A stretch of 64,000 nucleotides of DNA from Candidatus Nanoarchaeia archaeon (lineage in GTDB: Archaea > Nanobdellota > Nanobdellia > SCGC-AAA011-G17 > GW2011-AR18), in the NCBI GenBank assembly GCA_035289605.1, contig DATDWR010000022.1, forward strand, positions 45,295 through 109,294, written 5' to 3'. Below the pieces are notes generated by a model. That model did no database searches. It was not told where the DNA came from and saw nothing but the letters and a program-made list of their open reading frames with translations. Both the position numbers and the translations under genes were made by a program. This document shows, one piece after another, positions 1 through 64,000 of this stretch. Within the stretch, counting starts at the first letter, position 1. Each line of letters opens with the position of its first letter.

Positions 1-488
1 AGTAGCTTGTCTTCTACTTTTCCTGCAGATACTGATGTTATTAGGTCTTTCATTGGTATTCCAGCATCTGCTAGTGCTAGTGATGCTGCTGTTATTCCAG
101 CGCACCTTGTTCCTGCATCTGTTTGTATTAGTTCTATGAATACATCTACAACTGCTCCCGAGTAGTCGCTTAAGTCAAGCATTGGCAGTAATGCTTTTTC
201 TGTCACTAGAGAAATTTCTTTTGACCTCCTGTTTCCTCCAGGTCTTACTCTTTCTCCGCTTCCTGAGAATGCTGTCATGTTGTATTCGCATCTTAGTATT
301 CCTTTTGTTGGGTCTTGCAGGAATGCCGGATACAACTCTTTTGGGCCGTATACTGCTGCTATTGCTACTGTGTTTCCGACCTTGAACATTGCGCTGCCAT
401 TTGCCCTAGGAACAACTCCTACCTTTACTTCCATGGGCCTTAGCTCATCAAATTTTCTTCCGTCAAATCTTTTATTGTAAGCTACCAC
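1..488 (-). CDS. rrp41: Exosome complex exonuclease Rrp41 (RNase PH-like), N-terminal part; gene continues beyond window start
   Basis: Reverse-complement translation near 420-480 gives ...NKRFDGRKFDELRPMEVKVG..., the conserved Rrp41 N-terminal motif. No in-frame ATG, so a GTG start near 486-488 overlapping the Rrp4 stop is likely. Position is as expected downstream of Rrp4 in the archaeal superoperon. Confidence 0.7.
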   Translation of the reverse strand, partial: MVAYNKRFDGRKFDELRPMEVKVGVVPRANGSAMFKVGNTVAIAAVYGPKELYPAFLQDPTKGILRCEYNMTAFSGSGERVRPGGNRRSKEISLVTEKALLPMLDLSDYSGAVVDVFIELIQTDAGTRCAGITAASLALADAGIPMKDLITSVSAGKVEDKL

Positions 489-1173
489 TTTCTTTCTCCA
501 AGTATTCTTTTATCCTATCAGTAAGTCCTGACATGAAGCTTTCTTTTTCTATTTTCTTTATCGTCCTTACAGCAAGATCTTCTTTGTAAACATTATCGCC
601 GCTTATCCATATGAAGCCGTTTTGTCCTACAGAGATTTTGCACCCTGTGTATTCTTTTATCAGGTTTATCATGCTTCCTTGTTTTCCTATTACTCTCGGC
701 ACTTTTGTGCTTCCTATTTTTATTATCCTTCCTTCTCCAAGCTTTCTGAGTCCTGGTCCTTTTATTGAAAGGTCTATGATTTTCATGCTTGCAATATTTA
801 CTATCTGTGCCATTATGTAGTCTCCATGGCTTAGGTATTTGCTTAGGTCTGCTCCCTTTGCTATGTAGTCTGAGCTTGCATCTTTGATTGATAGGTTTGC
901 TTCAAATGCCCACCCTATGTCTACTCTCCATCCGCTTAATCCTATAGAAGTTACCTTTCCTATTACTATATCATCTCTTTTTGGTACATAAGGTCCTGTT
1001 AGTGGTACAAGCTTGATAAGTCTTCCGCTTAAGCTTGCCATGCCTACTTTTGTTGCTATGAGCTTTTCCTTTTCTCTTATTATGTCTTCTCCAGGCAGAT
1101 ATTCCATGCTTTCTGCTATTACTTGTCCTGGAACTACAAGTTCCTTGTCATTGATCATTATTCCCTGTGTCAT
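472..1173 (-). CDS. rrp4: Exosome complex RNA-binding subunit Rrp4 (S1 + KH domains)
   Basis: 233 aa. N-terminal S1-like segment and C-terminal KH-like segment (…KQGSMINLIKEYTGCKISVGQNGFIWI…). Conserved neighbourhood PsmA-SBDS-Rrp4-Rrp41. Confidence 0.85.
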   Translation of the reverse strand: MTQGIMINDKELVVPGQVIAESMEYLPGEDIIREKEKLIATKVGMASLSGRLIKLVPLTGPYVPKRDDIVIGKVTSIGLSGWRVDIGWAFEANLSIKDASSDYIAKGADLSKYLSHGDYIMAQIVNIASMKIIDLSIKGPGLRKLGEGRIIKIGSTKVPRVIGKQGSMINLIKEYTGCKISVGQNGFIWISGDNVYKEDLAVRTIKKIEKESFMSGLTDRIKEYLEKESGSLQ

Positions 1174-1871
1174 TTTTTCTTTAGTATGCTTATCTCAACT
1201 GTGCCTTTTGTTAATCTATTTAAATCTACCTCTAGTTCTTCTTGCAGTCCTGCGGGTATTTCTAGCATTACGCTTAAGCTGCCGTCGTTTTCCCATCTTT
1301 CGCTTATTAGCTTTCCATAGTGTTTTAATGTGTTGAATGATTTTCCTGCATACTGTGGTGCTACTCTTATTCCAAGCTCTCTTATTTCATATTTTATTGG
1401 CAGGATCTTTTTAAGCCCGTCTATTACGTCTTTTACTTGCTGCTCTGCTGGTTTGTTTTCTACTCTTATTTTCGCTTCTGCTATTGCATTTTCTATTCTT
1501 TGCGGAGGATGCGGCTTTCCTGTGTTCGGGTCTACTGTGCTTCTGTGCACCAAGTTGACTACTTGTTTTCTTGTCTGTTCAAGTTCCTTTCTCAGCATTT
1601 CTGCAGTTATTTGCACAATTCCATTTTTTACTATAGTTTTGCATATCTCTAGTTTGTCGTCTGTGCCGAATAATTTTTCAAGGTCTTTTTCAGAAGCCCT
1701 TAACCCTTTTTTTGCATCGCTGTAAATCTCTTCGCTGACAACAACATCTGTTATAGAAATATTTTTTCCTGCTTTGAAGTCTGCTGCATTTTGTGGATCA
1801 ACTAGAATCTCAAAGTCTTTTCCTTCTTTTCTTGCCTTCGCTATTACTGCTTCATTTACATTCCTGATCAT
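1170..1871 (-). CDS. sdo1: SBDS/Sdo1 family ribosome maturation protein
   Basis: 233 aa. N-terminus MIRNVNEAVIAKARKEGKDFEILVDP… is typical of the archaeal SBDS family. Conserved position between psmA and rrp4. Start overlaps the rrp4 stop by 4 nt. Confidence 0.85.
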   Translation of the reverse strand: MIRNVNEAVIAKARKEGKDFEILVDPQNAADFKAGKNISITDVVVSEEIYSDAKKGLRASEKDLEKLFGTDDKLEICKTIVKNGIVQITAEMLRKELEQTRKQVVNLVHRSTVDPNTGKPHPPQRIENAIAEAKIRVENKPAEQQVKDVIDGLKKILPIKYEIRELGIRVAPQYAGKSFNTLKHYGKLISERWENDGSLSVMLEIPAGLQEELEVDLNRLTKGTVEISILKKK

Positions 1872-1878
1872 ATCGCAT

Positions 1879-2604
1879 TCAGACCTTTTTGGCCAATTTT
1901 TTTAAGGATTCCTTGTCTAGTCTTCTAAATTGCCTGTCGCTTGTTTTTATGTAAGCCCCGTCTATTCTGTCTGCATCAAAGTCTTTTCCGAATACTCTCT
2001 TGAATGCACTGACTGCAAGCTTCATTCCCTGCTCGAGGTTCATTTCCGAATCATATTCTTTTTCTAGTATTTCTTTTAGTTGTGTTTCTGCTTCGCCTAT
2101 AACTGTTGCCTTGTACTGGAAATATATTCCTGTTACGTCTGTTACGTAAAGCTGCGGGCCCTCATCATCTACTCCTGCAAATAGTATGCTCACTCCGAAT
2201 GGTCTTGCTCCTCCGAACTGTGTGTAAGCCTGTTTCATGTTTGCTATGTCTTTGACTAGAGAAAGTATGTCCATTGAACTGTCATATGTTACCTTGTATT
2301 GTTGTGCTATTAGCTGTGCTCTTTCTATTAGAACCCTTCCGTCCATCAAGTATCCTGTTGCGCTTGCTCCTATATGGTCGTCAACCTGGAATACTTTTTC
2401 TATGCTTTGCCCTATCATTAGTTTTTCTAGAATTCTTTTGTCTGCTAGTAATAATACTCCGTCTTTGCATACTATTCCTAAGGATGTTGTGCCTTGCCTG
2501 ACTGCTTTTTTTGCATATTCTACCTGAAGCAGTCTTCCGTCTGGGCTGAACATTGTGCTGCTCCTGTCATATCCCATCATTTGGTGTGTTATTGTTGGCT
2601 GCAC
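1879..2604 (-). CDS. psmA: Proteasome alpha subunit
   Basis: 241 aa. …YDRSSTMFSPDGRLLQVEYAKKAVRQGTTSLGI… is the proteasome alpha signature. Confidence 0.9.
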   Translation of the reverse strand: MQPTITHQMMGYDRSSTMFSPDGRLLQVEYAKKAVRQGTTSLGIVCKDGVLLLADKRILEKLMIGQSIEKVFQVDDHIGASATGYLMDGRVLIERAQLIAQQYKVTYDSSMDILSLVKDIANMKQAYTQFGGARPFGVSILFAGVDDEGPQLYVTDVTGIYFQYKATVIGEAETQLKEILEKEYDSEMNLEQGMKLAVSAFKRVFGKDFDADRIDGAYIKTSDRQFRRLDKESLKKLAKKV

Positions 2605-2951
2605 TATGATGCACCTCTATGCAGAAATTTGGATCTGGATTTGTTTATCATTCCTGAAGCTCCTAAGCTCCTAAGAAGAATGTCTTCTTTATTAATCTTT
2701 CTCACGAAGCAGAAGCTCGCCCTCAAATGGTCTAGATATTTGTTGTTTAGTTTTATTACTCCCCTGTTTTTCTGGAATTCTAAAAAGTTCAAGTTTGCTT
2801 TTGATAGTGTAAAGTTTCCGAAGTATTCTCTAAATTTTTCAGTTACTTCTTCTTTAAGTTTCTTGTATTCTATGTTGCCTTCGCTTATTACTTCATACAC
2901 TAGGTATCTTTTCTTTTCTCTTAAGCTCGGCTTCAGCAATTTTTGTTTCAT
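2604..2951 (-). CDS. rnp2: RNase P protein component 2 (Pop5-like)
   Basis: 115 aa basic protein immediately upstream of psmA, with a 1-nt overlap. This is the conserved Pop5 position in the superoperon. N-terminal …REKKRYLVYEVISE… resembles Pop5. Confidence 0.55.
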   Translation of the reverse strand: MKQKLLKPSLREKKRYLVYEVISEGNIEYKKLKEEVTEKFREYFGNFTLSKANLNFLEFQKNRGVIKLNNKYLDHLRASFCFVRKINKEDILLRSLGASGMINKSRSKFLHRGAS

Positions 2952-2988
2952 AATTTCACAAAGATATAATATTTAGTTTATCTTCTTC

Positions 2989-5900
2989 TCACAATTTTTT
3001 TGTACTGTTATAGGATTTATAAGCCTTTGGGTAGTTGTATGGTATGTATCTTAGGTGTGGCAGAGTATTGTCTTTTTTCGGCCTTCTCCACTCCGTAAAG
3101 AATACTAGTGCGATTATTATAGTCATTAATAGCAGGAAGTTTAGTCCGTCTATTATTGGAAGCTTGACATCTATTGCAGGATTTATTTTTATTGGACCTT
3201 TTGTTGTTAATTTAATGTCCAGTTTTGGAACAGTTATTCCTCCTGTTGCATTCACGAATCTTATTAGTATCTCGCCTATGCCTTTTGTAGTGTTTAGTAT
3301 TAGGTCATATGATCCTCCTTCTCCTTTTGTGGAGTGTATTATTATAGCTCCTTCTTCAGTTTCTATTATCTTTGTCCCTTCAGGTATTTCTGCAGGTTTT
3401 TCAGGTTCTTGTGGTTCTTGCTGTGGTTCTTCTTGTAATGGTATTTGAGGTTTGGCATCTCCTCCTCCATTTCCATTTCCGCCACCTCCTCCTCCGCCTC
3501 CTTCACCGCCTCCTGATACTGGTGTTTCCTCGCTTGAATATGTAGTAAAGGTGTTGACTGAAAATGTAAATATGCCGCTCGAGTAGCTTATCTCTGTACA
3601 GCTTCCGCAGAAATCATAGGATCCGCTGTCCTGCAAATCTATTAATGGTCTTGGGTTTGTGAATGTTAGGCTGTTTATTGTTATATTAGCGCTTGTATTA
3701 AACGCCCAAGCTGCTGTGCTGTTCACCCTTACGAAATTGCTGTTTATTGCTATGTTTCCCGTAGTGTTTATAGCATTTTCTTTTGTGATGTTTACTGTAA
3801 TATTTTCATATCTTATGCTTCCGTTTTCGTTTCTTAGTGTTATATTTATGGCTGTAAAATTTGTATAGTTAATATAATATAGAAGCCCACTTGTTATATT
3901 AGTTAGTGTTGTGCCGTTTGCTCCTGCAAGATAGAAATCATATGATGTTGCATTTATTATTAAATCAGAGTAATTGGCATTTGTTGTGTCTACTGCATAT
4001 ATTCCTTTTCCTTCTTGTCCTGTAGATAGCAGAGTGCTGGATGTTATGTTTGTGCTTTTGGTTCCTGTTCCAAAGATTATTGCACTTGCATTATAGCCTG
4101 TGCTTTCAAATTTATTGTTGTTTATCCTGTTCTGGTTCGCTACATCTATATATAATATGTGGGAATTATTATTGTAGGTTGTTAGGTTATTGTCGCTTAT
4201 ATTATTCCTTAGTGTGCTTGACCTGAGGTATATTGCAGAAGATTCTACTCCTAATGTTGTTATGTTATTTGATATTATGAGATTTCCGCTGCTCTGCATC
4301 CTTATTCCGTGTGATGGCAGTCCAGTGCTTGTTGCACCTTCTGTGTAAATTATATTTTCTGTAACATTGTTGGCTCCTCCATCTCCGTTTAAGTCCAGTC
4401 CTGAAGTTATTGTAGTAGCGTAGCTGCGTATAACATTCTTAGTTATATTGTGATGAGAGACTCCAGTTAGCGCCAATGTGACAGTTGTAGAGCCAAACGA
4501 AGTTAGATTATTGAATGCTATGTTATTGTCCGCTATTGATCCTGAAGTTGACTGTGAAGCAAGTATCGCTTCTGCTGTTCCTCCAAATGTGGTTATATTA
4601 TTAGACAGAATGTTGTTAAATCTTGTCTGTCTTAATAGGTTTATGCCTTCTGCATTGCTTCCTGCAAGGGTTGTAAATGTAAAAATTATATTGTTTGTTA
4701 TGTTATTATAATCAGAAAAGAAGTTTGTTGATCCTATTCTATTTCCGGAAATTTTTATTCCAGCTGCACTTGTTCCGTTTGTCTCTATTTTGTTGTAAGA
4801 AATATTGGAGTTGCCGGTTTGGTTTAGCATTATTCCTGCACCATTAGTGAAGTTAATTAGAATTGTATTATTAAACACAACGCTGTTTGACGAATGATTC
4901 AATACTATACCATTCCTGAAATAGCTTACATTGCAGTTTTTGATGTAGCTGTCGCTTATGTTGTTAAACCATGCCCCTACTCCTGTTGTGTGGTTTCCAA
5001 GTATTTCGTAGCCGTTACAGTCAAATACTATGCTGCTGGCATTCAATATTATTCCGTCGCCATTGCATATATTTCCTCCTGTGCTGTTTATTATTCCTGC
5101 ATCTAGTGATATGTTCGTTGCTAAGTAGCTTCCGCATGTCAAATTTATTGTTGTGTAGTTGCTCAGTCCTGTAACATTAAAAATTCTCGGATTGTTGGAA
5201 ATTTTGTTGCAGCTTGGAGGTCTGCACTGCACATTATTTCTTAGGATAGTATAAGCATCTGTAGAGCTTGAGTTTGCATCATTGAATGTTATTGTTATTG
5301 AAGTGCTCCTGTTGTATATTTCTGAATTGTTTAGTATATTTGCATTGTTGCTGGTAAAATCTATGTCATTGGTTGTGTTGGACATGGTGTCAGATTCTAG
5401 TAATGTCATGTTAATTAAATTGATGTTTGTTGTTGAGTTTCCTAAGCTCAGATTATAGAATGTAGAATAAGACTCAACAATTGTTATCTTGCTGACTAGA
5501 TGATTGTCTAAAAATGTTATGTTTATTGATTTATTCAAGTAAATGTCTATTTGGCTGTTGTTTGATATTGTGTTGTTGGAGAAGCTAGCATTAGTCAATG
5601 CGCCTAGTGCAACACCGTAAGTGTTGTTGTATATTGTTGTGTTTATTATTGTTAGATTATACAAGTTTATCATTCTGGAGTTTATGCCGTAGAGTGAGCT
5701 TGTTATGTTGCAGTTTCTTATGAGCGTATTATTAAATCCTCCATCTATTAGTATGCTGCTGTTTGCGCTTGTCCCGTTTCCTTCTATTCTATTTCCCTGG
5801 CAGTCTAAAATAATATTGTTAGCTTTTATGTTTATGCAACTTCCATGTGAAGTTATATTGCTAGTTAGTTGTATTAAATTATTTGCCGTTGCTGCTGCAC

Positions 5901-6030
5901 TGTCACAGCTGCTACAAGTATCGCATGTTGCTGCTTCTGCATTAGCTGCTAGAATTAATATTAGAGAAAACAAAATTGTTGCAACTATATAAAATCTGTT
6001 CTCAGTTGTTAATTTATTTAAATTTATCAT
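2989..6030 (-). CDS. Giant cell-surface glycoprotein SP1: N-terminal signal/anchor, parallel beta-helix-like NxT/S-rich repeats, Gly-rich and P/E/Q-rich linker, C-terminal TM anchor
   Basis: 1013 aa. Hydrophobic N-terminus FYIVATILFSLILILAANAEA. Dozens of N-x-S/T sequons in short beta-helix-like repeats. Gly-rich tract GGGEGGGGGGGGNGNGGGDAKP followed by a P/E/Q-rich linker PQIPLQEEPQQEPQEPEKP. C-terminal helix LLLMTIIIALVFF followed by basic residues. Confidence 0.7.
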   Translation of the reverse strand: MINLNKLTTENRFYIVATILFSLILILAANAEAATCDTCSSCDSAAATANNLIQLTSNITSHGSCINIKANNIILDCQGNRIEGNGTSANSSILIDGGFNNTLIRNCNITSSLYGINSRMINLYNLTIINTTIYNNTYGVALGALTNASFSNNTISNNSQIDIYLNKSINITFLDNHLVSKITIVESYSTFYNLSLGNSTTNINLINMTLLESDTMSNTTNDIDFTSNNANILNNSEIYNRSTSITITFNDANSSSTDAYTILRNNVQCRPPSCNKISNNPRIFNVTGLSNYTTINLTCGSYLATNISLDAGIINSTGGNICNGDGIILNASSIVFDCNGYEILGNHTTGVGAWFNNISDSYIKNCNVSYFRNGIVLNHSSNSVVFNNTILINFTNGAGIMLNQTGNSNISYNKIETNGTSAAGIKISGNRIGSTNFFSDYNNITNNIIFTFTTLAGSNAEGINLLRQTRFNNILSNNITTFGGTAEAILASQSTSGSIADNNIAFNNLTSFGSTTVTLALTGVSHHNITKNVIRSYATTITSGLDLNGDGGANNVTENIIYTEGATSTGLPSHGIRMQSSGNLIISNNITTLGVESSAIYLRSSTLRNNISDNNLTTYNNNSHILYIDVANQNRINNNKFESTGYNASAIIFGTGTKSTNITSSTLLSTGQEGKGIYAVDTTNANYSDLIINATSYDFYLAGANGTTLTNITSGLLYYINYTNFTAINITLRNENGSIRYENITVNITKENAINTTGNIAINSNFVRVNSTAAWAFNTSANITINSLTFTNPRPLIDLQDSGSYDFCGSCTEISYSSGIFTFSVNTFTTYSSEETPVSGGGEGGGGGGGGNGNGGGDAKPQIPLQEEPQQEPQEPEKPAEIPEGTKIIETEEGAIIIHSTKGEGGSYDLILNTTKGIGEILIRFVNATGGITVPKLDIKLTTKGPIKINPAIDVKLPIIDGLNFLLLMTIIIALVFFTEWRRPKKDNTLPHLRYIPYNYPKAYKSYNSTKKL

Positions 6031-6548
6031 CTATTCCTCTTTTTTTTGGAGTTGTTGTATGCGGTCCAAACAGTCCTGTCATCTCTTTTGATGGCTAGCG
6101 CAATTTCGTGATAGCTAAATCTGAGATTTTCTTTTAAGTAAACAACAAGCGATTCTAGGGCAGATAACTCTGAATCTGCAAGAATTGCTACAGGTATTTG
6201 TATAGAATTTTTATCAATCGAAAGTTTTGATTTGTGTTTTTTCTTTGAATTGTCGAATGCATGCCAGATGTTTCTTTGGTCTCTTTTGAGCAGCCTAGAA
6301 ATATCGCATAGTGGAATATTACTTTCTTCTTTTAAGTATTTTACAACAGATTCTAGCACTGTTAATCTTTTGTTGAGAATTGAAACAGGAAAGCTTGCTT
6401 CCTGCTGTATTATCTGCAGTATTTCTTCATGCGATAAGCTATGCTTCTCTTTTAATGTAGAAATTAATTCTTTTATTTTTTTAATACTTAGTATATCATT
6501 CTTGTCTAATGCTGGATTAGTATGCCTAAAACCAGGTTTTTCCATCAA
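6027..6548 (-). CDS. Small DNA-binding protein with tandem sigma-70-region-4-like HTH repeats (HTH1)
   Basis: 173 aa. Two internal repeats, …LESVVKYLKEESNIPLCDISRLLKRDQRNIWHAFDNSKKK… and …LESLVVYLKENLRFSYHEIALAIKRDDRTVWTAYNNSKKKR…. The pattern LSYxEIA…TV…A.KK matches ECF sigma region 4. Stop overlaps the SP1 start by 4 nt. Paralogous to 27265..27828. Confidence 0.6.
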   Translation of the reverse strand: MMEKPGFRHTNPALDKNDILSIKKIKELISTLKEKHSLSHEEILQIIQQEASFPVSILNKRLTVLESVVKYLKEESNIPLCDISRLLKRDQRNIWHAFDNSKKKHKSKLSIDKNSIQIPVAILADSELSALESLVVYLKENLRFSYHEIALAIKRDDRTVWTAYNNSKKKRNR

Positions 6549-6570
6549 TTAATAGATTAAACAGAGTTTA

Positions 6571-6642
6571 AATAATTTACGTATTATATAAGTATAAAAA
6601 GCTTAATAAAAAATAATTTTACGTATTATATAAGTATAAAAA
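6571..6642. promoter_or_regulatory. Two copies of a ~30-bp direct repeat carrying the inverted repeat TACGTA-N5-TAAGTA plus TATA-like sequence, upstream of HTH1
   Basis: aataatttacgtattatataagtataaaaa at 6571-6600 and again at 6612-6642, with a 41-42 bp period. These lie 28-95 nt upstream of the HTH1 start. Same 6-5-6 palindrome type as the array at 27079-27260. Confidence 0.45.
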
Positions 6643-6643
6643 T

Positions 6644-7138
6644 TTAGACAAAATTGCAGAGGCTTAAAGCATAATCTGCTTCATTTCCAGTCATCCCCAT
6701 AATCCTAAGTAAGCTCAAGAAATCTATTCTTCCTATCATCTGATATTTGTTTGAGGCAAAGCTGAAGAAGAAAATTTTTACTTTGTATTTCCTGCACAGT
6801 TTTATGCTTTTCATAACCCAGTTTAGTTCTATATTTGAATTAATTTTGTTAATGCTGAAAGCCACAGCAATTTCATTTTTCCTTGCAGCCTCGCACATTA
6901 TGTGATCAAGTCCTATTCTGTCTGTTGAATATGTATCTTTTTTTCCAAATAAATGAGGGTTAAGCAGTAATTTTATTCTTTTGTTTTCTATTAAATTTCT
7001 TGCTTCCGAATATGTTTTTGCTTCCTGCATTCCAAACTTTTTGATGTCATCTTTGAAGTAAATTTTTGAGTATCCTAAAAGCTTAGCAAAGTTTTTAGTG
7101 TCACTATTCTCTTCCATTAATGTGATATCGCAAAACAT
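6644..7138 (-). CDS. rnp3: RNase P protein component 3 (Rpp30/Rpp1-like, short form)
   Basis: 164 aa. C-terminal …KLCRKYKVKIFFFSFASNKYQMIGRIDFLSLLRIMGM… resembles the Rpp30 TIM-barrel C-terminus (…KYKVRRFLTSSA…DLISLGVVIGM…). Sits in the superoperon neighbourhood. Confidence 0.55.
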   Translation of the reverse strand: MFCDITLMEENSDTKNFAKLLGYSKIYFKDDIKKFGMQEAKTYSEARNLIENKRIKLLLNPHLFGKKDTYSTDRIGLDHIMCEAARKNEIAVAFSINKINSNIELNWVMKSIKLCRKYKVKIFFFSFASNKYQMIGRIDFLSLLRIMGMTGNEADYALSLCNFV

Positions 7139-7190
7139 TATTTAATCTTGTTTAGTAAGGTTTATAAATATTATTTAAGGTACTCATTGA

Positions 7191-7898
7191 ATGGAACCAA
7201 CAAATAATAAGGTACCTAAGCATATTGGGATCATTCTTGATGGAAATCGTAGATTTGCTAAAAGATTAATGTTAAAACCACTTAAAGGCCACGAATGGGG
7301 TTATGAAAAAATAAAGAAGATAATGGAATGGTGCAAGGAGTTTAATATAAAGGAGCTCACATTATATACATTTTCTATTGAAAATTTTGACAGGCCTAAG
7401 AAAGAGTTTGATTATCTTATGAAATTATTTGTAAGGGCATTTAAAGAATTGAAGAATGATTGGAATAAAATAAAAGAACTTAAAGTAAGATTTATTGGCA
7501 GAATCTTCATGTTTCCTGAAAAGGTTCAGCAGTCTATGAAAGACTTGATGGAATCCACAATTAATAATGGGCCTTATACTTTGAACTTTGCTATGGCTTA
7601 TGGCGGAAGGGCTGAGATTGTTGATGCCACTAAAAAGATTGCGCAGCAGGTTAAGGAAGGAAAGCTTGACATTGACAATATCAATGAAGAAAATTTTAAG
7701 AAAAATCTGTATTTGGATTCAGATCCTGATCTTATTATTAGAACTTCAGAATCAAGGTTGTCCGGATTTTTACTGTATCAAGGAGCATATTCTGAAATTA
7801 TTTTCCTGCCTGAGAAATTATGGCCTGAATTTGAGAAGGAAGATTTTGTTAAATGCTTGGAAGAATACTCTAATAGAGAGAGAAGGTTTGGCAAGTAA
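7191..7898 (+). CDS. uppS: cis-prenyltransferase (undecaprenyl/dolichyl diphosphate synthase)
   Basis: 235 aa. HIGIILDGNRRFAK and the remainder are the classic UPPS family signature. Confidence 0.85.
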   Translation: MEPTNNKVPKHIGIILDGNRRFAKRLMLKPLKGHEWGYEKIKKIMEWCKEFNIKELTLYTFSIENFDRPKKEFDYLMKLFVRAFKELKNDWNKIKELKVRFIGRIFMFPEKVQQSMKDLMESTINNGPYTLNFAMAYGGRAEIVDATKKIAQQVKEGKLDIDNINEENFKKNLYLDSDPDLIIRTSESRLSGFLLYQGAYSEIIFLPEKLWPEFEKEDFVKCLEEYSNRERRFGK

Positions 7899-7904
7899 AA
7901 AATT

Positions 7905-8396
7905 TTAGAGCTTTTTAATTTCACTAATTATTTTACTAATATTTTTATTCAAGTTATTTTCAGATGTATTGACTACAATAATTTTATGCTTATTTTCTAG
8001 AGCCTCAACTAAGCATACGTCAAATATTTCTGCATCTAAATTCTCTCTTATTTTATCCTTGCTGTATTCTCTCGCCTCCAGCCGCTTCTTCAAATCTTTT
8101 ATTTCGCATTTGCACACAATACACAAATCTATGTATTTAGTATCTAAGTAGTGGCTTAAGTGGCTGTCAATTATGAGATTTTCTTTTGATTCTTTGATTA
8201 ATCTCTCCAAAAATTTATTTAGTTTTTCTGCATCAACTTCATGTGTATCTAATTTTTTTATGTATTTTCCTTGTAACTTATTTTCTTTAATTAATTCACT
8301 TACATCAATATATTTATACTTTAATTTTTTAGATAGTTCCTTTGCTATTGTTGTTTTGCCACTTGCCACGCTTCCAGTTACGCATATTGTTTTCAT
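7905..8396 (-). CDS. P-loop NTPase, putative nucleotide/adenylate kinase (Fap7-like)
   Basis: 163 aa. Walker A motif TGSVASGKTT at the N-terminus. Small kinase-like size. Confidence 0.5.
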   Translation of the reverse strand: MKTICVTGSVASGKTTIAKELSKKLKYKYIDVSELIKENKLQGKYIKKLDTHEVDAEKLNKFLERLIKESKENLIIDSHLSHYLDTKYIDLCIVCKCEIKDLKKRLEAREYSKDKIRENLDAEIFDVCLVEALENKHKIIVVNTSENNLNKNISKIISEIKKL

Positions 8397-8399
8397 TTT

Positions 8400-8687
8400 T
8401 TAGTCTACTGTAAACAGTTCATTGTCATGGTCTACATCAAATACTCCGATTCTTGCTCCTGCATCTAGCCAACCATGAGCATAATTTAATGCAGCAAATG
8501 CTGTTACATAGTCTCCTTTTTTCATGAAGTGTTTTGCATCTTCGTAGTATCTTTGTGCCATGTCTAAGAATATTTCTGCAGTTTCTTTTGTGTTTATCTT
8601 TATCCCCGGGTTTATCTTTACTTTCTTCAATGCTCTTCCTGTTACTTCAAAATATTTCTTCAATTTATGTTCTGTTATCTCTTTCAT
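8400..8687 (-). CDS. Small conserved archaeal protein (DUF357-like)
   Basis: 95 aa with an …ALNYAHGWLDAGARIG… motif. Family assignment is from memory only. Confidence 0.3.
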   Translation of the reverse strand: MKEITEHKLKKYFEVTGRALKKVKINPGIKINTKETAEIFLDMAQRYYEDAKHFMKKGDYVTAFAALNYAHGWLDAGARIGVFDVDHDNELFTVD

Positions 8688-8721
8688 AGTATAAACAAAA
8701 ATTAAAGAATTAAATACTTAT

Positions 8722-10254
8722 CTAACAAGCACTATATTTATTTAATTGTTGTGGTACATAGTCTTTAGAATATATAGCATATACATTCCCAACACTATCA
8801 ACATCAACATCAGTAATTAAACCGTCTGGACCATATGTATTATTTTGAGGGAAAAAAACTTCATTTTTGACTACTGTAGTTACATATTTCCCATTATTGT
8901 CGAATTTCCACACAGCACTCTTTGACCTATCTGCAACAAATAAGGCTTTATCTTGTGCTTTTGATGCAGCTAGTTTCAGATTACGAGACGAGAATTTCTC
9001 ACTTTGTGGTCCTGTAAGTGCATAAAGCAGTTGATTGGCTGGTGATATTTTTATTACTCTGCTTTCTCTCCAAGGAACTACATTAAAATTGAATGTTGAA
9101 GCTACATAAAGCCCTTGAGGGCTAGTTTGTTCAAAAATTAAGGACATTGGATAAACACTTGTGGTTGTTGGAACAACTGTCTTCAAATCAAAGCTAGGCA
9201 ATTCCTGTCCTGCAGCAGTAAACATGAATACTTTGTCGCTGAATGCTACTGCGAAGTCTCCATTAGATTTAACATTCATAACAAATCCTCCAGCATTATT
9301 ATGTGCTTTCTGCACAAATGGAGTCAGAGTTTTGGTTACAGTGTTAAACTTAGCGACATAAAAAGTGCCGGATTTTGCATATGCTAAATACAGGTTATTC
9401 GCTGGTGCGTTAAATACTCTTGGACTGTATATTCCAGGCAATGCTTGGGTGTATTTTATAGCTCCTAGGTTATTAGCTAAGGCATCATATGCTGTTAATA
9501 CTAAATTAGGAGAATAAGATATCGGTTGTATAACAACATAAAATTTGTCCCCGCTTATTGTAAAATCCTTGCCTTCACCATTTAGCGCTATATCTTTCAA
9601 TAAATCTCCTGTATCACTTTTAAATAATCTTAATTTATATCTTGTTAACATCGCACTCAATGTAGGACCTATCTGCATAAATTTATAGCTATACTGTTCT
9701 CCAGTGTCTTTAGAGTAGATTTGTGAATATAGTTTAGGTGAGCCATCGTTATTTGTTAGTAATGTCCCTGAAGAATCTTTGCATTGTCCTATGCATCTAG
9801 ATGGTTGGGAAGTAGAAGTTGTGCTAAGGCATCCGTTTGTACACTTCTGGCTTTTTGTTGCAGGGCATGTTGCGCCTGTTTTAGAAGTTGATGTTGTTAT
9901 TAGTGTATTATAGTCTGTGCATGTTATTCTTTCTTTACAGTCATTTGTTGGCTGTGTTGTTGTTTTTTGCTTACTGCAAGTCCCGCCTATCGAAGCGCTG
10001 CAAATGTATCCAGCAGGGCAGGTTCCTTGTTTGCCTGGTCCTCCAGTGCACTTCTGTGTTGATGTATGAAAGAATTCTCCTGTGCTTTCTTCTACACTCG
10101 AATCTCCTAAAAAATTATTTCCTGTAAGTATTAATGCAAATGCTAAGACTAAAACTCCTGCAATAACAAGATATTTGTTAGAATTATTAGTAGATTTCTT
10201 TAATTCCATTTCTGTAACTATTTCACCTCTAACATTTTTTAGGTTGAAAGGCAT
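8722..10254 (-). CDS. Secreted/membrane-anchored Cys/Thr-rich protein with C-terminal beta-propeller-like (NHL-type) repeats
   Basis: 510 aa. N-terminal TM helix YLVIAGVLVLAFALILT. Cys- and Thr-rich stalk. Repeated beta-strand-rich segments, e.g. GPDGLITDVDVDSVGNVYAIYS. Confidence 0.5.
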   Translation of the reverse strand: MPFNLKNVRGEIVTEMELKKSTNNSNKYLVIAGVLVLAFALILTGNNFLGDSSVEESTGEFFHTSTQKCTGGPGKQGTCPAGYICSASIGGTCSKQKTTTQPTNDCKERITCTDYNTLITTSTSKTGATCPATKSQKCTNGCLSTTSTSQPSRCIGQCKDSSGTLLTNNDGSPKLYSQIYSKDTGEQYSYKFMQIGPTLSAMLTRYKLRLFKSDTGDLLKDIALNGEGKDFTISGDKFYVVIQPISYSPNLVLTAYDALANNLGAIKYTQALPGIYSPRVFNAPANNLYLAYAKSGTFYVAKFNTVTKTLTPFVQKAHNNAGGFVMNVKSNGDFAVAFSDKVFMFTAAGQELPSFDLKTVVPTTTSVYPMSLIFEQTSPQGLYVASTFNFNVVPWRESRVIKISPANQLLYALTGPQSEKFSSRNLKLAASKAQDKALFVADRSKSAVWKFDNNGKYVTTVVKNEVFFPQNNTYGPDGLITDVDVDSVGNVYAIYSKDYVPQQLNKYSAC

Positions 10255-10718
10255 TTAAATACTTTTGGATTAGATCGAGCTTTGTTTGATAAGTGCTCAA
10301 AAATAACCTCAATTAAATTTTTTTTCTAGCCATAAAATTAGAGTAGCACAAAAGACTTTACTTTTTACACAAATCCGATTTAGATCTAGCTTTTAGTAAA
10401 AAATAGAAAAATAAATTTAAATTATTCTCTGTCCGATTGCTGCCATCCCTTCATGTCAGTAGAGTCTAATCTTTTTTCTTTTCGTAGCGGGTTCTGTGGT
10501 GGCTTGTAGTGTCTGCTTCTCTCAAGCTTTACCTTATTAAGGTATTCTATTGCAGGAATTTTCATGATAAATTTATATTATGGACGAAGTTTTATATAAA
10601 TGTTAGGTTCACTAAACAGTAGCAGAAAAAATTGGAATGAAGTAAAAATGAATTTACCATATAGTTTCTAAAAAGATAATAACTAAACAAATCTAATTGG
10701 CTAAAGATAAAAATACAA

Positions 10719-10848
10719 CGCCGACGCCAGGATTTGAACCTAGAATTCCTTGCGGAACTAGTTTACTATTCTGGATTCGAGATACATCAACAATCACATT
10801 GCAAGTAGCGAAAGTTTCTAGCGCCTTACCAGATTAGGCTACGTCGGC
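10719..10848 (-). tRNA. tRNA gene with non-canonical intron(s); anticodon not resolved
   Basis: Minus-strand read starts GCCGACG-UA-GCCU-AAUCUGGUA-AGGC-G and ends CUAGG-UUCAAAU-CCUGG-CGUCGGC-G. This gives a perfect 7-bp acceptor stem, a D-arm with GG, a T-arm with a UUCAAAU loop and discriminator G, followed by an oligo-T run. About 80 nt lie between the D- and T-arms, so one or two introns are implied. Confidence 0.55.
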
Positions 10849-11051
10849 ATACTATTTTGAAGAGTTTCTACTTTTATAAGATTAATGTTATGTATTAGTT
10901 CTCATTCCGAATTACTTATTTTCTTTACATTTTACATCATAAAACTAATAAAAGTCTTACTAGAATATATACTCTGTAGACCGGATGTAGCTACAACATT
11001 AAGATTAATCAAATTCGAAATCTTTTTATTTCGCTTAAATATTAAATTTGT

Positions 11052-11930
11052 ATGGGTTTTTGGAAGAGGCAAAAAAGCAAAATTCTAATTGGTGGCGCAT
11101 TACTAACTATCGCAACAGGGGCATTAGGAGTTCTAAAAAGTGAAGAAGCAAGACTAAAAAGAGAAATTGTAGGATGTGAGAGAATAATAGAAAGTAAAAC
11201 AAGAGATGGTGGCATTCCAGAAGAATTGAAAAGAATAAAAGAAGCAATAAAGCAAAGAGAACAATTGCAAGAACAACAAGAAGAAGTTCAAGTTGGAGAA
11301 GGAGAATTAGCCGAACTGATAGAAAATCTAAAAAAATGGGAATTTGAATTTTCAGAAGAAAGAAAAGCTAAATCTTATAGTTTTGCTGGAGTAAATTTAC
11401 AAGCGTATAAAAAGAAATTTGATATGGGAAAAGAAGCATTAGTATTTTTCACAAGATTTTCAGATGAAAAAGCAGCACTATGGTATAACTATCGTAGACG
11501 TGACATTCTTAAAGATTGCAAAGACTTTCTTGAAGAATTAAATGGGTTTTTTCCGAGCGGCTTGTTTAAAGGATTTTACGAAGAATTCTATTCTGCGGAT
11601 ATTCCTATGTTTGACGAAACTTATGAGGATTTGCTTTACCAAGTATATCATCAAGTATTGCGGCCATTAAAATGGAATATTGAAGACATACAAGAAATAA
11701 AAAAAGCATTAATAGATATATCTAATGAAACAAATGACCTAATAGTTAAGTTAACAAAATCAGAAGAATTAAGAAAAAGACTGAAAGAGTATACAGAAAA
11801 AATGAATGATTTAAATTCAAAAACCACAGAATATCTAGATAAACTTGATATAATTCTTGACTATCTTCAAAACACCAAAGATCAATTAGAAAAAGAGATG
11901 CAGAGAAAGGGAATAAAAATTAGAGATTAA
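11052..11930 (+). CDS. Membrane-anchored coiled-coil protein, unknown function
   Basis: 292 aa. N-terminal TM helix ILIGGALLTIATGALGVL, then a highly charged coiled-coil-like sequence. Confidence 0.4.
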   Translation: MGFWKRQKSKILIGGALLTIATGALGVLKSEEARLKREIVGCERIIESKTRDGGIPEELKRIKEAIKQREQLQEQQEEVQVGEGELAELIENLKKWEFEFSEERKAKSYSFAGVNLQAYKKKFDMGKEALVFFTRFSDEKAALWYNYRRRDILKDCKDFLEELNGFFPSGLFKGFYEEFYSADIPMFDETYEDLLYQVYHQVLRPLKWNIEDIQEIKKALIDISNETNDLIVKLTKSEELRKRLKEYTEKMNDLNSKTTEYLDKLDIILDYLQNTKDQLEKEMQRKGIKIRD

Positions 11931-12033
11931 AAACTTAATAATTAAATCTTCTTTCATAATCTTTATGATCGAACCATTCTAGAATTAAGCTTACTACAAT
12001 AACTTCATCACGAGCTATAGAATAAATTAACCT

Positions 12034-12270
12034 TCAGCCTTTAGGAAGGTCATACTTCCAAATATTTGTTACTCCATAATTCTGAATGTAAACCTTAGGA
12101 ATTAATTTCTTAGGTATCTGTATTCCACAAAAAGCGTTCTTTTCAATATTATCTATTGCCTGATTAATTAATCTAAACAATTCTCTTTCTTGATCATCGC
12201 CATTTTCCAATTTATAAAAAGCTTCCTTAACTTTCTTGTCTGCAAATTTTACATCTGATGGCAACTTCAT
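12034..12270 (-). CDS. Small protein, possible RelE/ParE-like toxin (second gene of a two-gene cassette)
   Basis: 78 aa. C-terminal …NIWKYDLPKG is reminiscent of RelE/YoeB-type toxins. Overlaps the upstream gene by 4 nt (ATGA). Confidence 0.3.
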   Translation of the reverse strand: MKLPSDVKFADKKVKEAFYKLENGDDQERELFRLINQAIDNIEKNAFCGIQIPKKLIPKVYIQNYGVTNIWKYDLPKG

Positions 12271-12560
12271 TTTTTTCTACCTAAATCTTTCCTAGAATGG
12301 TATTTTCTTGCTAGTTCAGGATTATATATCCAACCAACTTTGCTTTCTTTGTCTATAGCTATCTTTCCAGAATATAGTAAATAATCGATTATAACACAAA
12401 ATGTCTGATACATCATCTTTTTAGGCAATGATTCCCATAATTTCCTTTTCTTGAATTCTCCATCATGCTCTCTAATGAAACTTTCTACCATAAGAACAGT
12501 ATCTAATCTGGGATATCTTAATATGTCTTCAATATTCATACTTTCTGTCTCGGTTATCAT
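12267..12560 (-). CDS. Small protein, possible antitoxin/regulator (first gene of the cassette)
   Basis: 97 aa. Start codon abuts a perfect 18-bp palindrome. Translationally coupled to the downstream small gene. Confidence 0.3.
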   Translation of the reverse strand: MITETESMNIEDILRYPRLDTVLMVESFIREHDGEFKKRKLWESLPKKMMYQTFCVIIDYLLYSGKIAIDKESKVGWIYNPELARKYHSRKDLGRKK

Positions 12561-12561
12561 G

Positions 12562-12579
12562 TTATATCAATTGATATAA
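12562..12579. promoter_or_regulatory. Perfect 18-bp palindrome TTATATCAATTGATATAA immediately upstream of the start codon of 12267..12560
   Basis: The sequence is its own reverse complement. Its position at the start codon suggests an operator for an autoregulated small-gene pair. Confidence 0.4.
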
Positions 12580-12726
12580 TATAAATATATAAACCTTTCT
12601 ATTAATTGCACTAACATTACATTTGTAGTCATGTTGTCGCTACAATAGACAGACAAAGATTTAATCAACAACTCTTTTGCTTGTTCTTAAAGATAATTAA
12701 ATTATTCCTAATTATACTCTTTACTA

Positions 12727-14022
12727 ATGAGAAGATTTATATATAAGTACTCATTACTAATGAGTATGTTAGATAAGGATAATTTAAGGAAAATAGTAAT
12801 TAGGCAAAAACAGGATATTTCAGTAAAACAAAGTTTTGTTAGAAGAGAATTGCTTGATGAAATTTTAAAATGGTTTAAGGATAACAGAGTAATAATTCTT
12901 ACAGGCATTAGAAGATGCGGCAAGTCAACATTACTTAAGGAAATCATGCAAAATGTATCAAACTGGTGCTATGTCAATTTTGAAGACGAGAGATTCTTGG
13001 ATTTTAGAGCTCAGGACTTTGAAATGCTTAACGAAGTTCTTATTGAGCAATATGATAACATAAACATTTATTTTTTTGATGAAATACAAAATATAGAAAA
13101 ATTTGAGACATTTGTAAGAAGACTACAGGATGAAGGGAAAAAAGTCATAATAACAGGATCAAATGCTTCTTTACTCAGCAAAGAATTTGGAACAAGATTA
13201 ACAGGAAGATACAAGCCTTTTGAAGTGTATCCATTCTCTTTTCACGAGTTCCTTCAATTTAATGATATAAAATTAAACAAAAATGATTTCTACATTATAG
13301 AAAATAAAGTTAGCCTGATAAAACTTTTCAGAGAATATCTAATATCTGGAGGGCTGCCAGAATACCTAAAAAACAAAGATAAAGAATACGTCAGAACAGT
13401 TTATGAAAATATTTTGTATAAAGATGTTATATCTAGATATGCCATAAGAAAACAAAAAATAATTAAAGAATTAATAAATATATTAAGCACAAATATTTCC
13501 TCACAATTTACATATAATTCATTGAAAAATTCTATTGGATTGGGGAATGCGATAACAGTAAAAGAATATATATCTTATTTGGCTAATTCTTATCTATTTT
13601 TTGAATTGTTGAAATTTTCTTACTCAGTAAGACAACAACTTAATTCACCAAGAAAAATATACTTGATAGACTCTGCTTTTAATCAAATATGCGGATTGAA
13701 CTTTTCAGAAAATAAAGGAAAAGTACTAGAGAACATGGTATTTATTCAATTGAAAAGAAAAAATAAAGAAATATACTATTATGCAGATAAAAATGAATGC
13801 GACTTCATAATAAAAGACAAAACAAAAATAACAGAAGCAATACAAGTATGTTATACTCTGAATGAGAGCAACAAAGAAAGAGAAATAGGTGGGCTGCTTG
13901 AAGCTATGGAAAGATTCAAGTTGAAAAAAGGTATAATACTAACCTATGAACAAACTGAAGAAATAAATATAAAGGGTAAAAAAATTCAAGTACTGCCAGT
14001 ATATAAATGGATACTAGAATAA
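12727..14022 (+). CDS. AAA+ ATPase of the archaeal ATPase family (AAA_14 + DUF4143-like)
   Basis: 431 aa. Walker A GIRRCGKSTL and Walker B IYFFDEIQ. The C-terminal half is typical of the DUF4143 family. The true start is probably the internal Met (MSMLDK…). Confidence 0.7.
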   Translation: MRRFIYKYSLLMSMLDKDNLRKIVIRQKQDISVKQSFVRRELLDEILKWFKDNRVIILTGIRRCGKSTLLKEIMQNVSNWCYVNFEDERFLDFRAQDFEMLNEVLIEQYDNINIYFFDEIQNIEKFETFVRRLQDEGKKVIITGSNASLLSKEFGTRLTGRYKPFEVYPFSFHEFLQFNDIKLNKNDFYIIENKVSLIKLFREYLISGGLPEYLKNKDKEYVRTVYENILYKDVISRYAIRKQKIIKELINILSTNISSQFTYNSLKNSIGLGNAITVKEYISYLANSYLFFELLKFSYSVRQQLNSPRKIYLIDSAFNQICGLNFSENKGKVLENMVFIQLKRKNKEIYYYADKNECDFIIKDKTKITEAIQVCYTLNESNKEREIGGLLEAMERFKLKKGIILTYEQTEEINIKGKKIQVLPVYKWILE

Positions 14023-14251
14023 TTTACTTAGTAAAACGTATTTTTGACAAAGGCTATCCAGTCGTTCGCTGATGCTCACTACACAGCAAGCTGCGGGGTA
14101 TTAGACCAAAATGGGAATAAACATATAATTGAAAGTCTAAACTTAAAATCAGGAGAAGAGATTCAAATTACAGTACCAGATAAAAAACATATTCTATTGA
14201 CTTTGGAATAAACAACAATATATTTAAACAAATAATTATATAATCCATTAT

Positions 14252-14980
14252 ATGCAGGATAAATTACTTGAAATGTTGATGCAGAAGGATGAGATTACAT
14301 GGCAGACTATAATCCTAGATTTAATAAAAACTGGAGAGATGGATCCTTGGGATATAGATATTTCAATACTGTCAAATAAGTATTTAGAAACCATAAAAAA
14401 AATGCAGGAATCAAATTTATTCATTTCAGGAAAAGTTATTTTGGCGTCTGCAATTTTATTGAAAATTAAATCAGAAAAGCTTCTTGTAGAAGGTATAGCC
14501 GCTTTAGATAATTTAATGTTCCCTTCAGATGACATAGAAGAATTAGACCAGTTTGTTGGTGATAAAAAAATAATTCTGGACGCTGAGCCAAAATTGACAA
14601 TTAAAACTCCCCAGACAAGAAAGAAAAAAGTTAGTGTTGATGACCTTATAGGCGCTCTTGAAAAGGCATTGGAAGTGAATGAGAGAAGATTATTAAGGCT
14701 GGCTGAAAGAAATAGGATTCCTGAAAATATGACAATACCTGAAAAGCCTATAGATATAACTTTGATAATAAAGCAGCTTTATGAAAAGATAAAAATTGTT
14801 TTTGCCAAGAAGCCTGTGATAACCTTTAGCGAATTAATAAGTAGTGGGCAAAAACAGGAAAAATTAGCAACATTTGTTCCCTTGTTGCATTTATCCAATC
14901 TGGAAAAAGTAGATCTAAATCAGGAAGAGCATTTCGGAGAGATTTACATAAAATTATATAAACAGCAAGAAGAGAATTAA
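14252..14980 (+). CDS. scpA: Segregation and condensation protein A (kleisin ScpA)
   Basis: 242 aa. …GEMDPWDIDISILSNKYLETI…LFISGKVILASAILLKIKSEKLL… is the ScpA N-terminal signature. Confidence 0.75.
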   Translation: MQDKLLEMLMQKDEITWQTIILDLIKTGEMDPWDIDISILSNKYLETIKKMQESNLFISGKVILASAILLKIKSEKLLVEGIAALDNLMFPSDDIEELDQFVGDKKIILDAEPKLTIKTPQTRKKKVSVDDLIGALEKALEVNERRLLRLAERNRIPENMTIPEKPIDITLIIKQLYEKIKIVFAKKPVITFSELISSGQKQEKLATFVPLLHLSNLEKVDLNQEEHFGEIYIKLYKQQEEN

Positions 14981-15351
14981 GGAGTTTGTCTTTTTATATC
15001 TAAATTGTCAAAATCTGAATCATAGCTTAGAATACATTCACAATTATTTAGCATAGCAATAGTATAATGTACTAAATCTATAAATCTTAATTTTTTATTT
15101 GCATCTGATCTTTTCATAGCCTCAAAAACTGTATTAACATCCACATTAATTATAATTAAATTTAATTTTAAAATTGACTTTATCGATTTTACAGCTCTTT
15201 CTCTGCTAGATTCAAATTCTATTATGTTAAAAGCTTCAATTAAATTTAATGAATCTATTATTCCCCCTTCTCTTAAAGCCTGCTGACAAAGATCCTGATG
15301 TTCATTCTCATAAAAAGCATAAGCTAAGATTGTGCTGTCTATAAATCTCAT
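14977..15351 (-). CDS. vapC: PIN-domain toxin (VapC)
   Basis: 124 aa. MRFIDSTILAY…FIDLVHYTIAML… fits the PIN fold acidic-residue pattern. Overlaps the upstream antitoxin by 4 nt. Confidence 0.75.
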   Translation of the reverse strand: MRFIDSTILAYAFYENEHQDLCQQALREGGIIDSLNLIEAFNIIEFESSRERAVKSIKSILKLNLIIINVDVNTVFEAMKRSDANKKLRFIDLVHYTIAMLNNCECILSYDSDFDNLDIKRQTP

Positions 15352-15581
15352 CTAAACATCCTCTGATTCAGTTCTTTCATTTGCCTTACTGTTAAATTAT
15401 GCTTCGGTTTAACATTCTTAGCTTCTCTAAAAACTTCTTCCACATCTTCTTCAATTGGTTTTATTAATATATTGCCATTTTTTTCTTCTATTTCTACTTT
15501 ACTTCCAACCTCCAAACCTAAATGGTTTCTTATATCTGAAGGAATTGTTATTTGCAGACCTTTGCTTATTGTTACTATCAT
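15348..15581 (-). CDS. vapB: AbrB/MazE/SpoVT-type antitoxin (VapB)
   Basis: 77 aa. MIVTISKGLQITIPSDIRNHLGLEVGSKVEIEEKNGNILIKP is a swapped-hairpin domain. Confidence 0.7.
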   Translation of the reverse strand: MIVTISKGLQITIPSDIRNHLGLEVGSKVEIEEKNGNILIKPIEEDVEEVFREAKNVKPKHNLTVRQMKELNQRMFR

Positions 15582-15696
15582 TTTAACCTCCTAATTGTTA
15601 ATTATTAATTAAGCATTATTAATATATAAACATTTCTATTTTTTGAGCTGTAGCCTTATAGGTTTATAAAAAAGAAAAATTTATTCTTCTATTTTA

Positions 15697-16374
15697 TTAT
15701 TGATCATCTTTATATTCACCTAATGTCTTTTGTTTTTTAGATTTCTTCCCACTTGCATATTCTTGGTATGGTGCCCATGAGTGTCTGAATATTTCAGGAT
15801 ATTTGTTCCAGTTTTCCTTCAAGAATTGTTTAGTTTTAGGATCAGAGACATACCCAGAACCAAAGTCAATTCCTATTCTCTTTTTTATTAATAAAACTTC
15901 TTCCTCTCTTGCGCACTTTGCTAATATTGAAGCAGCCCCTACAGCAACGAAATTTTTGTCGGCATGGTGTTCACATCTTAGTGAGGAATTTATTTTTATT
16001 TTGTTTTTCAAGAATTGTGCGAATGCTTTTTTATTGTTGCTTGGACAATCAACTACAACTTGGTCTGGCTTAAGATAGTTTATTATTTCAGCCATTTTTT
16101 CCCCTTCCAGAAAATTTAAATTAGAAACTCCATCAGACATTACAGCTTTGTCAACTTCTTCAGGATATACTTTTATTATTTTGTAATCCTTAACAATTTT
16201 CACTATTTCCTTGCAAATCCTTTCTCTCTGTTTTTGCGTCAATAATTTAGAATCTTTTACTCCAATAGACTTCAGTTTATCTAAATCATTTTCTTCTATT
16301 AATACTCCAGCCATTATCATTGGACCTATTACTGGGCCACGGCCAGCATCATCAATACCACAAATTAATGTCAT
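15697..16374 (-). CDS. rnhB: Ribonuclease HII
   Basis: 225 aa. N-terminal GIDDAGRGPVIGPMIMAGV is the RNase HII active-site motif. Confidence 0.85.
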   Translation of the reverse strand: MTLICGIDDAGRGPVIGPMIMAGVLIEENDLDKLKSIGVKDSKLLTQKQRERICKEIVKIVKDYKIIKVYPEEVDKAVMSDGVSNLNFLEGEKMAEIINYLKPDQVVVDCPSNNKKAFAQFLKNKIKINSSLRCEHHADKNFVAVGAASILAKCAREEEVLLIKKRIGIDFGSGYVSDPKTKQFLKENWNKYPEIFRHSWAPYQEYASGKKSKKQKTLGEYKDDQ

Positions 16375-16549
16375 AAAAATTTATCTTTTCTTTATAATAT
16401 AAAACTTTCTAGAACATAAAATAGTCTAAATTATTCTTATAGCTTTCAGAAAGAACCAAACTAGGATTATTAACATACCTATCCAAAAAATTATTACCCA
16501 TAAAGTTGTTCTATATGCACTTTGGCCACTGGACACGACAGGAACGGGC

Positions 16550-17212
16550 GTGGAGTTTATAAATAAAAACTCACTTAATTATAAAATGAAATTGGAAAAA
16601 GAAATATTTTTAGCTTCGCATGTAAGTGCTGATGGTTGGCTATCAAAATATATAGAAAAAAATTGTCTGCAGATAGTTCATGGAAGAAGATATTATAAAA
16701 ATAGAATGAGATATACTATAGGTTATTGTAATAACAATAAGGTTCTGATAGAATTATTTGTGAGAAATATGTTTGATGCTTTTAGTTTAAAACCTAGATA
16801 TGCCAAGAATAAAACCCAAGTAATTTTTAGATCAAAAAGAGTGTATGATCAATTAAAAGAGTTAGGTACAGGGGATAGTTATAATTGGTTTATTCATAAA
16901 TCTGTTTATAAAAGAAAAAGATTAATGCAAATATGGTTGAGATCTTTTTATGATGACGAGTCTACTTTAAATGGTAAAAGAGTAATTGTAGATAGTGTAA
17001 ATAAAAATGGTCTAAGACAAGTAAGTCAGCTATTAAAAAAACTTAAAATTAATCACATTTTCAGAGAATATAATTTCAAGTATAAAGGATTAATAAAGAA
17101 AAGATATAGAATTACTGCTTATAATTTAGAGCAATATTATAATTTAATAGGTTTTAACAATACAGAAAAGAAATCTAAAATTTTAAAGTTGCTAAGGAAA
17201 TACAGAGTATAG
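16550..17212 (+). CDS. Free-standing LAGLIDADG homing endonuclease (double-motif)
   Basis: First motif FLASHVSADGWLS and second motif WLRSFYDDESTL, at the right spacing. ORF opens with GTG at 16550. The more probable start is ATG at 16586 (MKLEKEIF…). Preceded by the conserved 80-nt leader. Confidence 0.75.
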   Translation: MEFINKNSLNYKMKLEKEIFLASHVSADGWLSKYIEKNCLQIVHGRRYYKNRMRYTIGYCNNNKVLIELFVRNMFDAFSLKPRYAKNKTQVIFRSKRVYDQLKELGTGDSYNWFIHKSVYKRKRLMQIWLRSFYDDESTLNGKRVIVDSVNKNGLRQVSQLLKKLKINHIFREYNFKYKGLIKKRYRITAYNLEQYYNLIGFNNTEKKSKILKLLRKYRV

Positions 17213-17220
17213 CGGGAGTT

Positions 17221-17490
17221 CTCCAGAGCAACTTTCGTCAACCCTTTTGGATTTGAACCAACGACCCAACCGTGCTAATAGCATTTCGGGTATCGCAAAG
17301 AGTGCTTAACTCCTTATGAGCCTTCCGCGATAAGACATTCCATCAATTATCTCGACGGACATTTAGGCACTATAAGTGTCTCCTAGTTGGACGTATAAAT
17401 TACTCTGTCCTATCCTTATAGGCCCAAAGGCTCGCTATGGTATCAGCTTTCCGCTACCTCTGCAGAATTCAGAATCCCAGTTATTTTTAT
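17221..17490. ncRNA. GC-rich structured RNA candidate (minus strand favoured); possible reduced RNase P RNA or other structured ncRNA
   Basis: About 270 nt with no ORF and about 45% GC in a roughly 30% GC genome. Ends can pair (UCUGCAGAG / CUCUGGAGA). Minus-strand read contains GCGGAAAGCUGAUACCAUAGCGAGCC (compare RNase P CR-I GGAAAGUCCGGGCUCCAUAGGGCA), CUUAUCG (compare GGCUUAUCGG) and a GGUUCAAAUCC T-loop-like motif. Confidence 0.35.
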
Positions 17491-17533
17491 AAACCTTTTG
17501 TATCTTATTTATCACAGCACTTAAGGTAAAAAG

Positions 17534-18175
17534 ATGTATCAGCAAGTAAACCCAAAAGAGCTGAAGGAAATTGAGAGTAATATAGCTAAAGGTATTAGCC
17601 TTAAAGATAGTTTTAGTTTTGTTAAGACAGTTGCCGCTTTTGATATAGCTTATTCAGAAAAGACTTACAAGTGTGTTGCAGTAGTTATAGATATTGAAAA
17701 CTTAAAGGAATTAGAAGTCAAGCACATAGAGGGAGAAGAAATAATGCCTTATTCTCCAAAGCTGGTAATTTTCAGAGAAGGTCCTGTAATTTTAGAGTCT
17801 TATAGAAGTTTATCCATAAAACCTGACATATTAATAGTTAAGGGTAATGGCTTTATGAAGAAAAGTTCCATAGGTTTGGCTAGTTATGTTGGTGTCTTGC
17901 TTAATAAGCCTGTTATTGGTGTTGCTAAAGAACTTGTTGCTGGCAGGCTTGATGAGGATAAGATTATTGCAAATAATGATGTTGTCGGCTTTGCCTTGAA
18001 GGCCAAGGAGTTTGCAAATCCTGTGTATATCACTCCAGGCCATAATATTTGTTTGGATTCAAGTGTTAAAATAATTAAGAAAGTTCTTTCTCCTTCATAC
18101 AAGCTTCCATTGCCTATGCACATGGCACATAAATATGTTAATAAAATAAAAAAAGAATATATACAAAAGATTTAA
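17534..18175 (+). CDS. nfi: Endonuclease V (deoxyinosine 3' endonuclease)
   Basis: 213 aa. …AAFDIAY… and …ILIVKGNGFMKKSSIGLASYVGVLLNKPVIGVAKE… match EndoV conserved blocks. Confidence 0.8.
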   Translation: MYQQVNPKELKEIESNIAKGISLKDSFSFVKTVAAFDIAYSEKTYKCVAVVIDIENLKELEVKHIEGEEIMPYSPKLVIFREGPVILESYRSLSIKPDILIVKGNGFMKKSSIGLASYVGVLLNKPVIGVAKELVAGRLDEDKIIANNDVVGFALKAKEFANPVYITPGHNICLDSSVKIIKKVLSPSYKLPLPMHMAHKYVNKIKKEYIQKI

Positions 18176-18179
18176 AATC

Positions 18180-18839
18180 TTGAAAGCTTTGGTAGTTTTT
18201 ATGAATTACTCTGTAAAAAAATTTGGGTTCTTGTCTTATTCAAATATAGAGATTATAGATATTACAAAGGCTTGGTTCGCAATTTCTGTGGCTTTTGGTA
18301 TAGTTCTCGGCGGGCTAAGTTCGCTTTTCTTCAAGGCTTTTATTATTTCTGCTGTTGCTGTAGGTCTTGGTTTTCTTCTTCATGAATTAAGCCACAAGGT
18401 TGTTGCTCAAAGGTATAAGTATAAGGCTGAGTTCAGAAGCTTTGATGAGATGCTGTTCCTGGCTGTTATCATGAGTTTTTTCGGCTTCGTTATTGCAGCG
18501 CCAGGAGCAGTAATGATTCAGGCATTTAAATATAATAATAAACATAATGGCATGATATCTGCTGCAGGTCCATTGACAAATATAATATTGGCATTATTGT
18601 TTTTAGCTGCTATGTTTTTAACAGGAAATTTTAGTTTATTGGATAAGCCTGTAGGAACTGTAGTTTCTCTTCCTATTTTTAGCTCTATTTTGCTTATTGG
18701 TTTTTTTGTTAACAGCTGGCTTGCTTTGTTCAACATGATTCCTGTTTGGCAGTTTGATGGTGCTAAGATTTTTAGGTGGAATAAAATAATTTATTTTTCA
18801 ATTGTTATTGTTTCTGCTTTCCTGGTTTTCGGCTTGTAA
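18180..18839 (+). CDS. Polytopic membrane protein with HExxH motif (possible M50/site-2-protease-like metalloprotease)
   Basis: 219 aa with about 6 TM helices. HELSH motif lies in a TM segment. Confidence 0.4.
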   Translation: MKALVVFMNYSVKKFGFLSYSNIEIIDITKAWFAISVAFGIVLGGLSSLFFKAFIISAVAVGLGFLLHELSHKVVAQRYKYKAEFRSFDEMLFLAVIMSFFGFVIAAPGAVMIQAFKYNNKHNGMISAAGPLTNIILALLFLAAMFLTGNFSLLDKPVGTVVSLPIFSSILLIGFFVNSWLALFNMIPVWQFDGAKIFRWNKIIYFSIVIVSAFLVFGL

Positions 18840-18862
18840 TTATAAAAAATATGTTTTGTGCT

Positions 18863-21800
18863 TCACTTTTTTAGTTTAACTCTATAATGTTTTTTTGCTT
18901 TTATTGCATCTAAATCTACATTGTATTTATTGTGCGCCAGTATAAGTGCTATCATTAGTAGTAACGCGCCGCTGGCAGTTATTAATGAATAGAATATTAA
19001 TTTTTTTGTGTTGAATCTTCCTCCTGCATATTCTTTCGTCTCTAGTTTGCTGTATTCAGTTTTTGTTTCTTCTTCAGCTGGCTCTTTTCTGCGTTCTATT
19101 CCTACCAAATATAAACTCAATTTGTCGCTTTGTGCTGTATATTTCAGATTTCCGTTTTCTTCTCCATTATAATTAGTTTTTTTAGCAACCCATTTGCTGC
19201 CTTCCAGCCTGAATAATTTTATGTCATTAGGGCTGGCTTTATTATTTGTTATAAACTTCTTTTCTACTAAGAAAACCATTTCTATATCCTTAGCTTCTAT
19301 AGGTTGTATTTGGTTGGTTTGTGATTTGACAGCAAGTATTTCAAATGCTTTGTAAACAATATAATTTTCACTTTCTACATTTTTTTTGATGACCTGCAAT
19401 TTTATTCCCTCTATGTCAATGGACGGTTTGAAGGAGATTTCCATGATGCCTAACTCCCTGTTTTCAGGCTTGTAATTTATTGTAGATCCTCTTTTCGCGT
19501 TTTCTATATTTAAGACATTGGAAGCAGGAGGTAATGATCCTCTTTGTCCTCCGCCTCCTGAGCTTCTTCCTCCGCCTCCTCCATTTCCTTCACTGCTTTT
19601 CGCAGCAGATGTTGAGGGCTCAAACAACCATTCAGTAGCGCACCCGCTGCTTGAAAAGCTAGTATCTATAGTCTCGACGCACCAGAAATATTTTTTGCTG
19701 TTGTCTAATCCCAATGTTATATTACGCATCTGTTGCATGTTGCCGAAGGTGCCTGCTGCTGGTTTGCTTGAAAAACCGAAAACTTCGCTGATCACATCTC
19801 TCGCGCCAGATGAGGATCCTATTCTTAGTCTGTAATACAATCCGTCATTAGGTGTTTCAGTGTCATTTCCTGAAGTCCAGCTGAAATTTATAATATTATC
19901 TGAGTGGTCTATGAAGAAAAGTTGAGGCCTGTTTGGTCTTGTATTCGTATTCTCAATTTTATTTGTGTAAACAAAAGATCTTGCTTGAGAGGAAGTGTTT
20001 CCTGTCAGTATCATGTCCAGCTTTGTGTCGTTGTTTAAATCCATCAATAAAAGCACTGAAAAGTCCAGTGCTGTTAAATTATTGTTTAATGAGCTGTTTG
20101 AAGCAAAGCTTGTGCCGTTGTTTGTGTAAATTTTGGTGATTATGTCTGTGCCTGAACAGCTGGATCCTGTGTTGCATCCTGCTACAGCAAGATCAAGTTT
20201 GCCGTCATTGTTTACGTCGCCCAATTGTGCTTCTCCTCTGGCTGCAGTGTCAAGATCAACTTCCCATGTGGTGTTTCTTACAAAGCCGCTTCCGTTATTC
20301 TGGTAAATAATTCTGAATACAGTTCCGTTGTAGCCGTACCATGCAAGGTCCATGTCCCTGTCATTGTCTATGTCTCCGGATGCTATTGATGCCAATGCTG
20401 ATACAAAATTAACGCTCCATGTGCTGTTTGTCACATAGCTTGTTCCGTTGTTTTCATAAAACTGAGAGAATGGTCCCGAACCGCAATTAGTTGATTCATC
20501 ATTTGTTGATGGGCATCCTGACATGACTAAGTCTAAGTCATTGTCGTTGTCAGCATCTGTAAAAATGCTTGACCCGAATGCAAGGAATGTTATATTATTT
20601 GAGTAAGTATTGTTATAAATGAAAGAAGTTCCGTTGTTTGTGTAAACACCGCCGCTGGAGCTTGGGCAGGAAGTTGAGTTGCATCCTGTAATAAATAAGT
20701 CTATTAGTCCGTCTTCATTGATGTATCCTAATTGCACATTGCCTAAATACAAGTCTGTAGCATTCATTCCCCAGACTCTGTCTTCTGCAAAGCTTGTGCC
20801 GTTGTTAAGGAATACTTGTGTGTATATTGTTTTGTTTGCATCTCTTCCCATAGCAACAAGGTCTGTGTCTCCGTCCCTGTCTATGTCAGCTAACGCTCCT
20901 GAAGGTTGCCCGAGACCAGTTAGGTTTATCCCCCAGCTGTTGTTGACAGCGAGTGCAGTTCCATTATTGATGAACACCTTTCCGAAGCAGTCAGCGCTTC
21001 TGTTTACAGCATAGTCTGTGCAGCTGGAGCTGTCTCCAAAGATTATGACATCATTATAGCTGTCATTGTTTACATCGCCTCCTATTATTGCTCCCTTGAA
21101 TAATGCTGTTAGATTGTCTCCGAACGTGAAATTTTGCAGGAAGAATATATTTATTATGCTTGTAGTTATGTTGATGCTGCTGTTGGCCAGCGCATCGTTG
21201 CTTATGTTTACTCTGATTCCTGCTGTATAGTTTCCTATGGACTTGCTTGCTACTTGTAGTGTTGTCTCAAAGCTTGTTCCCCTTCCGGCAATGTTCCTTA
21301 TTGTAAAATTTGTGCTTGTATCATTAAACATTGCTGTGTCAGCGTTGTTGAAGTTAAATACGTAAACTGTTATGTTTTCTGTCTGGTTTCCGTCTCCGTC
21401 ATTTCTTATGGTTATTGTATAGCTCGTATTTGTGTCTGAATCTATAGTTTTATCAAACAAGTTGGTGCTCACGTTTAATTCTTTTAAATTCAGCAGGCTG
21501 ATCCTGGGCAGGTAGTCATTGGTCACGTTTTTGGCTGTGGTGTTTGTTACATTTACAGGTATGTCGCAGAAATCATTAGTGTTTATATCTAAGCATCCTT
21601 CTATCGGCCTGTCAAATTCCTGCCATAAGTTTCCTCCGCCTTCAGATGATGATGTGTTCCAGCTGTTGTTAAATCCGTCATCTATTATATTGCTTTTGTT
21701 TGTGAAGTTGTTCATGAATATCAGGCTGTTGTTTGTTCCCTTGTCCAAAGTTATAGTGTACCCAAAACATTTGGAAAATGTGTTATTATACATTCTGTTT

Positions 21801-23926
21801 TGTAGTGATCCTTGGCCTGCTATGCAGTCCCCGCCTCCATCGCCTGTGATATTTACATATATAGTATTAAGATAAATGCTGTTATTGTTTGCATTCTGTA
21901 TTTTTATTGCATCGCCTCCTCCTGAAAGCTTGTCTGAATTTGTCATTGTTATATTATTGTTGAAAAGAGAATTATTATTTGAATCTTGAAGCCATACGCC
22001 TATGTCTGTTCCATTAACCCCTATAATATTAGAAATTATATAAGTGTTATTAGAGCCTGTCTGCAGGTATATAGCGTGGCTCGTATTGTCTGTTCCGTTT
22101 ATTTTGTTGAATGTTATGTTATTATATAATGCCTGGCTTGTTGTAATTGCGTAAAAGCGTCCAGACTTTAGTCCTGTTGATATGCTGAAGTTATTGTTGT
22201 TTATTACTGTAAAGCTGGTGTTGCTTACTAGTTCTATAGCTGCCAGGCCTGTACTGCTGGAAGTATACCTTGTTATGTTAAAGAGATTGAAGCTGATATT
22301 AACATTTCTTGAGTTGGAGATGGATGCTATTCCGTATAATATATTGTTGTAAACTAAGTTATTGTCTGCCCTGTTTTGCATTCTTATGGTTATGTTGTTG
22401 CTGTCTATCATATCTATGGTGTTGTTCTCTGCAGTGATATTTCTAGAACCGTCTATGTCTATTCCTAGTCCTTTTCCTGCTATTGTATTGTTTGATATTG
22501 TTATGTTGGATCCGCTGACTTCTATGGCGCTGTCTGCTGTTGTTATTAGTGTTGACATGTTTATCACGTTGTATCTTAGCAGGCTGTTGTTCATGGCTGG
22601 TGATATAATCACTCCATTGGTATTGTCTCTTGTGACTATTAGTGTGTTGTTCTCAAAAGTGTGGTTTGTTCCTGATACAAACCTTACAAGATATCCTCCT
22701 GAAGGGTCTGAATTCGTGCTGAATATCTTATTATGCTTCATGACGCTGTGGTTGTTGTCTATTGATATGCCACTGGTGGTTGTTCCTGATGTTCCTGAGC
22801 CTATAGATGTAAAATTGGAGTTTACAGCATTAAATGTCGTGTTGGGATTTACTTCTATATAATAATTTTTAGTTCCGTCAGCTGTTAATGATGTCAATCT
22901 ACTGTAATTTATGCTTAGGTTGCCGTAATTTTGCAGGTAAAATTCTCCTGTGCTTGAGCTGTTGAAGTTTAATGACACATTGTAGATATTTAGTTCTCCT
23001 CCTGCTATGACTTTTATTATTGCTGTGGATATTACGAATCCTGTGGCATTGTCATAATTAAAAAATCTCGTGTTGTTGATTTCATTGTGTAGTGTCTGCA
23101 TTGTATTTCCTTTGCCTGTTACCTCTATTGTGCTTCCTGACAGGACACTCGGGTCTATTGTTACTGGAAATGAGAGTTGTTCAAACGGCGTGTCAATGAA
23201 CAGGTCAAGAAATAAGCCGTTCTCATTGGACCTGATTGCATATCTTGTATCTACTCTTCTTGGTGCTAGAACATATTGTATTATATCTCCTGATGAATTA
23301 GTTGTATTTATGGTATAGTTGTCATATCCGTATGGCTTGACTATTTCTAATGCCCTGATGTTTCCTATGCTTGTTCTTAAAACAACAGAGCCATGAGAAG
23401 ATGTATAGTTCAATGTATTTGTAACAATTTTGAAAGTAAAATTTCTAGGTGCTGTTCCATTGTGTAATGTTATTGTTTTTCTTATGCCGTATGGCAGAAC
23501 TTCATATTTTATGTCTGTGGCATTATAGGCATTATAGTAAGTTATTGTATTGTCTGTAACGTTTACACTAGTGATATTGTTATTGTTTATGAACTGCATT
23601 GTGATATTTCTTGAGGTTGATAATACTATTGCCTTTATTGTAAAGAATGATTCGTTCACGTCAACAGAGTCATCAAAATCCAGCGACAAAAATCTGCCCA
23701 GGCTGGCATTATAATTCATAATGCCTCCAGCTGATAATGTGGTATTGGCAGTTGCAGCTCCGAATCCCTGATATAGCGTTGATTGGCCGTAAACTGTTAG
23801 AGTGCTTATGATTAAAAAAAATAGGAATAAGAGAGCTAGGTATATTAGTGATTTTTTGTTGTTTGCATTGGCTTTCGTATTGTCGCAGTGCATTCCGCCT
23901 TTTTGATTTTTTATTTTCTTGCTCAT
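18863..23926 (-). CDS. Giant cell-surface glycoprotein SP3: signal anchor, beta-helix repeats, FG-GAP (integrin-alpha-like) repeats, Gly-rich linker, C-terminal TM anchor
   Basis: 1687 aa. N-terminal TM LIYLALLFLFFLIISTLTVYG. Very dense N-x-S/T sequons. Repeated DxDxDGxxD FG-GAP-like units (DIDRDGDTDLV, DADNDNDLDLV, DIDNDRDMDLA, DVNNDGKLDLA). Gly-rich linker GNGGGGGRSSGGGGQRG. C-terminal helix LITASGALLLMIALILA followed by a basic tail. Confidence 0.7.
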   Translation of the reverse strand: MSKKIKNQKGGMHCDNTKANANNKKSLIYLALLFLFFLIISTLTVYGQSTLYQGFGAATANTTLSAGGIMNYNASLGRFLSLDFDDSVDVNESFFTIKAIVLSTSRNITMQFINNNNITSVNVTDNTITYYNAYNATDIKYEVLPYGIRKTITLHNGTAPRNFTFKIVTNTLNYTSSHGSVVLRTSIGNIRALEIVKPYGYDNYTINTTNSSGDIIQYVLAPRRVDTRYAIRSNENGLFLDLFIDTPFEQLSFPVTIDPSVLSGSTIEVTGKGNTMQTLHNEINNTRFFNYDNATGFVISTAIIKVIAGGELNIYNVSLNFNSSSTGEFYLQNYGNLSINYSRLTSLTADGTKNYYIEVNPNTTFNAVNSNFTSIGSGTSGTTTSGISIDNNHSVMKHNKIFSTNSDPSGGYLVRFVSGTNHTFENNTLIVTRDNTNGVIISPAMNNSLLRYNVINMSTLITTADSAIEVSGSNITISNNTIAGKGLGIDIDGSRNITAENNTIDMIDSNNITIRMQNRADNNLVYNNILYGIASISNSRNVNISFNLFNITRYTSSSTGLAAIELVSNTSFTVINNNNFSISTGLKSGRFYAITTSQALYNNITFNKINGTDNTSHAIYLQTGSNNTYIISNIIGVNGTDIGVWLQDSNNNSLFNNNITMTNSDKLSGGGDAIKIQNANNNSIYLNTIYVNITGDGGGDCIAGQGSLQNRMYNNTFSKCFGYTITLDKGTNNSLIFMNNFTNKSNIIDDGFNNSWNTSSSEGGGNLWQEFDRPIEGCLDINTNDFCDIPVNVTNTTAKNVTNDYLPRISLLNLKELNVSTNLFDKTIDSDTNTSYTITIRNDGDGNQTENITVYVFNFNNADTAMFNDTSTNFTIRNIAGRGTSFETTLQVASKSIGNYTAGIRVNISNDALANSSINITTSIINIFFLQNFTFGDNLTALFKGAIIGGDVNNDSYNDVIIFGDSSSCTDYAVNRSADCFGKVFINNGTALAVNNSWGINLTGLGQPSGALADIDRDGDTDLVAMGRDANKTIYTQVFLNNGTSFAEDRVWGMNATDLYLGNVQLGYINEDGLIDLFITGCNSTSCPSSSGGVYTNNGTSFIYNNTYSNNITFLAFGSSIFTDADNDNDLDLVMSGCPSTNDESTNCGSGPFSQFYENNGTSYVTNSTWSVNFVSALASIASGDIDNDRDMDLAWYGYNGTVFRIIYQNNGSGFVRNTTWEVDLDTAARGEAQLGDVNNDGKLDLAVAGCNTGSSCSGTDIITKIYTNNGTSFASNSSLNNNLTALDFSVLLLMDLNNDTKLDMILTGNTSSQARSFVYTNKIENTNTRPNRPQLFFIDHSDNIINFSWTSGNDTETPNDGLYYRLRIGSSSGARDVISEVFGFSSKPAAGTFGNMQQMRNITLGLDNSKKYFWCVETIDTSFSSSGCATEWLFEPSTSAAKSSEGNGGGGGRSSGGGGQRGSLPPASNVLNIENAKRGSTINYKPENRELGIMEISFKPSIDIEGIKLQVIKKNVESENYIVYKAFEILAVKSQTNQIQPIEAKDIEMVFLVEKKFITNNKASPNDIKLFRLEGSKWVAKKTNYNGEENGNLKYTAQSDKLSLYLVGIERRKEPAEEETKTEYSKLETKEYAGGRFNTKKLIFYSLITASGALLLMIALILAHNKYNVDLDAIKAKKHYRVKLKK

Positions 23927-23938
23927 GTTTTTAGTGTT

Positions 23939-24085
23939 CTTTCACTTTCTTTTTCTTAGCTTGTTCCAGTAAGGACTCTTGCATTTCGGGCAGACTGTAG
24001 GTTCTTTGGATATGTTGTGCGGAACCCACTTGTGGCTGCATCTTTCGCAGAGAAATCCTTCTATTTTTATGAAAACCTTTGTCAT
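23939..24085 (-). CDS. Small C4 zinc-ribbon protein immediately upstream of SP3
   Basis: 48-aa ORF MTKVFIKIEGFLCERCSHKWVPHNISKEPTVCPKCKSPYWNKLRKRK with CxxC…CxxC. Not in the supplied ORF track. Lies 12 nt upstream of the SP3 start. Confidence 0.3.
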
Positions 24086-24197
24086 AGCTATTATTTTCTT
24101 ACTTTTATAGTATATTAATGTTTTGTATATTATTATAAAAGTATATAATGATAAAAAACCAAAAGTATAAAAACATGATATCTCAATAAGATTTTTA

Positions 24198-24698
24198 ATG
24201 ATAAATAAAGAGCAGAGAGTTGGCGTATTTGTAGATGTGCAGAACCTTTACTATTCTGCAAGGGCTTTGTATAATGCTAAGGTGAATTTCAAGGAAATGC
24301 TTAAGGAGGCAGTAAGGGGAAGAAAGCTTGTCAGGGCAATAGCTTATGGTGTCAAGGCAAATGAGAAAGATGAAGTGCTTTTTCATAAGGCTTTGGATGA
24401 GATAGGTTTTGAAGTTAAGCTAAAAGACTTGCAGGTTTTTTATGGCGGAGCTAAGAAGGGGGACTGGGATGTTGGCATTGCTATAGATGCTATAGAGTTG
24501 GCTCCTAAGCTTGATGTTGCAGTGCTCGTAAGTGGTGATGGTGATTATGTTCCGCTGGTTGAGCATCTTAAGCGTGCTCTTGGCTGTCGCGTGGAGGTTA
24601 TGGCCTTCGGAAGAAGCTGCAGCGGAAAATTGATAGATTCTGCTGACCAGTTCAGTGACATGGATCACAATAAAAAATATATTTTATCTAAAAAATAA
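24198..24698 (+). CDS. NYN-domain (LabA-like) protein
   Basis: 166 aa. …VGVFVDVQNLYYSA… and …VLVSGDGDYVPLVEHLK… match NYN/LabA nuclease-fold motifs. Confidence 0.7.
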   Translation: MINKEQRVGVFVDVQNLYYSARALYNAKVNFKEMLKEAVRGRKLVRAIAYGVKANEKDEVLFHKALDEIGFEVKLKDLQVFYGGAKKGDWDVGIAIDAIELAPKLDVAVLVSGDGDYVPLVEHLKRALGCRVEVMAFGRSCSGKLIDSADQFSDMDHNKKYILSKK

Positions 24699-24704
24699 AA
24701 TTTT

Positions 24705-25157
24705 ATGCCTCATGAAAGATCATTCGGAAGTGTGATAATAAGAAAAGAAGGAAATAATGTTTTTTATCTTCTTCTTTATAGAAAATCTCATGGCAATTAC
24801 AAAGAATCGTGGGACTTTCCTCGTGGCTTGATTGAAAAGGATGAGAATCCTGAAGATACAGTAAAAAGAGAAGTCAAAGAGGAAACAGGATTAACCAATT
24901 TGAAATTTATAAAAGGCTTTAAGGAAACTATTAAGTGGTTTTACAGAAAAGATGGAATGCTTATAAGCAAAGAAGCTACTTACTTTCTCGCAGAGACTAG
25001 CAGCAAGGAAATAAAATTAAGCAAAGAGCATGATGGTTATAGGTGGTGCATCTATGAAGAAGCTTTAAAATTGATTAAATTTGAGAATACTAGGAACATT
25101 CTTAATAAGGCAAGGGAATTTCTGGCTAATTCCTTATTTTTCTATTGCTGGCTTTAG
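24705..25157 (+). CDS. Nudix hydrolase
   Basis: 150 aa. Nudix box …GLIEKDENPEDTVKREVKEETGL…. Confidence 0.8.
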   Translation: MPHERSFGSVIIRKEGNNVFYLLLYRKSHGNYKESWDFPRGLIEKDENPEDTVKREVKEETGLTNLKFIKGFKETIKWFYRKDGMLISKEATYFLAETSSKEIKLSKEHDGYRWCIYEEALKLIKFENTRNILNKAREFLANSLFFYCWL

Positions 25158-25761
25158 GCTTATTTGCTTCTTTTTGTTTAAAATATTCTATTTCAGCTTG
25201 ATTAGTTAAGCGTTTTATTTGTGCAGCTTGTGCTGAAGAATAAACAAGTTGTCCTGTTGGTGATCTCATGGTTTGTATTCCTTCCTCTTCAGCTAGCCTT
25301 TGCATAAAGTCTTTTATTTGCGTTGCAGGTATTTTTTCTCCTGCAATTATTAGGCTGGTTATTAGCTCATCTGCGAGGTAATAAGTTTCTTCGCCGTCTC
25401 TGGCAGTATATTTTTCTGGATCAATTCCAGGATAATCAGCTCTTAAGTCCTCAGCTGTTTTGAATTCTTTGTCATAATATAATTGTCTGAGTGCTTTTCT
25501 CAATTTTGCTCCCAGCCTGCATCTCATCTCTCTTGATAAATCTTCAAGCCCTGATCTGGTGAAATATATATTGGATGCGCCGTTATTTCTGAACACATAG
25601 CCTGTTAATATATTATTTCTCACGCCGTTATCAACATCATCTGCAGCAATTACTTCTCCAGACAGTTGGTCCAGCCTGATATAAAGTTCAGTAGCTATTA
25701 ATTCTAGCGTTGGCTCATCCCCAGCTGTTCCATTAGACTTGTTTTTCATAAATTTTGTCAT
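25126..25761 (-). CDS. Hypothetical protein (composition atypical: G/A/D/R-rich)
   Basis: 211-aa ORF with no recognisable motif. Confidence 0.3.
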   Translation of the reverse strand: MTKFMKNKSNGTAGDEPTLELIATELYIRLDQLSGEVIAADDVDNGVRNNILTGYVFRNNGASNIYFTRSGLEDLSREMRCRLGAKLRKALRQLYYDKEFKTAEDLRADYPGIDPEKYTARDGEETYYLADELITSLIIAGEKIPATQIKDFMQRLAEEEGIQTMRSPTGQLVYSSAQAAQIKRLTNQAEIEYFKQKEANKPKASNRKIRN

Positions 25762-26079
25762 TCAAAAAAATATTTAAAGGTTATAGTTTATTTTTTAGTA
25801 TAGATGCAAAATTCAAAAATTTAAACCAAGTTTTCTGTAAACTTTATGTTTTATTTTGGGATAATTTTATAAAGACTGAAATAAATAAGATTATGTGGTA
25901 AATGATGAAAAAATAGGTTTCCATAAGGGTTGCCTCACTACTTTAAGCAAGGAAAGGGAAGAATTGCTGAAATTGGTGAACATTACTGAGCAGCTTATGG
26001 GTCTGCACTTGAATGCCTTGAAGGAATTGGGTATTGATTTGGAAAAGGAAGGCAAAAATACAGCTGAGGTAAAGCAAAA

Positions 26080-26250
26080 ATGATTGAATTAATAGATAAT
26101 AAAATTTTTATTGCTGCATCATTATTTATTGGAAGTTTTATAATATTTAAGTTTCTTACAAGAAAGAATAAAGATTTAATTAAGTTGGAAGTTGAGTACA
26201 ATGAAATTATTAATTCCGACAAACACAAAGTCAAGGGTCAGTATGATTAA
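26080..26250 (+). CDS. Small single-TM protein (56 aa)
   Basis: MIELIDNKIFIAASLFIGSFIIFKFLTRKNK…. Start overlaps the stop of the preceding small ORF (ATGA). Confidence 0.25.
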   Translation: MIELIDNKIFIAASLFIGSFIIFKFLTRKNKDLIKLEVEYNEIINSDKHKVKGQYD

Positions 26251-26292
26251 GCTGTAGAAAGGTTTAAAAATATTGTTTACTGCTCAATTGAT

Positions 26293-26490
26293 ATGATTAT
26301 TCCAATATGTTGTCTGGGCTGCGGCAAACCAGTAGCTCATTTATATGAGGATTTTAAAGATAGAACTTCTAAAGGAGAGCATCCTAAGAAAGTAATGGAT
26401 GAATTGGGTTTGGAAAGGTATTGTTGCAGGGCTTTGTTTATGGGCCATGTTGATCTTCTTGATACTGTGGCTAAATTCAAGAAAGCATAA
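26293..26490 (+). CDS. rpoN: DNA-directed RNA polymerase subunit N (Rpb10 homologue)
   Basis: 65 aa. MIIPICCLGCGKP…LGLERYCCRALFMGHVDLL is the RpoN zinc-bundle signature. Confidence 0.85.
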   Translation: MIIPICCLGCGKPVAHLYEDFKDRTSKGEHPKKVMDELGLERYCCRALFMGHVDLLDTVAKFKKA

Positions 26491-26625
26491 TTTTTAAATT
26501 GTTTTATTTTCAAAGACTAGCAGTTCTGTTTACTAGAGATTATTAAATTATTTATTTTATTGTTACTGTTTCGCGGTTTTGTCGCAGATTAATCAGTTAA
26601 TTTTGATTGTCTAATTTTGTAGTTT

Positions 26626-26945
26626 CTACTTAAAGATAAAGAATGTTAATACAAAAATTACAATCCATATTACGAATGCTACTAAGGCCCAGTCTTTTTT
26701 CCTTAAAAACGAGGTTATAGCTAGACTTAGTGTTGCTATAATTAATGGTATTAATTTTATTGGGTCTGTCATCTTACATTAGCTCCTATTACTAATAAAA
26801 AGTTTCCGAAAGCAAAAATTACTTGTGCTATAACATTTGATGGATTGGAAACTAAAAATGGTAAAGACAAAACGATTATAGCTGTAGCTGTTAATCTTAA
26901 AATAAACCCAGTTGTCAAGTGTAAATCTCCTGCTTCGTTAACCAT
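26626..26945 (-). CDS. Two translationally coupled small hydrophobic ORFs (about 58 aa and 48 aa)
   Basis: 26769..26945 encodes MVNEAGDLHLTTGFILRLTATAIIVLSLPFLVSNPSNVIAQVIFAFGNFLLVIGANVR. 26626..26772 encodes MTDPIKLIPLIIATLSLAITSFLRKKDWALVAFVIWIVIFVLTFFIFK. They share a 4-nt ATGA overlap. Both lie in an otherwise empty 750-bp gap. Confidence 0.25.
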
Positions 26946-27078
26946 CTTATTAAATTAATAAATGACTAGCCGCCTTATAACATTTTCTAAATTTTAATTT
27001 TAGTTGATGAATGCGAAAGGTTTTACTAACTGACGAGTTTCTTGACAGAACCTATTTCTGTTAGCATAAAAGTTAATA

Positions 27079-27260
27079 TACTTACATAATAAGTATATAT
27101 TACTTACTTATTAAGTAGATAAAACATAATAATAAATATAAATACTTACATAATAAGTATATAATTTTTTAATTTAATTATATATAATATTAAATGATTA
27201 TTACTTACAAAATAAGTAAAATAGATAAATTTATATATAAAATTACTTACTTAATAAGTA
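27079..27260. promoter_or_regulatory. Array of five inverted-repeat operators TACTTAC-N3-(A/T)TAAGTA (6-5-6 palindrome TACTTA-N5-TAAGTA) plus TATA box upstream of HTH2
   Basis: Units at 27079-27095, 27101-27117, 27143-27159, 27202-27218 and 27244-27260. TTTATATATA sits at about -35 to -26 from the ATG. The last unit lies between the TATA box and the start codon. Confidence 0.5.
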
Positions 27261-27264
27261 AAAA

Positions 27265-27828
27265 ATGAATAAAAGAGATAGATATAGTAATTTTTCTAGA
27301 GATTTTGCTAGTTCTAAAAATACAGAAGCAATAAATTTGTTCTTAAAGTTTTTAGAGAAAGAAAAAGATTATGCAAAGAATAATATCGAAGAAGTAATAG
27401 AAATTGTAAAAAATCTTGAAGAAAAAAAATCTTTCAATGGCTCTTTGCCTTGCAATATTTTCAATGTGAAGGAACTAAGTTCTTTAGAAATAATAGCGAA
27501 ATATATCAGGGAGGAATTTAGTCTTTCTTATCATGAAATTGCAGTAATCCTTAACAGAGACGATAGGACTATTTGGTCAACTTACAATAATTCTCTTAAA
27601 AAATATAACAGAAAACTTGAGTGGCAGGGATCAAAATATTTTATTCCTGTTTCAATATTCAAAGATAGGGTATTCGGGGTTTTGGAATTAATTTGCGAAT
27701 ATCTGAAGGATAATTTTTCTCTTTCATACCATGATGTAGCTGTGATTGTAAACAGGAATGATAGGACTGTGTGGACTGCATATCAAAGGGCTAAGAAAAA
27801 GAGGTTAAATGAAAAACTACGACGCTAA
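27265..27828 (+). CDS. Small DNA-binding protein with tandem sigma-70-region-4-like HTH repeats (HTH2, paralogue of 6027..6548)
   Basis: 187 aa. Repeats …LEIIAKYIREEFSLSYHEIAVILNRDDRTIWSTYNNSLKKY… and …LELICEYLKDNFSLSYHDVAVIVNRNDRTVWTAYQRAKKKR…. The 3' end overlaps the SP2 start by 20 nt. Confidence 0.6.
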   Translation: MNKRDRYSNFSRDFASSKNTEAINLFLKFLEKEKDYAKNNIEEVIEIVKNLEEKKSFNGSLPCNIFNVKELSSLEIIAKYIREEFSLSYHEIAVILNRDDRTIWSTYNNSLKKYNRKLEWQGSKYFIPVSIFKDRVFGVLELICEYLKDNFSLSYHDVAVIVNRNDRTVWTAYQRAKKKRLNEKLRR

Positions 27829-30800
27829 AAGAGAAGCAGCTGGGCTGAGAAGGGAGATTCAGCTTATTGAGAACAGAAAGTTAGAGGTAGTTAATGCAGT
27901 TGAATCTCTAAGAAACCAGTATTATCAAGGATTGTTAGGATATGAAGATTACAAGGAAAGAATTAATAGGTCGCTGCAGGGACTTACTCCAAGGCAGACT
28001 CTTGACAAGTATAACGAGCAGATAAGGTCATGTAAAGAAAAGATTTCAAGACTTGAAAGCGTAAGAAGTGGTGTGCAGTTAAATGGTAACGTGCTTGTAG
28101 TTGTATTACTTCTTGTTGCTGCTCTGTCTTCAGTTCTTATATTGGCGAATGCAAAGTATGACTTGTTTGGTTTAGATAGTCCTGTAGGTTTCGTAGTTAA
28201 GGATGTTACAAATGATTCATTACTAAATATAACAGAAATAGTGCCAAAACCAGAAAATAATATTTCAATTAAGGATAGTGGGGAACCTGTAATAAATGAA
28301 ACCCTGAATAATATGACAGAGTCAGTGCTTGCGCAAGAGAAAAATATCTCTAAAGAAAGTGAAAATGTAACTGTAGAAGAAAATAAAACAAAATCAGAAG
28401 ATAAAAAGAAATACAGTATAGATAATGCAACAATACCTGAGGTTCCTGAGTTTGTAAAATCTAATAAATCTATAAAGGAAATTGTTGATGAAGTAGGAAT
28501 AAGTGTCCCTGTAGAAAAGATAGTGAGTATAGACAGGCTTAGTTTTGCAGCAGATGAGATAACAGTTAAAGGAAAAGATCTTAAAACATTGGTGATACAT
28601 AAGCCTATTATCTATGGAAAATCTTTCGGAGAAGCTATACCTTTAGTAGAAAAAGACGACTTTACATATGCGGCATCACTTGAGGACACTGCTGTAGAAC
28701 TTGAATTTGATTCTCCAGAAATAAAGAATGATAAGTTAGGAAGAAAATTCAGGCAGAGCAAAATATTAGGTGATCCTTCTTGGAAGATAGGATATAATTA
28801 CTTGCTTCCTGCAGGAGACTTTAATGCCACAGTAAGGTTCAGCTCAAGCACACCTATTAATGTTGAAGATAAATATTATGGAAGGTTTGTAACAGGTAAG
28901 TTTACTTTGGATTTTGGAGCTGAAAGAGAAAATGGATTTAATATAGAAATAGAGCAGGTGCACAGCAATATTGTTTACATTAGCCTTATTAAAAATTACA
29001 CAGATGCAGGACTCAAGCCTAATGACGAAGTATTCATTGATCCTACATTATCTATTAGTAGTCTTGTATATTTATGTGGAGAAGTCATTGACTATGATAA
29101 GATAGAAGTTATGAGTAATGGTATTCTTGGTATATGCAACAGAACAGCTACTAATCCTACAGGTTATGTTAATATTACTTTGGATAATGGAATCGAGGGT
29201 AATTTTACTGTTCATCCTTCTGGAAGGATAGGTGGTGGTGGTGCTGGAGGCAGAGCAGGTGCTGGAGAGGTAACTGCTGCAACATGTTCTACTCGAGGAG
29301 AGAATAATACAGGCCAGACAGGTGCTGCTGGTTGCGTAGCCAACTGGGGAGGAGGTTCTGGCACGCAGAGAGCATCTACAGGCGATAGTGCAGGTGGCGG
29401 AGGTGGAGGTTTTGGAGGTGCTGGAGGCAGGGGAGGTCGTAGTGCAGCTGATGAAGGTTATGTTCCTTCCAACGTTACAGGATCTGCTGATGATACATAT
29501 TTGTTTATGGGTGCTGGTGGTGGTGGAAGCAATGGTGATAATCCAGCAGCAGCAGGAGGTCCTGGAGGTGGGGGTATTAAGATAAGTGCAGGTGCTGGAT
29601 GGATCGGTATTAGAGGTATACTTAATGTTTCAGGACAGAATGGTAGTAATGGTGATGGTACTGATAATTCTGGAGGTGGAGGCGGCAGCGGAGGTCACGT
29701 TATATTAAGTGCAAAGACTATTCTTATGGATTCTAATACCAAGATTTTCGCTCATGGTTCTGGCGGTGGAATTGCTGGAGGAACTGGAGATGCCTGCGGT
29801 GGTGGAAGTGGTGGTGGCGGAAGAGTATTGTTTATTTATGAGTCTCTTTCAAACACTAGTTCGTTTGTATCAATTTATGGAGGTGTAGCTCAACTAGCTA
29901 ATTCAGATGCTGCATGCGATGCTGCTTCAGATCCTGGAGATCCAGAAGCAGGTGGAATTGGTAGCGTTTTGTATAATTCAACAACTACAACATTTGCAGA
30001 CTATCCTAGACCATTATTGAACAACCCCACAGATAATGAAGTAATTGTTGCAAAATCTAGTGTTAATATTAGTTTCAACTTTACTCCTATGATTGGGGAT
30101 AATAATTTTAAGAGTGCTACAATTTATGCAGATTGGAACAAGGGAGTGTTCGGAGCGAATAACACAAACAGAACTGCATTAACTAGCGGGTCAAATACAA
30201 TTATTAATGTTTCAGGTATAGCTAATGGTACTTGGACTTGGAATGTTTATATTTGTGATGAAGCAAATAACTGCAGGTTTAACAGTACTAATTATACTTT
30301 AGTGTTCAATAATGCTCCTAATATAACAAATGTATCTATACTGCCTGCTGATACAAATACTAGTGATACTTTGCTTGCAAATATAAGTGGTTTGTTTGAC
30401 TTTGATGGAGATAATATGGTGGAGGTTAATAATGTGAGTTATAACTGGTATGTTAACCAGACGCCTTTATTGCTGTTAAATATGCCTTTCACTAATCACA
30501 TTTATTCCAAGGATAATTTTACAACATTTGACTTTAGTGATAATGTGTTAGCAGGAACAGTGTATGCTGCTAAGCAGGGTACTTATGGTTCTGGACTGCC
30601 TAAATATACTACAGACAACTGTACTATTGGTGGCTGCTACAGGTTTAACGGCACTAATTATATTAACATTAGCGATCCTTTAAACAAAACTTTGGGAATG
30701 AGAGACTGGAGTATATTGTTCTGGTATGATGCAGAGCAGAGTAGAGTTATAGATGAGATAGCATTAGGCAGTTGGAATGTAGTTTACTCTAGAAGAGAGG

Positions 30801-33250
30801 GAATAAATGATGCAGCATTTATTGGTTTAGAAGTTCAAGTTGGAAGAGATTATCTTAGTGGAGGTAATGCAGCAAACTTTATTGTATTCGTTTATTACAG
30901 AAACAGGACATTGAGTGGGGATAACCTAAAATTCAGGGACACTTCTGCAGCAAACAAAACTAGGTTTATAGCTATACTGAGAGATGGAGATACAGGAAAT
31001 ACTAGTGTTTTATTCAATGGTACATCAATAGATAGCCAGAGTGGTATATTCGGCCCGCTTGTAAATAATATTACTACTTTATATTCAACTTTAGGTATTC
31101 CATCAATATCAGGTTCTGGAGGCAGAGGATTAAATGGTACAATTGACGAGTTCCAGATATATAATAGAACATTAAGTGTTGAAGAAGTTTACCAGATATA
31201 TAACAACGGTAAGGGCAATTACAGTTTAATGGTTCAGGAAGAAACAGCAGTGGATGAAGTCTGGAATGTTACAGCAGTTCCAGTTGATAAAACAGGTGCG
31301 AATGGATCAATGGTTAGGTCCACTAGTGTTACAATTATAAGTACAGACCCTCCGACAGTTAATTTAAATTACCCTATTTCAATAATACCCGGAACAAAAC
31401 CTACCATAATTGATCCTAGATTTAATATTAGCTTTAATTTCACGCCTACAGCAGGAGGTAACAGTTTAAAGAATGCAACTATTTGGGGTAACTGGAGTAA
31501 TGGCGTACAAAAACCGAATGCTACAAACATTTACTCATTGGAAAATAATGCTCCTTCATATATTAACGTCTCAGGCATTCCTAATGGTACTTGGTCATGG
31601 ACAGTTTACGTATGCGATACAGCACATCGTTGTGCATACAATACATCAAATGTAACATTTGTTGCAAATAATGCGCCTAATATTTCCATTGTTAAAATAC
31701 TTCCTTCAGATATATCTGTGGGAGATAATTTAACAGCAAACTTAACAAAACTTGTAGATGAAGATGGAAACTATCAGGTTAACCATAACAATATTAGTTA
31801 TAATTGGTACAACAATCAGACATCAATTACCTTGCTTAATGTACCATTTACTAATCCAATATATTCAAAGGATAATTTTTCAACATTTGATTTCAGCGGC
31901 TACAATCACAATTTATCCTCTTATGACCTGGCATGGGATGCTTCCACTGGTGCCCAATATACAAATGAGAACTGTACAATTGGAGGTTGTTATAGATTCA
32001 ACGGAAGTATAGATTCATTCTTGCAGATAAGGAATATTACAGGAGTAGGGGCTCCAAATGAATTGTTGGGAATGGTAAATTGGAGTATGATATTTTGGTA
32101 TGATCCTGAAGGAAAGGTAAGAGATAACGTTGATGGAAACGAGAGAATAATATATGATGCAAGCGGCGGCACACCTACAGGATATAGTCCTAGAGTGGCA
32201 ACTCTTCTAAACTCGCCTCAACTACAAATAAAAGTATACATAACAAACACAAGTCTTGACCAGTTTTCCGCAACATTTTCTTCAAATCCTCAGCTTGGCA
32301 ATCCTCAAAAGAAGTTTATTGCTGTAATAAGAAATGGAAATACTGGTAACGTTACTGTCATATTTAATGGGACACAATCAACAAGTTCATCTGCATCTTA
32401 TGGTCCTATGGTTAATGCTACATGGTTGGATGGTTCAGTGATTACTATAGGAGGAAAATCAGGAGGAACTAATGACGATATTAATGGCACTCTTGATGAG
32501 TTCATGATTTTTAACAGAACTTTGACTCCTGAGCAGGTCTATGAATTTTATAATAACCATATCGGTAATTACAGCAAGATAGTAAACCAAGAGTTGAAAG
32601 CAGGAGAAATTTGGAATGTTACAGCAGTTCCTATTGACAATGATGGACTGAATGGTTCAATGATCAGATCAGCAAATATAACTATACCTACTGCGGCACA
32701 GCCTACAGCAATATCTTGCATATGGAGTGATGCAGCATTAAACATTAGTTTCGGTGAAGGATTATCTCAGTCCTTATCCCAAGGAGTTATATATAATGCT
32801 TCTAAGAACTTCGAAGGTTATATTGGTGGAAGCAATCAAAATGTAGGTATTAACTGGACCCATTATAATGTGACAGCAGACTCTACAAATACAGCTCCAG
32901 TTAACATAACTATAAAGGGAGATCATTTATTGTCAGGATCAAATGTTTTGGGTATTACAAACATTACTTGGATGACTAATGAAACTAATGGTAATGCTAC
33001 AGATGTGTCTGGAGAGTTATGGAACTTCACATATTTGGGCAAGAACGTGAAAGATTCAAACTTTGAGGGATTCAACTTGACTTTAATAAAAGATGGTGAT
33101 CCTAAGTTGGCAGTAAGAAACAGGAACTTCTCAAACCAGTTGACAGCAGGAAGCAGTATGTGGTACAGGTTTTGGCTGCATGTTCCTACAGCTCAGATAC
33201 AGGGAAGTTATGTGGGTAATTACACAATGGAGTGCAGTGCAGCATCATAA
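27809..33250 (+). CDS. Giant cell-surface glycoprotein SP2: N-terminal coiled-coil + signal anchor, Gly-rich region, two tandem ~430-aa modules each ending in a LamG/ConA-like lectin domain
   Basis: 1813 aa. TM VLVVVLLLVAALSSVLILANA follows about 95 charged residues. Gly-rich tracts (GGGGAGGRAGAGE…, GGGGGGFGGAGGRGG…). Duplicated modules NNAPNI(T/S)…YNWY(V/N)NQT…CTIGGCYRFNG…W(S/M)I(L/F)FWYD…DEF(Q/M)I(Y/F)NRTL(S/T)(V/P)E(E/Q)VY(Q/E)(I/F)YNN… carry the LamG-type LDEV(R)IYNRALS-like motif. Confidence 0.7.
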   Translation: MKNYDAKREAAGLRREIQLIENRKLEVVNAVESLRNQYYQGLLGYEDYKERINRSLQGLTPRQTLDKYNEQIRSCKEKISRLESVRSGVQLNGNVLVVVLLLVAALSSVLILANAKYDLFGLDSPVGFVVKDVTNDSLLNITEIVPKPENNISIKDSGEPVINETLNNMTESVLAQEKNISKESENVTVEENKTKSEDKKKYSIDNATIPEVPEFVKSNKSIKEIVDEVGISVPVEKIVSIDRLSFAADEITVKGKDLKTLVIHKPIIYGKSFGEAIPLVEKDDFTYAASLEDTAVELEFDSPEIKNDKLGRKFRQSKILGDPSWKIGYNYLLPAGDFNATVRFSSSTPINVEDKYYGRFVTGKFTLDFGAERENGFNIEIEQVHSNIVYISLIKNYTDAGLKPNDEVFIDPTLSISSLVYLCGEVIDYDKIEVMSNGILGICNRTATNPTGYVNITLDNGIEGNFTVHPSGRIGGGGAGGRAGAGEVTAATCSTRGENNTGQTGAAGCVANWGGGSGTQRASTGDSAGGGGGGFGGAGGRGGRSAADEGYVPSNVTGSADDTYLFMGAGGGGSNGDNPAAAGGPGGGGIKISAGAGWIGIRGILNVSGQNGSNGDGTDNSGGGGGSGGHVILSAKTILMDSNTKIFAHGSGGGIAGGTGDACGGGSGGGGRVLFIYESLSNTSSFVSIYGGVAQLANSDAACDAASDPGDPEAGGIGSVLYNSTTTTFADYPRPLLNNPTDNEVIVAKSSVNISFNFTPMIGDNNFKSATIYADWNKGVFGANNTNRTALTSGSNTIINVSGIANGTWTWNVYICDEANNCRFNSTNYTLVFNNAPNITNVSILPADTNTSDTLLANISGLFDFDGDNMVEVNNVSYNWYVNQTPLLLLNMPFTNHIYSKDNFTTFDFSDNVLAGTVYAAKQGTYGSGLPKYTTDNCTIGGCYRFNGTNYINISDPLNKTLGMRDWSILFWYDAEQSRVIDEIALGSWNVVYSRREGINDAAFIGLEVQVGRDYLSGGNAANFIVFVYYRNRTLSGDNLKFRDTSAANKTRFIAILRDGDTGNTSVLFNGTSIDSQSGIFGPLVNNITTLYSTLGIPSISGSGGRGLNGTIDEFQIYNRTLSVEEVYQIYNNGKGNYSLMVQEETAVDEVWNVTAVPVDKTGANGSMVRSTSVTIISTDPPTVNLNYPISIIPGTKPTIIDPRFNISFNFTPTAGGNSLKNATIWGNWSNGVQKPNATNIYSLENNAPSYINVSGIPNGTWSWTVYVCDTAHRCAYNTSNVTFVANNAPNISIVKILPSDISVGDNLTANLTKLVDEDGNYQVNHNNISYNWYNNQTSITLLNVPFTNPIYSKDNFSTFDFSGYNHNLSSYDLAWDASTGAQYTNENCTIGGCYRFNGSIDSFLQIRNITGVGAPNELLGMVNWSMIFWYDPEGKVRDNVDGNERIIYDASGGTPTGYSPRVATLLNSPQLQIKVYITNTSLDQFSATFSSNPQLGNPQKKFIAVIRNGNTGNVTVIFNGTQSTSSSASYGPMVNATWLDGSVITIGGKSGGTNDDINGTLDEFMIFNRTLTPEQVYEFYNNHIGNYSKIVNQELKAGEIWNVTAVPIDNDGLNGSMIRSANITIPTAAQPTAISCIWSDAALNISFGEGLSQSLSQGVIYNASKNFEGYIGGSNQNVGINWTHYNVTADSTNTAPVNITIKGDHLLSGSNVLGITNITWMTNETNGNATDVSGELWNFTYLGKNVKDSNFEGFNLTLIKDGDPKLAVRNRNFSNQLTAGSSMWYRFWLHVPTAQIQGSYVGNYTMECSAAS

Positions 33251-33316
33251 TTACTTTGCCCTTACAATATGATAAAAAATAGAAAAGTTTAAATAAATGT
33301 AAGGGTAAAAATAATT

Positions 33317-34171
33317 ATGGAAATAGTGAATAAAAATGGATACTATTATTTGAAGCATTCTTATAGGAAAAATAATAAAATTGTAACAAAAGAGAAATAT
33401 CTTGGAAAAGTAATACCTGAAAATATTGAAAAACTAAAAAAAGAGTTACAAAGTGAAAGTAAAAAATTAGTATATGAGAAAATTAGAAGAATCAGGAATA
33501 ATTATAAAAAAGAATGGAATAAATATCCTCATTCTGTAAAAAGAGAGTTATTAATAAATCTCTCAGTAAATTTTACATACAATACTAATGCGATAGAAGG
33601 CTCACCGATAACAAAGGAAGAAACAGAAGATATAATAAAAAGAAAAATAGCCCCAAATAGGTCGCTGGACGATATTAAGGAAACTATAAATCATTCAAAA
33701 ATTTTTCTTGATATGTTGAATGAAAAGAAAGAATTAAGCCTGCAATTAATATTAAAATGGCATAAAGGAATATTCCTAGAATCTAAGCCTGATATTGCTG
33801 GCAAATTAAGGGATTATAATGTAAAAGTAGGGGAATATAGATGTCCTGATTGGCAGGACGTAAAGAACTTTACAGATAAATTTCTAAATTGGTATAATAA
33901 AAATAAATATAAAGAACATCCTGTAGAGCTAGCCGCACTTATGCATTACAAATTTGTCAAAATACATCCTTTTGGCGATGGCAATGGGAGAATTGCAAGA
34001 GTTATAACAAACTTTATTCTTCATAAATATAAATATCCATTAATTATTATAGATTATAAAAATAGGAGGTCTTATTATAAAGCACTTAAAAAAGCTGACT
34101 CTAAGGGGGAATATGAATTTATAAAATATTTTATTCGGAGATACTTATCTGATTATAAAAGATATTTATAA
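33317..34171 (+). CDS. Fic-domain protein (AMPylase family)
   Basis: 284 aa. Canonical Fic motif HPFGDGNGRIAR and upstream …TNAIEGS…. Confidence 0.8.
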   Translation: MEIVNKNGYYYLKHSYRKNNKIVTKEKYLGKVIPENIEKLKKELQSESKKLVYEKIRRIRNNYKKEWNKYPHSVKRELLINLSVNFTYNTNAIEGSPITKEETEDIIKRKIAPNRSLDDIKETINHSKIFLDMLNEKKELSLQLILKWHKGIFLESKPDIAGKLRDYNVKVGEYRCPDWQDVKNFTDKFLNWYNKNKYKEHPVELAALMHYKFVKIHPFGDGNGRIARVITNFILHKYKYPLIIIDYKNRRSYYKALKKADSKGEYEFIKYFIRRYLSDYKRYL

Positions 34172-34231
34172 TAAAAAATAGAAAAATTTAGTCAGATATA
34201 AGATTAATAATTATCCAAGCAATAGTAAAAC

Positions 34232-34486
34232 TTGAATACCAATATGACAACAAAGACAATTAAGAGTGTAGATGATGAGGTTTGGTATAAATTTAGGTTT
34301 CTTGCTGTTAAAAATAGGCTTGGAATGGGAAAATTATTGGGAGAGATGATAAATGAGTATGAATTTAAGTCAAAAGAATTTTGGAAAGAAATTCTAGAAG
34401 GTGAGAGATTATTAACAGACAAGGAAGCGTCTGAATTATTAAGCGAAATAAAAAAATCAAGAAAAGAGCATGGATTTAGAAAATGA
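34232..34486 (+). CDS. Putative antitoxin partner of downstream PIN toxin
   Basis: 84-aa small charged protein. Its stop overlaps the start of the PIN gene (ATGA). Fold not assignable from sequence. Confidence 0.4.
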   Translation: MNTNMTTKTIKSVDDEVWYKFRFLAVKNRLGMGKLLGEMINEYEFKSKEFWKEILEGERLLTDKEASELLSEIKKSRKEHGFRK

Positions 34487-34875
34487 GCCTAATTTTTGAT
34501 AATTCTGTATTAATAGAGCTAGAAAGAAGAAACACAATTATAATAGACAAAATAAAAACGTATGTAGAAATTTACCCATCGCCTGCAGGTATTACATTTA
34601 TTAATTATTTTGAATTTTATCACTGCCTGAAAAACAAAGAGATTAAAAATAAAGAAAAAGCAATGTCTTTTATTAATAAATTCAATGTGCTTAAAGTAAC
34701 AAAAAAAACTGCAGAAATATTAAGTGAATTGAAAAAGGAATGTAAAAATAAGGGAGAAATGCTGCCATTAGCAGATTTATTGATTGCAAGCCAGGTTATA
34801 GAGAATAATTGTGTTTTAGTGACTCTGGATAAGGATTTTAAGAGGATAGAAAAATTAAATAAACTAATTTTATAA
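34483..34875 (+). CDS. vapC: PIN-domain toxin (VapC-like)
   Basis: 130 aa. MSLIFDNSVLIEL… and …LADLLIASQVIENNCVLVTLDKDF… fit the PIN acidic-residue pattern. Confidence 0.65.
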   Translation: MSLIFDNSVLIELERRNTIIIDKIKTYVEIYPSPAGITFINYFEFYHCLKNKEIKNKEKAMSFINKFNVLKVTKKTAEILSELKKECKNKGEMLPLADLLIASQVIENNCVLVTLDKDFKRIEKLNKLIL

Positions 34876-34938
34876 TGTGAATAATATTTCTAAAACTTCA
34901 CAATAAGCTTTAAATATAGACTTATTTGTTGGATACTG

Positions 34939-35895
34939 ATGGATAAAAAGCTTGATTTGATTATTAGAAATATAGCTGAGATTCTTAATGAAAACAAATT
35001 AAGCTCCATATTAAAAAAGAAAAATCCTGTTGCTTATTGTGGCTATGAACCTTCAGGCCAAATACATCTCGGGCATTTAGTAACTATTACTAAGCTTTTG
35101 GATTTGCAGAACGCAGGTTTTCATGTTAAAGTATTGCTCGCAGACTGGCATGCATGGCTTAATAAGAAAGGTGGCTGGGATTTCATTAACGAGCAAGTAA
35201 AATTATGGAAGCAGGGGTTTAAGGCTGCCGGCTTAAAGAATGCTGAATTCGTAGTAGGTACAAGTTTCCAAAAAAAATCTGAATATCTTGATGATGTCAT
35301 GAAGATGGCTTTATCTGTTACGATGAATAGGGCTTTGAGAAGCATGCAACAAGTTGCTAGAGATGTAGAAAACGCCAAAGTCAGCCAAGTTATTTATCCT
35401 TTGATGCAGATAGCAGATATCAAGCACCTGAATATCGATCTAGTTCAGGCAGGTATAGAACAAAGAAAGATACATGCCTTGGGTATCGAGTTATTTAAGG
35501 AAATAAATTACGACACTCCTGTCTTTATTCACACTCCTTTGATATCTTCTCTTCAAGGTCCAGGATCTAAGATGAGCAGCTCTATTCCTGAGTCTATGAT
35601 AAGCATAAACGATAGTGAGAAAAACATAGAGGAAAAAATTAGAAAAAGTTATTGCCCTGAAGGAATAGCTGAAGGTAATTCTATTTTGGAAATATGTAGA
35701 TTAATAATATTTCCTAGAATAAAATCTTTTGATATAAAAAGGCCCGTGAAATTTGGAGGTAATATTTCCTTCGCAAGATATGAAGATCTTGAAAAGAGTT
35801 TTTTGGAGAAGAAGGTGCACCCTTTGGATTTGAAGAATTCTGTCAGTATTTATTTGGAAGAAATAATTTCTCCAATAAGAAAGAATTTTAAATAA
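34939..35895 (+). CDS. tyrS: Tyrosyl-tRNA synthetase (archaeal type)
   Basis: 318 aa. Class I HIGH motif (…GYEPSGQIHLGHLV…) and KMSKS-like …GSKMSSS…. Confidence 0.85.
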   Translation: MDKKLDLIIRNIAEILNENKLSSILKKKNPVAYCGYEPSGQIHLGHLVTITKLLDLQNAGFHVKVLLADWHAWLNKKGGWDFINEQVKLWKQGFKAAGLKNAEFVVGTSFQKKSEYLDDVMKMALSVTMNRALRSMQQVARDVENAKVSQVIYPLMQIADIKHLNIDLVQAGIEQRKIHALGIELFKEINYDTPVFIHTPLISSLQGPGSKMSSSIPESMISINDSEKNIEEKIRKSYCPEGIAEGNSILEICRLIIFPRIKSFDIKRPVKFGGNISFARYEDLEKSFLEKKVHPLDLKNSVSIYLEEIISPIRKNFK

Positions 35896-35944
35896 TTTAG
35901 GTGACTACATTTATAAGCTTTTCTACAATTAGGTGGACACATAA

Positions 35945-37636
35945 TTATTTGTGGCAGAACCAGAATTCATATTTTCCGTTTTTTATGTTGTCAAGTATTA
36001 AGAAGCCAAATCTTTCTGCTTGTATTCTCTCATCAACTTTAACATTCTTCACCGCGCTCTCCGCCAGTCCATCGACGATAGTAGCGTCTTCCATCATTAT
36101 GCTGCACTTAATCAAATTGTCTTGAACTGGTAAATAATGTATTATTTTTCCTTTGTTTTTTGCTTCTTTGTATTTCTCATATTCTGTGCTGTCAAATATG
36201 AATTTTCCTTTTTTATAAATAAAATTCATGCAGTCCATAAGCCTGTGCAGTTTTCCTTCTGTTTTAAGTTCGTCTAAATCTTGCTTTGTAACGTAAAAAT
36301 AGCCGTCTGTTTCCATTTTTCTCATTCCTCTTTTAGGGTCGTCAGGATGCAGCGCTATTTCAACTTTTATTGTTGGCGAGTTTTCTATTCTTATCTTTTC
36401 AGGATTTACTAAAACAAAATATCTGTTGCATTTCTTGTCAAGTGCTCTTCTGTTTATCGCTGCTAGAACGCTGAAATCTAGATTTGTTTCTGTAGGGCTT
36501 AGTCCTACTTCCTTTACAAGTTCGTAGTATGTTTCTCTTTCTATTCCTCTTCTCTTCAATGCTTTTAATGTCACAAGTCTTGGGTCATCCCATCCTATTA
36601 CTTTTTTCTGTTCTATTAGTTCTCTTATTTCTCTTCCTTGTGTTATTTTGTCATTTACATTGAATCTTCCGTACTGGATCTCTTTTGGGTTTTCCATTTT
36701 GAATAGCATTCTTATATAGTTTTGTAACTCTGTTCTCATTGTCCCGAACTCGCTGCTCCTTAGTATGTAATTTATTCCTAGTAGGTGTTCTTCTATTGCA
36801 TTGTAGAAATCATACATCGGCCACGCGCAGTATTTTTCTCCATGCCTGTAGTGTTTCGTGTAGCTTATTCTGAATACAACAGGATCTCTCATTGTCTGGT
36901 TTTTTGCTTTCATGTCTATTTTCAACCTTAGTGTGCATTCTCCTTCTCTGTATTTTCTCTCAAGCATCGCTTTCCATTCTTTTTTGTTTTCTTTTGCTTC
37001 TTTTCTTCTGCACTTGCATTCTTTTCCGTTGTGCCTTAGTTCCTGCATTAATTCTCTGTCGCAGAAGCACACATACGCAAGTCCCCTGTCGACTAATTGC
37101 TCTGCATAATCATATAATTTTTCAGCATCATCTGAAATATAGACAACCTTTGAAGGCTTTATTCCTAAATAGTTTTTCACATCATCCATTATGCTATCCG
37201 CATATTCTTGCTTTACTTTTTCAGGATTACAGTCCTCAAACCTTAGTATGCATTTTCCTTTGTATTTTTCTGCATACAGGTAATTTATCAAGAATGTCAG
37301 TGCATGTCCTAAATGTAGATGCTTGGATGGTTCTGGCGCTATTCTTGTTGCAAATTTTCCTTCTGCTGCTCCTGGAAGCTCTTTTAGTTCTTTTTTTTCT
37401 TCTTTTTTTTCTTCAAGAAGTTCTGGGGCTGTTTGTTTTAGTTTTCTTAGCTGCTCTTCCAGCTTCATTGAGTTTACTTCTTTTATTACAGAATTAATTA
37501 TTTTTTTTAGTTCTGCTATTCTTTCTTTTAGTTCTGGGTTTTCATTTAGAACTTTTCCCATTACTGCTCCAGCATTTGCTTTTCCATCGAATTTTACTGC
37601 ATTCTGGAGTGCGTACTTGTATGCTATATCTCTCAT
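35945..37636 (-). CDS. gltX: Glutamyl-tRNA synthetase (non-discriminating archaeal GluRS)
   Basis: 563 aa. …FATRIAPEPSKHLHLGHALTF… (HIGH) and …ILRFEDCNP… are Glx-RS catalytic-domain signatures. Confidence 0.8.
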   Translation of the reverse strand: MRDIAYKYALQNAVKFDGKANAGAVMGKVLNENPELKERIAELKKIINSVIKEVNSMKLEEQLRKLKQTAPELLEEKKEEKKELKELPGAAEGKFATRIAPEPSKHLHLGHALTFLINYLYAEKYKGKCILRFEDCNPEKVKQEYADSIMDDVKNYLGIKPSKVVYISDDAEKLYDYAEQLVDRGLAYVCFCDRELMQELRHNGKECKCRRKEAKENKKEWKAMLERKYREGECTLRLKIDMKAKNQTMRDPVVFRISYTKHYRHGEKYCAWPMYDFYNAIEEHLLGINYILRSSEFGTMRTELQNYIRMLFKMENPKEIQYGRFNVNDKITQGREIRELIEQKKVIGWDDPRLVTLKALKRRGIERETYYELVKEVGLSPTETNLDFSVLAAINRRALDKKCNRYFVLVNPEKIRIENSPTIKVEIALHPDDPKRGMRKMETDGYFYVTKQDLDELKTEGKLHRLMDCMNFIYKKGKFIFDSTEYEKYKEAKNKGKIIHYLPVQDNLIKCSIMMEDATIVDGLAESAVKNVKVDERIQAERFGFLILDNIKNGKYEFWFCHK

Positions 37637-37680
37637 GCTGTATAATAAGTTTTATATAGGATTTAAATAATTATTTAATT

Positions 37681-38472
37681 ATGCTAAATAAGGGAGGTAT
37701 AATTAAGTTTCTGGCTGTTTTAACTATAATTGTTTTTAGCACATTTGTTTTTTCATTGAATAATTCCATGACAGGAAAAATTATTACAGAAGCTCCTGAT
37801 TTGGTTTTGGCTGATTTGGGTGTAAATATTCATGATAAGGGTTATAATAAGCCTTTTCTAGCTAACAGGGTTGTTGCTGTTGTATGCAATAATGATAGAA
37901 GATATGCAGTTTCTAATTTTGATGTCAGGTTTTATTTGCATGGTAGATTGATTAATGAGCTTAAGAACGGCAGGTTGGAGCCTAGTGAGTGTTCTGATGT
38001 TAGTGTTCCGTTCAAGCCGTATTTGGAGAATGTTAGGTATGTTGACGCATTTGCTATTGTGGATCCTGCAAATAGGATTTTAGAGACTAATGAGAATAAT
38101 AACAGGTTCAGGTCAGTATTAAATCTTTCATTGTACGGCCCTAATTTGGAAATTTCAGATGTTGATCTGGTGGATTCACAAAATTTCAATGATATAATAT
38201 TTAGAGTAAGGTTCTGTAATACTTCTCCAAAAGTCTCTGTCAAGAACAGATTTTATGTTGGTGTAATGATAGATGGTATTAAAAGGCAGTTTCAGTATCC
38301 TGTAAATTTGCCCCCGAATAGCTGTGATAATTTATACACAACATCTTTAGAGGGTTTTGGTATACAAAGGAAAAGCGAGGTTTTTGTGGAAACAGTTGTA
38401 GACTTCACAAACTTCGTTGTAGAATCTGAGGAGAATGATAATTATTTTTCAAGAAAATTCAGTCTGGACTAA
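37681..38472 (+). CDS. Secreted protein with two CARDB-like domains
   Basis: 263 aa. Signal/anchor FLAVLTIIVFSTFVFSL. Repeats of the …DPANRILETNENNNRF… / …VVESEENDNYF… type characteristic of CARDB domains. Confidence 0.5.
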   Translation: MLNKGGIIKFLAVLTIIVFSTFVFSLNNSMTGKIITEAPDLVLADLGVNIHDKGYNKPFLANRVVAVVCNNDRRYAVSNFDVRFYLHGRLINELKNGRLEPSECSDVSVPFKPYLENVRYVDAFAIVDPANRILETNENNNRFRSVLNLSLYGPNLEISDVDLVDSQNFNDIIFRVRFCNTSPKVSVKNRFYVGVMIDGIKRQFQYPVNLPPNSCDNLYTTSLEGFGIQRKSEVFVETVVDFTNFVVESEENDNYFSRKFSLD

Positions 38473-38475
38473 ATA

Positions 38476-39333
38476 ATGAGCTTAAAGGATATTTCTAAAT
38501 CAACAATTGTCTTATTAGTTGTAGTTATTTTATCTATTCTGGCCTTCTTGTTTCTGCCATTGCTGCTTGCCGTAGCTGTTTTCTTGGCTGTCCTTCTTCC
38601 GGTTATAATTTTTGTATTGATAAAAAAATGGATTTCAAAGACTTTTGCATCTGTTGTCTTTTCTTTTTCTGTTTGGCTTAATATTGTTATAGTTTTAATT
38701 CCGCTGTTTGCTGGCTTTGCAGCTCTTAATTTTGCTGAATTCTCAAAAAGCTTGTCAAGCAATGATAAAGTTATAGCTATTGACGATAATGGATTGATTT
38801 TTGCTTTTCAGTTTAAGGATTTTAACAATGTGCAGTCAGTAAAAATTTATTCCAGTCGAGAGTTAAAAAATTTAAGGGAAAATTTAGCATCTGATAATTT
38901 GAACAATCTGATGATATTTATTATAAATAAAAAGATTTTTGATCCTGTTAAGAGTATTTCTATGTCGGGAATTGTTTTAAGTAATGATGAAGCTTTTGAG
39001 TTTCTAGCTTCAGAAGACTCGAATGCTTTCCTATCAAAGAAATTAGGAGCTGCCCAGAAAGATATTAGCTCAGATAATATGAAGGTCATGGCTGTGTTTA
39101 AGTTGTTTGAGGGAATTCTGAATGAAAACTCAGCTATTTATATTGTGTCTTCCTACAAGAGTGGATTAATAGAAGTGTATCCTGATTATTTCTCACTAAG
39201 GCTTATCAAGTATCTTCCTGATGCTGTTTTGGAAAATGCTGTTTCATCTCTAATGCCATCGCAGAAAAGCAGTAATAAAAATGTAAACAAACAGGATATT
39301 AAGCATGATCAACCGCTGCTTTTAGCGCCTTGA
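38476..39333 (+). CDS. Membrane protein, unknown function
   Basis: 285 aa. Three N-terminal TM helices, then a soluble domain. Confidence 0.35.
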   Translation: MSLKDISKSTIVLLVVVILSILAFLFLPLLLAVAVFLAVLLPVIIFVLIKKWISKTFASVVFSFSVWLNIVIVLIPLFAGFAALNFAEFSKSLSSNDKVIAIDDNGLIFAFQFKDFNNVQSVKIYSSRELKNLRENLASDNLNNLMIFIINKKIFDPVKSISMSGIVLSNDEAFEFLASEDSNAFLSKKLGAAQKDISSDNMKVMAVFKLFEGILNENSAIYIVSSYKSGLIEVYPDYFSLRLIKYLPDAVLENAVSSLMPSQKSSNKNVNKQDIKHDQPLLLAP

Positions 39334-40192
39334 TAGCTACTTGCACTTGCTTGTTGTCTGGTTCTTTTGTTGTTATCTTTTGTATTAGTAATCCTGGAAG
39401 TATTAGAGCTTTAAGGAAGCTGAATCTTGCTCCTAGTCTTAGTATCTCATAGCTTATGCTGGCAATTACAGGAAGTAGAATTATTCTCAGGCCTAGCTTT
39501 GTTGCAAAATTATAATTTTTAGGTATAAATAAATAGACTATTATGCTTATGAATAACACTAGAAACACGAATGTTGTTCCGCATCTCTTGTGTATTGTGG
39601 AAAATTTTTGTGTTTCCTCTACTGTAAGTTTTTTCTTGTTTTCATGGCATGCAACTGCCTTGTGTTCTGCTCCGTGGTATTGGAAGACTCTGTATACTTC
39701 TTTGTTTAGTGATATTAAATAAATGTATCCAACAAATAATACTATTTTTATTATTCCGTCAATAAAATTAAATAAGATGTTATTTACGTTTGCTGCTCTG
39801 TTTATTATTGTTGTTAGCAATAATGGCAGGAATTTAAATAGCACTATTGCGAGAATAACCGCAAATGCAATGCTGAATACCATTTCTTTTGTGCTGATTT
39901 TCTCTTCCTTCCCTAGCTGCATGTTGCTTGAGTAATTCAAAGCTTTGATTCCTATGTATAATATTACAAACAGGTTTATTATTCCTCTCCAGAATGGTAT
40001 TTTGCTGTCTTTTATTTTTAGTTTCTCTTTTTTGACAGCTATTTTTCCGTTCTTTTTTCTTACTGCTATGGCTATGTTATCTTTATATTTCATCATCACC
40101 CCTTCTATTAATGCCTGTCCTCCAACATAGTATTTTGTCATAATTTTTACCAGCTCAAGTTTTTGGTGAACACTACAAGGTTTGAATGCCAC
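39299..40192 (-). CDS. DUF1385-like membrane protein
   Basis: 297 aa. N-terminal …YYVGGQALIEGVMMK… motif and multiple TM helices. Family assignment is from memory. Confidence 0.4.
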   Translation of the reverse strand: MAFKPCSVHQKLELVKIMTKYYVGGQALIEGVMMKYKDNIAIAVRKKNGKIAVKKEKLKIKDSKIPFWRGIINLFVILYIGIKALNYSSNMQLGKEEKISTKEMVFSIAFAVILAIVLFKFLPLLLTTIINRAANVNNILFNFIDGIIKIVLFVGYIYLISLNKEVYRVFQYHGAEHKAVACHENKKKLTVEETQKFSTIHKRCGTTFVFLVLFISIIVYLFIPKNYNFATKLGLRIILLPVIASISYEILRLGARFSFLKALILPGLLIQKITTKEPDNKQVQVAIKALKAAVDHA

Positions 40193-40908
40193 TTGTGAAG
40201 TTTGCTCACGCTCTTTCCTACTACATAATTCTTCTTGTTTTTAATGTTATCTAAAAATTCTCCAATGTTGTCTGCATATGAGCATGTTAGAGTGTTTCCA
40301 AGAAATTTCAGCATATGGGCATCGCTTCCGCCTGTTGCGCCTTTGGCTGTTCCATGAGCCCATTCTATTGCTTTTGAATTTATGCTGGGATACATTATAG
40401 AATTAATTACTTCTATGCCTTCCAGTCTGTTTACTAGCCATTTATTTCTTTGTGAGTATTTGTAGCTGTTTTTAGGTCCTATTGAGAAGGGGTGCGGCAA
40501 TATTAGAAGTGTTGCATATTCCTTGGTTTTTTCTATTAGTTCTTCTGTGCTCCATTTTAGTTTTCTCATATTAAATCCTTTGTTTTTCAGATGATATCCA
40601 TTTATGTATTTTGTATAATAGTCTATCATGTCTCTCTCTTTGTAAAAGTAAGCCAGAAAATCTATGGAATCTTTTGATGTAACTTCTATTCCAGGTATTC
40701 CTATTTTTTCTCTGCACGCTTTTAAGCTAGAGCTTATTTCATTGTGGTCTGTTATGCTTATTTTTATATTCATATTTTTGGCTTTTTGTATTAATTCTTC
40801 TGCTGTGTTTCTGCCGTCAGAAGCAGTGGTATGAGAATGCATGTCAATCTTCATCATTCCTTTTATTTCTTCTAAATTATGCGGACTTTTTATTATTATT
40901 TTTATCAT
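40147..40908 (-). CDS. PHP-domain metal-dependent phosphoesterase
   Basis: 253 aa. MKIDMHSHTTASDG… and …GGSDAH… are PHP family motifs. Confidence 0.7.
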   Translation of the reverse strand: MIKIIIKSPHNLEEIKGMMKIDMHSHTTASDGRNTAEELIQKAKNMNIKISITDHNEISSSLKACREKIGIPGIEVTSKDSIDFLAYFYKERDMIDYYTKYINGYHLKNKGFNMRKLKWSTEELIEKTKEYATLLILPHPFSIGPKNSYKYSQRNKWLVNRLEGIEVINSIMYPSINSKAIEWAHGTAKGATGGSDAHMLKFLGNTLTCSYADNIGEFLDNIKNKKNYVVGKSVSKLHKWHSNLVVFTKNLSW

Positions 40909-40998
40909 CGCTTCTTTGGTTTGTATGTTCTAAATTAAAGCTTTGTGTTTTCATGCAGATCGCAAAACTTTTAATAATGTAGTAAGTATTGAATTTTT

Positions 40999-41772
40999 AT
41001 GAAAGTTGAGAATGAGCCGTTTCAGCTGGATTATGAAAGGTTTTCTATTGCACAAAACCTTAAGGAAATAGCTAAAAGGTATAATATTAAGACTGCTTTG
41101 GAAGCTCCTGCTCCCGGGCTTAAGGCAATGCCTTCTCTGTATTCTTTAGGTTTGGGTGAAGCAGGTTGTGATGTAACTTTGGTTAATCCTGAGGCTGAAG
41201 GAGTAAAAGTTTGGAAAGATTTAAAATTTAAGGTAACCGCTAAAAAGACAAACGACTTGGCAAAACTTCCTTTCAAAGATAATTCTTTTGATTTTGTCTG
41301 GAATTTTAATACTCTGTCATTGCACAAGAATTATGATGAAATATTGAAGGAATTTATCAGGGTTTCAAAAAAACATGTTTGCTTGTTGTGTGTTAATGGT
41401 TATAATGTAGGTTCTCCGATGCACAGGATACTGCATTATTTCAAGAATGTTCCTTGGACTCATGGTGACAAGATGTTTTTGTATCCTGAAAAGGTTAAAA
41501 AATTAATGAGTAACAATGGATTGAAAATAGTTAAAGTTGGTGTTATGAATTGTCCTGTATGGCCTGATACTGTAGGTTTTAGGGATATGAAATTTCATAA
41601 AATTGAATCACAGCTAAAAAATTTGAAGTGGCATGCAAACACTATTGATTTTATGAAGAATAATTCTTATCCTAAATGGATTTATAGTATGTACAAGTTT
41701 GAGAAGATGCCTATGGTTTGGCCAATTAAATTATTGTATGCCCACCTTTTTTATGTTGTTGGGGAAAAATAA
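40999..41772 (+). CDS. Class I SAM-dependent methyltransferase-like protein
   Basis: 257 aa. …LEAPAPGLKAM…GCDVTLVNPE… and …NSFDFVWNFNTL…FIRVSKKHV… resemble MTase motifs I-III. Confidence 0.45.
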   Translation: MKVENEPFQLDYERFSIAQNLKEIAKRYNIKTALEAPAPGLKAMPSLYSLGLGEAGCDVTLVNPEAEGVKVWKDLKFKVTAKKTNDLAKLPFKDNSFDFVWNFNTLSLHKNYDEILKEFIRVSKKHVCLLCVNGYNVGSPMHRILHYFKNVPWTHGDKMFLYPEKVKKLMSNNGLKIVKVGVMNCPVWPDTVGFRDMKFHKIESQLKNLKWHANTIDFMKNNSYPKWIYSMYKFEKMPMVWPIKLLYAHLFYVVGEK

Positions 41773-42063
41773 CTAGATTCTTGACTCTATAACGCTAAAC
41801 CTTCTATCTAAACTGCTAAAATTATTCTCTAATAAAGAAACTCTATTATCTAAGCTATGAACATCATCTCTAATTTCCTTTACTGCAATAACTACAGTAT
41901 CTACTTTATATGAATATTCTCCAAGCTTTTTAACTACAGCCATAAGAGTAACCAAACCGACACCATAAGGAATTGCCTTTATTATCGCTGGAGTATTTAT
42001 ATAACCAAGATCTTTAGCTAAAAACCATAAGAATAGTATAATAACTCCTATCCAAAAATCCAA
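41773..42063 (-). CDS. Small membrane protein
   Basis: 96 aa. N-terminal TM helix FWIGVIILFLWFLA. Confidence 0.3.
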   Translation of the reverse strand: MDFWIGVIILFLWFLAKDLGYINTPAIIKAIPYGVGLVTLMAVVKKLGEYSYKVDTVVIAVKEIRDDVHSLDNRVSLLENNFSSLDRRFSVIESRI

Positions 42064-42224
42064 AACACTATAGACCAGTCAATTTTTATTTCTAATCTTT
42101 TCATAATATTATTGAGGTATTGAAATTTATAAAATTTATAAGTCTTTCCTAGAAATTGATGTAAAATATTCAAAATTTGTAAAAAGAACGAAACTAATAT
42201 AAGTTTAACTGAAAATTTTAATTT

Positions 42225-43106
42225 ATGAAATCAGTCTCTGTTGTTGTAATTACATATAATGAGGAAAAAAATATTGAAGACTGCTTGAATTCTTTAGTTA
42301 GTCAAGACTATCCAAAGGGCAAATATGAAATAATTGTTGTTGATGCTTCCTTAGACAAGACAGCTGAATTAGCTTCTAAATTCAAAAATGTAAAAGTTCA
42401 CAAGTCTAAGGAAAAAGGTTTTGCTGTACAGAGGAACCTGGGAATTAAGTTAGCAAAAAACGAGCTTATTGCTTCTACTGATGCTGACTGCATTGCTCCT
42501 AGGGACTGGTTAAAAAGGCTTGTCAGCAGTTTAGAAAAAAATAATGTTTCTGGTGTTGGTGGTAGCGCTTTTCCTCCTAAAGATTCTTGCTATATAGGCT
42601 TGTGCATTGCTTGTCTTGGTTTTCCTGCTGGCGGTGCTTTGGGTTTGAATAAGAATGACTCTATATCCATTGGTAATTCTATTTTTTACAAAAAAGTTCT
42701 GGAAGATGTTAATGGTTTCAATCCTAATATGAAGTATGGAGGGGAGGACACAGATTTAACTAAAAGATTAAAAAAGAAAGGATATAAAATAATTATCGAG
42801 CCTGATTTGTTTGTCTATCATAAGACAAGAAACTTTAAAGAATTTTTATCATGGTGTTTCAGAAGAGGAAAGGCAAAGTTTCATTTGTCCAAAAGTCCTG
42901 TGCAAATTTTAATGCCTTTAGCGATTTTAATTTATCCTTTCAATAGTAAGTTTTGGAGAGTGGTAACGAAAAGGAAAGCTATAAAAATAGACCTTTTTTC
43001 TGTATTTTTAGTCGTTCCTTGTCTTTTCTTTTTAAGGCAGGTGTTTATGACATTAGGGTGGTCTTATGAATTTGCCAGATGCTTTATCAGGAAGGAGAAG
43101 TATTAG
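42225..43106 (+). CDS. Family 2 glycosyltransferase (membrane-associated)
   Basis: 293 aa. VSVVVITYNEEKNIEDCLNSL… and …ASTDADCIAP… are GT2 signatures. C-terminal TM helices. Confidence 0.75.
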   Translation: MKSVSVVVITYNEEKNIEDCLNSLVSQDYPKGKYEIIVVDASLDKTAELASKFKNVKVHKSKEKGFAVQRNLGIKLAKNELIASTDADCIAPRDWLKRLVSSLEKNNVSGVGGSAFPPKDSCYIGLCIACLGFPAGGALGLNKNDSISIGNSIFYKKVLEDVNGFNPNMKYGGEDTDLTKRLKKKGYKIIIEPDLFVYHKTRNFKEFLSWCFRRGKAKFHLSKSPVQILMPLAILIYPFNSKFWRVVTKRKAIKIDLFSVFLVVPCLFFLRQVFMTLGWSYEFARCFIRKEKY

Positions 43107-44412
43107 AACTTTCAAGCAAGATCCAGTTCCTGACTCTATAGTTAAGGAAATTCTCCATGCAGGCATTTTAGCTCCTGCTCCTTCTAACAGGCAGCAGTGG
43201 GAGGTTGTTATTGTTAATGATAAAAAAGTAATAGAAAGGCTTCATAAGGAAGCTGGTGCTCAGGAGACTGTTCTTAATTGCCCTATTCTTTTTGTTGTTA
43301 TTGTTGATATGGAATTTAATAAGGAGAATTTTTCTAATGTTCAGGCTACAGCAGCTGCAGTTCAGAACATGCAGTTAAAGGCTTTTGATTTAGGTTACGG
43401 TAGCTGTTGCATGGCAGGCATTGGTGACGTTAACAAAATTAAAGAAATATTAGGTATTCAAGATCCTTGGCTTCCTGTTTGTTATATGATGCTTGGTGTT
43501 CCTGCAGAAGCCCCTACTATGCCTCCTAAAAAAGAGTTGGGAGAAATTTATCATTATAATAAGTATGTTCAGAAGTCTGAGAGGATGCAGTCTAGTGTTT
43601 TTCCTAAGGACTGGACTTTGAATCAGTTGAGGATGCATCAGAAATTTGTATCAAGAGCTTACAAGCTGGGCACTGACTACGAGTTTTATGATGCTGATGA
43701 AATAGATAATATAAAAAAAGTTCTTAAGGATTATTTGTCTTACAAGAGAAAAGTTCTTGCTTTGCTTAGTTATGATGGAACTGTTATAAGGCAGCTGGAA
43801 AAGTTGTTTGATGGCCACGAGTTGGTTTGTTGTGAGCTAAGCAGGGAAGCAGCAGATTTTGTTCAGTTCAAGACCAAAAAACCTTCTTTCACAACATTTA
43901 ATGATAAAATACAAAATGTTGAGGATAATTCTATCGATCTTGTGCTTATAACTTTCTCTTTGGAGAAGGTTCCTGATCCTGAGATTTTTCTTAAGGAAGC
44001 TAAGAGGGTTGTTTCTAAGGATGGAAAAATTATTCTCTTCTTTAAAAGTAAGGGTTCTATGTATGGCTTGATGTATTCAGGAATTACTAAAGGCCTTGGT
44101 GTTAAGCACATGGAAGGTTTTTATGTTCGTTCCGGTCCGTTTGCTCCCCTTAGTGTTTCTGAAATGAAAGAAAATGTGAATAATTTAAATTTAAAAATTG
44201 TTTCTAAGGGAGGTTTCTTTTTTGTTCCTGCTGAAATAAAGATTTATCAGCAAAAGCTTGACGGTTATATGAGAAGGCATGGGAAGAAATTGAGTGTTGC
44301 AAAGTATCTTGTCAAGCCTGCAATTGGTTTTGGAAATTTTCTTTTCAATGCAACAAAAAGCTACAACAAGCATGCTCTTGCAGTTACTCGTTACTGGATT
44401 CTTCAGAAGTAA
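43066..44412 (+). CDS. Nitroreductase-family domain fused to a class I SAM methyltransferase domain
   Basis: 448 aa. N-terminal …RRSIRTFKQDPVPDSIVKEILHAGILAPAPSNRQQWEVVIV… is nitroreductase-like. C-terminal …DLVLITFSLEKVPDPEIFLKEAKRVVSKDGKIILFF… resembles MTase motifs. Overlaps the GT2 gene by 41 nt. Confidence 0.6.
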   Translation: MNLPDALSGRRSIRTFKQDPVPDSIVKEILHAGILAPAPSNRQQWEVVIVNDKKVIERLHKEAGAQETVLNCPILFVVIVDMEFNKENFSNVQATAAAVQNMQLKAFDLGYGSCCMAGIGDVNKIKEILGIQDPWLPVCYMMLGVPAEAPTMPPKKELGEIYHYNKYVQKSERMQSSVFPKDWTLNQLRMHQKFVSRAYKLGTDYEFYDADEIDNIKKVLKDYLSYKRKVLALLSYDGTVIRQLEKLFDGHELVCCELSREAADFVQFKTKKPSFTTFNDKIQNVEDNSIDLVLITFSLEKVPDPEIFLKEAKRVVSKDGKIILFFKSKGSMYGLMYSGITKGLGVKHMEGFYVRSGPFAPLSVSEMKENVNNLNLKIVSKGGFFFVPAEIKIYQQKLDGYMRRHGKKLSVAKYLVKPAIGFGNFLFNATKSYNKHALAVTRYWILQK

Positions 44413-44490
44413 TTAAAATTTTTAGATTATTTGTAGACTTTTCAGAAAAATTAGGGCAATGCTTTTAAATTTAAAAAACATACTAATTTT

Positions 44491-44754
44491 ATGGATGAGA
44501 ATAAATCGCTTGTAGTTTTTCAGAATAAGAAGATTAGAAGAATTTGGCATAATAATGAGTGGTTTTTTTCTGTTGTTGATATAATAGCAATTCTGACAGA
44601 ACAAAAGGATTTTCAAATAGCAAGAAAATATTGGAATAAGCTAAGTCAAAGACTTAAAGAGGAAGGAAGCGAAACGGTTACAATTTGTCACCAATTGAAA
44701 TTGATAGCTGAAGATAGAAAATTAAGAGAAACAGATTGCGCAAGGATATATTAA
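44491..44754 (+). CDS. Bro-N/KilA-N-like DNA-binding domain protein (mobile-element/viral type)
   Basis: 87 aa. …LVVFQNKKIRRIWHNNEWFFSVVDIIAILT… fits the Bro-N pattern (F..IR….G..WF…D.A..L). Confidence 0.4.
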   Translation: MDENKSLVVFQNKKIRRIWHNNEWFFSVVDIIAILTEQKDFQIARKYWNKLSQRLKEEGSETVTICHQLKLIAEDRKLRETDCARIY

Positions 44755-44872
44755 GTATTATAAAAAAAGTTTTGAGTGTAGATAAATAATCAAAAAATGA
44801 AATTAAGTTTCCGTTGGACACGACACAAGAAACGCACGCCAGATTTATAAACAATAAAAATATTATAAATTA

Positions 44873-45553
44873 ATGAAATTAACAGAACAAGATATTAAAA
44901 ATTTGTATGAAGAGGTTAATGATTTAACTGATAATTTTAAGAGTATTAGCCCGGTTATAATTTTGCATAATACAAATTGGTTTAAAATATTAAATCTATT
45001 AAAAGAAAGCTATAGATCAGCAAATGAATTAACCTCAATTAGTTATAGTATGGGTGGCATAAAAAATAATGAAAATATGATTAAATATATAGCAATGAAA
45101 TATTGGCTACTTGTGAATTATTCAGGACATAAAACAAAAAGTAAATTTTTAGATAAATTTTTATATAATGGGGAGATATTTATTAGCAAGTTATTGGATG
45201 AATTAAAAATTGATCACAAATCTCAGTATATAATAAAAAATTCTATCTGTGGATATAATATTCCAAGATTAGTAGATGAATTTATATATCCAAATAAAGT
45301 GATTGAAATAAAGAATATTGATATGTTATCTGAAAACAATTTAAAAACGAATCAGGGACCAATTTTCGAATTAATAGGACAATTTATGTCATTAAACAAA
45401 TTTAATCCCGAATACAAGTTTATAACTATAATATCAGACAAAGATGACAAAATTAATAAGTTGCCACAAAGAGTATTTGATTCATTAAATATGCATGGAA
45501 TATATTCGATTTATACACTTGACAATTTAGAGGAGCTAAAAAATGTTGTCTGA
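44873..45553 (+). CDS. Hypothetical protein preceded by the conserved 80-nt leader (possible nuclease)
   Basis: 226-aa ORF with no clear motif. Shares its 5' leader and MKL start with the LAGLIDADG gene. Confidence 0.35.
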   Translation: MKLTEQDIKNLYEEVNDLTDNFKSISPVIILHNTNWFKILNLLKESYRSANELTSISYSMGGIKNNENMIKYIAMKYWLLVNYSGHKTKSKFLDKFLYNGEIFISKLLDELKIDHKSQYIIKNSICGYNIPRLVDEFIYPNKVIEIKNIDMLSENNLKTNQGPIFELIGQFMSLNKFNPEYKFITIISDKDDKINKLPQRVFDSLNMHGIYSIYTLDNLEELKNVV

Positions 45554-48044
45554 CAAAGAAATGAAAAAAGAATTTAAAATTATAGCTCAGAAAGAGCCAC
45601 AAAAATATTATCCGACTGAAACACTAAAAAATTTAGATTTTAAAAGAAAGAAGTGTAGTAAATGTGGAACATTCTTTTGGACAACAACAGAAAGAATAAT
45701 TTGTGATGATCCTCAATGTTCTGGAGGATTTAGATTTTTAGGAAAAACACCAGCAAAAAACAAATTAGAATATCTAGAAGTCTGGGAAAAATTTTCAAAA
45801 ACTTTTAAGAAGTTTGGATATACACCAATTAAAAGAATGCCCGTAGTTGCAAGATGGAATCCTTCTGTTGATTTTACTATAGCAAGCATAACTGCATTTC
45901 AACCATTTGTAGTTTCAGGAGAAGTTAAACCTCCAGTTAATCCATTAGTTATACCTCAAGTTTGTTTAAGGTTTTCCGACGTAGACAATATCGGAGTGAC
46001 AGGTCACTTTGTAGGATTTATTATGATGGGGCAACATTGTTTTGTTCCGCCAAAAGATTATAATACAAATAAATATCTAGAAGAGATTTATAATTGGTTA
46101 AATAAAGGCTTAGGAATTCCAAAAAATGAGTTAACGTTCCATGAAGATGCTTGGGCTGGTGGAGGAAATTTTGGGAGTAGTATAGAATTTTTCTCAAGAG
46201 GTTTAGAATTGGGCAATCAAGTATATATGCAATATGAACAAGCACAAACAGGATATAAAGAGCTGCCAATTAAAGTCTTAGATATGGGTGCTGGTCAAGA
46301 AAGAGCCGCGTGGTTTACCCAAGGAGAAGGAACTTCTTATGATGCTGCATTTCCAACGGTTTGTAATTCCCTTTACAAGTTAACAGGATTATGGCCGGAA
46401 AAAGATCTAACAAAAAGATTTTTGCCTTTAGCCAGCTATTTGAATGTTGATGAGGTTGAGGATTTGGAAAAATCTTGGAGAATAATTAGCAAGAAGATTG
46501 AAATGAATGTTGAAATTTTAAAGCAGAAAATTCTTCCTCTAAGTGAGTTATATAGTATAGGCGAGCATAGTCGCAGTTTGCTTTTCGCGTTAAATGATGG
46601 AGCTTTGTTCAGTAATTCTGGCGGTGGTTATAATTTGAGAATGCTTGCAAGAAGGTGTTTTAATTTTATAGAAAAAAATAACTGGCAGATTAGTTTGCCT
46701 GAGGTTTGTGAGTGGCATGCTAAATATTTGAAGAAGCAGTATCCGGAAGTAACTGAGAATTTAGCTGAGGTCAGAAAACTTCTTGACGTTGAAAAGTTTA
46801 AGTATGATTCTACAAAGCAAAAGTCTAAAGAGATTGTTGAGAAAATTATTAAAAATAAGGAGAATGTGACTGCTGACAAGCTGATTGAACTATATGACAG
46901 CAATGGTATTCAACCTGAAGTTATAAAAGAAGAATTAAATAAAGTTAACGTAAACATTAAAGTTCCTGATAATTTTTATAGCTTGGTCGCAGGCAGGCAC
47001 GAAAATAAGGAACAAGTTCACGCAACAGTAAAGGAGATAAATATTAGTTTGGATAATCTTCCTGAAACAAAAACATTATATTATAAGGACTATAAGTTAA
47101 GTGAATTTGACGCAAAAGTTCTCAAATCTCAAGGCCCTTATCTAGTTCTTGATCAGACAGTTTTCTACCCCACTTCAGGAGGCCAGCTTCATGACGTTGG
47201 TGTGATCAACAATTTAAAAGTTTTAGATGTTGTTAAGCAGGGAAAGATTATAGTTCATGTTCTAGAAAATAATACTCTTAAAGAAGGTGAAAAGGTTCAC
47301 GGCAAGATAGATTATGATAGAAGAATACAGCTAGCTCAGCACCACACTTCCACTCATATAATTAATGCAGCTGCAAGAGATGTTCTCGGTAAGCATGTTA
47401 ATCAAGCAGGCGCTAAGAAGACTTTGGAAAAAGCCCATATTGATATTACTCACTATCAGAGTTTGTCAGATGAAGAATTGAAGAAAATTGAAAAAGAAGC
47501 TAATAAAATAATTAAGGATGGAATTGGAATAAATAAAAGTTTTATGCCAAGGGAAGCAGCTGAAAAGAAATATGGTTTTGTTATTTATCAGGGAGGTGTT
47601 CCTATAGGTAAAGAGTTGCGTATAGTAGATATCAAAGGAATTGATGTTGAAGCTTGCGGTGGTACTCATTTGGATAATACTAAGGAAGCTGTAAAAATAA
47701 AGATTTTAAAATCTACTAAGATTTCAGATTCTATTGTCCGTATTGAGTTTGTTGCTGGAAAGAAAGCTTCTGAAGAGGAGCACAAGGAGAAGAATACTAT
47801 AAATGAATTAGCCAAATTATTGTATTGCAAACCTTCTCAAGTACCCTTTAGAGTTGAAGAATTATTTAATCTTTGGAAAGATGTTGTCAAGAAGAATAAG
47901 CCTTTCGAGTTTGTATTGATAAGCAATAATGAATTTCATGGTGACATTATTTCTAAGTCATGCGAAATTTTGAAGACTCAGCCTGAGCATTTGGTTAATA
48001 CTGTTATTAGATTTATTAAAGAAATTAAGGATAAGAAACATTAA
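45543..48044 (+). CDS. alaS: Alanyl-tRNA synthetase (archaeal type)
   Basis: 833 aa. Class II AlaRS catalytic core, editing-domain Zn motif …HHTSTHIINAAARDVLG…, and C-terminal …CGGTH…. Confidence 0.9.
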   Translation: MLSDKEMKKEFKIIAQKEPQKYYPTETLKNLDFKRKKCSKCGTFFWTTTERIICDDPQCSGGFRFLGKTPAKNKLEYLEVWEKFSKTFKKFGYTPIKRMPVVARWNPSVDFTIASITAFQPFVVSGEVKPPVNPLVIPQVCLRFSDVDNIGVTGHFVGFIMMGQHCFVPPKDYNTNKYLEEIYNWLNKGLGIPKNELTFHEDAWAGGGNFGSSIEFFSRGLELGNQVYMQYEQAQTGYKELPIKVLDMGAGQERAAWFTQGEGTSYDAAFPTVCNSLYKLTGLWPEKDLTKRFLPLASYLNVDEVEDLEKSWRIISKKIEMNVEILKQKILPLSELYSIGEHSRSLLFALNDGALFSNSGGGYNLRMLARRCFNFIEKNNWQISLPEVCEWHAKYLKKQYPEVTENLAEVRKLLDVEKFKYDSTKQKSKEIVEKIIKNKENVTADKLIELYDSNGIQPEVIKEELNKVNVNIKVPDNFYSLVAGRHENKEQVHATVKEINISLDNLPETKTLYYKDYKLSEFDAKVLKSQGPYLVLDQTVFYPTSGGQLHDVGVINNLKVLDVVKQGKIIVHVLENNTLKEGEKVHGKIDYDRRIQLAQHHTSTHIINAAARDVLGKHVNQAGAKKTLEKAHIDITHYQSLSDEELKKIEKEANKIIKDGIGINKSFMPREAAEKKYGFVIYQGGVPIGKELRIVDIKGIDVEACGGTHLDNTKEAVKIKILKSTKISDSIVRIEFVAGKKASEEEHKEKNTINELAKLLYCKPSQVPFRVEELFNLWKDVVKKNKPFEFVLISNNEFHGDIISKSCEILKTQPEHLVNTVIRFIKEIKDKKH

Positions 48045-48413
48045 TTTTTAAAATTATGAACTTGTAAATTCCTCAAATGAGATTTAATCCAGATTTTAAT
48101 CTCCTGAATCGACTTCTCATCTTTAGCTATATAAATAATAAAGTTTTCAGCATTTTTATAATCTATATCTAATGTTAACATATAAAAAGCTAAAAACATC
48201 TGAGCAACCATATGAGCAATTCTTTTATTTCCGTCATTAAAAGCGTGTTTTGTGGCAAATTCTTTGTAGCATAACAGATGCAATTTCAACAGGATCTGAA
48301 TTATTCTGAATTTTCTTAATAATTTTATGAATAATATAATAAAGAGTTCCCTTATCTCTAACTCCAAATACTTTATAATTTTGTGAAGAATTACTAATTA
48401 TATAATCATGCAT
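48041..48413 (-). pseudogene. doc: Doc (death-on-curing/Fic-family) toxin gene interrupted by a frameshift
   Basis: N-terminal part (ATG at 48413, MHDYIISNSSQNYKVFGVRDKGTLYYIIHKI…ICHKTRF*) and C-terminal part carrying the Doc motif HAFNDGNKRIAHMV are in different frames. They join near an A-run (ccacaaaacacgc). Confidence 0.5.
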
Positions 48414-48713
48414 GGTAATTATATTTTCAAAGAATATTTACTCCAAAGATTTCATTGGCTCAATGCTTCGCGAGTGCATCAAAAAGCTTTTTATCTTTAT
48501 TATAGATAAATCTGCACAAATCAAGCAAATAACCCCTATCCTTTAACTTTTCTAGTAAATCCGATTGGTTTCTTTTTATCATAGAAAGTCTATAGATATA
48601 AGTATATTTAAACATTACTATGTATTTTGTGTTTTTATTAAAGAAATTAAGGATAAGAAGAATAAAATTAATTTATTTTTTGCGCATTAATTCAAGATCA
48701 AGAAGTTTAAGGC

Positions 48714-48944
48714 TTATCTTCTTCTGGGAACTTCTATGCTGTAAATAAAATTATCGCCTGCTCTATGAATAATATAAACTCCTAGCTTTCCTTTAAGCTT
48801 TTCATCATCTAATAATTGTAGATAATAACCAGCCAATAATTCTCCATCAATATAAACTTGGGTAATTATTAATTCATCATCATCTATGCATGAAGCTGGA
48901 AGAGTTTTTACTTTAACACCTTTCAAATTAGCTAACACATCCAC
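48714..48944 (-). CDS. Hypothetical small protein
   Basis: 76-aa ORF, no motif. Confidence 0.25.
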   Translation of the reverse strand: MDVLANLKGVKVKTLPASCIDDDELIITQVYIDGELLAGYYLQLLDDEKLKGKLGVYIIHRAGDNFIYSIEVPRRR

Positions 48945-49047
48945 TACTCTTACTGCAGTTCCGGGAGGACTGTCAACATGTGCAGTTCTATTAAGAAATA
49001 ATTTGTCTTCTAATGTGATTTCCTTGTTAATTCTTTTTCTCTTGCCA

Positions 49048-49524
49048 TTATCTGAGATATTTTGTTACTGTATCTGGAAGTTCATTAATTACTTCAAATT
49101 TTCCAGTTTTTAAGTCTCTTTGTACCCATGTTCCGTCTCTAAGCTTGCCGTAGAATGTTCTGTGTTCTACTTTTGCTCTTCCTTGGTCATCAAAACCTGT
49201 CAAGCTTCCAACTAGTACATGAGGGTTTTCTGCGCCTCTGCAGTCATTTATGTAAACTGGAAATGCTTTACTTGGTATCATGTTTCCATAATTGTCAACT
49301 GCCCCACCCTCTTCTACTGGAACAGCTTTGAAATTGCATTCTCTTGAAGTAGGATCATATTCTAATCTCCCATCGGTAAAAGTTTGTGTATCTCCTGTGG
49401 CTAGATCTGTTAATTGCAAGTCAAATCTTATTTTTTTAGAAGGTTCAGTTGTTGCGCATGCATCTATGCCTAAAGCAGCTCCTGCAACAAGTACCATTGA
49501 TGTTAATGTGTTTTTCATTGCCAT
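49048..49524 (-). CDS. Secreted lipoprotein-like protein (composition atypical)
   Basis: 158 aa. Signal peptide with a lipobox-like …GAALGIDAC. G/D/T/R-rich, unlike the K/N/I-rich genome average. Confidence 0.45.
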   Translation of the reverse strand: MAMKNTLTSMVLVAGAALGIDACATTEPSKKIRFDLQLTDLATGDTQTFTDGRLEYDPTSRECNFKAVPVEEGGAVDNYGNMIPSKAFPVYINDCRGAENPHVLVGSLTGFDDQGRAKVEHRTFYGKLRDGTWVQRDLKTGKFEVINELPDTVTKYLR

Positions 49525-49686
49525 CTTTAAATTGTAACTACTTAATAATAGATATTGATTATCACTACTTATTTATAAAGCTTTCGGTAAATATGGAATT
49601 TGTTGTCAGTTTAATAGAAATTTTTATAAGCATATTCCAAATTCCACAAAGTGTTCTAAAAAAAGTTAGGAGGTAGAATAACAAAA

Positions 49687-51330
49687 ATGGCGCAAAATCA
49701 ACCAATTTTCATTTTAGCTGAAGGTTCGCAAAGAACTCAAGGCAGGGATGCTCAAAGAAATAATATCATGGCAGCTAAATTAGTTGCTGAAACAGTAAGG
49801 ACTACCTTAGGTCCTAAGGGCATGGACAAGATGCTGGTTGATTCTCTAGGTGATATCATTGTTACTAATGATGGAGTTACTATACTTCAGGAAATGAAGA
49901 TCGAGCATCCTGCAGCAAAGATGGTTGTTGAGGTTGCTAAAACCCAGGAAAAAGAAGTTGGTGACGGCACAACTACAGCAGTTATTCTTGCTGGTGAATT
50001 GTTAAAAAATGCAGAATTATTATTAGATAAAGAGATTCATCCTACTGTTATAACTAAAGGTTATAGGATGGCTGCTGAGAAATCTCAGGATGTTCTAAAT
50101 AATATTGCTGAAGATGTTAGCCTAAAAGATATTAACACTCTAAAAAATATTGCTATTACTGCAATGACTGGCAAGGGCGCTGAAGTTGCTAAGGAAATTT
50201 TAAGCGATTTGATTATTGATGCAGTAAAGCATGTCATGATCGATAGTGGAAAAGAAATTGTAATTGATGCAGAAAATATAAAATTAGAAAAGAAAGTTGG
50301 TGGTGGTATTGGAGATTCTGAATTGATTGTGGGTATTGTTTTGGATAATGAAAAGGTACATCCTGGAATGCCTGTTGAAGTTAAGGATGCCAAGATTGCT
50401 TTGCTTGATCTTGCTTTGGAAGTTAAGAATACTGAGATAGATGCTAAAATACAGATTACAGATCCTTCTCAGATGCAGGCTTTTATTGATATGGAAGACA
50501 AGATGTTGAATAATATGGTTGAGAAAATTTTCAGATCAGGAGCTAATGTTGTTCTTTGTCAAAAAGGCATTGATGATTTAGCACAGCATTATCTAGCTAA
50601 AAAGGGAATTTATGCAGCTAGAAGAATAAAGAAAAGTGACATGGAAAAGTTAGCTAAGGCTACTGGTGGAAATATGGTTAGTAAGCTGGATGATTTAAGT
50701 GTTAAAGATCTTGGATTTGCTGGCCTTGTTCAGGAGAGAAAGTTTGGTGATGAAAACATGACTTTTGTTACTGAGTGCAAGAAGGCAAAAGCAGTTACTA
50801 TTATTGTTAAAGGCGGGACACAGCATGTTGTTGACGAGGTTGAAAGAGCATTGAAAGATGCAATTGGTGATATAGCAGCATCATTAAAGGAAGGAAAAGT
50901 TGTTGCTGGCGCTGGCAGTTGTGAAGTTGAGGTTGCTCGTAGCTTGAGAAAGTTTGCTAACTCATTGAGTGGAAGGGAGCAGCTTGCTGTTCTTTCATTT
51001 GCAGATGCTTTGGAAGTTATACCTATTACACTAGCAGAAAACGCAGGCCTGGATCCTATTGATACATTAACTGAATTAAAAGCTTCTCATGACAAGGGAT
51101 TGAAGTGGGCTGGCTTGGATGTTTTTAGTGGTAAGGTTGTTGATGCTTGGAAGCGTGGAGTTATAGAGCCTTTGAAGACTAAGACGCAGGCTATTAAGAG
51201 TGCTTCAGAAGTTTGTGATTTGATTCTAAGAATTGACGATGTATTGGCTTCAGGAACTAAATCTGGCGGTATGCCTAGTATGCCTCATGGTCCTGGTGGT
51301 ATGCATCCTGATTTTGGAGGTATGGAATAA
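49687..51330 (+). CDS. ths: Thermosome subunit (group II chaperonin)
   Basis: 547 aa. …[27 protein letters not shown]… and …[16 protein letters not shown]… are group II chaperonin signatures. C-terminal GGM repeats. Confidence 0.9.
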
Positions 51331-51370
51331 ATTTTTTAATAGATAACTTTTAATAATTCTCTGCTTATCT

Positions 51371-52621
51371 TTGAATATGTTTGATGCTCATTTCCATGAA
51401 AGATTACCTGAAGATGTTGAAGAAGTTTTAGCATCAGCAGGAATAGAAACTAGAAGACAAGTTTTAGTTGATAGAATAAGAAATAATAAGATTTCTATGG
51501 ATGGCATTCCAATTCCTACTTCTCTATTGCCTAGAGTTTTTCCTGGTAGTTATAGATGTGTTATTGAAGATACTTGCAGAAAAGCTACAGAACAACATTT
51601 CAAATGGCTTTCTTCTCAAACTGATGAGGATGTGTTAAATGGTTTGAAGCTGAATAATGCTTTGGTAAGAGTTGGTGTTCTTAGGAATATACCTGATGTC
51701 CTCACTGGAGTTATTCGTTATGACTTAGCTGTTGTGGGCGAACCTTCAATAAGTAATCCTCCAGTTTTTATTGAACTGAATGCCTTGAATTATCACGGTC
51801 CTGCGTGGAATCATCGTCTGCCTAAAGCATATTTAGAAGCATTTCCAGAACTATCTGATCTTGTTGATTTTCATGATGTAATGTCTGATTTTGATGCAAA
51901 TTTTTCTGAGATTGCTAGAAATAAAAAAGTATTAATGGTTATTGAAGAGGATCCAGAATATGAAGAATATACTACCTTTGCTAACGAGATGGAAGCGAGA
52001 GATTTTCAAGTGCATGTAATATCTGATAATGAAATGAAAGAGGCAGTTAAAGAAAGAAGAATAAAAATGTATCCTGATAGAGCTATATACAATGGCAGGC
52101 ACTACGATATGTTATTCTTAAGAACATATGATGATACTCTAGGTGTTAATAAAAATAGGAGTGTTCTTCGTAATATTGTTCAGTCTGGTGTTCCTATTCA
52201 CGATCATCCTGCTGTTTTGTTGCTTGAAGATAAGCTTAGAGTTGCCAAGCCAGTTACTAGAAGAATGATGAAAATGTTAAAGCACAATCCTGGATCTCAT
52301 GTTTTGAAAAGAAGAATTGGTTCTGGGGGTAGAGGAGTTTACGTTGGTTATAGCATGACTCAAGTTCTTTCCAATATTAATCCGGCAAAATGGTGTATCC
52401 AAGATAGATATGATTTTAATACTACAGAAACCCATCCTACTGACGGTGATAGAAATAAAGCGATTATAGATCTTGCTGCTTATTTTGCTTACAAGTGGGA
52501 AAGAGGAAAAGGCCTTACTAGAGGAAAATTATCTGGTATAATGGTAAGGTCTTCTCAAACTGGTTATGTAGTAAACCTTAGTAGTGGTGGTTGTTTTGTC
52601 CCTGTCTTCTATAAGAAGTAA
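51371..52621 (+). CDS. Hypothetical protein, possibly ATP-grasp-like
   Basis: 416 aa. C-terminal …GIMVRSSQTGYVVNLSSGGCFVPV… is faintly ATP-grasp-like. No firm assignment. Confidence 0.3.
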   Translation: MNMFDAHFHERLPEDVEEVLASAGIETRRQVLVDRIRNNKISMDGIPIPTSLLPRVFPGSYRCVIEDTCRKATEQHFKWLSSQTDEDVLNGLKLNNALVRVGVLRNIPDVLTGVIRYDLAVVGEPSISNPPVFIELNALNYHGPAWNHRLPKAYLEAFPELSDLVDFHDVMSDFDANFSEIARNKKVLMVIEEDPEYEEYTTFANEMEARDFQVHVISDNEMKEAVKERRIKMYPDRAIYNGRHYDMLFLRTYDDTLGVNKNRSVLRNIVQSGVPIHDHPAVLLLEDKLRVAKPVTRRMMKMLKHNPGSHVLKRRIGSGGRGVYVGYSMTQVLSNINPAKWCIQDRYDFNTTETHPTDGDRNKAIIDLAAYFAYKWERGKGLTRGKLSGIMVRSSQTGYVVNLSSGGCFVPVFYKK

Positions 52622-54013
52622 TTATAATTTTTTAATCAAATGTCCTTTTTCTGTGTCATCGACATAGTATCCTTTTTGTTTTATTTTTTCTCTTAGCTCG
52701 TCTGCTAGCTTGAAGTCTTTTTCTTCTCTTGCTTTCTGCCTCTTGTCAGCCAATATTTTAACTTCTTTGGGTATTTTCTGCTCTTTTTCAGGCAGTATTC
52801 CAAAAACTGAGTCTGTTTCTTCCATGAAATTAAGTATATTTTCTGAGTCTTTTTCTGATATTTTTCCTTCTGAAATTAGTTTGTTTGTTTCTTTGATAAA
52901 TTCAAATATTGCTGTTATTGCATTGTGTGTTTCAAAATCATTGTCCATTGCTTTCTCAAAATTTGATTTAGCTCTTTTAATTAGTTCTTTTACATTGGAA
53001 TTATTTTTTGTTTTTGACTTATTATTTCTCAGTCTTAGCATGAACTCGTTTATTTTTTGTACTGAATTTTTTGCTTGTTTCATGCTTTCTTCTGAGAACT
53101 CAAGTGGTTTTCTGTAGTGTGTAGATATCATCATAAATCTTATTGTTTGCTTGTTGTATTTAGTTAGCGCTTCTCTTAACGTCATGAAATTCTCTAGAGA
53201 TTTTGACATTTTTTGTGATCTTACAATTAAAAAGCCTGCATGCATCCAGTATCTTACAAATGGTTTTTTTCCAGACACTGCCTCCATTTGCGCTATTTCT
53301 GCTTCATGGTGTGGAAACATTAAGTCTGTTGCTGCTCCATGTACATCATATTGTGACCCGAATTCTTTTTCAGTTATTGCAGTGTCTTCTATATGCCATC
53401 CTGGACGTCCAGATCCGATATCGACTTCCCAGTATGGTTCATTTTCTTTTCTGAATTTCCATAAGCAAAAGTCTGCTTTGTGTTTTTTCTCTAAGTTTTC
53501 ATCTATTCTAGAAAGAGAGTCTTCTGCTTCTTCCTGTGTTCTTCTTGCTAGTTTTCCATAGTCTTTAAACTTGGAGGCGTCAAAGTAGTATCCGTCGGTT
53601 ATTTTGTATGCGTATCCTTTTTGTATTAGTCTTTTTACTTGTGATATTATTTCCTTTATGTAGTATGTTGCTCTTGCGTATTTGTTTATCGAGTCCACGC
53701 CTGCATTCTTTATATCTAGTATATAGGCTTCTTCATATTTTTTTGCTATTGTTTTCCAGTCTGTTTTTTCTTCTGCTGCCTTCTTTATTGTTTTGTCATC
53801 TATGTCTGTAATGTTTTGTAAGTAAAATACTTTATATCCTTTGTATCTTAAATATTTCACAATTATGTCAAATTGTATGTATGTTTTGGCATTTCCCAAG
53901 TGTATGTAATTATAGACTGTTGGGCCGCATACAAACATTTTTACTTCTTTGCCTTTTATTGGTTTGAAAGCTTCTATCTTTCTGGTTAAAGTATTGTATA
54001 GCTTTAATTCCAT
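52622..54013 (-). CDS. cysS: Cysteinyl-tRNA synthetase
   Basis: 463 aa. …VKMFVCGPTVYNYIHLGNAKTY… (HIGH region) and …KMSKSLENF… (KMSKS). Confidence 0.85.
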   Translation of the reverse strand: MELKLYNTLTRKIEAFKPIKGKEVKMFVCGPTVYNYIHLGNAKTYIQFDIIVKYLRYKGYKVFYLQNITDIDDKTIKKAAEEKTDWKTIAKKYEEAYILDIKNAGVDSINKYARATYYIKEIISQVKRLIQKGYAYKITDGYYFDASKFKDYGKLARRTQEEAEDSLSRIDENLEKKHKADFCLWKFRKENEPYWEVDIGSGRPGWHIEDTAITEKEFGSQYDVHGAATDLMFPHHEAEIAQMEAVSGKKPFVRYWMHAGFLIVRSQKMSKSLENFMTLREALTKYNKQTIRFMMISTHYRKPLEFSEESMKQAKNSVQKINEFMLRLRNNKSKTKNNSNVKELIKRAKSNFEKAMDNDFETHNAITAIFEFIKETNKLISEGKISEKDSENILNFMEETDSVFGILPEKEQKIPKEVKILADKRQKAREEKDFKLADELREKIKQKGYYVDDTEKGHLIKKL

Positions 54014-54406
54014 AGGATTTTAGCATTTGCTCAATTTTTATAGTTTTCTAGTTATATCCTTTGAAAAGAATGACCTGGTATCATAAAGCTTTTATATTCT
54101 TAAAATTTAATTAATCAAAGTTCTCATTAGGAATGCCGCCAAATACTTTAAAGGATATTTACGATAAACTTAGGGGTAATTAGATTTTATTAATAACCAT
54201 GGATTCACTGTTTTTAATTTTTTTAGGAAGACCAAATTAAGATATAGTAAACTACGTAAGTTTTTAGGTGTTGTCTGGTTTACTAACAGTAGACAGCAAA
54301 CATAAAAAACAACTAATTACTTTGTTGGTTGGCTATATTTATAGAATACACTCTAAACCACAGTAAAATTAATAAATGCTCTGCCTGTGTCTGTTAAAGA
54401 GAATAT

Positions 54407-55879
54407 ATGAAGATTTCCCTGTTTACTAAACCTGTAGAAGAATTGCAGACAGAAGCATTAGTTATAGGTGTTTATGAAAAGCTGGACAATTTAGATTTTG
54501 ATAAATACAACGCTATTTCTGATGGTTTGCTTGATGAATTGATTAAAAATAAGGAATTCCAAGGAAAGTTCGGCAAGTTTTCCATGCTTAGGTTAAAGGG
54601 AAATATAAAAAGGCTTGTTCTTGTAGGTCTTGGAAAGCGTGATGAATTTAATCTAGCAAAAGCAAGGGAGATTTCAGGAAAGACAGCAGTTTATGTTAGG
54701 GATAATAACATTAAGGAGTTTAGTTTTGTATTGTTCGATGACTTGAATCCTTTTGACTCTGCGTTTTCAGCAGTGGAGGGAGTAAGGCTTGCTCTTTATT
54801 ATTTTACTGACTTCAAGACCCAGAATTTGGACGAAATAAAAAAGATTGAGCGCTTGACTATTATCGCAAGCGGAAATAATTTTATAGAAATTGATAATGC
54901 CATAAAGGAATCTTTGGTTATTACAGATTCAGTATGTTATGTTAGGGATCTTCAAAATAGGCCTAGTAATGTTGTCACTCCAACTTATCTTGCAAATGAG
55001 GCTGTTAGTCTTGCTAAAAAATTTAGTTTGAAATGTATAGTTTTTGAAAAGAAAGACTTGAAAAAATTTGGGATGGGAGGAATTCTTGCAGTTAATAGGG
55101 GAAGCGATCACCCTCCGAAGCTGATAATTCTTGAATATAATGGCGGGAAGGAAACAATTTGCTTGGTTGGTAAGGGGATAACTTTTGATTCTGGCGGCAT
55201 TTCCTTGAAGTCTTCTAAGGATATGGATGATATGAAGTTTGATATGAGTGGTGGAGCGATAGTTTTGGGTATTATGCAGGCAGCTGCAAGGCTTAAGCTT
55301 CCTTACAAAATAGTTGGCTTAATTCCTTCTACTGAGAACCTTCCAGGGGGTAATGCTTACAAGCCTGGTGACATTATAAAATTTCACAACGGTAAAACTG
55401 CAGAGGTTATAGATACTGATGCTGAAGGAAGATTGGTATTGGCTGATGCCCTAGCTTATACTAAAAAATTTAGTCCAAGTGCAGTTGTTGACTTTGCAAC
55501 TCTTACCGGTGCTTGTGTAGTATCTTTGGGTGATGTTCATACTGGTTTGTTTTCAAATGATGAAGCTTTTGCCAATAAGTTGATTAGTGCTGGTGAAAAA
55601 ACTGGTGAGCTTGTCTGGAGACTTCCTATTCATGATAAATATGCTGAGCACATAAAAAGCAATATTGCTGATTTGAAGAATTGCGGTCCTAGGGATGCTG
55701 GAGCAATTACTGCTGCCATGTTTTTAAGGGAATTTGTTGACTGTAAGAGATGGGCTCATTTGGACATTGCAGGAACAGCCTATACTAAAAATGGCAAAGA
55801 TGTTCTCAAGCCATATGGTGGTACAGGTATTGGTGTAAAATTAGTTGTTGAAATGCTTAAAAATTTGAAAAATAATTAG
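54407..55879 (+). CDS. pepA: Leucyl aminopeptidase (M17 family)
   Basis: 490 aa. …VGKGITFDSGGISLK… and …VIDTDAEGRLVLADAL… are M17 active-site signatures. Confidence 0.85.
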   Translation: MKISLFTKPVEELQTEALVIGVYEKLDNLDFDKYNAISDGLLDELIKNKEFQGKFGKFSMLRLKGNIKRLVLVGLGKRDEFNLAKAREISGKTAVYVRDNNIKEFSFVLFDDLNPFDSAFSAVEGVRLALYYFTDFKTQNLDEIKKIERLTIIASGNNFIEIDNAIKESLVITDSVCYVRDLQNRPSNVVTPTYLANEAVSLAKKFSLKCIVFEKKDLKKFGMGGILAVNRGSDHPPKLIILEYNGGKETICLVGKGITFDSGGISLKSSKDMDDMKFDMSGGAIVLGIMQAAARLKLPYKIVGLIPSTENLPGGNAYKPGDIIKFHNGKTAEVIDTDAEGRLVLADALAYTKKFSPSAVVDFATLTGACVVSLGDVHTGLFSNDEAFANKLISAGEKTGELVWRLPIHDKYAEHIKSNIADLKNCGPRDAGAITAAMFLREFVDCKRWAHLDIAGTAYTKNGKDVLKPYGGTGIGVKLVVEMLKNLKNN

Positions 55880-57783
55880 CTGATTTTTAGTTCTGGTGGT
55901 TTTTCGTCCTGTCTTTTTTTCATGAAATATATTCCAGCTATTAATATTGCAAATATTACAGGAAGTATATAGTAAAGTATTTTCCTGTCTTTCTCACCCT
56001 CGACATTTGTTATGTTTATTTGCTTTTGTGTTTCAGGTGTTGCCTGTTGTTGTACTTGTTGTGTTGCCTGTTGTGTTGTCTGCTGTTCTTGTGCAGGTTG
56101 TGCTTCAGATTCTGAAGCATTCGCTCCTGTTCCAGCTCCTGCTGTTTCGCTGTTTCCTGTTTTGTAGCTGAAGCTCGAGAAGTGTGAAGCTGCAAAAGAA
56201 AACCTGTTATTCTGGCAGCTCACACTTGTGCATGAAGGTGATGATGTTGAGTTGCAGGGGTTTGACATGTTCAACAATTGATTTCTGCTAGTTGAAAATC
56301 CTTCATAATATACAGGCACTAAATCTGATGCGCATGTTACATTATAGAAATGAATTGTTGCGCTGCTGTTAAATGTTGCATCCAATGCAGTGGTATTAAT
56401 ACTTGCTATTCCCTCGTCAAAATTAATCGAATTGTCAAAATCTTGATTATAAGCATTAACCTTTCTGTCCCATATAATCTTAACCTTAAGGTTGTATAAT
56501 GTAAATTCTGATACATTTTTTAGGTCTTCTGCTTTTGTTAAGTCTGTTGTTCCTGAAAATGCAAACTCTGTTGCTTTTGGATATTTTATTTCAAAGACAA
56601 AGGTCTTTTCATATGAATCTGCTGTCATTGTTGTTAAATTGTTGATTCCAGATAAGGTTAGTTCAACATTGTACGTTGGTGTTGATGTTGTGCTTGCTGA
56701 AATTGTTTTAGATAATAGTTGTGTTAGAGATTTTCCTGAGCTGTCTGTAATTAATGATTTTTCTGTCTTGTTGTTGTAGTTGATATTTATTTTTACGTTG
56801 TTTAGTGGAGAGTTTGTTGAGTTTACTACGCTTATCAGTAACTGTTTGTAAACTAGAGCTTTGTTGTTGTCTGTTATAGAAAGTTTATTAGGATCATAGG
56901 TAGAATTTATTAGTGTAATATTTCCTTCTGCGCTTGGCATTGCCAAGTTGGTTGTTGCAGAGCTAATGTCTGAGTCTGTTATGTAATTGTTGAATGAGTT
57001 TTCATTTTTTAATGCAGTATTCCCGTTTATTTTGGAGTTTATTATTGAGTTGTTTGTTTTTTGCAGGTTGTAAAACACTACTCCATTTTCTGTGTTTTGT
57101 ATATTAACATTGTCTATCATGTTGTTCCCGCTGCTTCCTTCTAATATAATTCCAAATTTTAAATTGTCCATTAAGCTGTCTTTTACAATGTTGCTGTTTG
57201 AGTTTATTACATGGAATGCTGTGCTTTGAGAGTCTGAAAATGTAAAATTAGCAAATGTATTGCTTGATCCTGAAACATTTACTGCAGTATTTTGGTTGCC
57301 TGTATCTGTAATTAAAAAGTTTTTAATGATATTGCTGTTTGATCTTGCCTCCAGTGCAGTGTTTGGTGTTTTTATTATGCAGTTTTTGATAAGATTGTTG
57401 CTTGATTGTATGGCTATAGCAGGGCTTCCAGCACTTATTATGTAATTGTTGCAGTCTAAAGTTAATGAATTATCATTTAGTATTATGCATGCTGTGCTGT
57501 TTGTTTCATTTAGATCAGATGTTAAAGTTAAGCTGTTTGTTATCATTCCAGGGCATAAGTAACTATTCACATTTGATGTTTGGTTGTTTTCTGTCTGGTT
57601 GTTTGCTTGATTGCTTGTCTGGTTTGTTTCAGTTTGGTTCAAGTCCAGAACATCAAACCCTACAATTGGGAAATAGGATAAATTATTAGTTAGATTTTTT
57701 ACATACAAAAACGTCAAGAAAGCTATAGAGAGTACAATTAAGCTGACAATAACTTTAGGGTGCTTTGCTCTTCTCTTCTTCAT
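55876..57783 (-). CDS. Large cell-surface glycoprotein SP4: signal anchor, beta-helix NxT/S repeats, Q/T-rich linker, C-terminal TM anchor
   Basis: 635 aa. N-terminal TM VIVSLIVLSIAFLTFLYV. Many N-x-S/T sequons. Linker QEQQTTQQATQQVQQQATPETQKQ. C-terminal helix YYILPVIFAILIAGIYFM plus a basic tail. Confidence 0.6.
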   Translation of the reverse strand: MKKRRAKHPKVIVSLIVLSIAFLTFLYVKNLTNNLSYFPIVGFDVLDLNQTETNQTSNQANNQTENNQTSNVNSYLCPGMITNSLTLTSDLNETNSTACIILNDNSLTLDCNNYIISAGSPAIAIQSSNNLIKNCIIKTPNTALEARSNSNIIKNFLITDTGNQNTAVNVSGSSNTFANFTFSDSQSTAFHVINSNSNIVKDSLMDNLKFGIILEGSSGNNMIDNVNIQNTENGVVFYNLQKTNNSIINSKINGNTALKNENSFNNYITDSDISSATTNLAMPSAEGNITLINSTYDPNKLSITDNNKALVYKQLLISVVNSTNSPLNNVKININYNNKTEKSLITDSSGKSLTQLLSKTISASTTSTPTYNVELTLSGINNLTTMTADSYEKTFVFEIKYPKATEFAFSGTTDLTKAEDLKNVSEFTLYNLKVKIIWDRKVNAYNQDFDNSINFDEGIASINTTALDATFNSSATIHFYNVTCASDLVPVYYEGFSTSRNQLLNMSNPCNSTSSPSCTSVSCQNNRFSFAASHFSSFSYKTGNSETAGAGTGANASESEAQPAQEQQTTQQATQQVQQQATPETQKQINITNVEGEKDRKILYYILPVIFAILIAGIYFMKKRQDEKPPELKIS

Positions 57784-57832
57784 TTAGTGTTAAAAACAAC
57801 TAAACTAGTAAATAAATTTATCTGTTTAACAT

Positions 57833-58804
57833 TTGGAAAATTTTAAAAATGAAAACATACTATTAAAATATATGAATAATGATAAGCTTTTCTTTATTAT
57901 AACCTTGTTCCTTTTGGTATTGTCTGTTTCAACTTTAGGTGTTTATACTTCTAATACTGTTAAGGACATTAAGGAGGATTATAACTCTAAGATTATACAG
58001 AATAAGCAGGATTATGAAAATAAGCTTTCTACATTTCAGAAGGATTTTGATTTAAAGCTGAACAGTCTCTCAAAAGAACTGAATTATTCTACAAAGAATT
58101 TGAATACAAAGCTTGATAGTACACAGCAGAAGTTTAGTGAAAATATTGATACTTTAGGTTCAGAAATAAATAAGGTAAAGGAAGAATCTTCTACAAAAAT
58201 AGCAGATTTGCAGAAAGAATTACTTAATATAAACATCAAAAGCCAGGATTTCACTTCTGTAATAAATGATGTGATTAAGTCTGTTGTTAGCATTAAGACT
58301 GAGAATTCTGTTGGTTCCGGCTTCATAGTTGATTCAAGAGGATATATAGTTACTAATTATCATGTTATTCAAGACAAGAATAGTTTGAATGTTATGGGTG
58401 TGGATGGCTCTACTCGTAGTGCAAGGGTTGTTGGTTTTGATGGTAGTGCAGATATTGCTGTGCTCAAGATAGAAGGAACTTATGATAAGCTTGATTTTGC
58501 AGACTCAAATAGTATTGCTATTGGTGAGAAGGTTATTGCTTTGGGCAGCCCTGCTGGCTTTGATTTTAGTGTTACTGAAGGTATTGTTAGCGCAACCAAT
58601 CGTGTATCCAATGGTATAAAATACATTCAGACTGATGTTCCTATTAATCCTGGAAATTCCGGAGGTCCTTTGGTCAATAAGGCAGGCTTAGTTGTTGGTG
58701 TTAATACTTTAAAGATTTCTGGTTTTGAAGGTATTGGTTTTGCTATTGCTTCCAATGACGTGAAAGTTATTGCTGACAGGTTAATTTCTCAGGATTCTAG
58801 CTAG
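57833..58804 (+). CDS. Membrane-anchored trypsin-like serine protease (HtrA/S1C core, no obvious PDZ)
   Basis: 323 aa. TM near the N-terminus, a coiled-coil region, then …GSGFIVDSRGYIVTNYHVI… and …GNSGGPLVN… forming the catalytic triad context. Confidence 0.75.
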   Translation: MENFKNENILLKYMNNDKLFFIITLFLLVLSVSTLGVYTSNTVKDIKEDYNSKIIQNKQDYENKLSTFQKDFDLKLNSLSKELNYSTKNLNTKLDSTQQKFSENIDTLGSEINKVKEESSTKIADLQKELLNINIKSQDFTSVINDVIKSVVSIKTENSVGSGFIVDSRGYIVTNYHVIQDKNSLNVMGVDGSTRSARVVGFDGSADIAVLKIEGTYDKLDFADSNSIAIGEKVIALGSPAGFDFSVTEGIVSATNRVSNGIKYIQTDVPINPGNSGGPLVNKAGLVVGVNTLKISGFEGIGFAIASNDVKVIADRLISQDSS

Positions 58805-58805
58805 T

Positions 58806-59159
58806 TTAATCATGCTTAGCATCAACTTCAACCTCCACTTGTCTTTTTTCATAAAGTTCTGTTACTCTTCTACTTAAATCATCCAGATGGGTTAAATCAG
58901 AAGCTAATTCTACATTAACATCTAATACACCTTCATAACCTCCTGGATTTTTTTCTGTTTTAACGCCTACAACTGCGGTAATACCGCTTCTGTGGTAGAC
59001 CCTAGAAACATAATATTGTTGCCCAAACAAGTCAACAATGAATGGACCAGCAACTTGTCTCATATTTTGTCTGAAAAAAGACAATACAGCTTCTTTTAAA
59101 ATGGAATAATTTAGTGCTGCAGGTTCTTTGATCCTGAAACTAACAGTTTTAACATTCAT
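58806..59159 (-). CDS. Hypothetical protein downstream of rps10
   Basis: 117-aa ORF, no motif recognised. Confidence 0.3.
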   Translation of the reverse strand: MNVKTVSFRIKEPAALNYSILKEAVLSFFRQNMRQVAGPFIVDLFGQQYYVSRVYHRSGITAVVGVKTEKNPGGYEGVLDVNVELASDLTHLDDLSRRVTELYEKRQVEVEVDAKHD

Positions 59160-59185
59160 TATTTTAGCCCAAGTCCTGTAATGTT

Positions 59186-59497
59186 TTACCTCTCTAGTAA
59201 ATTTATTTCTATATTAACGCCTTTAGGCAGTGGAACTCTCATTATCAGCCTTAACGCCCTCTCATCAACCCCTAAATCAATTAGTCTTTTATGGACTCTC
59301 ATCTCAAACCTGTCAAAGCTTGCTTTTCCATCTCCGCATGGTGTTTTTCTTGTTGTTATTTTTAGTCTTTTTGTAGGGAAGGGTATTGGTCCTTTTATTA
59401 TTGTGTTAGTTTTCTTTGCTATGTCTACTATTGAATTTAGTACATCATTCAGCTTGTCCATTTCTGCGCTTGCTAGTTTTATTCTTGCTGTCTGCAT
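59186..59497 (-). CDS. rps10: 30S ribosomal protein S10
   Basis: 103 aa. …GPIPFPTKRLKITTRKTPCGDGKASFDRFEMRVHKRLIDL… is strongly S10-like. Confidence 0.85.
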   Translation of the reverse strand: MQTARIKLASAEMDKLNDVLNSIVDIAKKTNTIIKGPIPFPTKRLKITTRKTPCGDGKASFDRFEMRVHKRLIDLGVDERALRLIMRVPLPKGVNIEINLLER

Positions 59498-59570
59498 ATT
59501 GTTGAGAATTAATTGTAGTTTTATAAAGGTTTCTAATTATTCCAGTATCTCCGAATGAACTTATTTAGTG

Positions 59571-59592
59571 AGATTCAGCTTCGGCTGAATCT
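59571..59592. other. Perfect hairpin, 9-bp stem with UUCG tetraloop (AGATTCAGC-TTCG-GCTGAATCT)
   Basis: Lies between the transposase gene 3' end and the rps10 start. Followed on the plus strand by GGTTTTTG. Confidence 0.4.
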
Positions 59593-59603
59593 AGGCACAA
59601 ACC

Positions 59604-60740
59604 AGTGGTTTTTGCATTTTCCTTTCAGATGAAGCTTAGCTTCTGCTTATTTTAATACTAATTTCCCCTCAGTTTAATAGAGCTCCCGCTATTCCCCTAA
59701 TCAGCAAGAGTCATTGTTGAATGTTTTTTCAAGTTGTTTGTAAGTTTCTCTTACAAATTTTTTGAAAGTGATTTCTGTTTTATGATATAGATTCCATGCA
59801 AGTAAAAGCAACATAGAGATTGTGAAGTAAAACATTCTTATTACTGGATTAGTGCTTTTACTTTTTATTTTTGCTTCATCATGAACACGAAACATTGTTT
59901 CTATGTTCCATCGTTTCTTGTATAAAGAAACATATTTTCTTGCTTCCTGCAAGAAAATGTTTGAAGCAAAAACCCAGTCATGTTCTTTGAAGTTTTTTAT
60001 TAATGTAATATTTGTTTGTGCTTTATGTTTGCTTTTGTTTTTTGAATACTTTACTCTATATTCTATTACTGCTTGTTTTTCTACTGATTCAAGCATTGGC
60101 TTGAATGCTTTATTTTTTGGAACAAAAATAAGATAGTTTGCATTTTTCATTTGCAAAGTGCCTATTATGTCTCCTGAATAAAATCCTCGATCGAAAAGTA
60201 AGCAACTGAATTTTATTCCAATGTTGTTTGCATAGCCTATTGCTTTTCCTAAGTATTCTGTCTTGAAAGCTCCTACAGGCAGAATACTTATGTAAAATGG
60301 AATCATCTGATTTCTAAACAAAATTGCCACAACCAGAAACCTGAACTTTCCTACAATTCCTTTTTCTCCAGTCCAGCCATGAATATACAAACTGGAAGTT
60401 TTTCCATAGAAATCTTCTTCAGTTATATCTGCAACTAATTTTACGCAACCAAGTCTTTGTTTGCGTATGAGTTCTTTAGCGAACCTAAAGAACTCGATAG
60501 TTATTGTTTCTGAATAATTTTTATTTATATTCCAATGTAAACTATCTGCTATACATTCATTTATATTTTCTACATAAGTATTTTCTTTGCTAGCTTCAGA
60601 AACCGCAAGTATTACCTCTTCCCTGTTAATACAAAGCTTTTTTAAAAAGCTTTTCACTAATCTCTTCACGTTTGATTCAGAGATTAATCAATGCACAACT
60701 AGTGCATTGATTTTTCTCTAAATTCTGAAGTAGTAAAAAT
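59604..60740 (-). mobile_element. Putative IS element carrying the transposase gene; boundaries approximate
   Basis: Only weak candidate terminal inverted repeats were found: GTGGTTTTTGC… at about 59606 versus GTGATTTTTAC… reverse complement at about 60737. No clear target-site duplication. Confidence 0.3.
59701..60669 (-). CDS. IS4/IS5-superfamily DDE transposase
   Basis: 322 aa. …LLFDRGFYS… and …YKKRWNIETMFRVHDEAKIK… (Y-2-R-3-E-6-K type) are characteristic of IS4-like transposases. Confidence 0.7.
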   Translation of the reverse strand: MKRLVKSFLKKLCINREEVILAVSEASKENTYVENINECIADSLHWNINKNYSETITIEFFRFAKELIRKQRLGCVKLVADITEEDFYGKTSSLYIHGWTGEKGIVGKFRFLVVAILFRNQMIPFYISILPVGAFKTEYLGKAIGYANNIGIKFSCLLFDRGFYSGDIIGTLQMKNANYLIFVPKNKAFKPMLESVEKQAVIEYRVKYSKNKSKHKAQTNITLIKNFKEHDWVFASNIFLQEARKYVSLYKKRWNIETMFRVHDEAKIKSKSTNPVIRMFYFTISMLLLLAWNLYHKTEITFKKFVRETYKQLEKTFNNDSC

Positions 60741-60743
60741 CAC

Positions 60744-61595
60744 TTAGGAGACACTGTGTTTTAGTGCAAGCACTAAAACATAACCAACAAGACACCCTAT
60801 GGTTAGAAAAGGCATTGCAGGATAAAACTTTTTCTTCTCTGCAAGGAAAAATAACAAGGTCAATGCTATTGCTGCAGAAGCAGAAACTATTAAAGCGTAT
60901 TGAAGGCCAAAAATCTTCATAATGACGCCTGAAAAAAGCAGCGGAAATCCAATGTCGCCGCCGCCAAGAATTGCCTGTTCGACAGCTGCTGATTTTGCAG
61001 ATTTCACGTTCTTTGCCTTTATGCTTTTTACAGAATAAGGAACAAAAAGACCTGCAAAAACATTTGACTCAGCCTGGAACTTTGCCAAAGAAACCATGTG
61101 CTTAGTCTTCCAGACAGCAATAAAATCATAAATGGATATCAATACCAAGAGAACTGCTGCAGAAACTACATTAAGGACAGGAACAAAAATTGCAGCAAGG
61201 CCTCCATATATAAAAAGTTCTGTAAAGTTATGCACAATTATTGAAGGCTTGAATATCTTTACAATAGAAAAAATCAAGGCAACAGCAACAGCTACAATCT
61301 CTGGAAGAAACGAATTGAATGATATTGACAATGTTATAAAGACGCTGAGAAAAAACCAAAGCTTCCACAATCTCACAGCCCTGAACTTCAGGAGAAGCAA
61401 AGCAAGAGCAGTAGCCACAATTATAGTCACAAATATTGGAAAATAAGAAGTTTTCTCGTCGAATTCAGGCTTTTGGATGTTCAGTGGAAGGGGCTGCTCA
61501 TCTGGCAGGTAATGCTTTACAATAAATAAGCCAATAACATGAGATGCAAGAAACAAGAATACAAGCAATAAAGTAATCTTAAGATCATGCTTCAT
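60744..61595 (-). CDS. Polytopic membrane protein, possible presenilin/signal-peptide-peptidase-like (A22) intramembrane aspartyl protease
   Basis: 283 aa with about 8 TM helices. …SIYDFIAV… (YD), …LGGGDIGFP… (GxGD) and …YPAMPFL… (PAL-like) lie in successive helices. Confidence 0.45.
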   Translation of the reverse strand: MKHDLKITLLLVFLFLASHVIGLFIVKHYLPDEQPLPLNIQKPEFDEKTSYFPIFVTIIVATALALLLLKFRAVRLWKLWFFLSVFITLSISFNSFLPEIVAVAVALIFSIVKIFKPSIIVHNFTELFIYGGLAAIFVPVLNVVSAAVLLVLISIYDFIAVWKTKHMVSLAKFQAESNVFAGLFVPYSVKSIKAKNVKSAKSAAVEQAILGGGDIGFPLLFSGVIMKIFGLQYALIVSASAAIALTLLFFLAEKKKFYPAMPFLTIGCLVGYVLVLALKHSVS

Positions 61596-61645
61596 AAGTA
61601 TAATCCTTTTCTATGGTTTATTTAAAACTTTGGTCGATTATGAAC

Positions 61646-62329
61646 CTATAAAATTGTGTAAAGCATCCATACTCCAAGTGCAATTAATACTAATCCTATC
61701 AGTAATCTCATCAATCCCTTATGCTTCTGTCTCCACTTTTCAAACTTTTCTGCAGACATTTTCCTATAAACAAGAAGAAGTATCACAACAAGAGGAAGCA
61801 CGAAAATAATATTGTATATTATAAGGAGAAGAACATTTGATATTGTAACACCACTAATTGACATCAGAGCCAAAACAGCAAGGTAAACAGCACCTGTGCA
61901 AGGAAGCTCAACAAGGGCAACAAATACACCCAAGAAAAATGCAGTTGCCGGCCTGTCGCTAACTCCTTTAATATACTTTTTAATTCTTTCAGCCTCTGAA
62001 GGAAATATGCTAAGAGAAAGCCACTTTCCGTAGACAAAAAAGTCCTTAATTTCCAGCAGTCCAGCTATTATTACGATGCCTGCAATCACAATGTATGAAA
62101 TTACAGAGAATGCCCCTAATTTTTGAATTAATGGAAGAAGAATCAAACCTGCAACAAAATAGGTTGTGAAAACTGCGATTATGTAAATCATTCCGTTCAG
62201 AAGCATCTTACTCTTCTTAGAGGACTTAGCCAGATAAGCAAGAAGGAATATCAACACTCCGAATGCGCATGGATTTATTCCGTCTATCAAAGATGCACCA
62301 ACAACTATAGGAAGATTAATGTCAACCAT
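61646..62329 (-). CDS. ccdA: Cytochrome c-type biogenesis / thiol-disulfide transfer membrane protein CcdA (DsbD family)
   Basis: 227 aa, 6 TM. Two conserved Cys in TM1 (…GINPCAFGVL…) and TM4 (…ELPCTGAVY…). Confidence 0.7.
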   Translation of the reverse strand: MVDINLPIVVGASLIDGINPCAFGVLIFLLAYLAKSSKKSKMLLNGMIYIIAVFTTYFVAGLILLPLIQKLGAFSVISYIVIAGIVIIAGLLEIKDFFVYGKWLSLSIFPSEAERIKKYIKGVSDRPATAFFLGVFVALVELPCTGAVYLAVLALMSISGVTISNVLLLIIYNIIFVLPLVVILLLVYRKMSAEKFEKWRQKHKGLMRLLIGLVLIALGVWMLYTIL

Positions 62330-62470
62330 TTAACAGAACTCGCAAACCTTCTTTCTCTTTGACAATTTGAATTTTTTGCAGCATTCATTACAGCAGAACT
62401 TTTTACCTTCGTAACTTATTACTTTAGATTTCAGCAGACTTTTGCATACTTTACAAACATTATTTTTCAT
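62330..62470 (-). CDS. Small Cys-rich zinc-ribbon (TRASH/YHS-like) protein immediately upstream of ccdA
   Basis: 46-aa ORF MKNNVCKVCKSLLKSKVISYEGKKFCCNECCKKFKLSKRKKVCEFC with pattern CxxC-x16-CCxxCC. Not in the ORF track. Stop abuts the ccdA start. Confidence 0.35.
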   Translation of the reverse strand: MKNNVCKVCKSLLKSKVISYEGKKFCCNECCKKFKLSKRKKVCEFC

Positions 62471-62641
62471 TTTGCACCCTTTTTTAGTTTTTCTGGATTT
62501 TAAGTTAAATTGATTATTTATAAATTTTATTGGGAGTTCTTTTCTAAAAATCTTCTTTTATTATTAACTGTATAGTAATAACAAATAGAAAGCTTTATAA
62601 ATCCTCTAGTTGTTTCTAAATAGTTATAAACAGAGAAGAAA

Positions 62642-63427
62642 ATGATAGTAAGAGAAGATCTGCTTAAAAAGCTTAGAAGCACATTTAACCTTAACATTTA
62701 TGAGGTTAAGATATGGACAGCATTGCTCAGCAAGGGATCTGCAACAGCAGGAGAACTAAGCGACATGAGCAATGTACCTAGAAGCAGAAGCTATGACATT
62801 CTAGAAAGCCTTGAAAAGAAGGGATTTATAATCATGAAGCTCGGAAGGCCGATAAAATACCTGGCTGTACCACCACAAGAAATCATAAAAAGAGTAAAGA
62901 AAAGCCTTCAGGAAAAGGCTGAAGAAGAAGTCAAGCTTCTGGAGGATGTACAAAATACAGATGTATTCCAAGAACTAAGCCTGTTATTCAAACACGGAAT
63001 AGAAAGCATAGACCCAAGCTCAATAGCAGGAAGCTTCAAAGGAAGAAAAAATGTATACAACCACATAGCCAACTTAATGTCAAATGCTAAAAAAGAAGTC
63101 ATAATAGTAACAACAGCAGACGGGATTGTGAGAAAAGCTGAATACATGAAGTCGACATTAAGAAAACTAAAAAACAATAAGATTAATATAAAGATTGCAG
63201 CTTCCCTGAAAACTGAAGAGGCGAAAAAAGCAGCAGAAGAATTAAAACAGTATGCTGATGTGATAGACCTTGACTTAAATGCAAGATTTGTCATAGTAGA
63301 CAACAAAGAAATAGTCTTCATGGTAGGCGACAAAGTACATGAAAATGCAGATGTCGGGATATGGGCAACAACACCATTTTTTGCAAATGCTCTAAAATCA
63401 ATGCTGGACAAGGTCTGGGGCAAATAA
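62642..63427 (+). CDS. trmB: TrmB-family transcriptional regulator
   Basis: 261 aa. N-terminal wHTH …LNIYEVKIWTALLSKGSATAGELSDMSNVPRSRSYDILESLEKKGFI… is typical of TrmB. Confidence 0.7.
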   Translation: MIVREDLLKKLRSTFNLNIYEVKIWTALLSKGSATAGELSDMSNVPRSRSYDILESLEKKGFIIMKLGRPIKYLAVPPQEIIKRVKKSLQEKAEEEVKLLEDVQNTDVFQELSLLFKHGIESIDPSSIAGSFKGRKNVYNHIANLMSNAKKEVIIVTTADGIVRKAEYMKSTLRKLKNNKINIKIAASLKTEEAKKAAEELKQYADVIDLDLNARFVIVDNKEIVFMVGDKVHENADVGIWATTPFFANALKSMLDKVWGK

Positions 63428-63428
63428 A

Positions 63429-63755
63429 ATGACAGATGAATTCTATTGTGCAAATCTTGGAGCGAATGGCGGATATGCTTTAGAATTATTTGAATATGGA
63501 CGCAGAAGCGTACTACAACCAGATTTACCATTATCTGAATTGCCTTCTCAAATAGAGGGTCTAATTAGAGGTGGATACACTATTCATTATAACTTGCCAA
63601 CAAGAGAGGATTCTAAAATGAGAAAATGTAATCCTAAAAAATTTGATGCGGATGAACTTAGAGTAATATTACAAGGCCTTAGAGATCCCAAAGCAATAAT
63701 AGACTGCAAAAAAGCATTATATGAAATGGCTTTTGAAAGCGGTTCTGAAGGATAA
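63429..63755 (+). CDS. Hypothetical protein
   Basis: 108-aa ORF with a 2-nt gap after trmB. No motif. Confidence 0.3.
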   Translation: MTDEFYCANLGANGGYALELFEYGRRSVLQPDLPLSELPSQIEGLIRGGYTIHYNLPTREDSKMRKCNPKKFDADELRVILQGLRDPKAIIDCKKALYEMAFESGSEG

Positions 63756-63789
63756 GATATTTAAACCAACTATTTTCTAATATACTTGA

Positions 63790-64000
63790 TGCATGACATA
63801 AAAAAGATAGTGAGACAATTACATCCTTTAGAAAGGAAAATACTGCCATTCTTAAAATCTTACAACACCTTAATTCAAATAACAAAAAATTCAGGAATGC
63901 AAGAAATAGAAGCTATAAGAGCACTACAATGGCTTGAAGCAAAAGGTATAGTAAAAACAGAGCAAATTGCGGTTAATGTTGCAAGGCCAACCAGCACGGG
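63790..64000 (+). CDS. pheS: Phenylalanyl-tRNA synthetase alpha subunit, N-terminal part (runs off window)
   Basis: MHDIKKIVRQLHPLERKILPFLKSYNTLIQITKNSGMQEIEAIRALQWLEAKGIVK… resembles the archaeal PheS N-terminal winged-helix region. Confidence 0.45.

Follow-up and report, generated by a model that had tools for sequence, protein, structure and literature searches.

Five mostly phased palindromes before a tandem-HTH regulator gene as its probable autoregulatory operators in a DPANN archaeon

The control region of HTH2, a regulator gene of a Woesearchaeota-type DPANN archaeon, contains five copies of the palindrome TACTTA-N5-TAAGTA. These palindromes are very probably binding sites of the HTH2 protein itself, because the motif precedes related genes and changes together with the residues that would read the DNA. 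The observations are probably explained jointly by a set of cognate operators, each 17-bp unit taken up by one HTH2 monomer, through which the operon of HTH2 and the surface-protein gene SP2 would be negatively autoregulated. Binding, stoichiometry, transcription start, sign of regulation and cooperativity are all features that we infer from sequence. The features discussed are summarized in Table 1, where "the window" is the whole 64-kb stretch of DNA that was analysed.

Table 1. Features in the 64,000-nucleotide window; spacings between operators are start to start.
Feature	Position	Strand	Description
SP1	2989..6030	-	1013-aa beta-helix (NosD-like) surface protein; 4-nt overlap with HTH1
HTH1	6027..6545	-	172-aa HTH2 paralogue; repeat-1 recognition helix KRDQRNIWHAF, Asn in place of HTH2 Thr102
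HTH1 proximal operator	6578..6594	.	TACTTATATAATACGTA in gene (minus-strand) orientation; 1-mismatch match
HTH1 distal operator	6620..6636	.	Same sequence as proximal; 42 bp away
Operator O1	27079..27095	.	TACTTACATAATAAGTA; exact motif match; identical to O3
Operator O2	27101..27117	.	TACTTACTTATTAAGTA; 22 bp after O1; exact motif match; in first copy of the 101-bp-offset duplication
Operator O3	27143..27159	.	TACTTACATAATAAGTA; 42 bp after O2 (four helical turns); exact motif match
Operator O4	27202..27218	.	TACTTACAAAATAAGTA; 59 bp after O3; ends 12 nt before TATA box; exact motif match
Putative TATA box, HTH2-SP2 operon	27230..27237	+	TTTATATA; starts 14 nt before O5; function inferred
Operator O5, promoter-proximal	27244..27260	.	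TACTTACTTAATAAGTA; 42 bp after O4; exact motif match
HTH2	27265..27828	+	187-aa regulator; two tandem sigma-70-region-4-like HTH repeats (about residues 60-115 and 126-180)
SP2	27809..33250	+	1813 aa (translation and Pfam); 20-nt overlap with HTH2

HTH1 and HTH2 share 39% identity (E=2e-31) and are paralogues, as an earlier note on this DNA had proposed, and the overlap between HTH2 and SP2 is also as it described (SP2 begins at 27809 and HTH2 ends at 27828). A tblastn search of the window for further HTH paralogues returned HTH1 and HTH2 only. The N-terminal 55 residues of HTH2 form low-confidence helices. SP2 begins with about 94 aa of cytoplasmic coiled coil, followed by one transmembrane (TM) helix; its large extracellular part contains two Laminin_G_3 domains (Pfam) and many N-x-S/T sequons. 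SP1, for which homology to SP2 was rejected, has a signal/TM segment at its N-terminus and a TM anchor at its C-terminus. The description of the HTH2 locus as a second copy of an HTH-surface protein module is therefore right for the regulator and the gene order and wrong for the surface proteins, which are unrelated.

The five units, with the coordinates and spacings that had been claimed for them, are the only exact matches to TACTTA-N5-TAAGTA in the window, and dinucleotide-preserving shuffles of the window (n=100) gave none. Allowing up to one mismatch, the window has eight matches in total against 0.52 expected, the additional ones being at 6578 and 6620 in the HTH1 promoter (TACGTATTATATAAGTA) and at 8134 within an ORF. 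An imperfect duplication with a 101-bp offset (80-nt copies at 27086-27165 and 27187-27266) underlies the O2-O3 and O4-O5 pairs. Units O1 to O4 are located upstream of the putative TATA box. O5 lies downstream of it and ends 4 nt before the HTH2 ATG (27265), confirming that one unit sits between the TATA box and the start codon; the same layout is found in many related loci.

The operator region has about 27% GC, and its spacer (YATAA) and flanks are TATA-like. These properties favor a reading, raised in the earlier note as a generic composition effect, of the palindromes as a by-product of AT-rich archaeal promoter DNA (TATA/BRE-like). The densities of the motif make this reading extremely improbable. 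Related loci were retrieved using a 9-sequence family alignment, and 159 loci (1.12 Mb) plus the window were scanned with up to one mismatch unless the motif is called exact. In the first 79 loci, 70 matches were found in 24.6 kb upstream of HTH genes versus 11 in 790 kb elsewhere. Across all 159 loci and the window, matches reached 4.06/kb upstream of family genes, compared with 0.081/kb in the rest of the non-ORF DNA, which is similar in GC, and 0.003/kb where ORFs cover the DNA. The enrichment upstream of family genes is approximately 50-fold over other non-coding DNA. The exact motif was found 34 times in non-ORF DNA upstream of family genes within the 1.12 Mb, but not once in 74 kb of other non-ORF DNA or in 920 kb of ORF DNA, which upholds the earlier proposal of operator-type palindromes tied to the HTH gene. 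These results were reproduced in an independent metagenome set. The absence of copies from the shuffles also speaks against a compositional origin, as does the near invariance of C at half-site position 3 (99%) and G at position 15 (94%) among 178 sites, and the generic AT-rich explanation was rejected because the non-ORF densities contradict it.

The motif recurs before related genes in dozens of other DPANN archaea, and the most conserved position of a site in the family is between the TATA box and the start codon. Of 46 proximal operators in related loci, 29 have the sequence TTTAWA starting at most 20 nt upstream (12-16 nt in 27), and the start codon mostly follows the proximal operator after 0-5 or 13 nt. 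Adjacent sites are spaced at distances clustering at 21, 32, 42, 53, 63 and 73 bp, which are multiples of 10.5 bp. When unit spacing was compared with helical phasing, as the earlier note had suggested, phasing with a 10.5-bp period was detected family-wide (Rayleigh R=0.69, p ~7e-12, n=54) and again in a second locus set (R=0.73, p ~2e-11, n=46); the HTH2 spacings of 22, 42 and 42 bp fit this period and the 59 bp from O3 to O4 are out of phase. Under the motif definition, 62 of 140 family genes have no site, so the operator is either not universal or has diverged.

Half-site variants covary with recognition-helix residues in a side-specific manner, in support of the operator reading. The repeat-2 residue (T168 in HTH2) covaries with position 4 of the distal half-site (26/0 and 8/44 in the 2 x 2 table, p=5e-14); Asn in repeat 2 is accompanied by distal TACATA in 26 of 26 cases, which represent five clusters at 60% identity and maybe one clade. 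Shared ancestry partly inflates the covariation. The repeat-1 residue (T102) covaries with position 4 of the proximal half-site (10/4 and 3/61, p=2e-7). Crossed comparisons of each repeat with the opposite half-site were not significant (p=0.2 and 0.08). At the residue preceding, a change from Arg to Lys goes with TTCTTA on the matching side. Residues 101-102 and 167-168 occupy the first turn of the third helix of their respective repeats. The pattern persists at the level of 60%-identity clusters and was replicated in the second locus set. From this we infer that repeat 1 recognizes the half-site nearer the gene and repeat 2 the one farther away.

Inverted repeats of this kind might instead be DNA cruciforms, RNA hairpins, or recombination or mobile-element sites serving phase variation of surface proteins. 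Such readings draw on the perfect 6-5-6 palindromes adjoining surface-protein genes, on the evolution of the arrays by tandem duplication, and on the label 'transposase' given by one source to one family member along with Pfam matches to HTH_23 and HTH_38. However, the consensus half-sites are non-complementary in 67 of 78 promoters, and the conserved feature is thus not a stem; TACATA paired with TAAGTA, for example, has an A·A clash and is stably inherited. The half-sites vary independently and track protein residues, and stems of 6 bp rich in A/T would be weak. As for recombination, the sites are found upstream of the gene only and never flanking it, the orientation of the TATA box relative to the gene is constant, and neither a recombinase nor a DDE domain was detected in the HTH proteins or the scanned neighbors. 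Integration-site ideas are likewise unsupported because the window contains no tRNA genes. These readings are accordingly very improbable, and all three (hairpin, cruciform, recombination site) were rejected on the grounds that the half-sites are mostly non-complementary and vary independently.

The HTH1 promoter allows the specificity of the two paralogues to be compared. Two copies of TACGTA-N5-TAAGTA are present there within a direct repeat, as had been described, although the repeat measures 36 nt (86% identical, 42 bp apart) rather than 30 bp. TACGTA, the variant half-site, is the one nearer the gene. The proximal operator overlaps a TATA-like sequence, and its end is 32 nt away from the ATG, a geometry unlike that of HTH2. 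In the earlier note, the resemblance between the promoters was taken to indicate one operator shared by HTH1 and HTH2, which would cross-regulate both operons as a common regulon. The operators differ at just one of 12 half-site positions, the distal half-site TACTTA is identical, and the 42-bp pair spacing is present in both promoters. But the base that differs is the very position that tracks Thr or Asn in repeat 1: proximal TACGTA occurs with Asn (HTH1, QRN) in 4 of 4 cases, HTH1 among them, and with Thr, the HTH2 residue, in 0 of 64. In addition, no other good copy of the HTH1 or HTH2 operator motif exists in the remainder of the 64 kb. A common regulon is therefore quite unlikely, and HTH1 and HTH2 appear to be separate circuits with distinct cognate sites, because the TACGTA base matches the repeat-1 Asn of HTH1 itself.

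In the autoregulatory model, one HTH2 monomer would bind each 17-bp unit as a pseudo-dimer in fixed orientation, with both half-sites on one face of the DNA because their centers are 11 bp apart. O5 would span approximately -17 to -1 relative to the start of a near-leaderless transcript, this start being placed by the TATA position only. Occupancy of O5 would block recruitment of RNA polymerase or promoter opening, so that HTH2 would negatively regulate its own operon with SP2. The upstream units, mostly whole helical turns apart (22, 42 and 42 bp), probably raise occupancy through cooperative binding on the same face, but these upstream sites could also activate instead of repress. HTH1 would run in parallel, as a circuit of its own acting on the variant operator TACTTA-N5-TACGTA. 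According to a view cited in the paper on EnfR (PMC10570040), archaeal repressors usually bind downstream of the BRE, the TATA-box region included, and so block formation of the pre-initiation complex; EnfR is itself a sigma-r4-like archaeal repressor. Among the features of an autoregulated repressor, HTH2 has an HTH domain and an inverted repeat in its own promoter that overlaps the core promoter, and in the family the site is conserved in orthologous promoters and covaries with recognition-helix residues.

The family of HTH1 and HTH2 comprises about 2,000 sequence clusters, with relatives from Woesearchaeota and Nanoarchaeota MAGs, and its members all have two tandem sigma-70-region-4-like HTH repeats. 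After almost every family gene, and overlapping it, comes a gene that encodes a surface protein with a membrane anchor. No description of the family or its motif turned up in literature searches. Each repeat has the sigma region 4 fold, and the structural match spans just one 53-residue repeat; Foldseek against the PDB gave no full-length structural match, and a PDB sequence search with the family profile gave nothing below E=0.3. No named NCBIfam family was matched, and sigma models match region-4 segments only, at 16-26 bits versus cutoffs of 194-323. Although the region 4 HTH domain of the sigma-70 family is present, other features of a bacterial-type sigma factor are lacking: Sigma70_r2 had no Pfam match in HTH1 or HTH2 at E<=0.1, the host has an archaeal RNA polymerase (RpoN subunit gene at 26293-26490), and family promoters have TTTAWATA TATA boxes with the palindrome downstream of the TATA box and are not of the -35/-10 type. 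The 'sigma-70 factors' reported in Woesearchaeota are likely to be regulators acting at operators of TATA promoters rather than sigma factors.

The sigma-like fold leads to a further reading, in which the HTH2 operators are real but the module resembles ECF sigma/anti-sigma pairs: the phased upstream sites would mediate positive autoregulation, and the SP2 coiled coil would tether the regulator until an extracellular cue arrives. As in ECF systems, the regulator gene overlaps, and is probably co-transcribed with, a gene that follows it and encodes a single-pass membrane protein. SP2 and 46 of 128 downstream partners have in common a cytoplasmic domain of about 90 aa that precedes a TM helix, and partners bearing this domain are enriched among operator-bearing loci (33/13 and 39/43, p=0.01). 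The four units upstream of the TATA box would suit activation, and 'sigma-70' genes with no identified anti-sigma have been noted in Woesearchaeota (Castelle et al., 2021). Nevertheless, the most conserved site position is one where archaeal repressors bind, and the putative target of HTH2 is a palindrome and not an asymmetric -35 element; the cytoplasmic domain is absent from SP1 and most other partners; neither Pfam nor NCBIfam detects an anti-sigma domain; and region 2 is missing in a host with an archaeal polymerase. This reading is unlikely. A broader proposal, also unlikely, makes the regulator and the giant surface protein an archaeal equivalent of ECF signalling. The coiled-coil tail would sequester the regulator, which would be set free by contact with a host cell or by a ligand bound to the extracellular lectin-like domains. 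If true, every adhesin operon in DPANN archaea would be under feedback control by a regulator-operator pair of its own, insulated from the others, and this would explain why Woesearchaeota were reported to have 'sigma factors without anti-sigma factors'.

Almost nothing of gene regulation in DPANN archaea has been charted, since hardly any of them have been cultured; for attachment to hosts, their giant surface proteins are the foremost candidates. With the cognate operators favored here, a widespread regulator family gains a candidate DNA motif, which can be used to predict regulons in DPANN MAGs, and a promoter architecture that can be rebuilt in vitro. It also gains a candidate recognition rule for the first turn of each recognition helix: a Thr there is paired with T at half-site position 4, an Asn with A and a Cys with G.

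Among known systems, EnfR (TON_1525, PDB 8HNO; PMC10570040), of the Tfx type, represses through a (pseudo)palindrome overlapping the core promoter, as is proposed for HTH2. EnfR has one HTH and an acidic alpha+beta C-terminal domain and binds a 36-bp site as a homodimer, whereas HTH1 and HTH2 have two HTH repeats per chain, no Tfx-type Pfam domain or other further domain, and predicted sites of 17 bp that are arrayed and helically phased. The family profile shows no sequence relationship to any PDB chain, 8HNO included.

Two DNA-reading modules within one polypeptide, placed in adjacent major grooves, are found in MarA/AraC-type regulators and single-chain LAGLIDADG homing endonucleases. Duplication of modules in one chain lets the two half-sites diverge independently, and the side-specific covariation in the HTH family resembles this. 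AraC-type HTHs belong to another fold family and read direct, asymmetric sites, while two repeats reading an inverted repeat imply a pseudo-two-fold arrangement. Ss-LrpB of Saccharolobus solfataricus is a dimeric Lrp/AsnC winged-HTH protein with a RAM domain, with a different motif and no known link to surface-protein genes. It is autoregulated through several regularly spaced, helically phased palindromic boxes in its own promoter, and the control region of HTH2 likewise contains several phased palindromic boxes, an arrangement suggestive of cooperativity and autoregulation.

The palindrome TACTTA-N5-TAAGTA occurs in five exact copies (O1-O5, starting at 27079, 27101, 27143, 27202 and 27244) upstream of the regulator gene HTH2, and these are the only exact copies in the 64-kb window. 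The array is real and far beyond chance: 100 dinucleotide-preserving shuffles of the window yielded no exact match, and with at most one mismatch the window holds eight matches against 0.52 expected. Two of these are the mutually identical TACGTATTATATAAGTA sites at 6578 and 6620 in the promoter of HTH1, placed 42 bp apart within a 36-nt direct repeat; the remaining one, at 8134, lies within an ORF. The start-to-start distances of O1-O5 are 22, 42, 59 and 42 bp, and the O2-O3 and O4-O5 pairs are explained by an imperfect 80-nt duplication with a 101-bp offset (27086-27165 versus 27187-27266, 73% identical). All coordinates and sequence statements of the earlier note on the array were correct. 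O1-O3 lie 134-214 nt from the start of two divergent small membrane-protein genes and could affect these too.

Features of the window around the two regulator modules
Feature	Position	Strand	Description
SP1	2989-6030	minus	Surface-protein partner of HTH1; beta-helix protein, N-terminal signal/TM segment, C-terminal anchor
HTH1	6027-6545	minus	Regulator, 172 aa
Third giant surface protein	18863-23926	minus	1687 aa; FG-GAP repeats, beta-helix/NosD
NYN and NUDIX genes	24198-25157		
RNA polymerase subunit N gene	26293-26490		
Two predicted small membrane proteins	26626-26945	minus	58 and 48 aa; divergent from HTH2 control region
O5	27244-27260		6 nt past TTTATATA (27230-27237); 4 nt before ATG at 27265
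HTH2	27265-27828		Regulator, 187 aa
SP2	27809-33250		Surface-protein partner of HTH2; 20-nt overlap with HTH2
Fic/DOC-family gene	33317-34171		Directly downstream of SP2
PIN-domain gene	34483-34875		Downstream of SP2, after Fic/DOC-family gene

HTH1 and HTH2 are paralogues (39% identity, E=2e-31), and tblastn found no third paralogue in the window. Both have a poorly conserved helical N-terminus followed by two tandem repeats of about 55 residues (consensus IPxSIFxxxxLSxLExIVKYLKExxxLSYHEIAxLLNRDDRTIWTxYxRAKKK), assigned by Pfam to Sigma70_r4_2. An AlphaFold2 model built with 118 homologues has pLDDT >90 at residues 60-187 and contains two three-helix units, each with a short strand ahead of it. 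Searched with a family profile, 1.84 billion representative proteins gave 2,071 clusters at E<=1e-10, and 79 loci from genomes and 80 from metagenomes were sampled. Some members of 300-370 aa carry two full units, i.e. four HTH repeats, and others are giant proteins (up to 5919 aa) with the two-repeat unit at their C-terminus (P0121-P0160; L065 289-6900; L072 96-2672); such cases may reflect true fusion, or gene calls that ran on from a surface-protein gene lying upstream.

The motif is concentrated upstream of the family genes. In the first 79 loci, 70 matches with at most one mismatch fall in 24.6 kb of HTH-upstream DNA, compared with 11 in 790 kb elsewhere. With a crude ORF mask applied to the full 1.12 Mb, there were 34 exact matches and 4.06 matches/kb (at most one mismatch) in 40 kb of non-ORF DNA upstream of HTH genes, no exact match and 0.081/kb in 74 kb of other non-ORF DNA, and no exact match and 0.003/kb in 920 kb of ORF-covered DNA. 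The earlier note named as its refutation a generic AT-rich or TATA composition effect, with the motif similarly dense in other intergenic DNA; the densities of the two non-ORF classes exclude this, as their GC contents are similar (0.27 upstream of HTH genes and 0.30 elsewhere, for a closely similar though not identical partition). At least one site is present in 78 of 140 non-redundant family genes and at least two in 48, which puts the five-unit array of the window near the top of the distribution; no recognisable site was found for the other 62, whose operators may have diverged further. Longer arrays exist; L112 (2634-2901), for example, has eight units spaced by 31-32 bp. Long arrays in related promoters arose by tandem duplication (L112 2634-2901, L141 2716-2922, L027 5615-5812, L145 952-1096); in L027 and L145, two spacer variants alternate along five units with a spacing of 32 bp. 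The consensus of 178 sites is T-A-C-(T/A)-T-A-(C/T)-A-T-A-A-T-A-A-G-T-A. Although the spacer was not part of the search, it is conserved and asymmetric, with C in 47% of sites at position 7 and G in just 14% at the mirror position 11.

The distances separating neighbouring sites fall into clusters at 20-22, 30-33, 41-43, 51-55, 62-65, 73-75 and 83-84 bp. For a period of 10.5 bp, the genome set gave a Rayleigh R of 0.69 (p about 7e-12, 54 spacings, mean phase +0.2 bp) and the metagenome set 0.73 (p about 2e-11, 46 spacings), so sites tend to share one helix face. The 22-, 42- and 42-bp distances in the window are in phase; the 59-bp gap between O3 and O4 is not, which leaves two phased groups, O1-O3 and O4-O5.

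Half-sites were read as 5'-TACTTA-3' toward the centre, with each site oriented with its gene. Where repeat 2 has Asn at the equivalent of HTH2 T168, the gene-distal half-site is TACATA in 26/26 genes, and where it has Thr, distal position 4 is T in 44/52 (Fisher p=5e-14). Asn in repeat 1 at the T102 equivalent accompanies a gene-proximal TACGTA in 4/4 genes; Cys, Gly, Met or Val accompanies TACATA; and Thr accompanies T at proximal position 4 in 61 of 64 genes, with A or G in none (Fisher p=2e-7). The crossed comparisons were not significant (repeat 1/distal p=0.08, repeat 2/proximal p=0.2). Arg to Lys one residue before the covarying position pairs with TTCTTA on the matching side. The pattern is present in the genome set and again in the metagenome set, and is kept at the level of 60%-identity clusters. 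The AlphaFold2 model places the covarying residues of both repeats in the opening turn of helix three, which in sigma region 4 is the DNA-contacting helix. Half-sites are non-identical in 67 of 78 promoters; self-complementarity is therefore not what is conserved, which argues against reading the sites as hairpins, cruciforms or recombination sites. In the simplest model, we infer that one monomer would bind each 17-bp unit as a single-chain pseudo-dimer, its repeat 1 occupying the proximal half-site and its repeat 2 the distal one, and its two halves could evolve separate specificities. In one subgroup (L048, L059, L060, L068, L075), repeat 1 reads NRS(S/N)KTIW, a shortened repeat 2 reads LDDRTIW, and the upstream variants are TCTTATATAATAAGA or TACTTA-N5-TAAGAA.

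The same family rule fits both regulators of the window. In HTH1, repeat 1 carries QRN and repeat 2 DRT, and the HTH1 operators in gene orientation, TACTTA-TATAA-TACGTA, are the predicted combination; HTH2, whose two repeats both carry DRT, has fully symmetric sites (TACTTA/TAAGTA). The one-base difference between the promoters thus appears to be a difference in specificity. A shared operator and a common regulon, as the earlier note had proposed, are not borne out: each operator fits the repeat-1 residue of its own regulator, and no good copy of either operator type was found in the 64-kb window beyond the two promoters. The modules rather resemble two autoregulatory circuits insulated from each other, with some cross-binding possible. 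The autoregulatory operator array, the core of the earlier interpretation, is strongly supported by the comparative evidence.

Among 46 promoter-proximal operators (<=60 nt from the start codon), 29 have a TTTAWA beginning <=20 nt upstream, 12-16 nt in 27 of those, and the gap to the start codon is mostly 0-5 or 13 nt. The HTH2 promoter is an exact fit to this TATA-operator-start codon layout. In archaea the usual distance from the TATA centre to the transcription start is about 26 bp, by which we infer a start at about 27260; the HTH2 mRNA would be nearly leaderless, O5 would span about -17 to -1, and protein on O5 would block polymerase recruitment or promoter opening. According to a view cited in the paper on EnfR, a repressor of the archaeal Tfx/EnfR family, the core-promoter region where O5 sits is the usual place of action of archaeal repressors (PMC10570040). 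Given both this and the position of O5, negative autoregulation appears the most economical reading.

Downstream of nearly every HTH gene comes one that encodes a membrane-anchored protein of 200 to >2000 aa, usually with an overlap of 4 to 60 nt between the two genes, and these cargo proteins are very diverse. The N-terminus of SP2 is a cytoplasmic coiled coil of about 94 residues; the protein also has a single TM helix and, outside the cell, a large portion with two Laminin_G_3 domains and many glycosylation sequons. SP1 and SP2 are not homologous. Of 128 cargo proteins encoded immediately after a family HTH gene, 46 have an N-terminus of the SP2 type, coiled coil plus TM helix. This domain is commoner at operator-bearing loci (p=0.01) and matches no Pfam or NCBIfam model. 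The SP2 N-domain (27809-28100, residues 1-95) recurs in L001, L004, L011, L014, L017, L024, L026, L027 and others. The third giant surface-protein gene has neither an adjacent HTH gene nor an upstream operator motif. Partner proteins in most loci carry a PSITGF, ITGY or LTGF-like motif just past the N-terminal TM helix, which may serve DPANN surface proteins as a conserved signal for processing or anchoring. Several contigs (L005, L012, L021, L029, L079) have two modules in tandem, 3-5 kb apart, and the differing repeat-1 recognition helices within these pairs suggest arrays of insulated modules. Many MAG records with a DPANN-type module (e.g. L003, L010, L016, L019) are titled "uncultured Methanosarcinales archaeon", probably a taxonomic mislabel judging from gene content.

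The host is an archaeon, as indicated by the RNA polymerase subunit N gene and by HTH2 relatives from Woesearchaeota, Nanoarchaeota and Pacearchaeota MAGs. HTH1 and HTH2 are not sigma factors: they lack region 2, the organism has an archaeal polymerase, and their target is palindromic and lies downstream of a TATA box. "Sigma-70" genes have been described as "particularly prevalent in Woesearchaeota", where neither an anti-sigma factor nor a clear mechanism was reported for them (Castelle et al., 2021), and these are likely the same family. ECF sigma/anti-sigma pairs are alike in their fold, in their overlapping genes and in having a membrane partner whose N-domain is cytoplasmic; the resemblance is suggestive for SP2-type partners but does not hold for SP1-type ones, and Pfam and NCBIfam revealed no anti-sigma domain. 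The closest characterised proteins are the archaeal repressors of the Tfx/EnfR group, which contain a sigma-r4-like HTH and bind pseudo-palindromes that cover the core promoter; however, these have a single HTH with a separate dimerising domain and no sequence relationship to HTH1 or HTH2. An autoregulated HTH regulator with a palindromic operator is thus known as a kind, whereas the single-chain tandem sigma-4-like architecture, the readable recognition code linking HTH residues and half-sites, the helically phased operator arrays and the conserved link to DPANN surface-protein genes are new.

Follow-up and report, generated by a model that had tools for sequence, protein, structure and literature searches.

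The HTH-SP2 cassette and its membrane topology

The window, a 64,000-nucleotide stretch of DNA, contains a gene for a giant surface protein, SP2, that is open throughout from its ATG, in agreement with the initial annotation. SP2 takes the distal place in a cassette of two genes. The other gene, proximal to it, encodes a tandem helix-turn-helix (HTH) protein, its end overlaps the start of SP2 by 20 nt, and its own start codon lies just behind a palindrome array, the proximal palindrome of which ends 4 nt ahead of it. The initial annotation missed this context, both the operator-like palindromes and an upstream HTH gene that in many relatives is fused to giant proteins like SP2. A second, paralogous cassette lies elsewhere in the window. 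The features are as follows.

27079..27260, no strand: five 17-bp palindromes TACTTA-N5-TAAGTA (27079-27095, 27101-27117, 27143-27159, 27202-27218, and 27244-27260), read directly
27265..27828, plus strand: 187-aa tandem-HTH protein, its two HTH repeats resembling sigma70 region 4, the presumed operon regulator (Pfam Sigma70_r4_2)
27809..33250, plus strand: SP2 gene, an uninterrupted ATG-started ORF of 1,813 aa
27809..28084, plus strand: SP2 aa 1-92, cytoplasmic N-terminal module, conserved in P0002, P0003, and P0004
28085..28153, plus strand: aa ~93-115, single transmembrane signal-anchor helix NVLVVVLLLVAALSSVLILANA, N-terminus inside (Kyte-Doolittle)
28154..28420, plus strand: aa 116-204, post-membrane motif (family consensus PTGF.V; here PVGFVV) and then a variable sequon-rich stalk (alignments and sequon positions)
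28421..29038, plus strand: aa 205-410, "mid" ectodomain, conserved in P0002, P0003, and P0126-P0135
29039..30013, plus strand: aa 411-735, Gly-rich domain from the IDPTL to the ACDA motif (AlphaFold2 model)
30014..31360, plus strand: module 1, aa ~736-1184, comprising beta-rich domain A, the NNAPNI..YNWY segment, LamG_3 (aa 947-1127 = nt 30647-31189), and a WNVTAVP..TI tail (self-similarity; Laminin_G_3, 33.5 bits)
31361..32710, plus strand: module 2, aa ~1185-1634, its parts arranged as in module 1, with LamG_3 at aa 1414-1577 = nt 32048-32539 (self-similarity; Laminin_G_3, 47.6 bits)
32711..33250, plus strand: C-terminal domain of ~179 aa ending ..YVGNYTMECSAAS, followed by the stop codon (translation)
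2989..6636, minus strand: second, paralogous cassette (tblastn, translations, motif search, and Pfam)
6578-6594 and 6620-6636, minus strand: palindromes of the second cassette, 42 bp apart (motif search)
6027-6548, minus strand: tandem-HTH gene of the second cassette (tblastn and translation)
2989-6030, minus strand: surface protein of the second cassette, 1,013 aa; signal peptide, Beta_helix domain (Pfam), and C-terminal membrane segment

The two genes of the second cassette overlap by 4 nt. Because an RpoN/Rpb10-type ORF is present at 26293-26490 and the gene order NYN-NUDIX..RpoN..HTH..giant recurs in a Candidatus Woesearchaeota MAG, the organism is, as judged from its gene content, an archaeon of the DPANN Woesearchaeota type.

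A Kyte-Doolittle scan with a 19-residue window gave one hydrophobic helix at aa ~94-115 (peak, 3.16), the sole such segment in the whole protein, which bears out the single N-terminal transmembrane helix proposed initially. Positive charges flank the helix on its N-terminal side. SP2 has 93 N-x-S/T sequons (30 expected), of which 92 lie past the helix. Translation might instead begin at a GTG at 28073, an alternative raised in the initial annotation that would make SP2 a secreted protein with a classical cleavable signal peptide and would leave 88 upstream codons untranslated. A GTG codon is present immediately ahead of the hydrophobic stretch, but homologues can be aligned from SP2 residue 1 (tblastn of P0002 residues 1 to 528 against 27809-29380 gave 39% identity, the alignment beginning at that residue) and the 88 codons are conserved at the protein level in distant homologues and ~100 representative proteins. 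Moreover, the ATG at 27809 overlaps the end of the upstream gene in the manner of related cassettes of GTDB species genomes, where a same-strand ORF follows within 30 nt of 79 of 86 HTH genes. We therefore rejected the GTG start as scarcely credible, and because it is ruled out, the long cytoplasmic N-terminus is genuine. We regard the architecture, topology, and surface location given here for SP2 as very probable.

Residues 1 to 92 are probably helical and are rich in charge (34% K/R/E/D; net charge, +5). The description of this region as a coiled coil did not hold up, as a heptad test on aa 1-92 gave a P value of ~0.09 and all Pfam matches were subthreshold, the sole one of interest being a weak SHOCT-like match at aa 30-55 (E, 0.15). 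A profile search returned 1,355 representatives at an E value of ≤1e-3, and in the best 150 of these, among which the module was counted, it heads ~100 proteins. Some residues of the module consensus, such as the W and the YY, are missing from SP2. In some cases the module is borne by short, non-giant proteins of ~190 to 240 aa.

Pairing of the N-terminal module with a tandem-HTH protein

The HTH protein matched Sigma70_r4_2 with 35.1 bits (Pfam cutoff, 25.7; E, 1.1e-8). Its 184 homologues are all small proteins of Woesearchaeota or Nanoarchaeota, and no solved relative of the family was detectable by sequence. In tblastn it proved homologous to the last ~160 aa of P0002 and P0004, two of the 25 representatives in which a single polypeptide has the N-terminal module at its head and a tandem HTH at its C-terminus. 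In these fused relatives, in which three to five LamG_3 domains are common, a brief hydrophobic stretch and then a run of basic residues precede the HTH. Because that hydrophobic stretch is only 10 to 17 residues long and fails the standard 19-residue Kyte-Doolittle test, the two membrane passes of the fused proteins are putative.

For giants that have the module without a fused HTH, we read the context of six (the one in the window, P0003, P0126, P0130, P0161, and P0163), and in all six an HTH gene lay directly upstream with the gene ends overlapping. Thus, starting from the module, we found an HTH partner in each case examined (25 fusions and six of six upstream genes). From the HTH side, 36 of the 79 closely following ORFs are giant and 70 open with a hydrophobic segment, and 49 of the 70 encode proteins with ordinary signal peptides and no N-terminal module. 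Since HTH genes precede surface proteins that lack the module, as in these 49 and in the second cassette, the HTH does not need the module.

SP2 could simply be a structural or adhesive protein of the envelope, unconnected with signaling, the HTH being no more than a local transcription factor that serves surface-protein genes and the module serving only to anchor, oligomerize, or sort the protein, for example, as a SHOCT-like oligomerization tail or a docking site for secretion or glycosylation. The many module-free surface proteins preceded by HTH genes, the weak SHOCT-like match, and the presence of the module on short proteins agree with such a role. However, it leaves aside the invariable pairing seen from the module's side, and the repeated fusing and splitting of module and HTH is a classic sign of functional interaction. 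We consider a plain envelope protein unlikely, and the pairing suggests that the adhesin and its gene switch are wired together.

The SP2 ectodomain

All of the motifs quoted in the initial annotation (GGGGAGGRAGAGE, GGGGGGFGGAGGRGG, GGPGGGG, NNAPNI..YNWY, CTIGGCYRFNG, and DEF(Q/M)I(Y/F)NRTL) were found in SP2. The "mid" ectodomain (aa 205-410) gave no significant Pfam match. The Gly-rich domain was modeled with AlphaFold2 from a 37-sequence alignment (pLDDT, 90.7; pTM, 0.91); the model combines short solenoid-like beta rungs (IKISAGAGWIGIRGILNVSG, HVILSAKTILMDSNTKIFAHG, and RVLFIYESLS) with long ordered Gly-rich segments, in which more than 100 residues have neither alpha nor beta structure. 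This domain is an autonomous module, also found alone, in one to three copies, in giant proteins of up to 6,006 aa. Searches by sequence gave it no Pfam or PDB match, and only one of the 37 family members touched Gly_rich_2 (PF21722; E, 0.008). Its short rungs are shared with the beta-helix adhesins tapirin, HxuA, Ag43, and Hap, but no solved beta-helix matched the model significantly; the best Foldseek hits in the PDB, to beta-helix adhesins, had an E value of 1.4 and a TM score below 0.2. In the BFVD, by contrast, Foldseek matched the model significantly to Gly-rich proteins predicted for giant viruses and for phages (E, 2e-9; TMq, 0.55), those of prasinoviruses, pandoraviruses, and phages ranging from 2e-9 to 1e-5.

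Self-similarity confirmed that the following region is duplicated (aa ~700-1184 against ~1149-1634), with a period of ~450 to 453 aa in place of the ~430 aa given initially. Because the copies are 46 to 50% identical, with local peaks of 55 to 62%, they are not the near-identical modules first described. Nor do they end in LamG, as ~50 conserved residues (..WNVTAVP.D..G.NGSM.RS..(I/V)TI) come after that domain. The segments called Ig/cadherin-like gave no Pfam match at an E value of ≤5, whether we searched pieces or the joined segments before and after LamG. Domain A of module 1 is homologous to the P0002 repeats (tblastn).

The LamG assignment itself was borne out by Pfam, in which Laminin_G_3 (PF13385) matched SP2 twice (whole-protein E, 4.5e-16); scanned separately, the copies at aa 947-1127 and 1414-1577 scored 33.5 and 47.6 bits, respectively, against a gathering score of 27.6. 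Among solved structures, a profile of the LamG segment (A9) matched only ConA-like lectin folds, aligning ~210 positions at E values of 7e-16 to 1e-5. The best matches were 4QVS, an S-layer domain-containing protein (7e-16), the lectin-like domain of an arabinanase (5HON/5HO0), pentraxins, the tetanus toxin Hc N-terminal domain, and sialidase lectin domains. These solved domains are shorter than the LamG domains of SP2, which span ~215 to 250 aa with insertions and form part of a larger conserved unit, the ~450-aa module, where beta-rich segments lie on either side of them. A direct three-dimensional test with AlphaFold failed, the model of module 2 having a pLDDT of only 29.5. In the C-terminal domain, we found neither a membrane segment nor an HTH, and hhalign found no similarity to the C-terminal domains of P0002, P0003, and P0004; P0130 shares SP2's type of C-terminal end.

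The ConA-like superfamily takes in glucanases and purely structural domains besides lectins, and the ConA-like modules and beta-rung domain of SP2 might be enzymatic or substrate capturing, making it a polysaccharide-degrading or carbohydrate-scavenging surface protein and not a host adhesin. Laminin_G_3 belongs to the ConA-like lectin/glucanase superfamily, its profile matches include arabinanase and sialidase domains, and a pectate lyase and an isopullulanase are among the nearest PDB neighbors of the Gly-rich model. However, the matched parts of the arabinanase and the sialidases are their noncatalytic lectin-like domains, the lyase fold matches are not significant (E > 1), and no glycoside hydrolase or lyase catalytic family was detected anywhere in SP2. 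We regard an enzymatic role as improbable. The initial proposal of a surface lectin stood as regards an archaeal protein with two LamG_3 domains and ConA-like profile matches; glycan or host binding by the modules is itself an inference, and we lean toward a lectin or adhesin role for SP2.

Large N-glycosylated LamG/ConA-like proteins are proposed host attachment factors in other DPANN archaea (PMC7443923; lectin-like in Nanohaloarchaeota), as is the giant surface protein of the ARMAN Mia14 laminin-G locus (PMC5498576); the SPEARE proteins belong here too (PMC6642349). With these giants, all displayed on the surface of small symbiotic archaea, SP2 shares very large size, ConA-like/LamG domains, dense N-glycosylation sequons, ectodomains that vary from organism to organism, and a proposed part in host attachment. 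Its conserved cytoplasmic N-terminal module, Gly-rich beta-rung domain, and obligatory tandem-HTH partner are not mentioned in the three papers, and protease or restriction endonuclease domains of the SPEARE type were not detected in SP2.

The palindromes and a possible membrane feedback

The palindrome pattern occurs 11 times in the window (0.96 expected), with 10 matches upstream of the two HTH genes. The same palindrome precedes HTH genes or fused giant genes at seven of eight independent loci, and across 79 GTDB loci, the stretches immediately upstream of HTH genes make up 2.4% of the sequence and hold 192 of the 324 matches; enrichment upstream of cassettes is ~25-fold. The consensus of 113 sites is TACTTACATA(A/G)TAAGTA, and spacings cluster near whole helical turns (31 to 32, 41 to 42, 52, 62, and 73 bp). 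We take the array to be a putative operator of the tandem-HTH protein.

The cassette might instead be a variation or mobility device, in which the HTH would have come from a transposase as a paired-type DNA-binding domain and the palindromes would serve as recombination sites that shuffle or switch surface-protein genes. This would fit weak HTH_23 and HTH_38 (transposase-type) matches in the HTH family, a "transposase" label given to one member by one source, the multicopy palindromes, the several cassettes per genome (sometimes 5 to 7 kb apart), and the highly variable ectodomains. It is very improbable, however, given that the loci we read have no recombinase or transposase catalytic domain in the ~130- to 190-aa HTH proteins or beside them, that the palindromes are confined to the region ahead of the HTH gene, rather than lying on both sides of the cassette, and that the neighboring housekeeping genes show synteny between genomes.

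We favor the interpretation that SP2 is a type II (N-in) membrane-anchored, heavily N-glycosylated giant surface adhesin, encoded in an operon autoregulated by the HTH protein, with possible feedback at the membrane. The LamG modules, held off the cell by the stalk and Gly-rich domain, would bind glycans on the surface of a host or partner cell. The HTH protein is probably a palindrome-binding regulator of the cassette: its two repeats would form a pseudodimer, each reading one half-site of TACTTA-N5-TAAGTA, the centers of which lie about one helical turn apart, and through this binding it would autoregulate the HTH-SP2 operon. More speculatively, the cytoplasmic module of SP2 may bind or tether the HTH protein at the membrane, a direct contact that we propose tentatively. 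Both binding events, of HTH to palindrome and of module to HTH, we infer from co-occurrence, fusion, and position.

Tethering of this kind would be comparable to the action of anti-sigma factors or of transmembrane transcription regulators. In bacterial ECF sigma/anti-sigma pairs, the gene for a small region-4-type HTH protein is followed by an overlapping membrane-protein gene in an autoregulated operon, and the anti-sigma membrane protein begins with a cytoplasmic domain of ~90 aa, crosses the membrane with a single helix, and continues into an extracytoplasmic domain. The HTH-SP2 pair is alike in gene order, overlap, and membrane-protein layout, and its operon looks autoregulated too. However, SP2 belongs to an archaeon, which lacks sigma factors, its HTH partner carries two copies of a region-4-like repeat with region 2 absent, and neither Pfam nor the family consensus revealed the anti-sigma ZAS signature HxxxCxxC in the N-terminal module, so that the likeness is one of analogy and not of membership.

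Transmembrane transcription regulators include the ToxR/CadC type and ArnR/ArnR1 of Sulfolobus (surveyed in PMC10269533; PMC6396743). The fused relatives of SP2 (P0002, P0004, and 23 more) likewise join an HTH, a membrane segment, and an extracytoplasmic domain, and in both groups the target appears to be a surface-structure gene. The fused relatives differ in their C-terminal HTH, two predicted cytoplasmic ends, unusually short second membrane segment, and adhesin-like array of 800 to 2,800 aa in place of a small sensor domain; for SP2, the HTH is instead a separate protein. If the proposed tether between module and HTH exists, the amount or engagement of the adhesin would feed back to its own transcription.

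Start codon, topology and cytoplasmic module of SP2

The open reading frame of SP2, a giant surface protein, starts with ATG and runs without interruption from 27809 to 33250 on the forward strand, giving 1813 aa in the window translation, and every peptide motif quoted in the initial annotation was present in that translation. A Kyte-Doolittle scan gave one strongly hydrophobic segment (aa ~94 to 115), in agreement with the single N-terminal membrane helix proposed there. SP2 lacks a classical cleavable Sec signal peptide, there being no hydrophobic core in the first ~30 to 40 residues counted from the conserved ATG; the sole hydrophobic helix starts at aa ~94 from that codon. An alternative GTG start near 28073, which would give a classical signal peptide instead, had been suggested. 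This start was rejected: the first three full-length homologues to be found, all distant (P0002, P0003 and P0004, 35 to 40% identity), keep the ~90 residues ahead of the membrane helix, residues 1 to 528 of P0002 aligned in tblastn with window positions 27809 to 29380, and the same segment is conserved in ~100 of the 150 best representatives of the family. The long cytoplasmic N terminus is thus a genuine conserved domain.

Gly (11%) and Asn (10.5%) are abundant in SP2, as are Ser and Thr, and its composition predicts 30 N-x-S/T sequons where 93 are present. One of these lies at residue 53 and the remaining 92 lie beyond the hydrophobic segment, a distribution that fits a cytoplasmic N terminus and a glycosylated ectodomain. 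The C-terminal end (..GNYTMECSAAS) has no hydrophobic segment, and the PGF-CTERM/archaeosortase signature (PGF motif, membrane helix and basic tail) is absent from it. A suspected correspondence between the C-terminal domain and the Ig-like pair conserved at the C termini of P0002, P0003 and P0004 was dropped when hhalign found no similarity.

When 1.84 billion representative proteins were searched with a profile built on residues 1 to 735, 1355 of them matched at E ≤ 1e-3. Local splitting of this profile resolved three separable parts: the N-terminal module (aa 1 to 92) with its helix, a "mid" domain (aa 205 to 410) and the Gly-rich domain (aa 411 to 735). The N-terminal module opens ~100 of the best 150 representatives, with the consensus LE..K.EL...I..CE..KKKII..V..L...Y..G.ISY.EY...L...L.GRT.EEWI.YYD.YI..C followed by the helix. 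Just outside the membrane, at least 70% of 100 family representatives have a conserved PTGF.V motif, which in SP2 reads PVGFVV (aa ~120 to 130, nt ~28166 to 28198). Other secreted proteins of these archaea (window 37681-38472 and, in homologous loci of other genomes, L001 13426 and L002 11506) have an ITG(K/R)A-like motif at the same place; in either form, the motif may serve as a signal for processing or sorting.

In SP2 the module has 34% charged residues and a net charge of +5. The coiled coil that had been read into it was not established, heptad periodicity being nonsignificant (P ~0.09): the best 28-residue window (aa 7 to 34) was equalled by 8.8% of shuffles. Gly and Pro residues interrupt the segment at positions 41 to 44 and 58 to 61, and the module probably consists of three or four helices split at these points. 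Pfam searches gave only subthreshold matches, among them the SHOCT-like DUF1707 (E 0.15, 12.6 bits against a cutoff of 27.6), and no match to an anti-sigma family. The module was also compared with the cytoplasmic tail of the ~500-aa proteins encoded downstream in homologous loci, and that match was not significant (E 0.14).

Gly-rich domain and LamG-bearing modules

Residues 411 to 735 of SP2 form an autonomous domain that recurs alone, in one to three copies, in proteins of up to 6006 aa. AlphaFold2, run on a 37-sequence alignment, gave a confident model (pLDDT 90.7, pTM 0.91) with rung-like triplets of short β strands (domain aa 9 to 71, then IKISAGAGWIGIRGILNVSG, HVILSAKTILMDSNTKIFAHG and RVLFIYESLS), separated by long Gly-rich stretches that are placed with confidence but for which DSSP gives no helix or strand. 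The earlier description of this region as solenoid-like is fair, but Foldseek did not place it in a known β-helix family, returning nothing significant from the PDB; the best matches (E 1.4, TM below 0.2) were β-helix adhesins such as tapirin, HxuA and Ag43. Among predicted viral structures, Foldseek matched Gly-rich proteins of prasinoviruses, a pandoravirus, an orpheovirus and phages (E 2e-9 to 1e-5, TMq up to 0.55). Pfam and PDB sequence searches with a single sequence, a 4-sequence profile and 37 individual members found nothing or spurious Gly linkers, with Gly_rich_2 touched by 1 of the 37 (E 0.008). A likeness to ALK/LTK-type or phage gp38-type polyglycine II domains was unsupported by any search and is not claimed. 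With a confident model, no solved-structure neighbor and an occurrence in both archaeal giants and giant-virus or phage proteins, the domain is a good structure target.

Tiled self-comparison revealed one tandem duplication in SP2 (aa ~700 to 1184 against ~1149 to 1634, offset 450 to 453 residues), the two copies being 46 to 50% identical overall and 55 to 62% at local peaks. The duplication noted in the initial annotation is thus real, but the modules measure about 450 rather than ~430 aa and are clearly diverged, not near-identical. The LamG assignment held when the profile was run: Laminin_G_3 matched whole SP2 at E 4.5e-16 (Pfam), and the copies scanned alone scored 33.5 bits (aa 947 to 1127) and 47.6 bits (aa 1414 to 1577) against a gathering score of 27.6. 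A 9-sequence profile (A9) of the LamG segment of SP2 and relatives, searched against all PDB sequences, hit ConA-like lectin folds only, the best being 4QVS, an S-layer domain protein (E 7e-16 across ~210 positions), followed by the lectin-like domain of arabinanase 5HON (2e-11) and by pentraxins, the tetanus toxin Hc N-terminal domain and sialidase lectin domains (≤1e-5). By homology to these solved structures, the SP2 blocks are ConA-like. The AlphaFold2 model of module 2, with an alignment of only 3 sequences, had a pLDDT of 29.5, too low to be of use in judging the jelly-roll fold.

Contrary to what had been proposed, the modules do not end in LamG; a conserved ~50-residue tail, WNVTAVP.D..G.NGSM.RS..(I/V)TI, comes after it. 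A homologue search with module 1 returned a single relative, P0005, which has the same order of LamG and then tail, and together these observations hint that LamG may sit as an insertion within another β domain. No Ig-like, cadherin-like or Big domain was found: nothing in Pfam matched at E ≤ 5, whether the query was domain A (the β-rich segment opening each module), the NNAPNI..YNWY segment or the pre- and post-LamG segments joined to reveal any split Ig-like domain. Domain A is homologous to repeats of P0002, whose summed Big_3_3 score of 29.5 bits barely exceeds the threshold and in which no single stretch passes alone; this homology would be its sole, indirect link to Ig-like or Big families. 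A further relative, P0151 (1978 aa), has the Gly-rich domain and then two LamG modules in the SP2 order, preceded by a Gp53-like_C (phage tail-fiber-like) domain, and has no N-terminal module. The same order on a different anchor implies that the Gly-rich and LamG block moves as a unit between anchors.

Pairing with a tandem-HTH protein and a palindrome array

Two features lie directly ahead of SP2:

27079-27260: five TACTTA-N5-TAAGTA palindromes, a putative operator array; the last copy stops 4 nt short of the HTH start codon
27265-27828: ORF for a 187-aa protein with two similar helix-turn-helix (HTH) repeats; 20-nt overlap with the SP2 start

The 187-aa protein matched Sigma70_r4_2 (Pfam; 35.1 bits, cutoff 25.7) and its 184 homologues are without exception small proteins from Woesearchaeota or Nanoarchaeota; a search of PDB sequences with a tandem-HTH profile returned no relative. 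P0002 and P0004 carry a tandem HTH of the same kind at their own C termini, and 25 of the best 150 representatives combine the N-terminal module and a C-terminal tandem HTH in one protein. The junction is the same in all 25: the ectodomain end Q.YST..G.W.I, 10 to 17 hydrophobic residues, a polybasic run (e.g., RKKKKTK) and the HTH. The hydrophobic stretch is too short for the 19-residue Kyte-Doolittle test, and we infer a second membrane pass from the positive-inside pattern and from the DNA-binding domain having to be cytoplasmic. Nonfused relatives terminate right after W.I.I. The fused junction (P0002, P0004 and P0171 to P0272) resembles a tripartite sorting signal, unusually with a ~160-aa domain after it; cleavage there would free the HTH. 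Fused relatives often have three to five LamG_3 domains and also β-helix domains.

In all six nonfused contexts read (the window, P0003, P0126, P0130, P0161 and P0163), the gene immediately upstream is an HTH gene and the two overlap at their ends; locus L007 is arranged similarly. The N-terminal module is thus conserved and invariably paired with the HTH, by fusion in 25 cases and by adjacency in 6 of 6 contexts read. From the HTH side, we surveyed 79 loci from GTDB species genomes with 86 usable HTH genes; a same-strand ORF followed within 30 nt in 79 of the 86, in 30 with a 4-nt overlap. Of these following ORFs, 70 open with a hydrophobic segment and 36 encode giant proteins. Many Woesearchaeota contigs have two HTH cassettes 5 to 7 kb apart (L010, L015, L024, L029, L036, L054, L057, L069 and L070), the first HTH often preceding a ~190- to 240-aa protein with a long cytoplasmic N terminus and one membrane helix and the second preceding a giant protein with a signal peptide. 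The window itself holds another cassette:

2989-6636 (-): second cassette of palindromes, HTH gene and β-helix surface protein
6578-6594 and 6620-6636 (-): its two palindromes, TACGTAttataTAAGTA, 42 bp apart
6027-6548 (-): its tandem-HTH gene, 173 aa
2989-6030 (-): 1013-aa protein with signal peptide, Beta_helix and C-terminal membrane segment; 4-nt overlap with the HTH gene

The palindromes are conserved. The pattern matched 11 times in the 64-kb window, against 0.96 expected by chance, and 10 of the 11 matches lie upstream of the window's two HTH genes. A copy precedes the HTH gene or fused giant gene at 7 of 8 independent loci and at three further loci read, and in the GTDB loci, 192 of 324 matches fall within the 2.4% of sequence directly upstream of HTH genes. 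Such specificity argues against a general promoter element. The consensus of 113 sites is TACTTACATA(A/G)TAAGTA, and the gaps between copies cluster near whole helical turns. Half-site centers ~11 bp apart would fit a monomer bearing two HTH repeats.

Other features of the window and of homologous loci are as follows:

26293-26490: RpoN/Rpb10-type ORF, 83% identical to the RNA_pol_N gene of Candidatus Woesearchaeota MAG GCA_016179945.1
33317-34171: Fic/DOC protein directly downstream of SP2 (Pfam Fic, E 3e-23)
34232-34875: 84-aa ORF and PIN-domain (VapC-like) protein, after the Fic/DOC gene
L001 13426-16575, L002 11506-14542, L003 7106-10452: conserved downstream trio
18863-23926 (-): giant surface protein, 1687 aa, with signal peptide, Beta_helix/NosD and FG-GAP repeats
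10719-10848 (-): tRNA, 130 nt, 42.8 bits (Rfam), not reported by ARAGORN; probably an intron-containing archaeal tRNA
37681-38472: secreted CARDB-domain protein, 263 aa, another cell-surface component (Pfam E 1.2e-13)

The window and MAG GCA_016179945.1 share the gene order NYN-NUDIX..RpoN..HTH..giant. In homologous loci the giant gene is followed by three conserved genes for secreted or membrane proteins (~310, ~200 and ~500 aa). This trio is absent from the window, where the Fic/DOC gene and a VapC-like PIN pair, together a small toxin-antitoxin-type islet, take its place. The ~310-aa protein is a free-standing, signal-peptide copy of the giant's C-terminal two-domain end, with a ..QQSYST..G.WT(I/V)GII terminus, and may associate with the giant protein as a partner or subunit. 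The 1687-aa protein has a PGF-pre-PGF domain, of which there is none at the SP2 C terminus, and a C-terminal membrane anchor, with no HTH gene upstream.

SP2 as a probable adhesin and a possible route to transcription

The prime candidates for host recognition in DPANN archaea are their giant, fast-evolving surface proteins, so far treated as passive adhesins; to our knowledge, little is known about how these archaea recognize and respond to their hosts. SP2 is probably an adhesin that binds a host or a glycan, in line with what had been proposed for giant LamG/ConA-like glycoproteins elsewhere among the DPANN archaea (PMC7443923, PMC5498576), and a giant LamG-bearing surface protein is an already known kind in this group. 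The serine protease and restriction-endonuclease domains of the SPEARE proteins of Nanohaloarchaeota were not found in SP2 (Pfam, NCBIfam). Unlike transmembrane transcription regulators, SP2 has its HTH encoded by a separate upstream gene, whereas 25 of its relatives do combine an HTH and a membrane segment, the second hydrophobic segment being short. The likeness to an ECF sigma/anti-sigma pair is one of gene order and topology only: the HTH protein gave only region-4-type matches, twice, with no sigma region 2, and its sigma-factor NCBIfam scores were far under the cutoffs. The searchable literature yielded no account of the conserved cytoplasmic module, of its obligatory tandem-HTH coupling by fusion or adjacency, of the conserved putative operator or of the Gly-rich fold, which has no solved relative.

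The arrangement suggests that the tandem HTH binds the TACTTA-N5-TAAGTA palindromes and autoregulates the HTH-SP2 operon. The main rival reading is that the HTH protein is a mere local regulator and that the N-terminal module only anchors or oligomerizes SP2. More speculatively, the cytoplasmic module of SP2 might tether or sequester the HTH, which would then work in the manner of an anti-sigma/sigma pair or a transmembrane transcription regulator (PMC10269533), belonging to neither family.

We also put forward, as a tentative and on balance improbable reading, that the giant adhesin doubles as a contact sensor, host engagement freeing or activating a membrane-held HTH for its TACTTA-N5-TAAGTA operators. 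In such a DPANN-wide system, the cytoplasmic N-terminal module, together with the membrane tether in fused forms, would hold a dedicated tandem HTH at the membrane, and the trigger would come when the lectin-bearing ectodomain is engaged, shed or proteolyzed on a host cell. If true, this would be an archaeal analogue of anti-sigma/Notch-type signaling that ties host attachment to gene expression in episymbiotic archaea.

A large family of DPANN giants shares one cytoplasmic module, coupled to a small tandem HTH with palindromes in front. Protein, operator and target make up a concrete, testable regulatory unit in organisms with almost no characterized regulation, and the cassette is a candidate link between contact at the surface and transcription.
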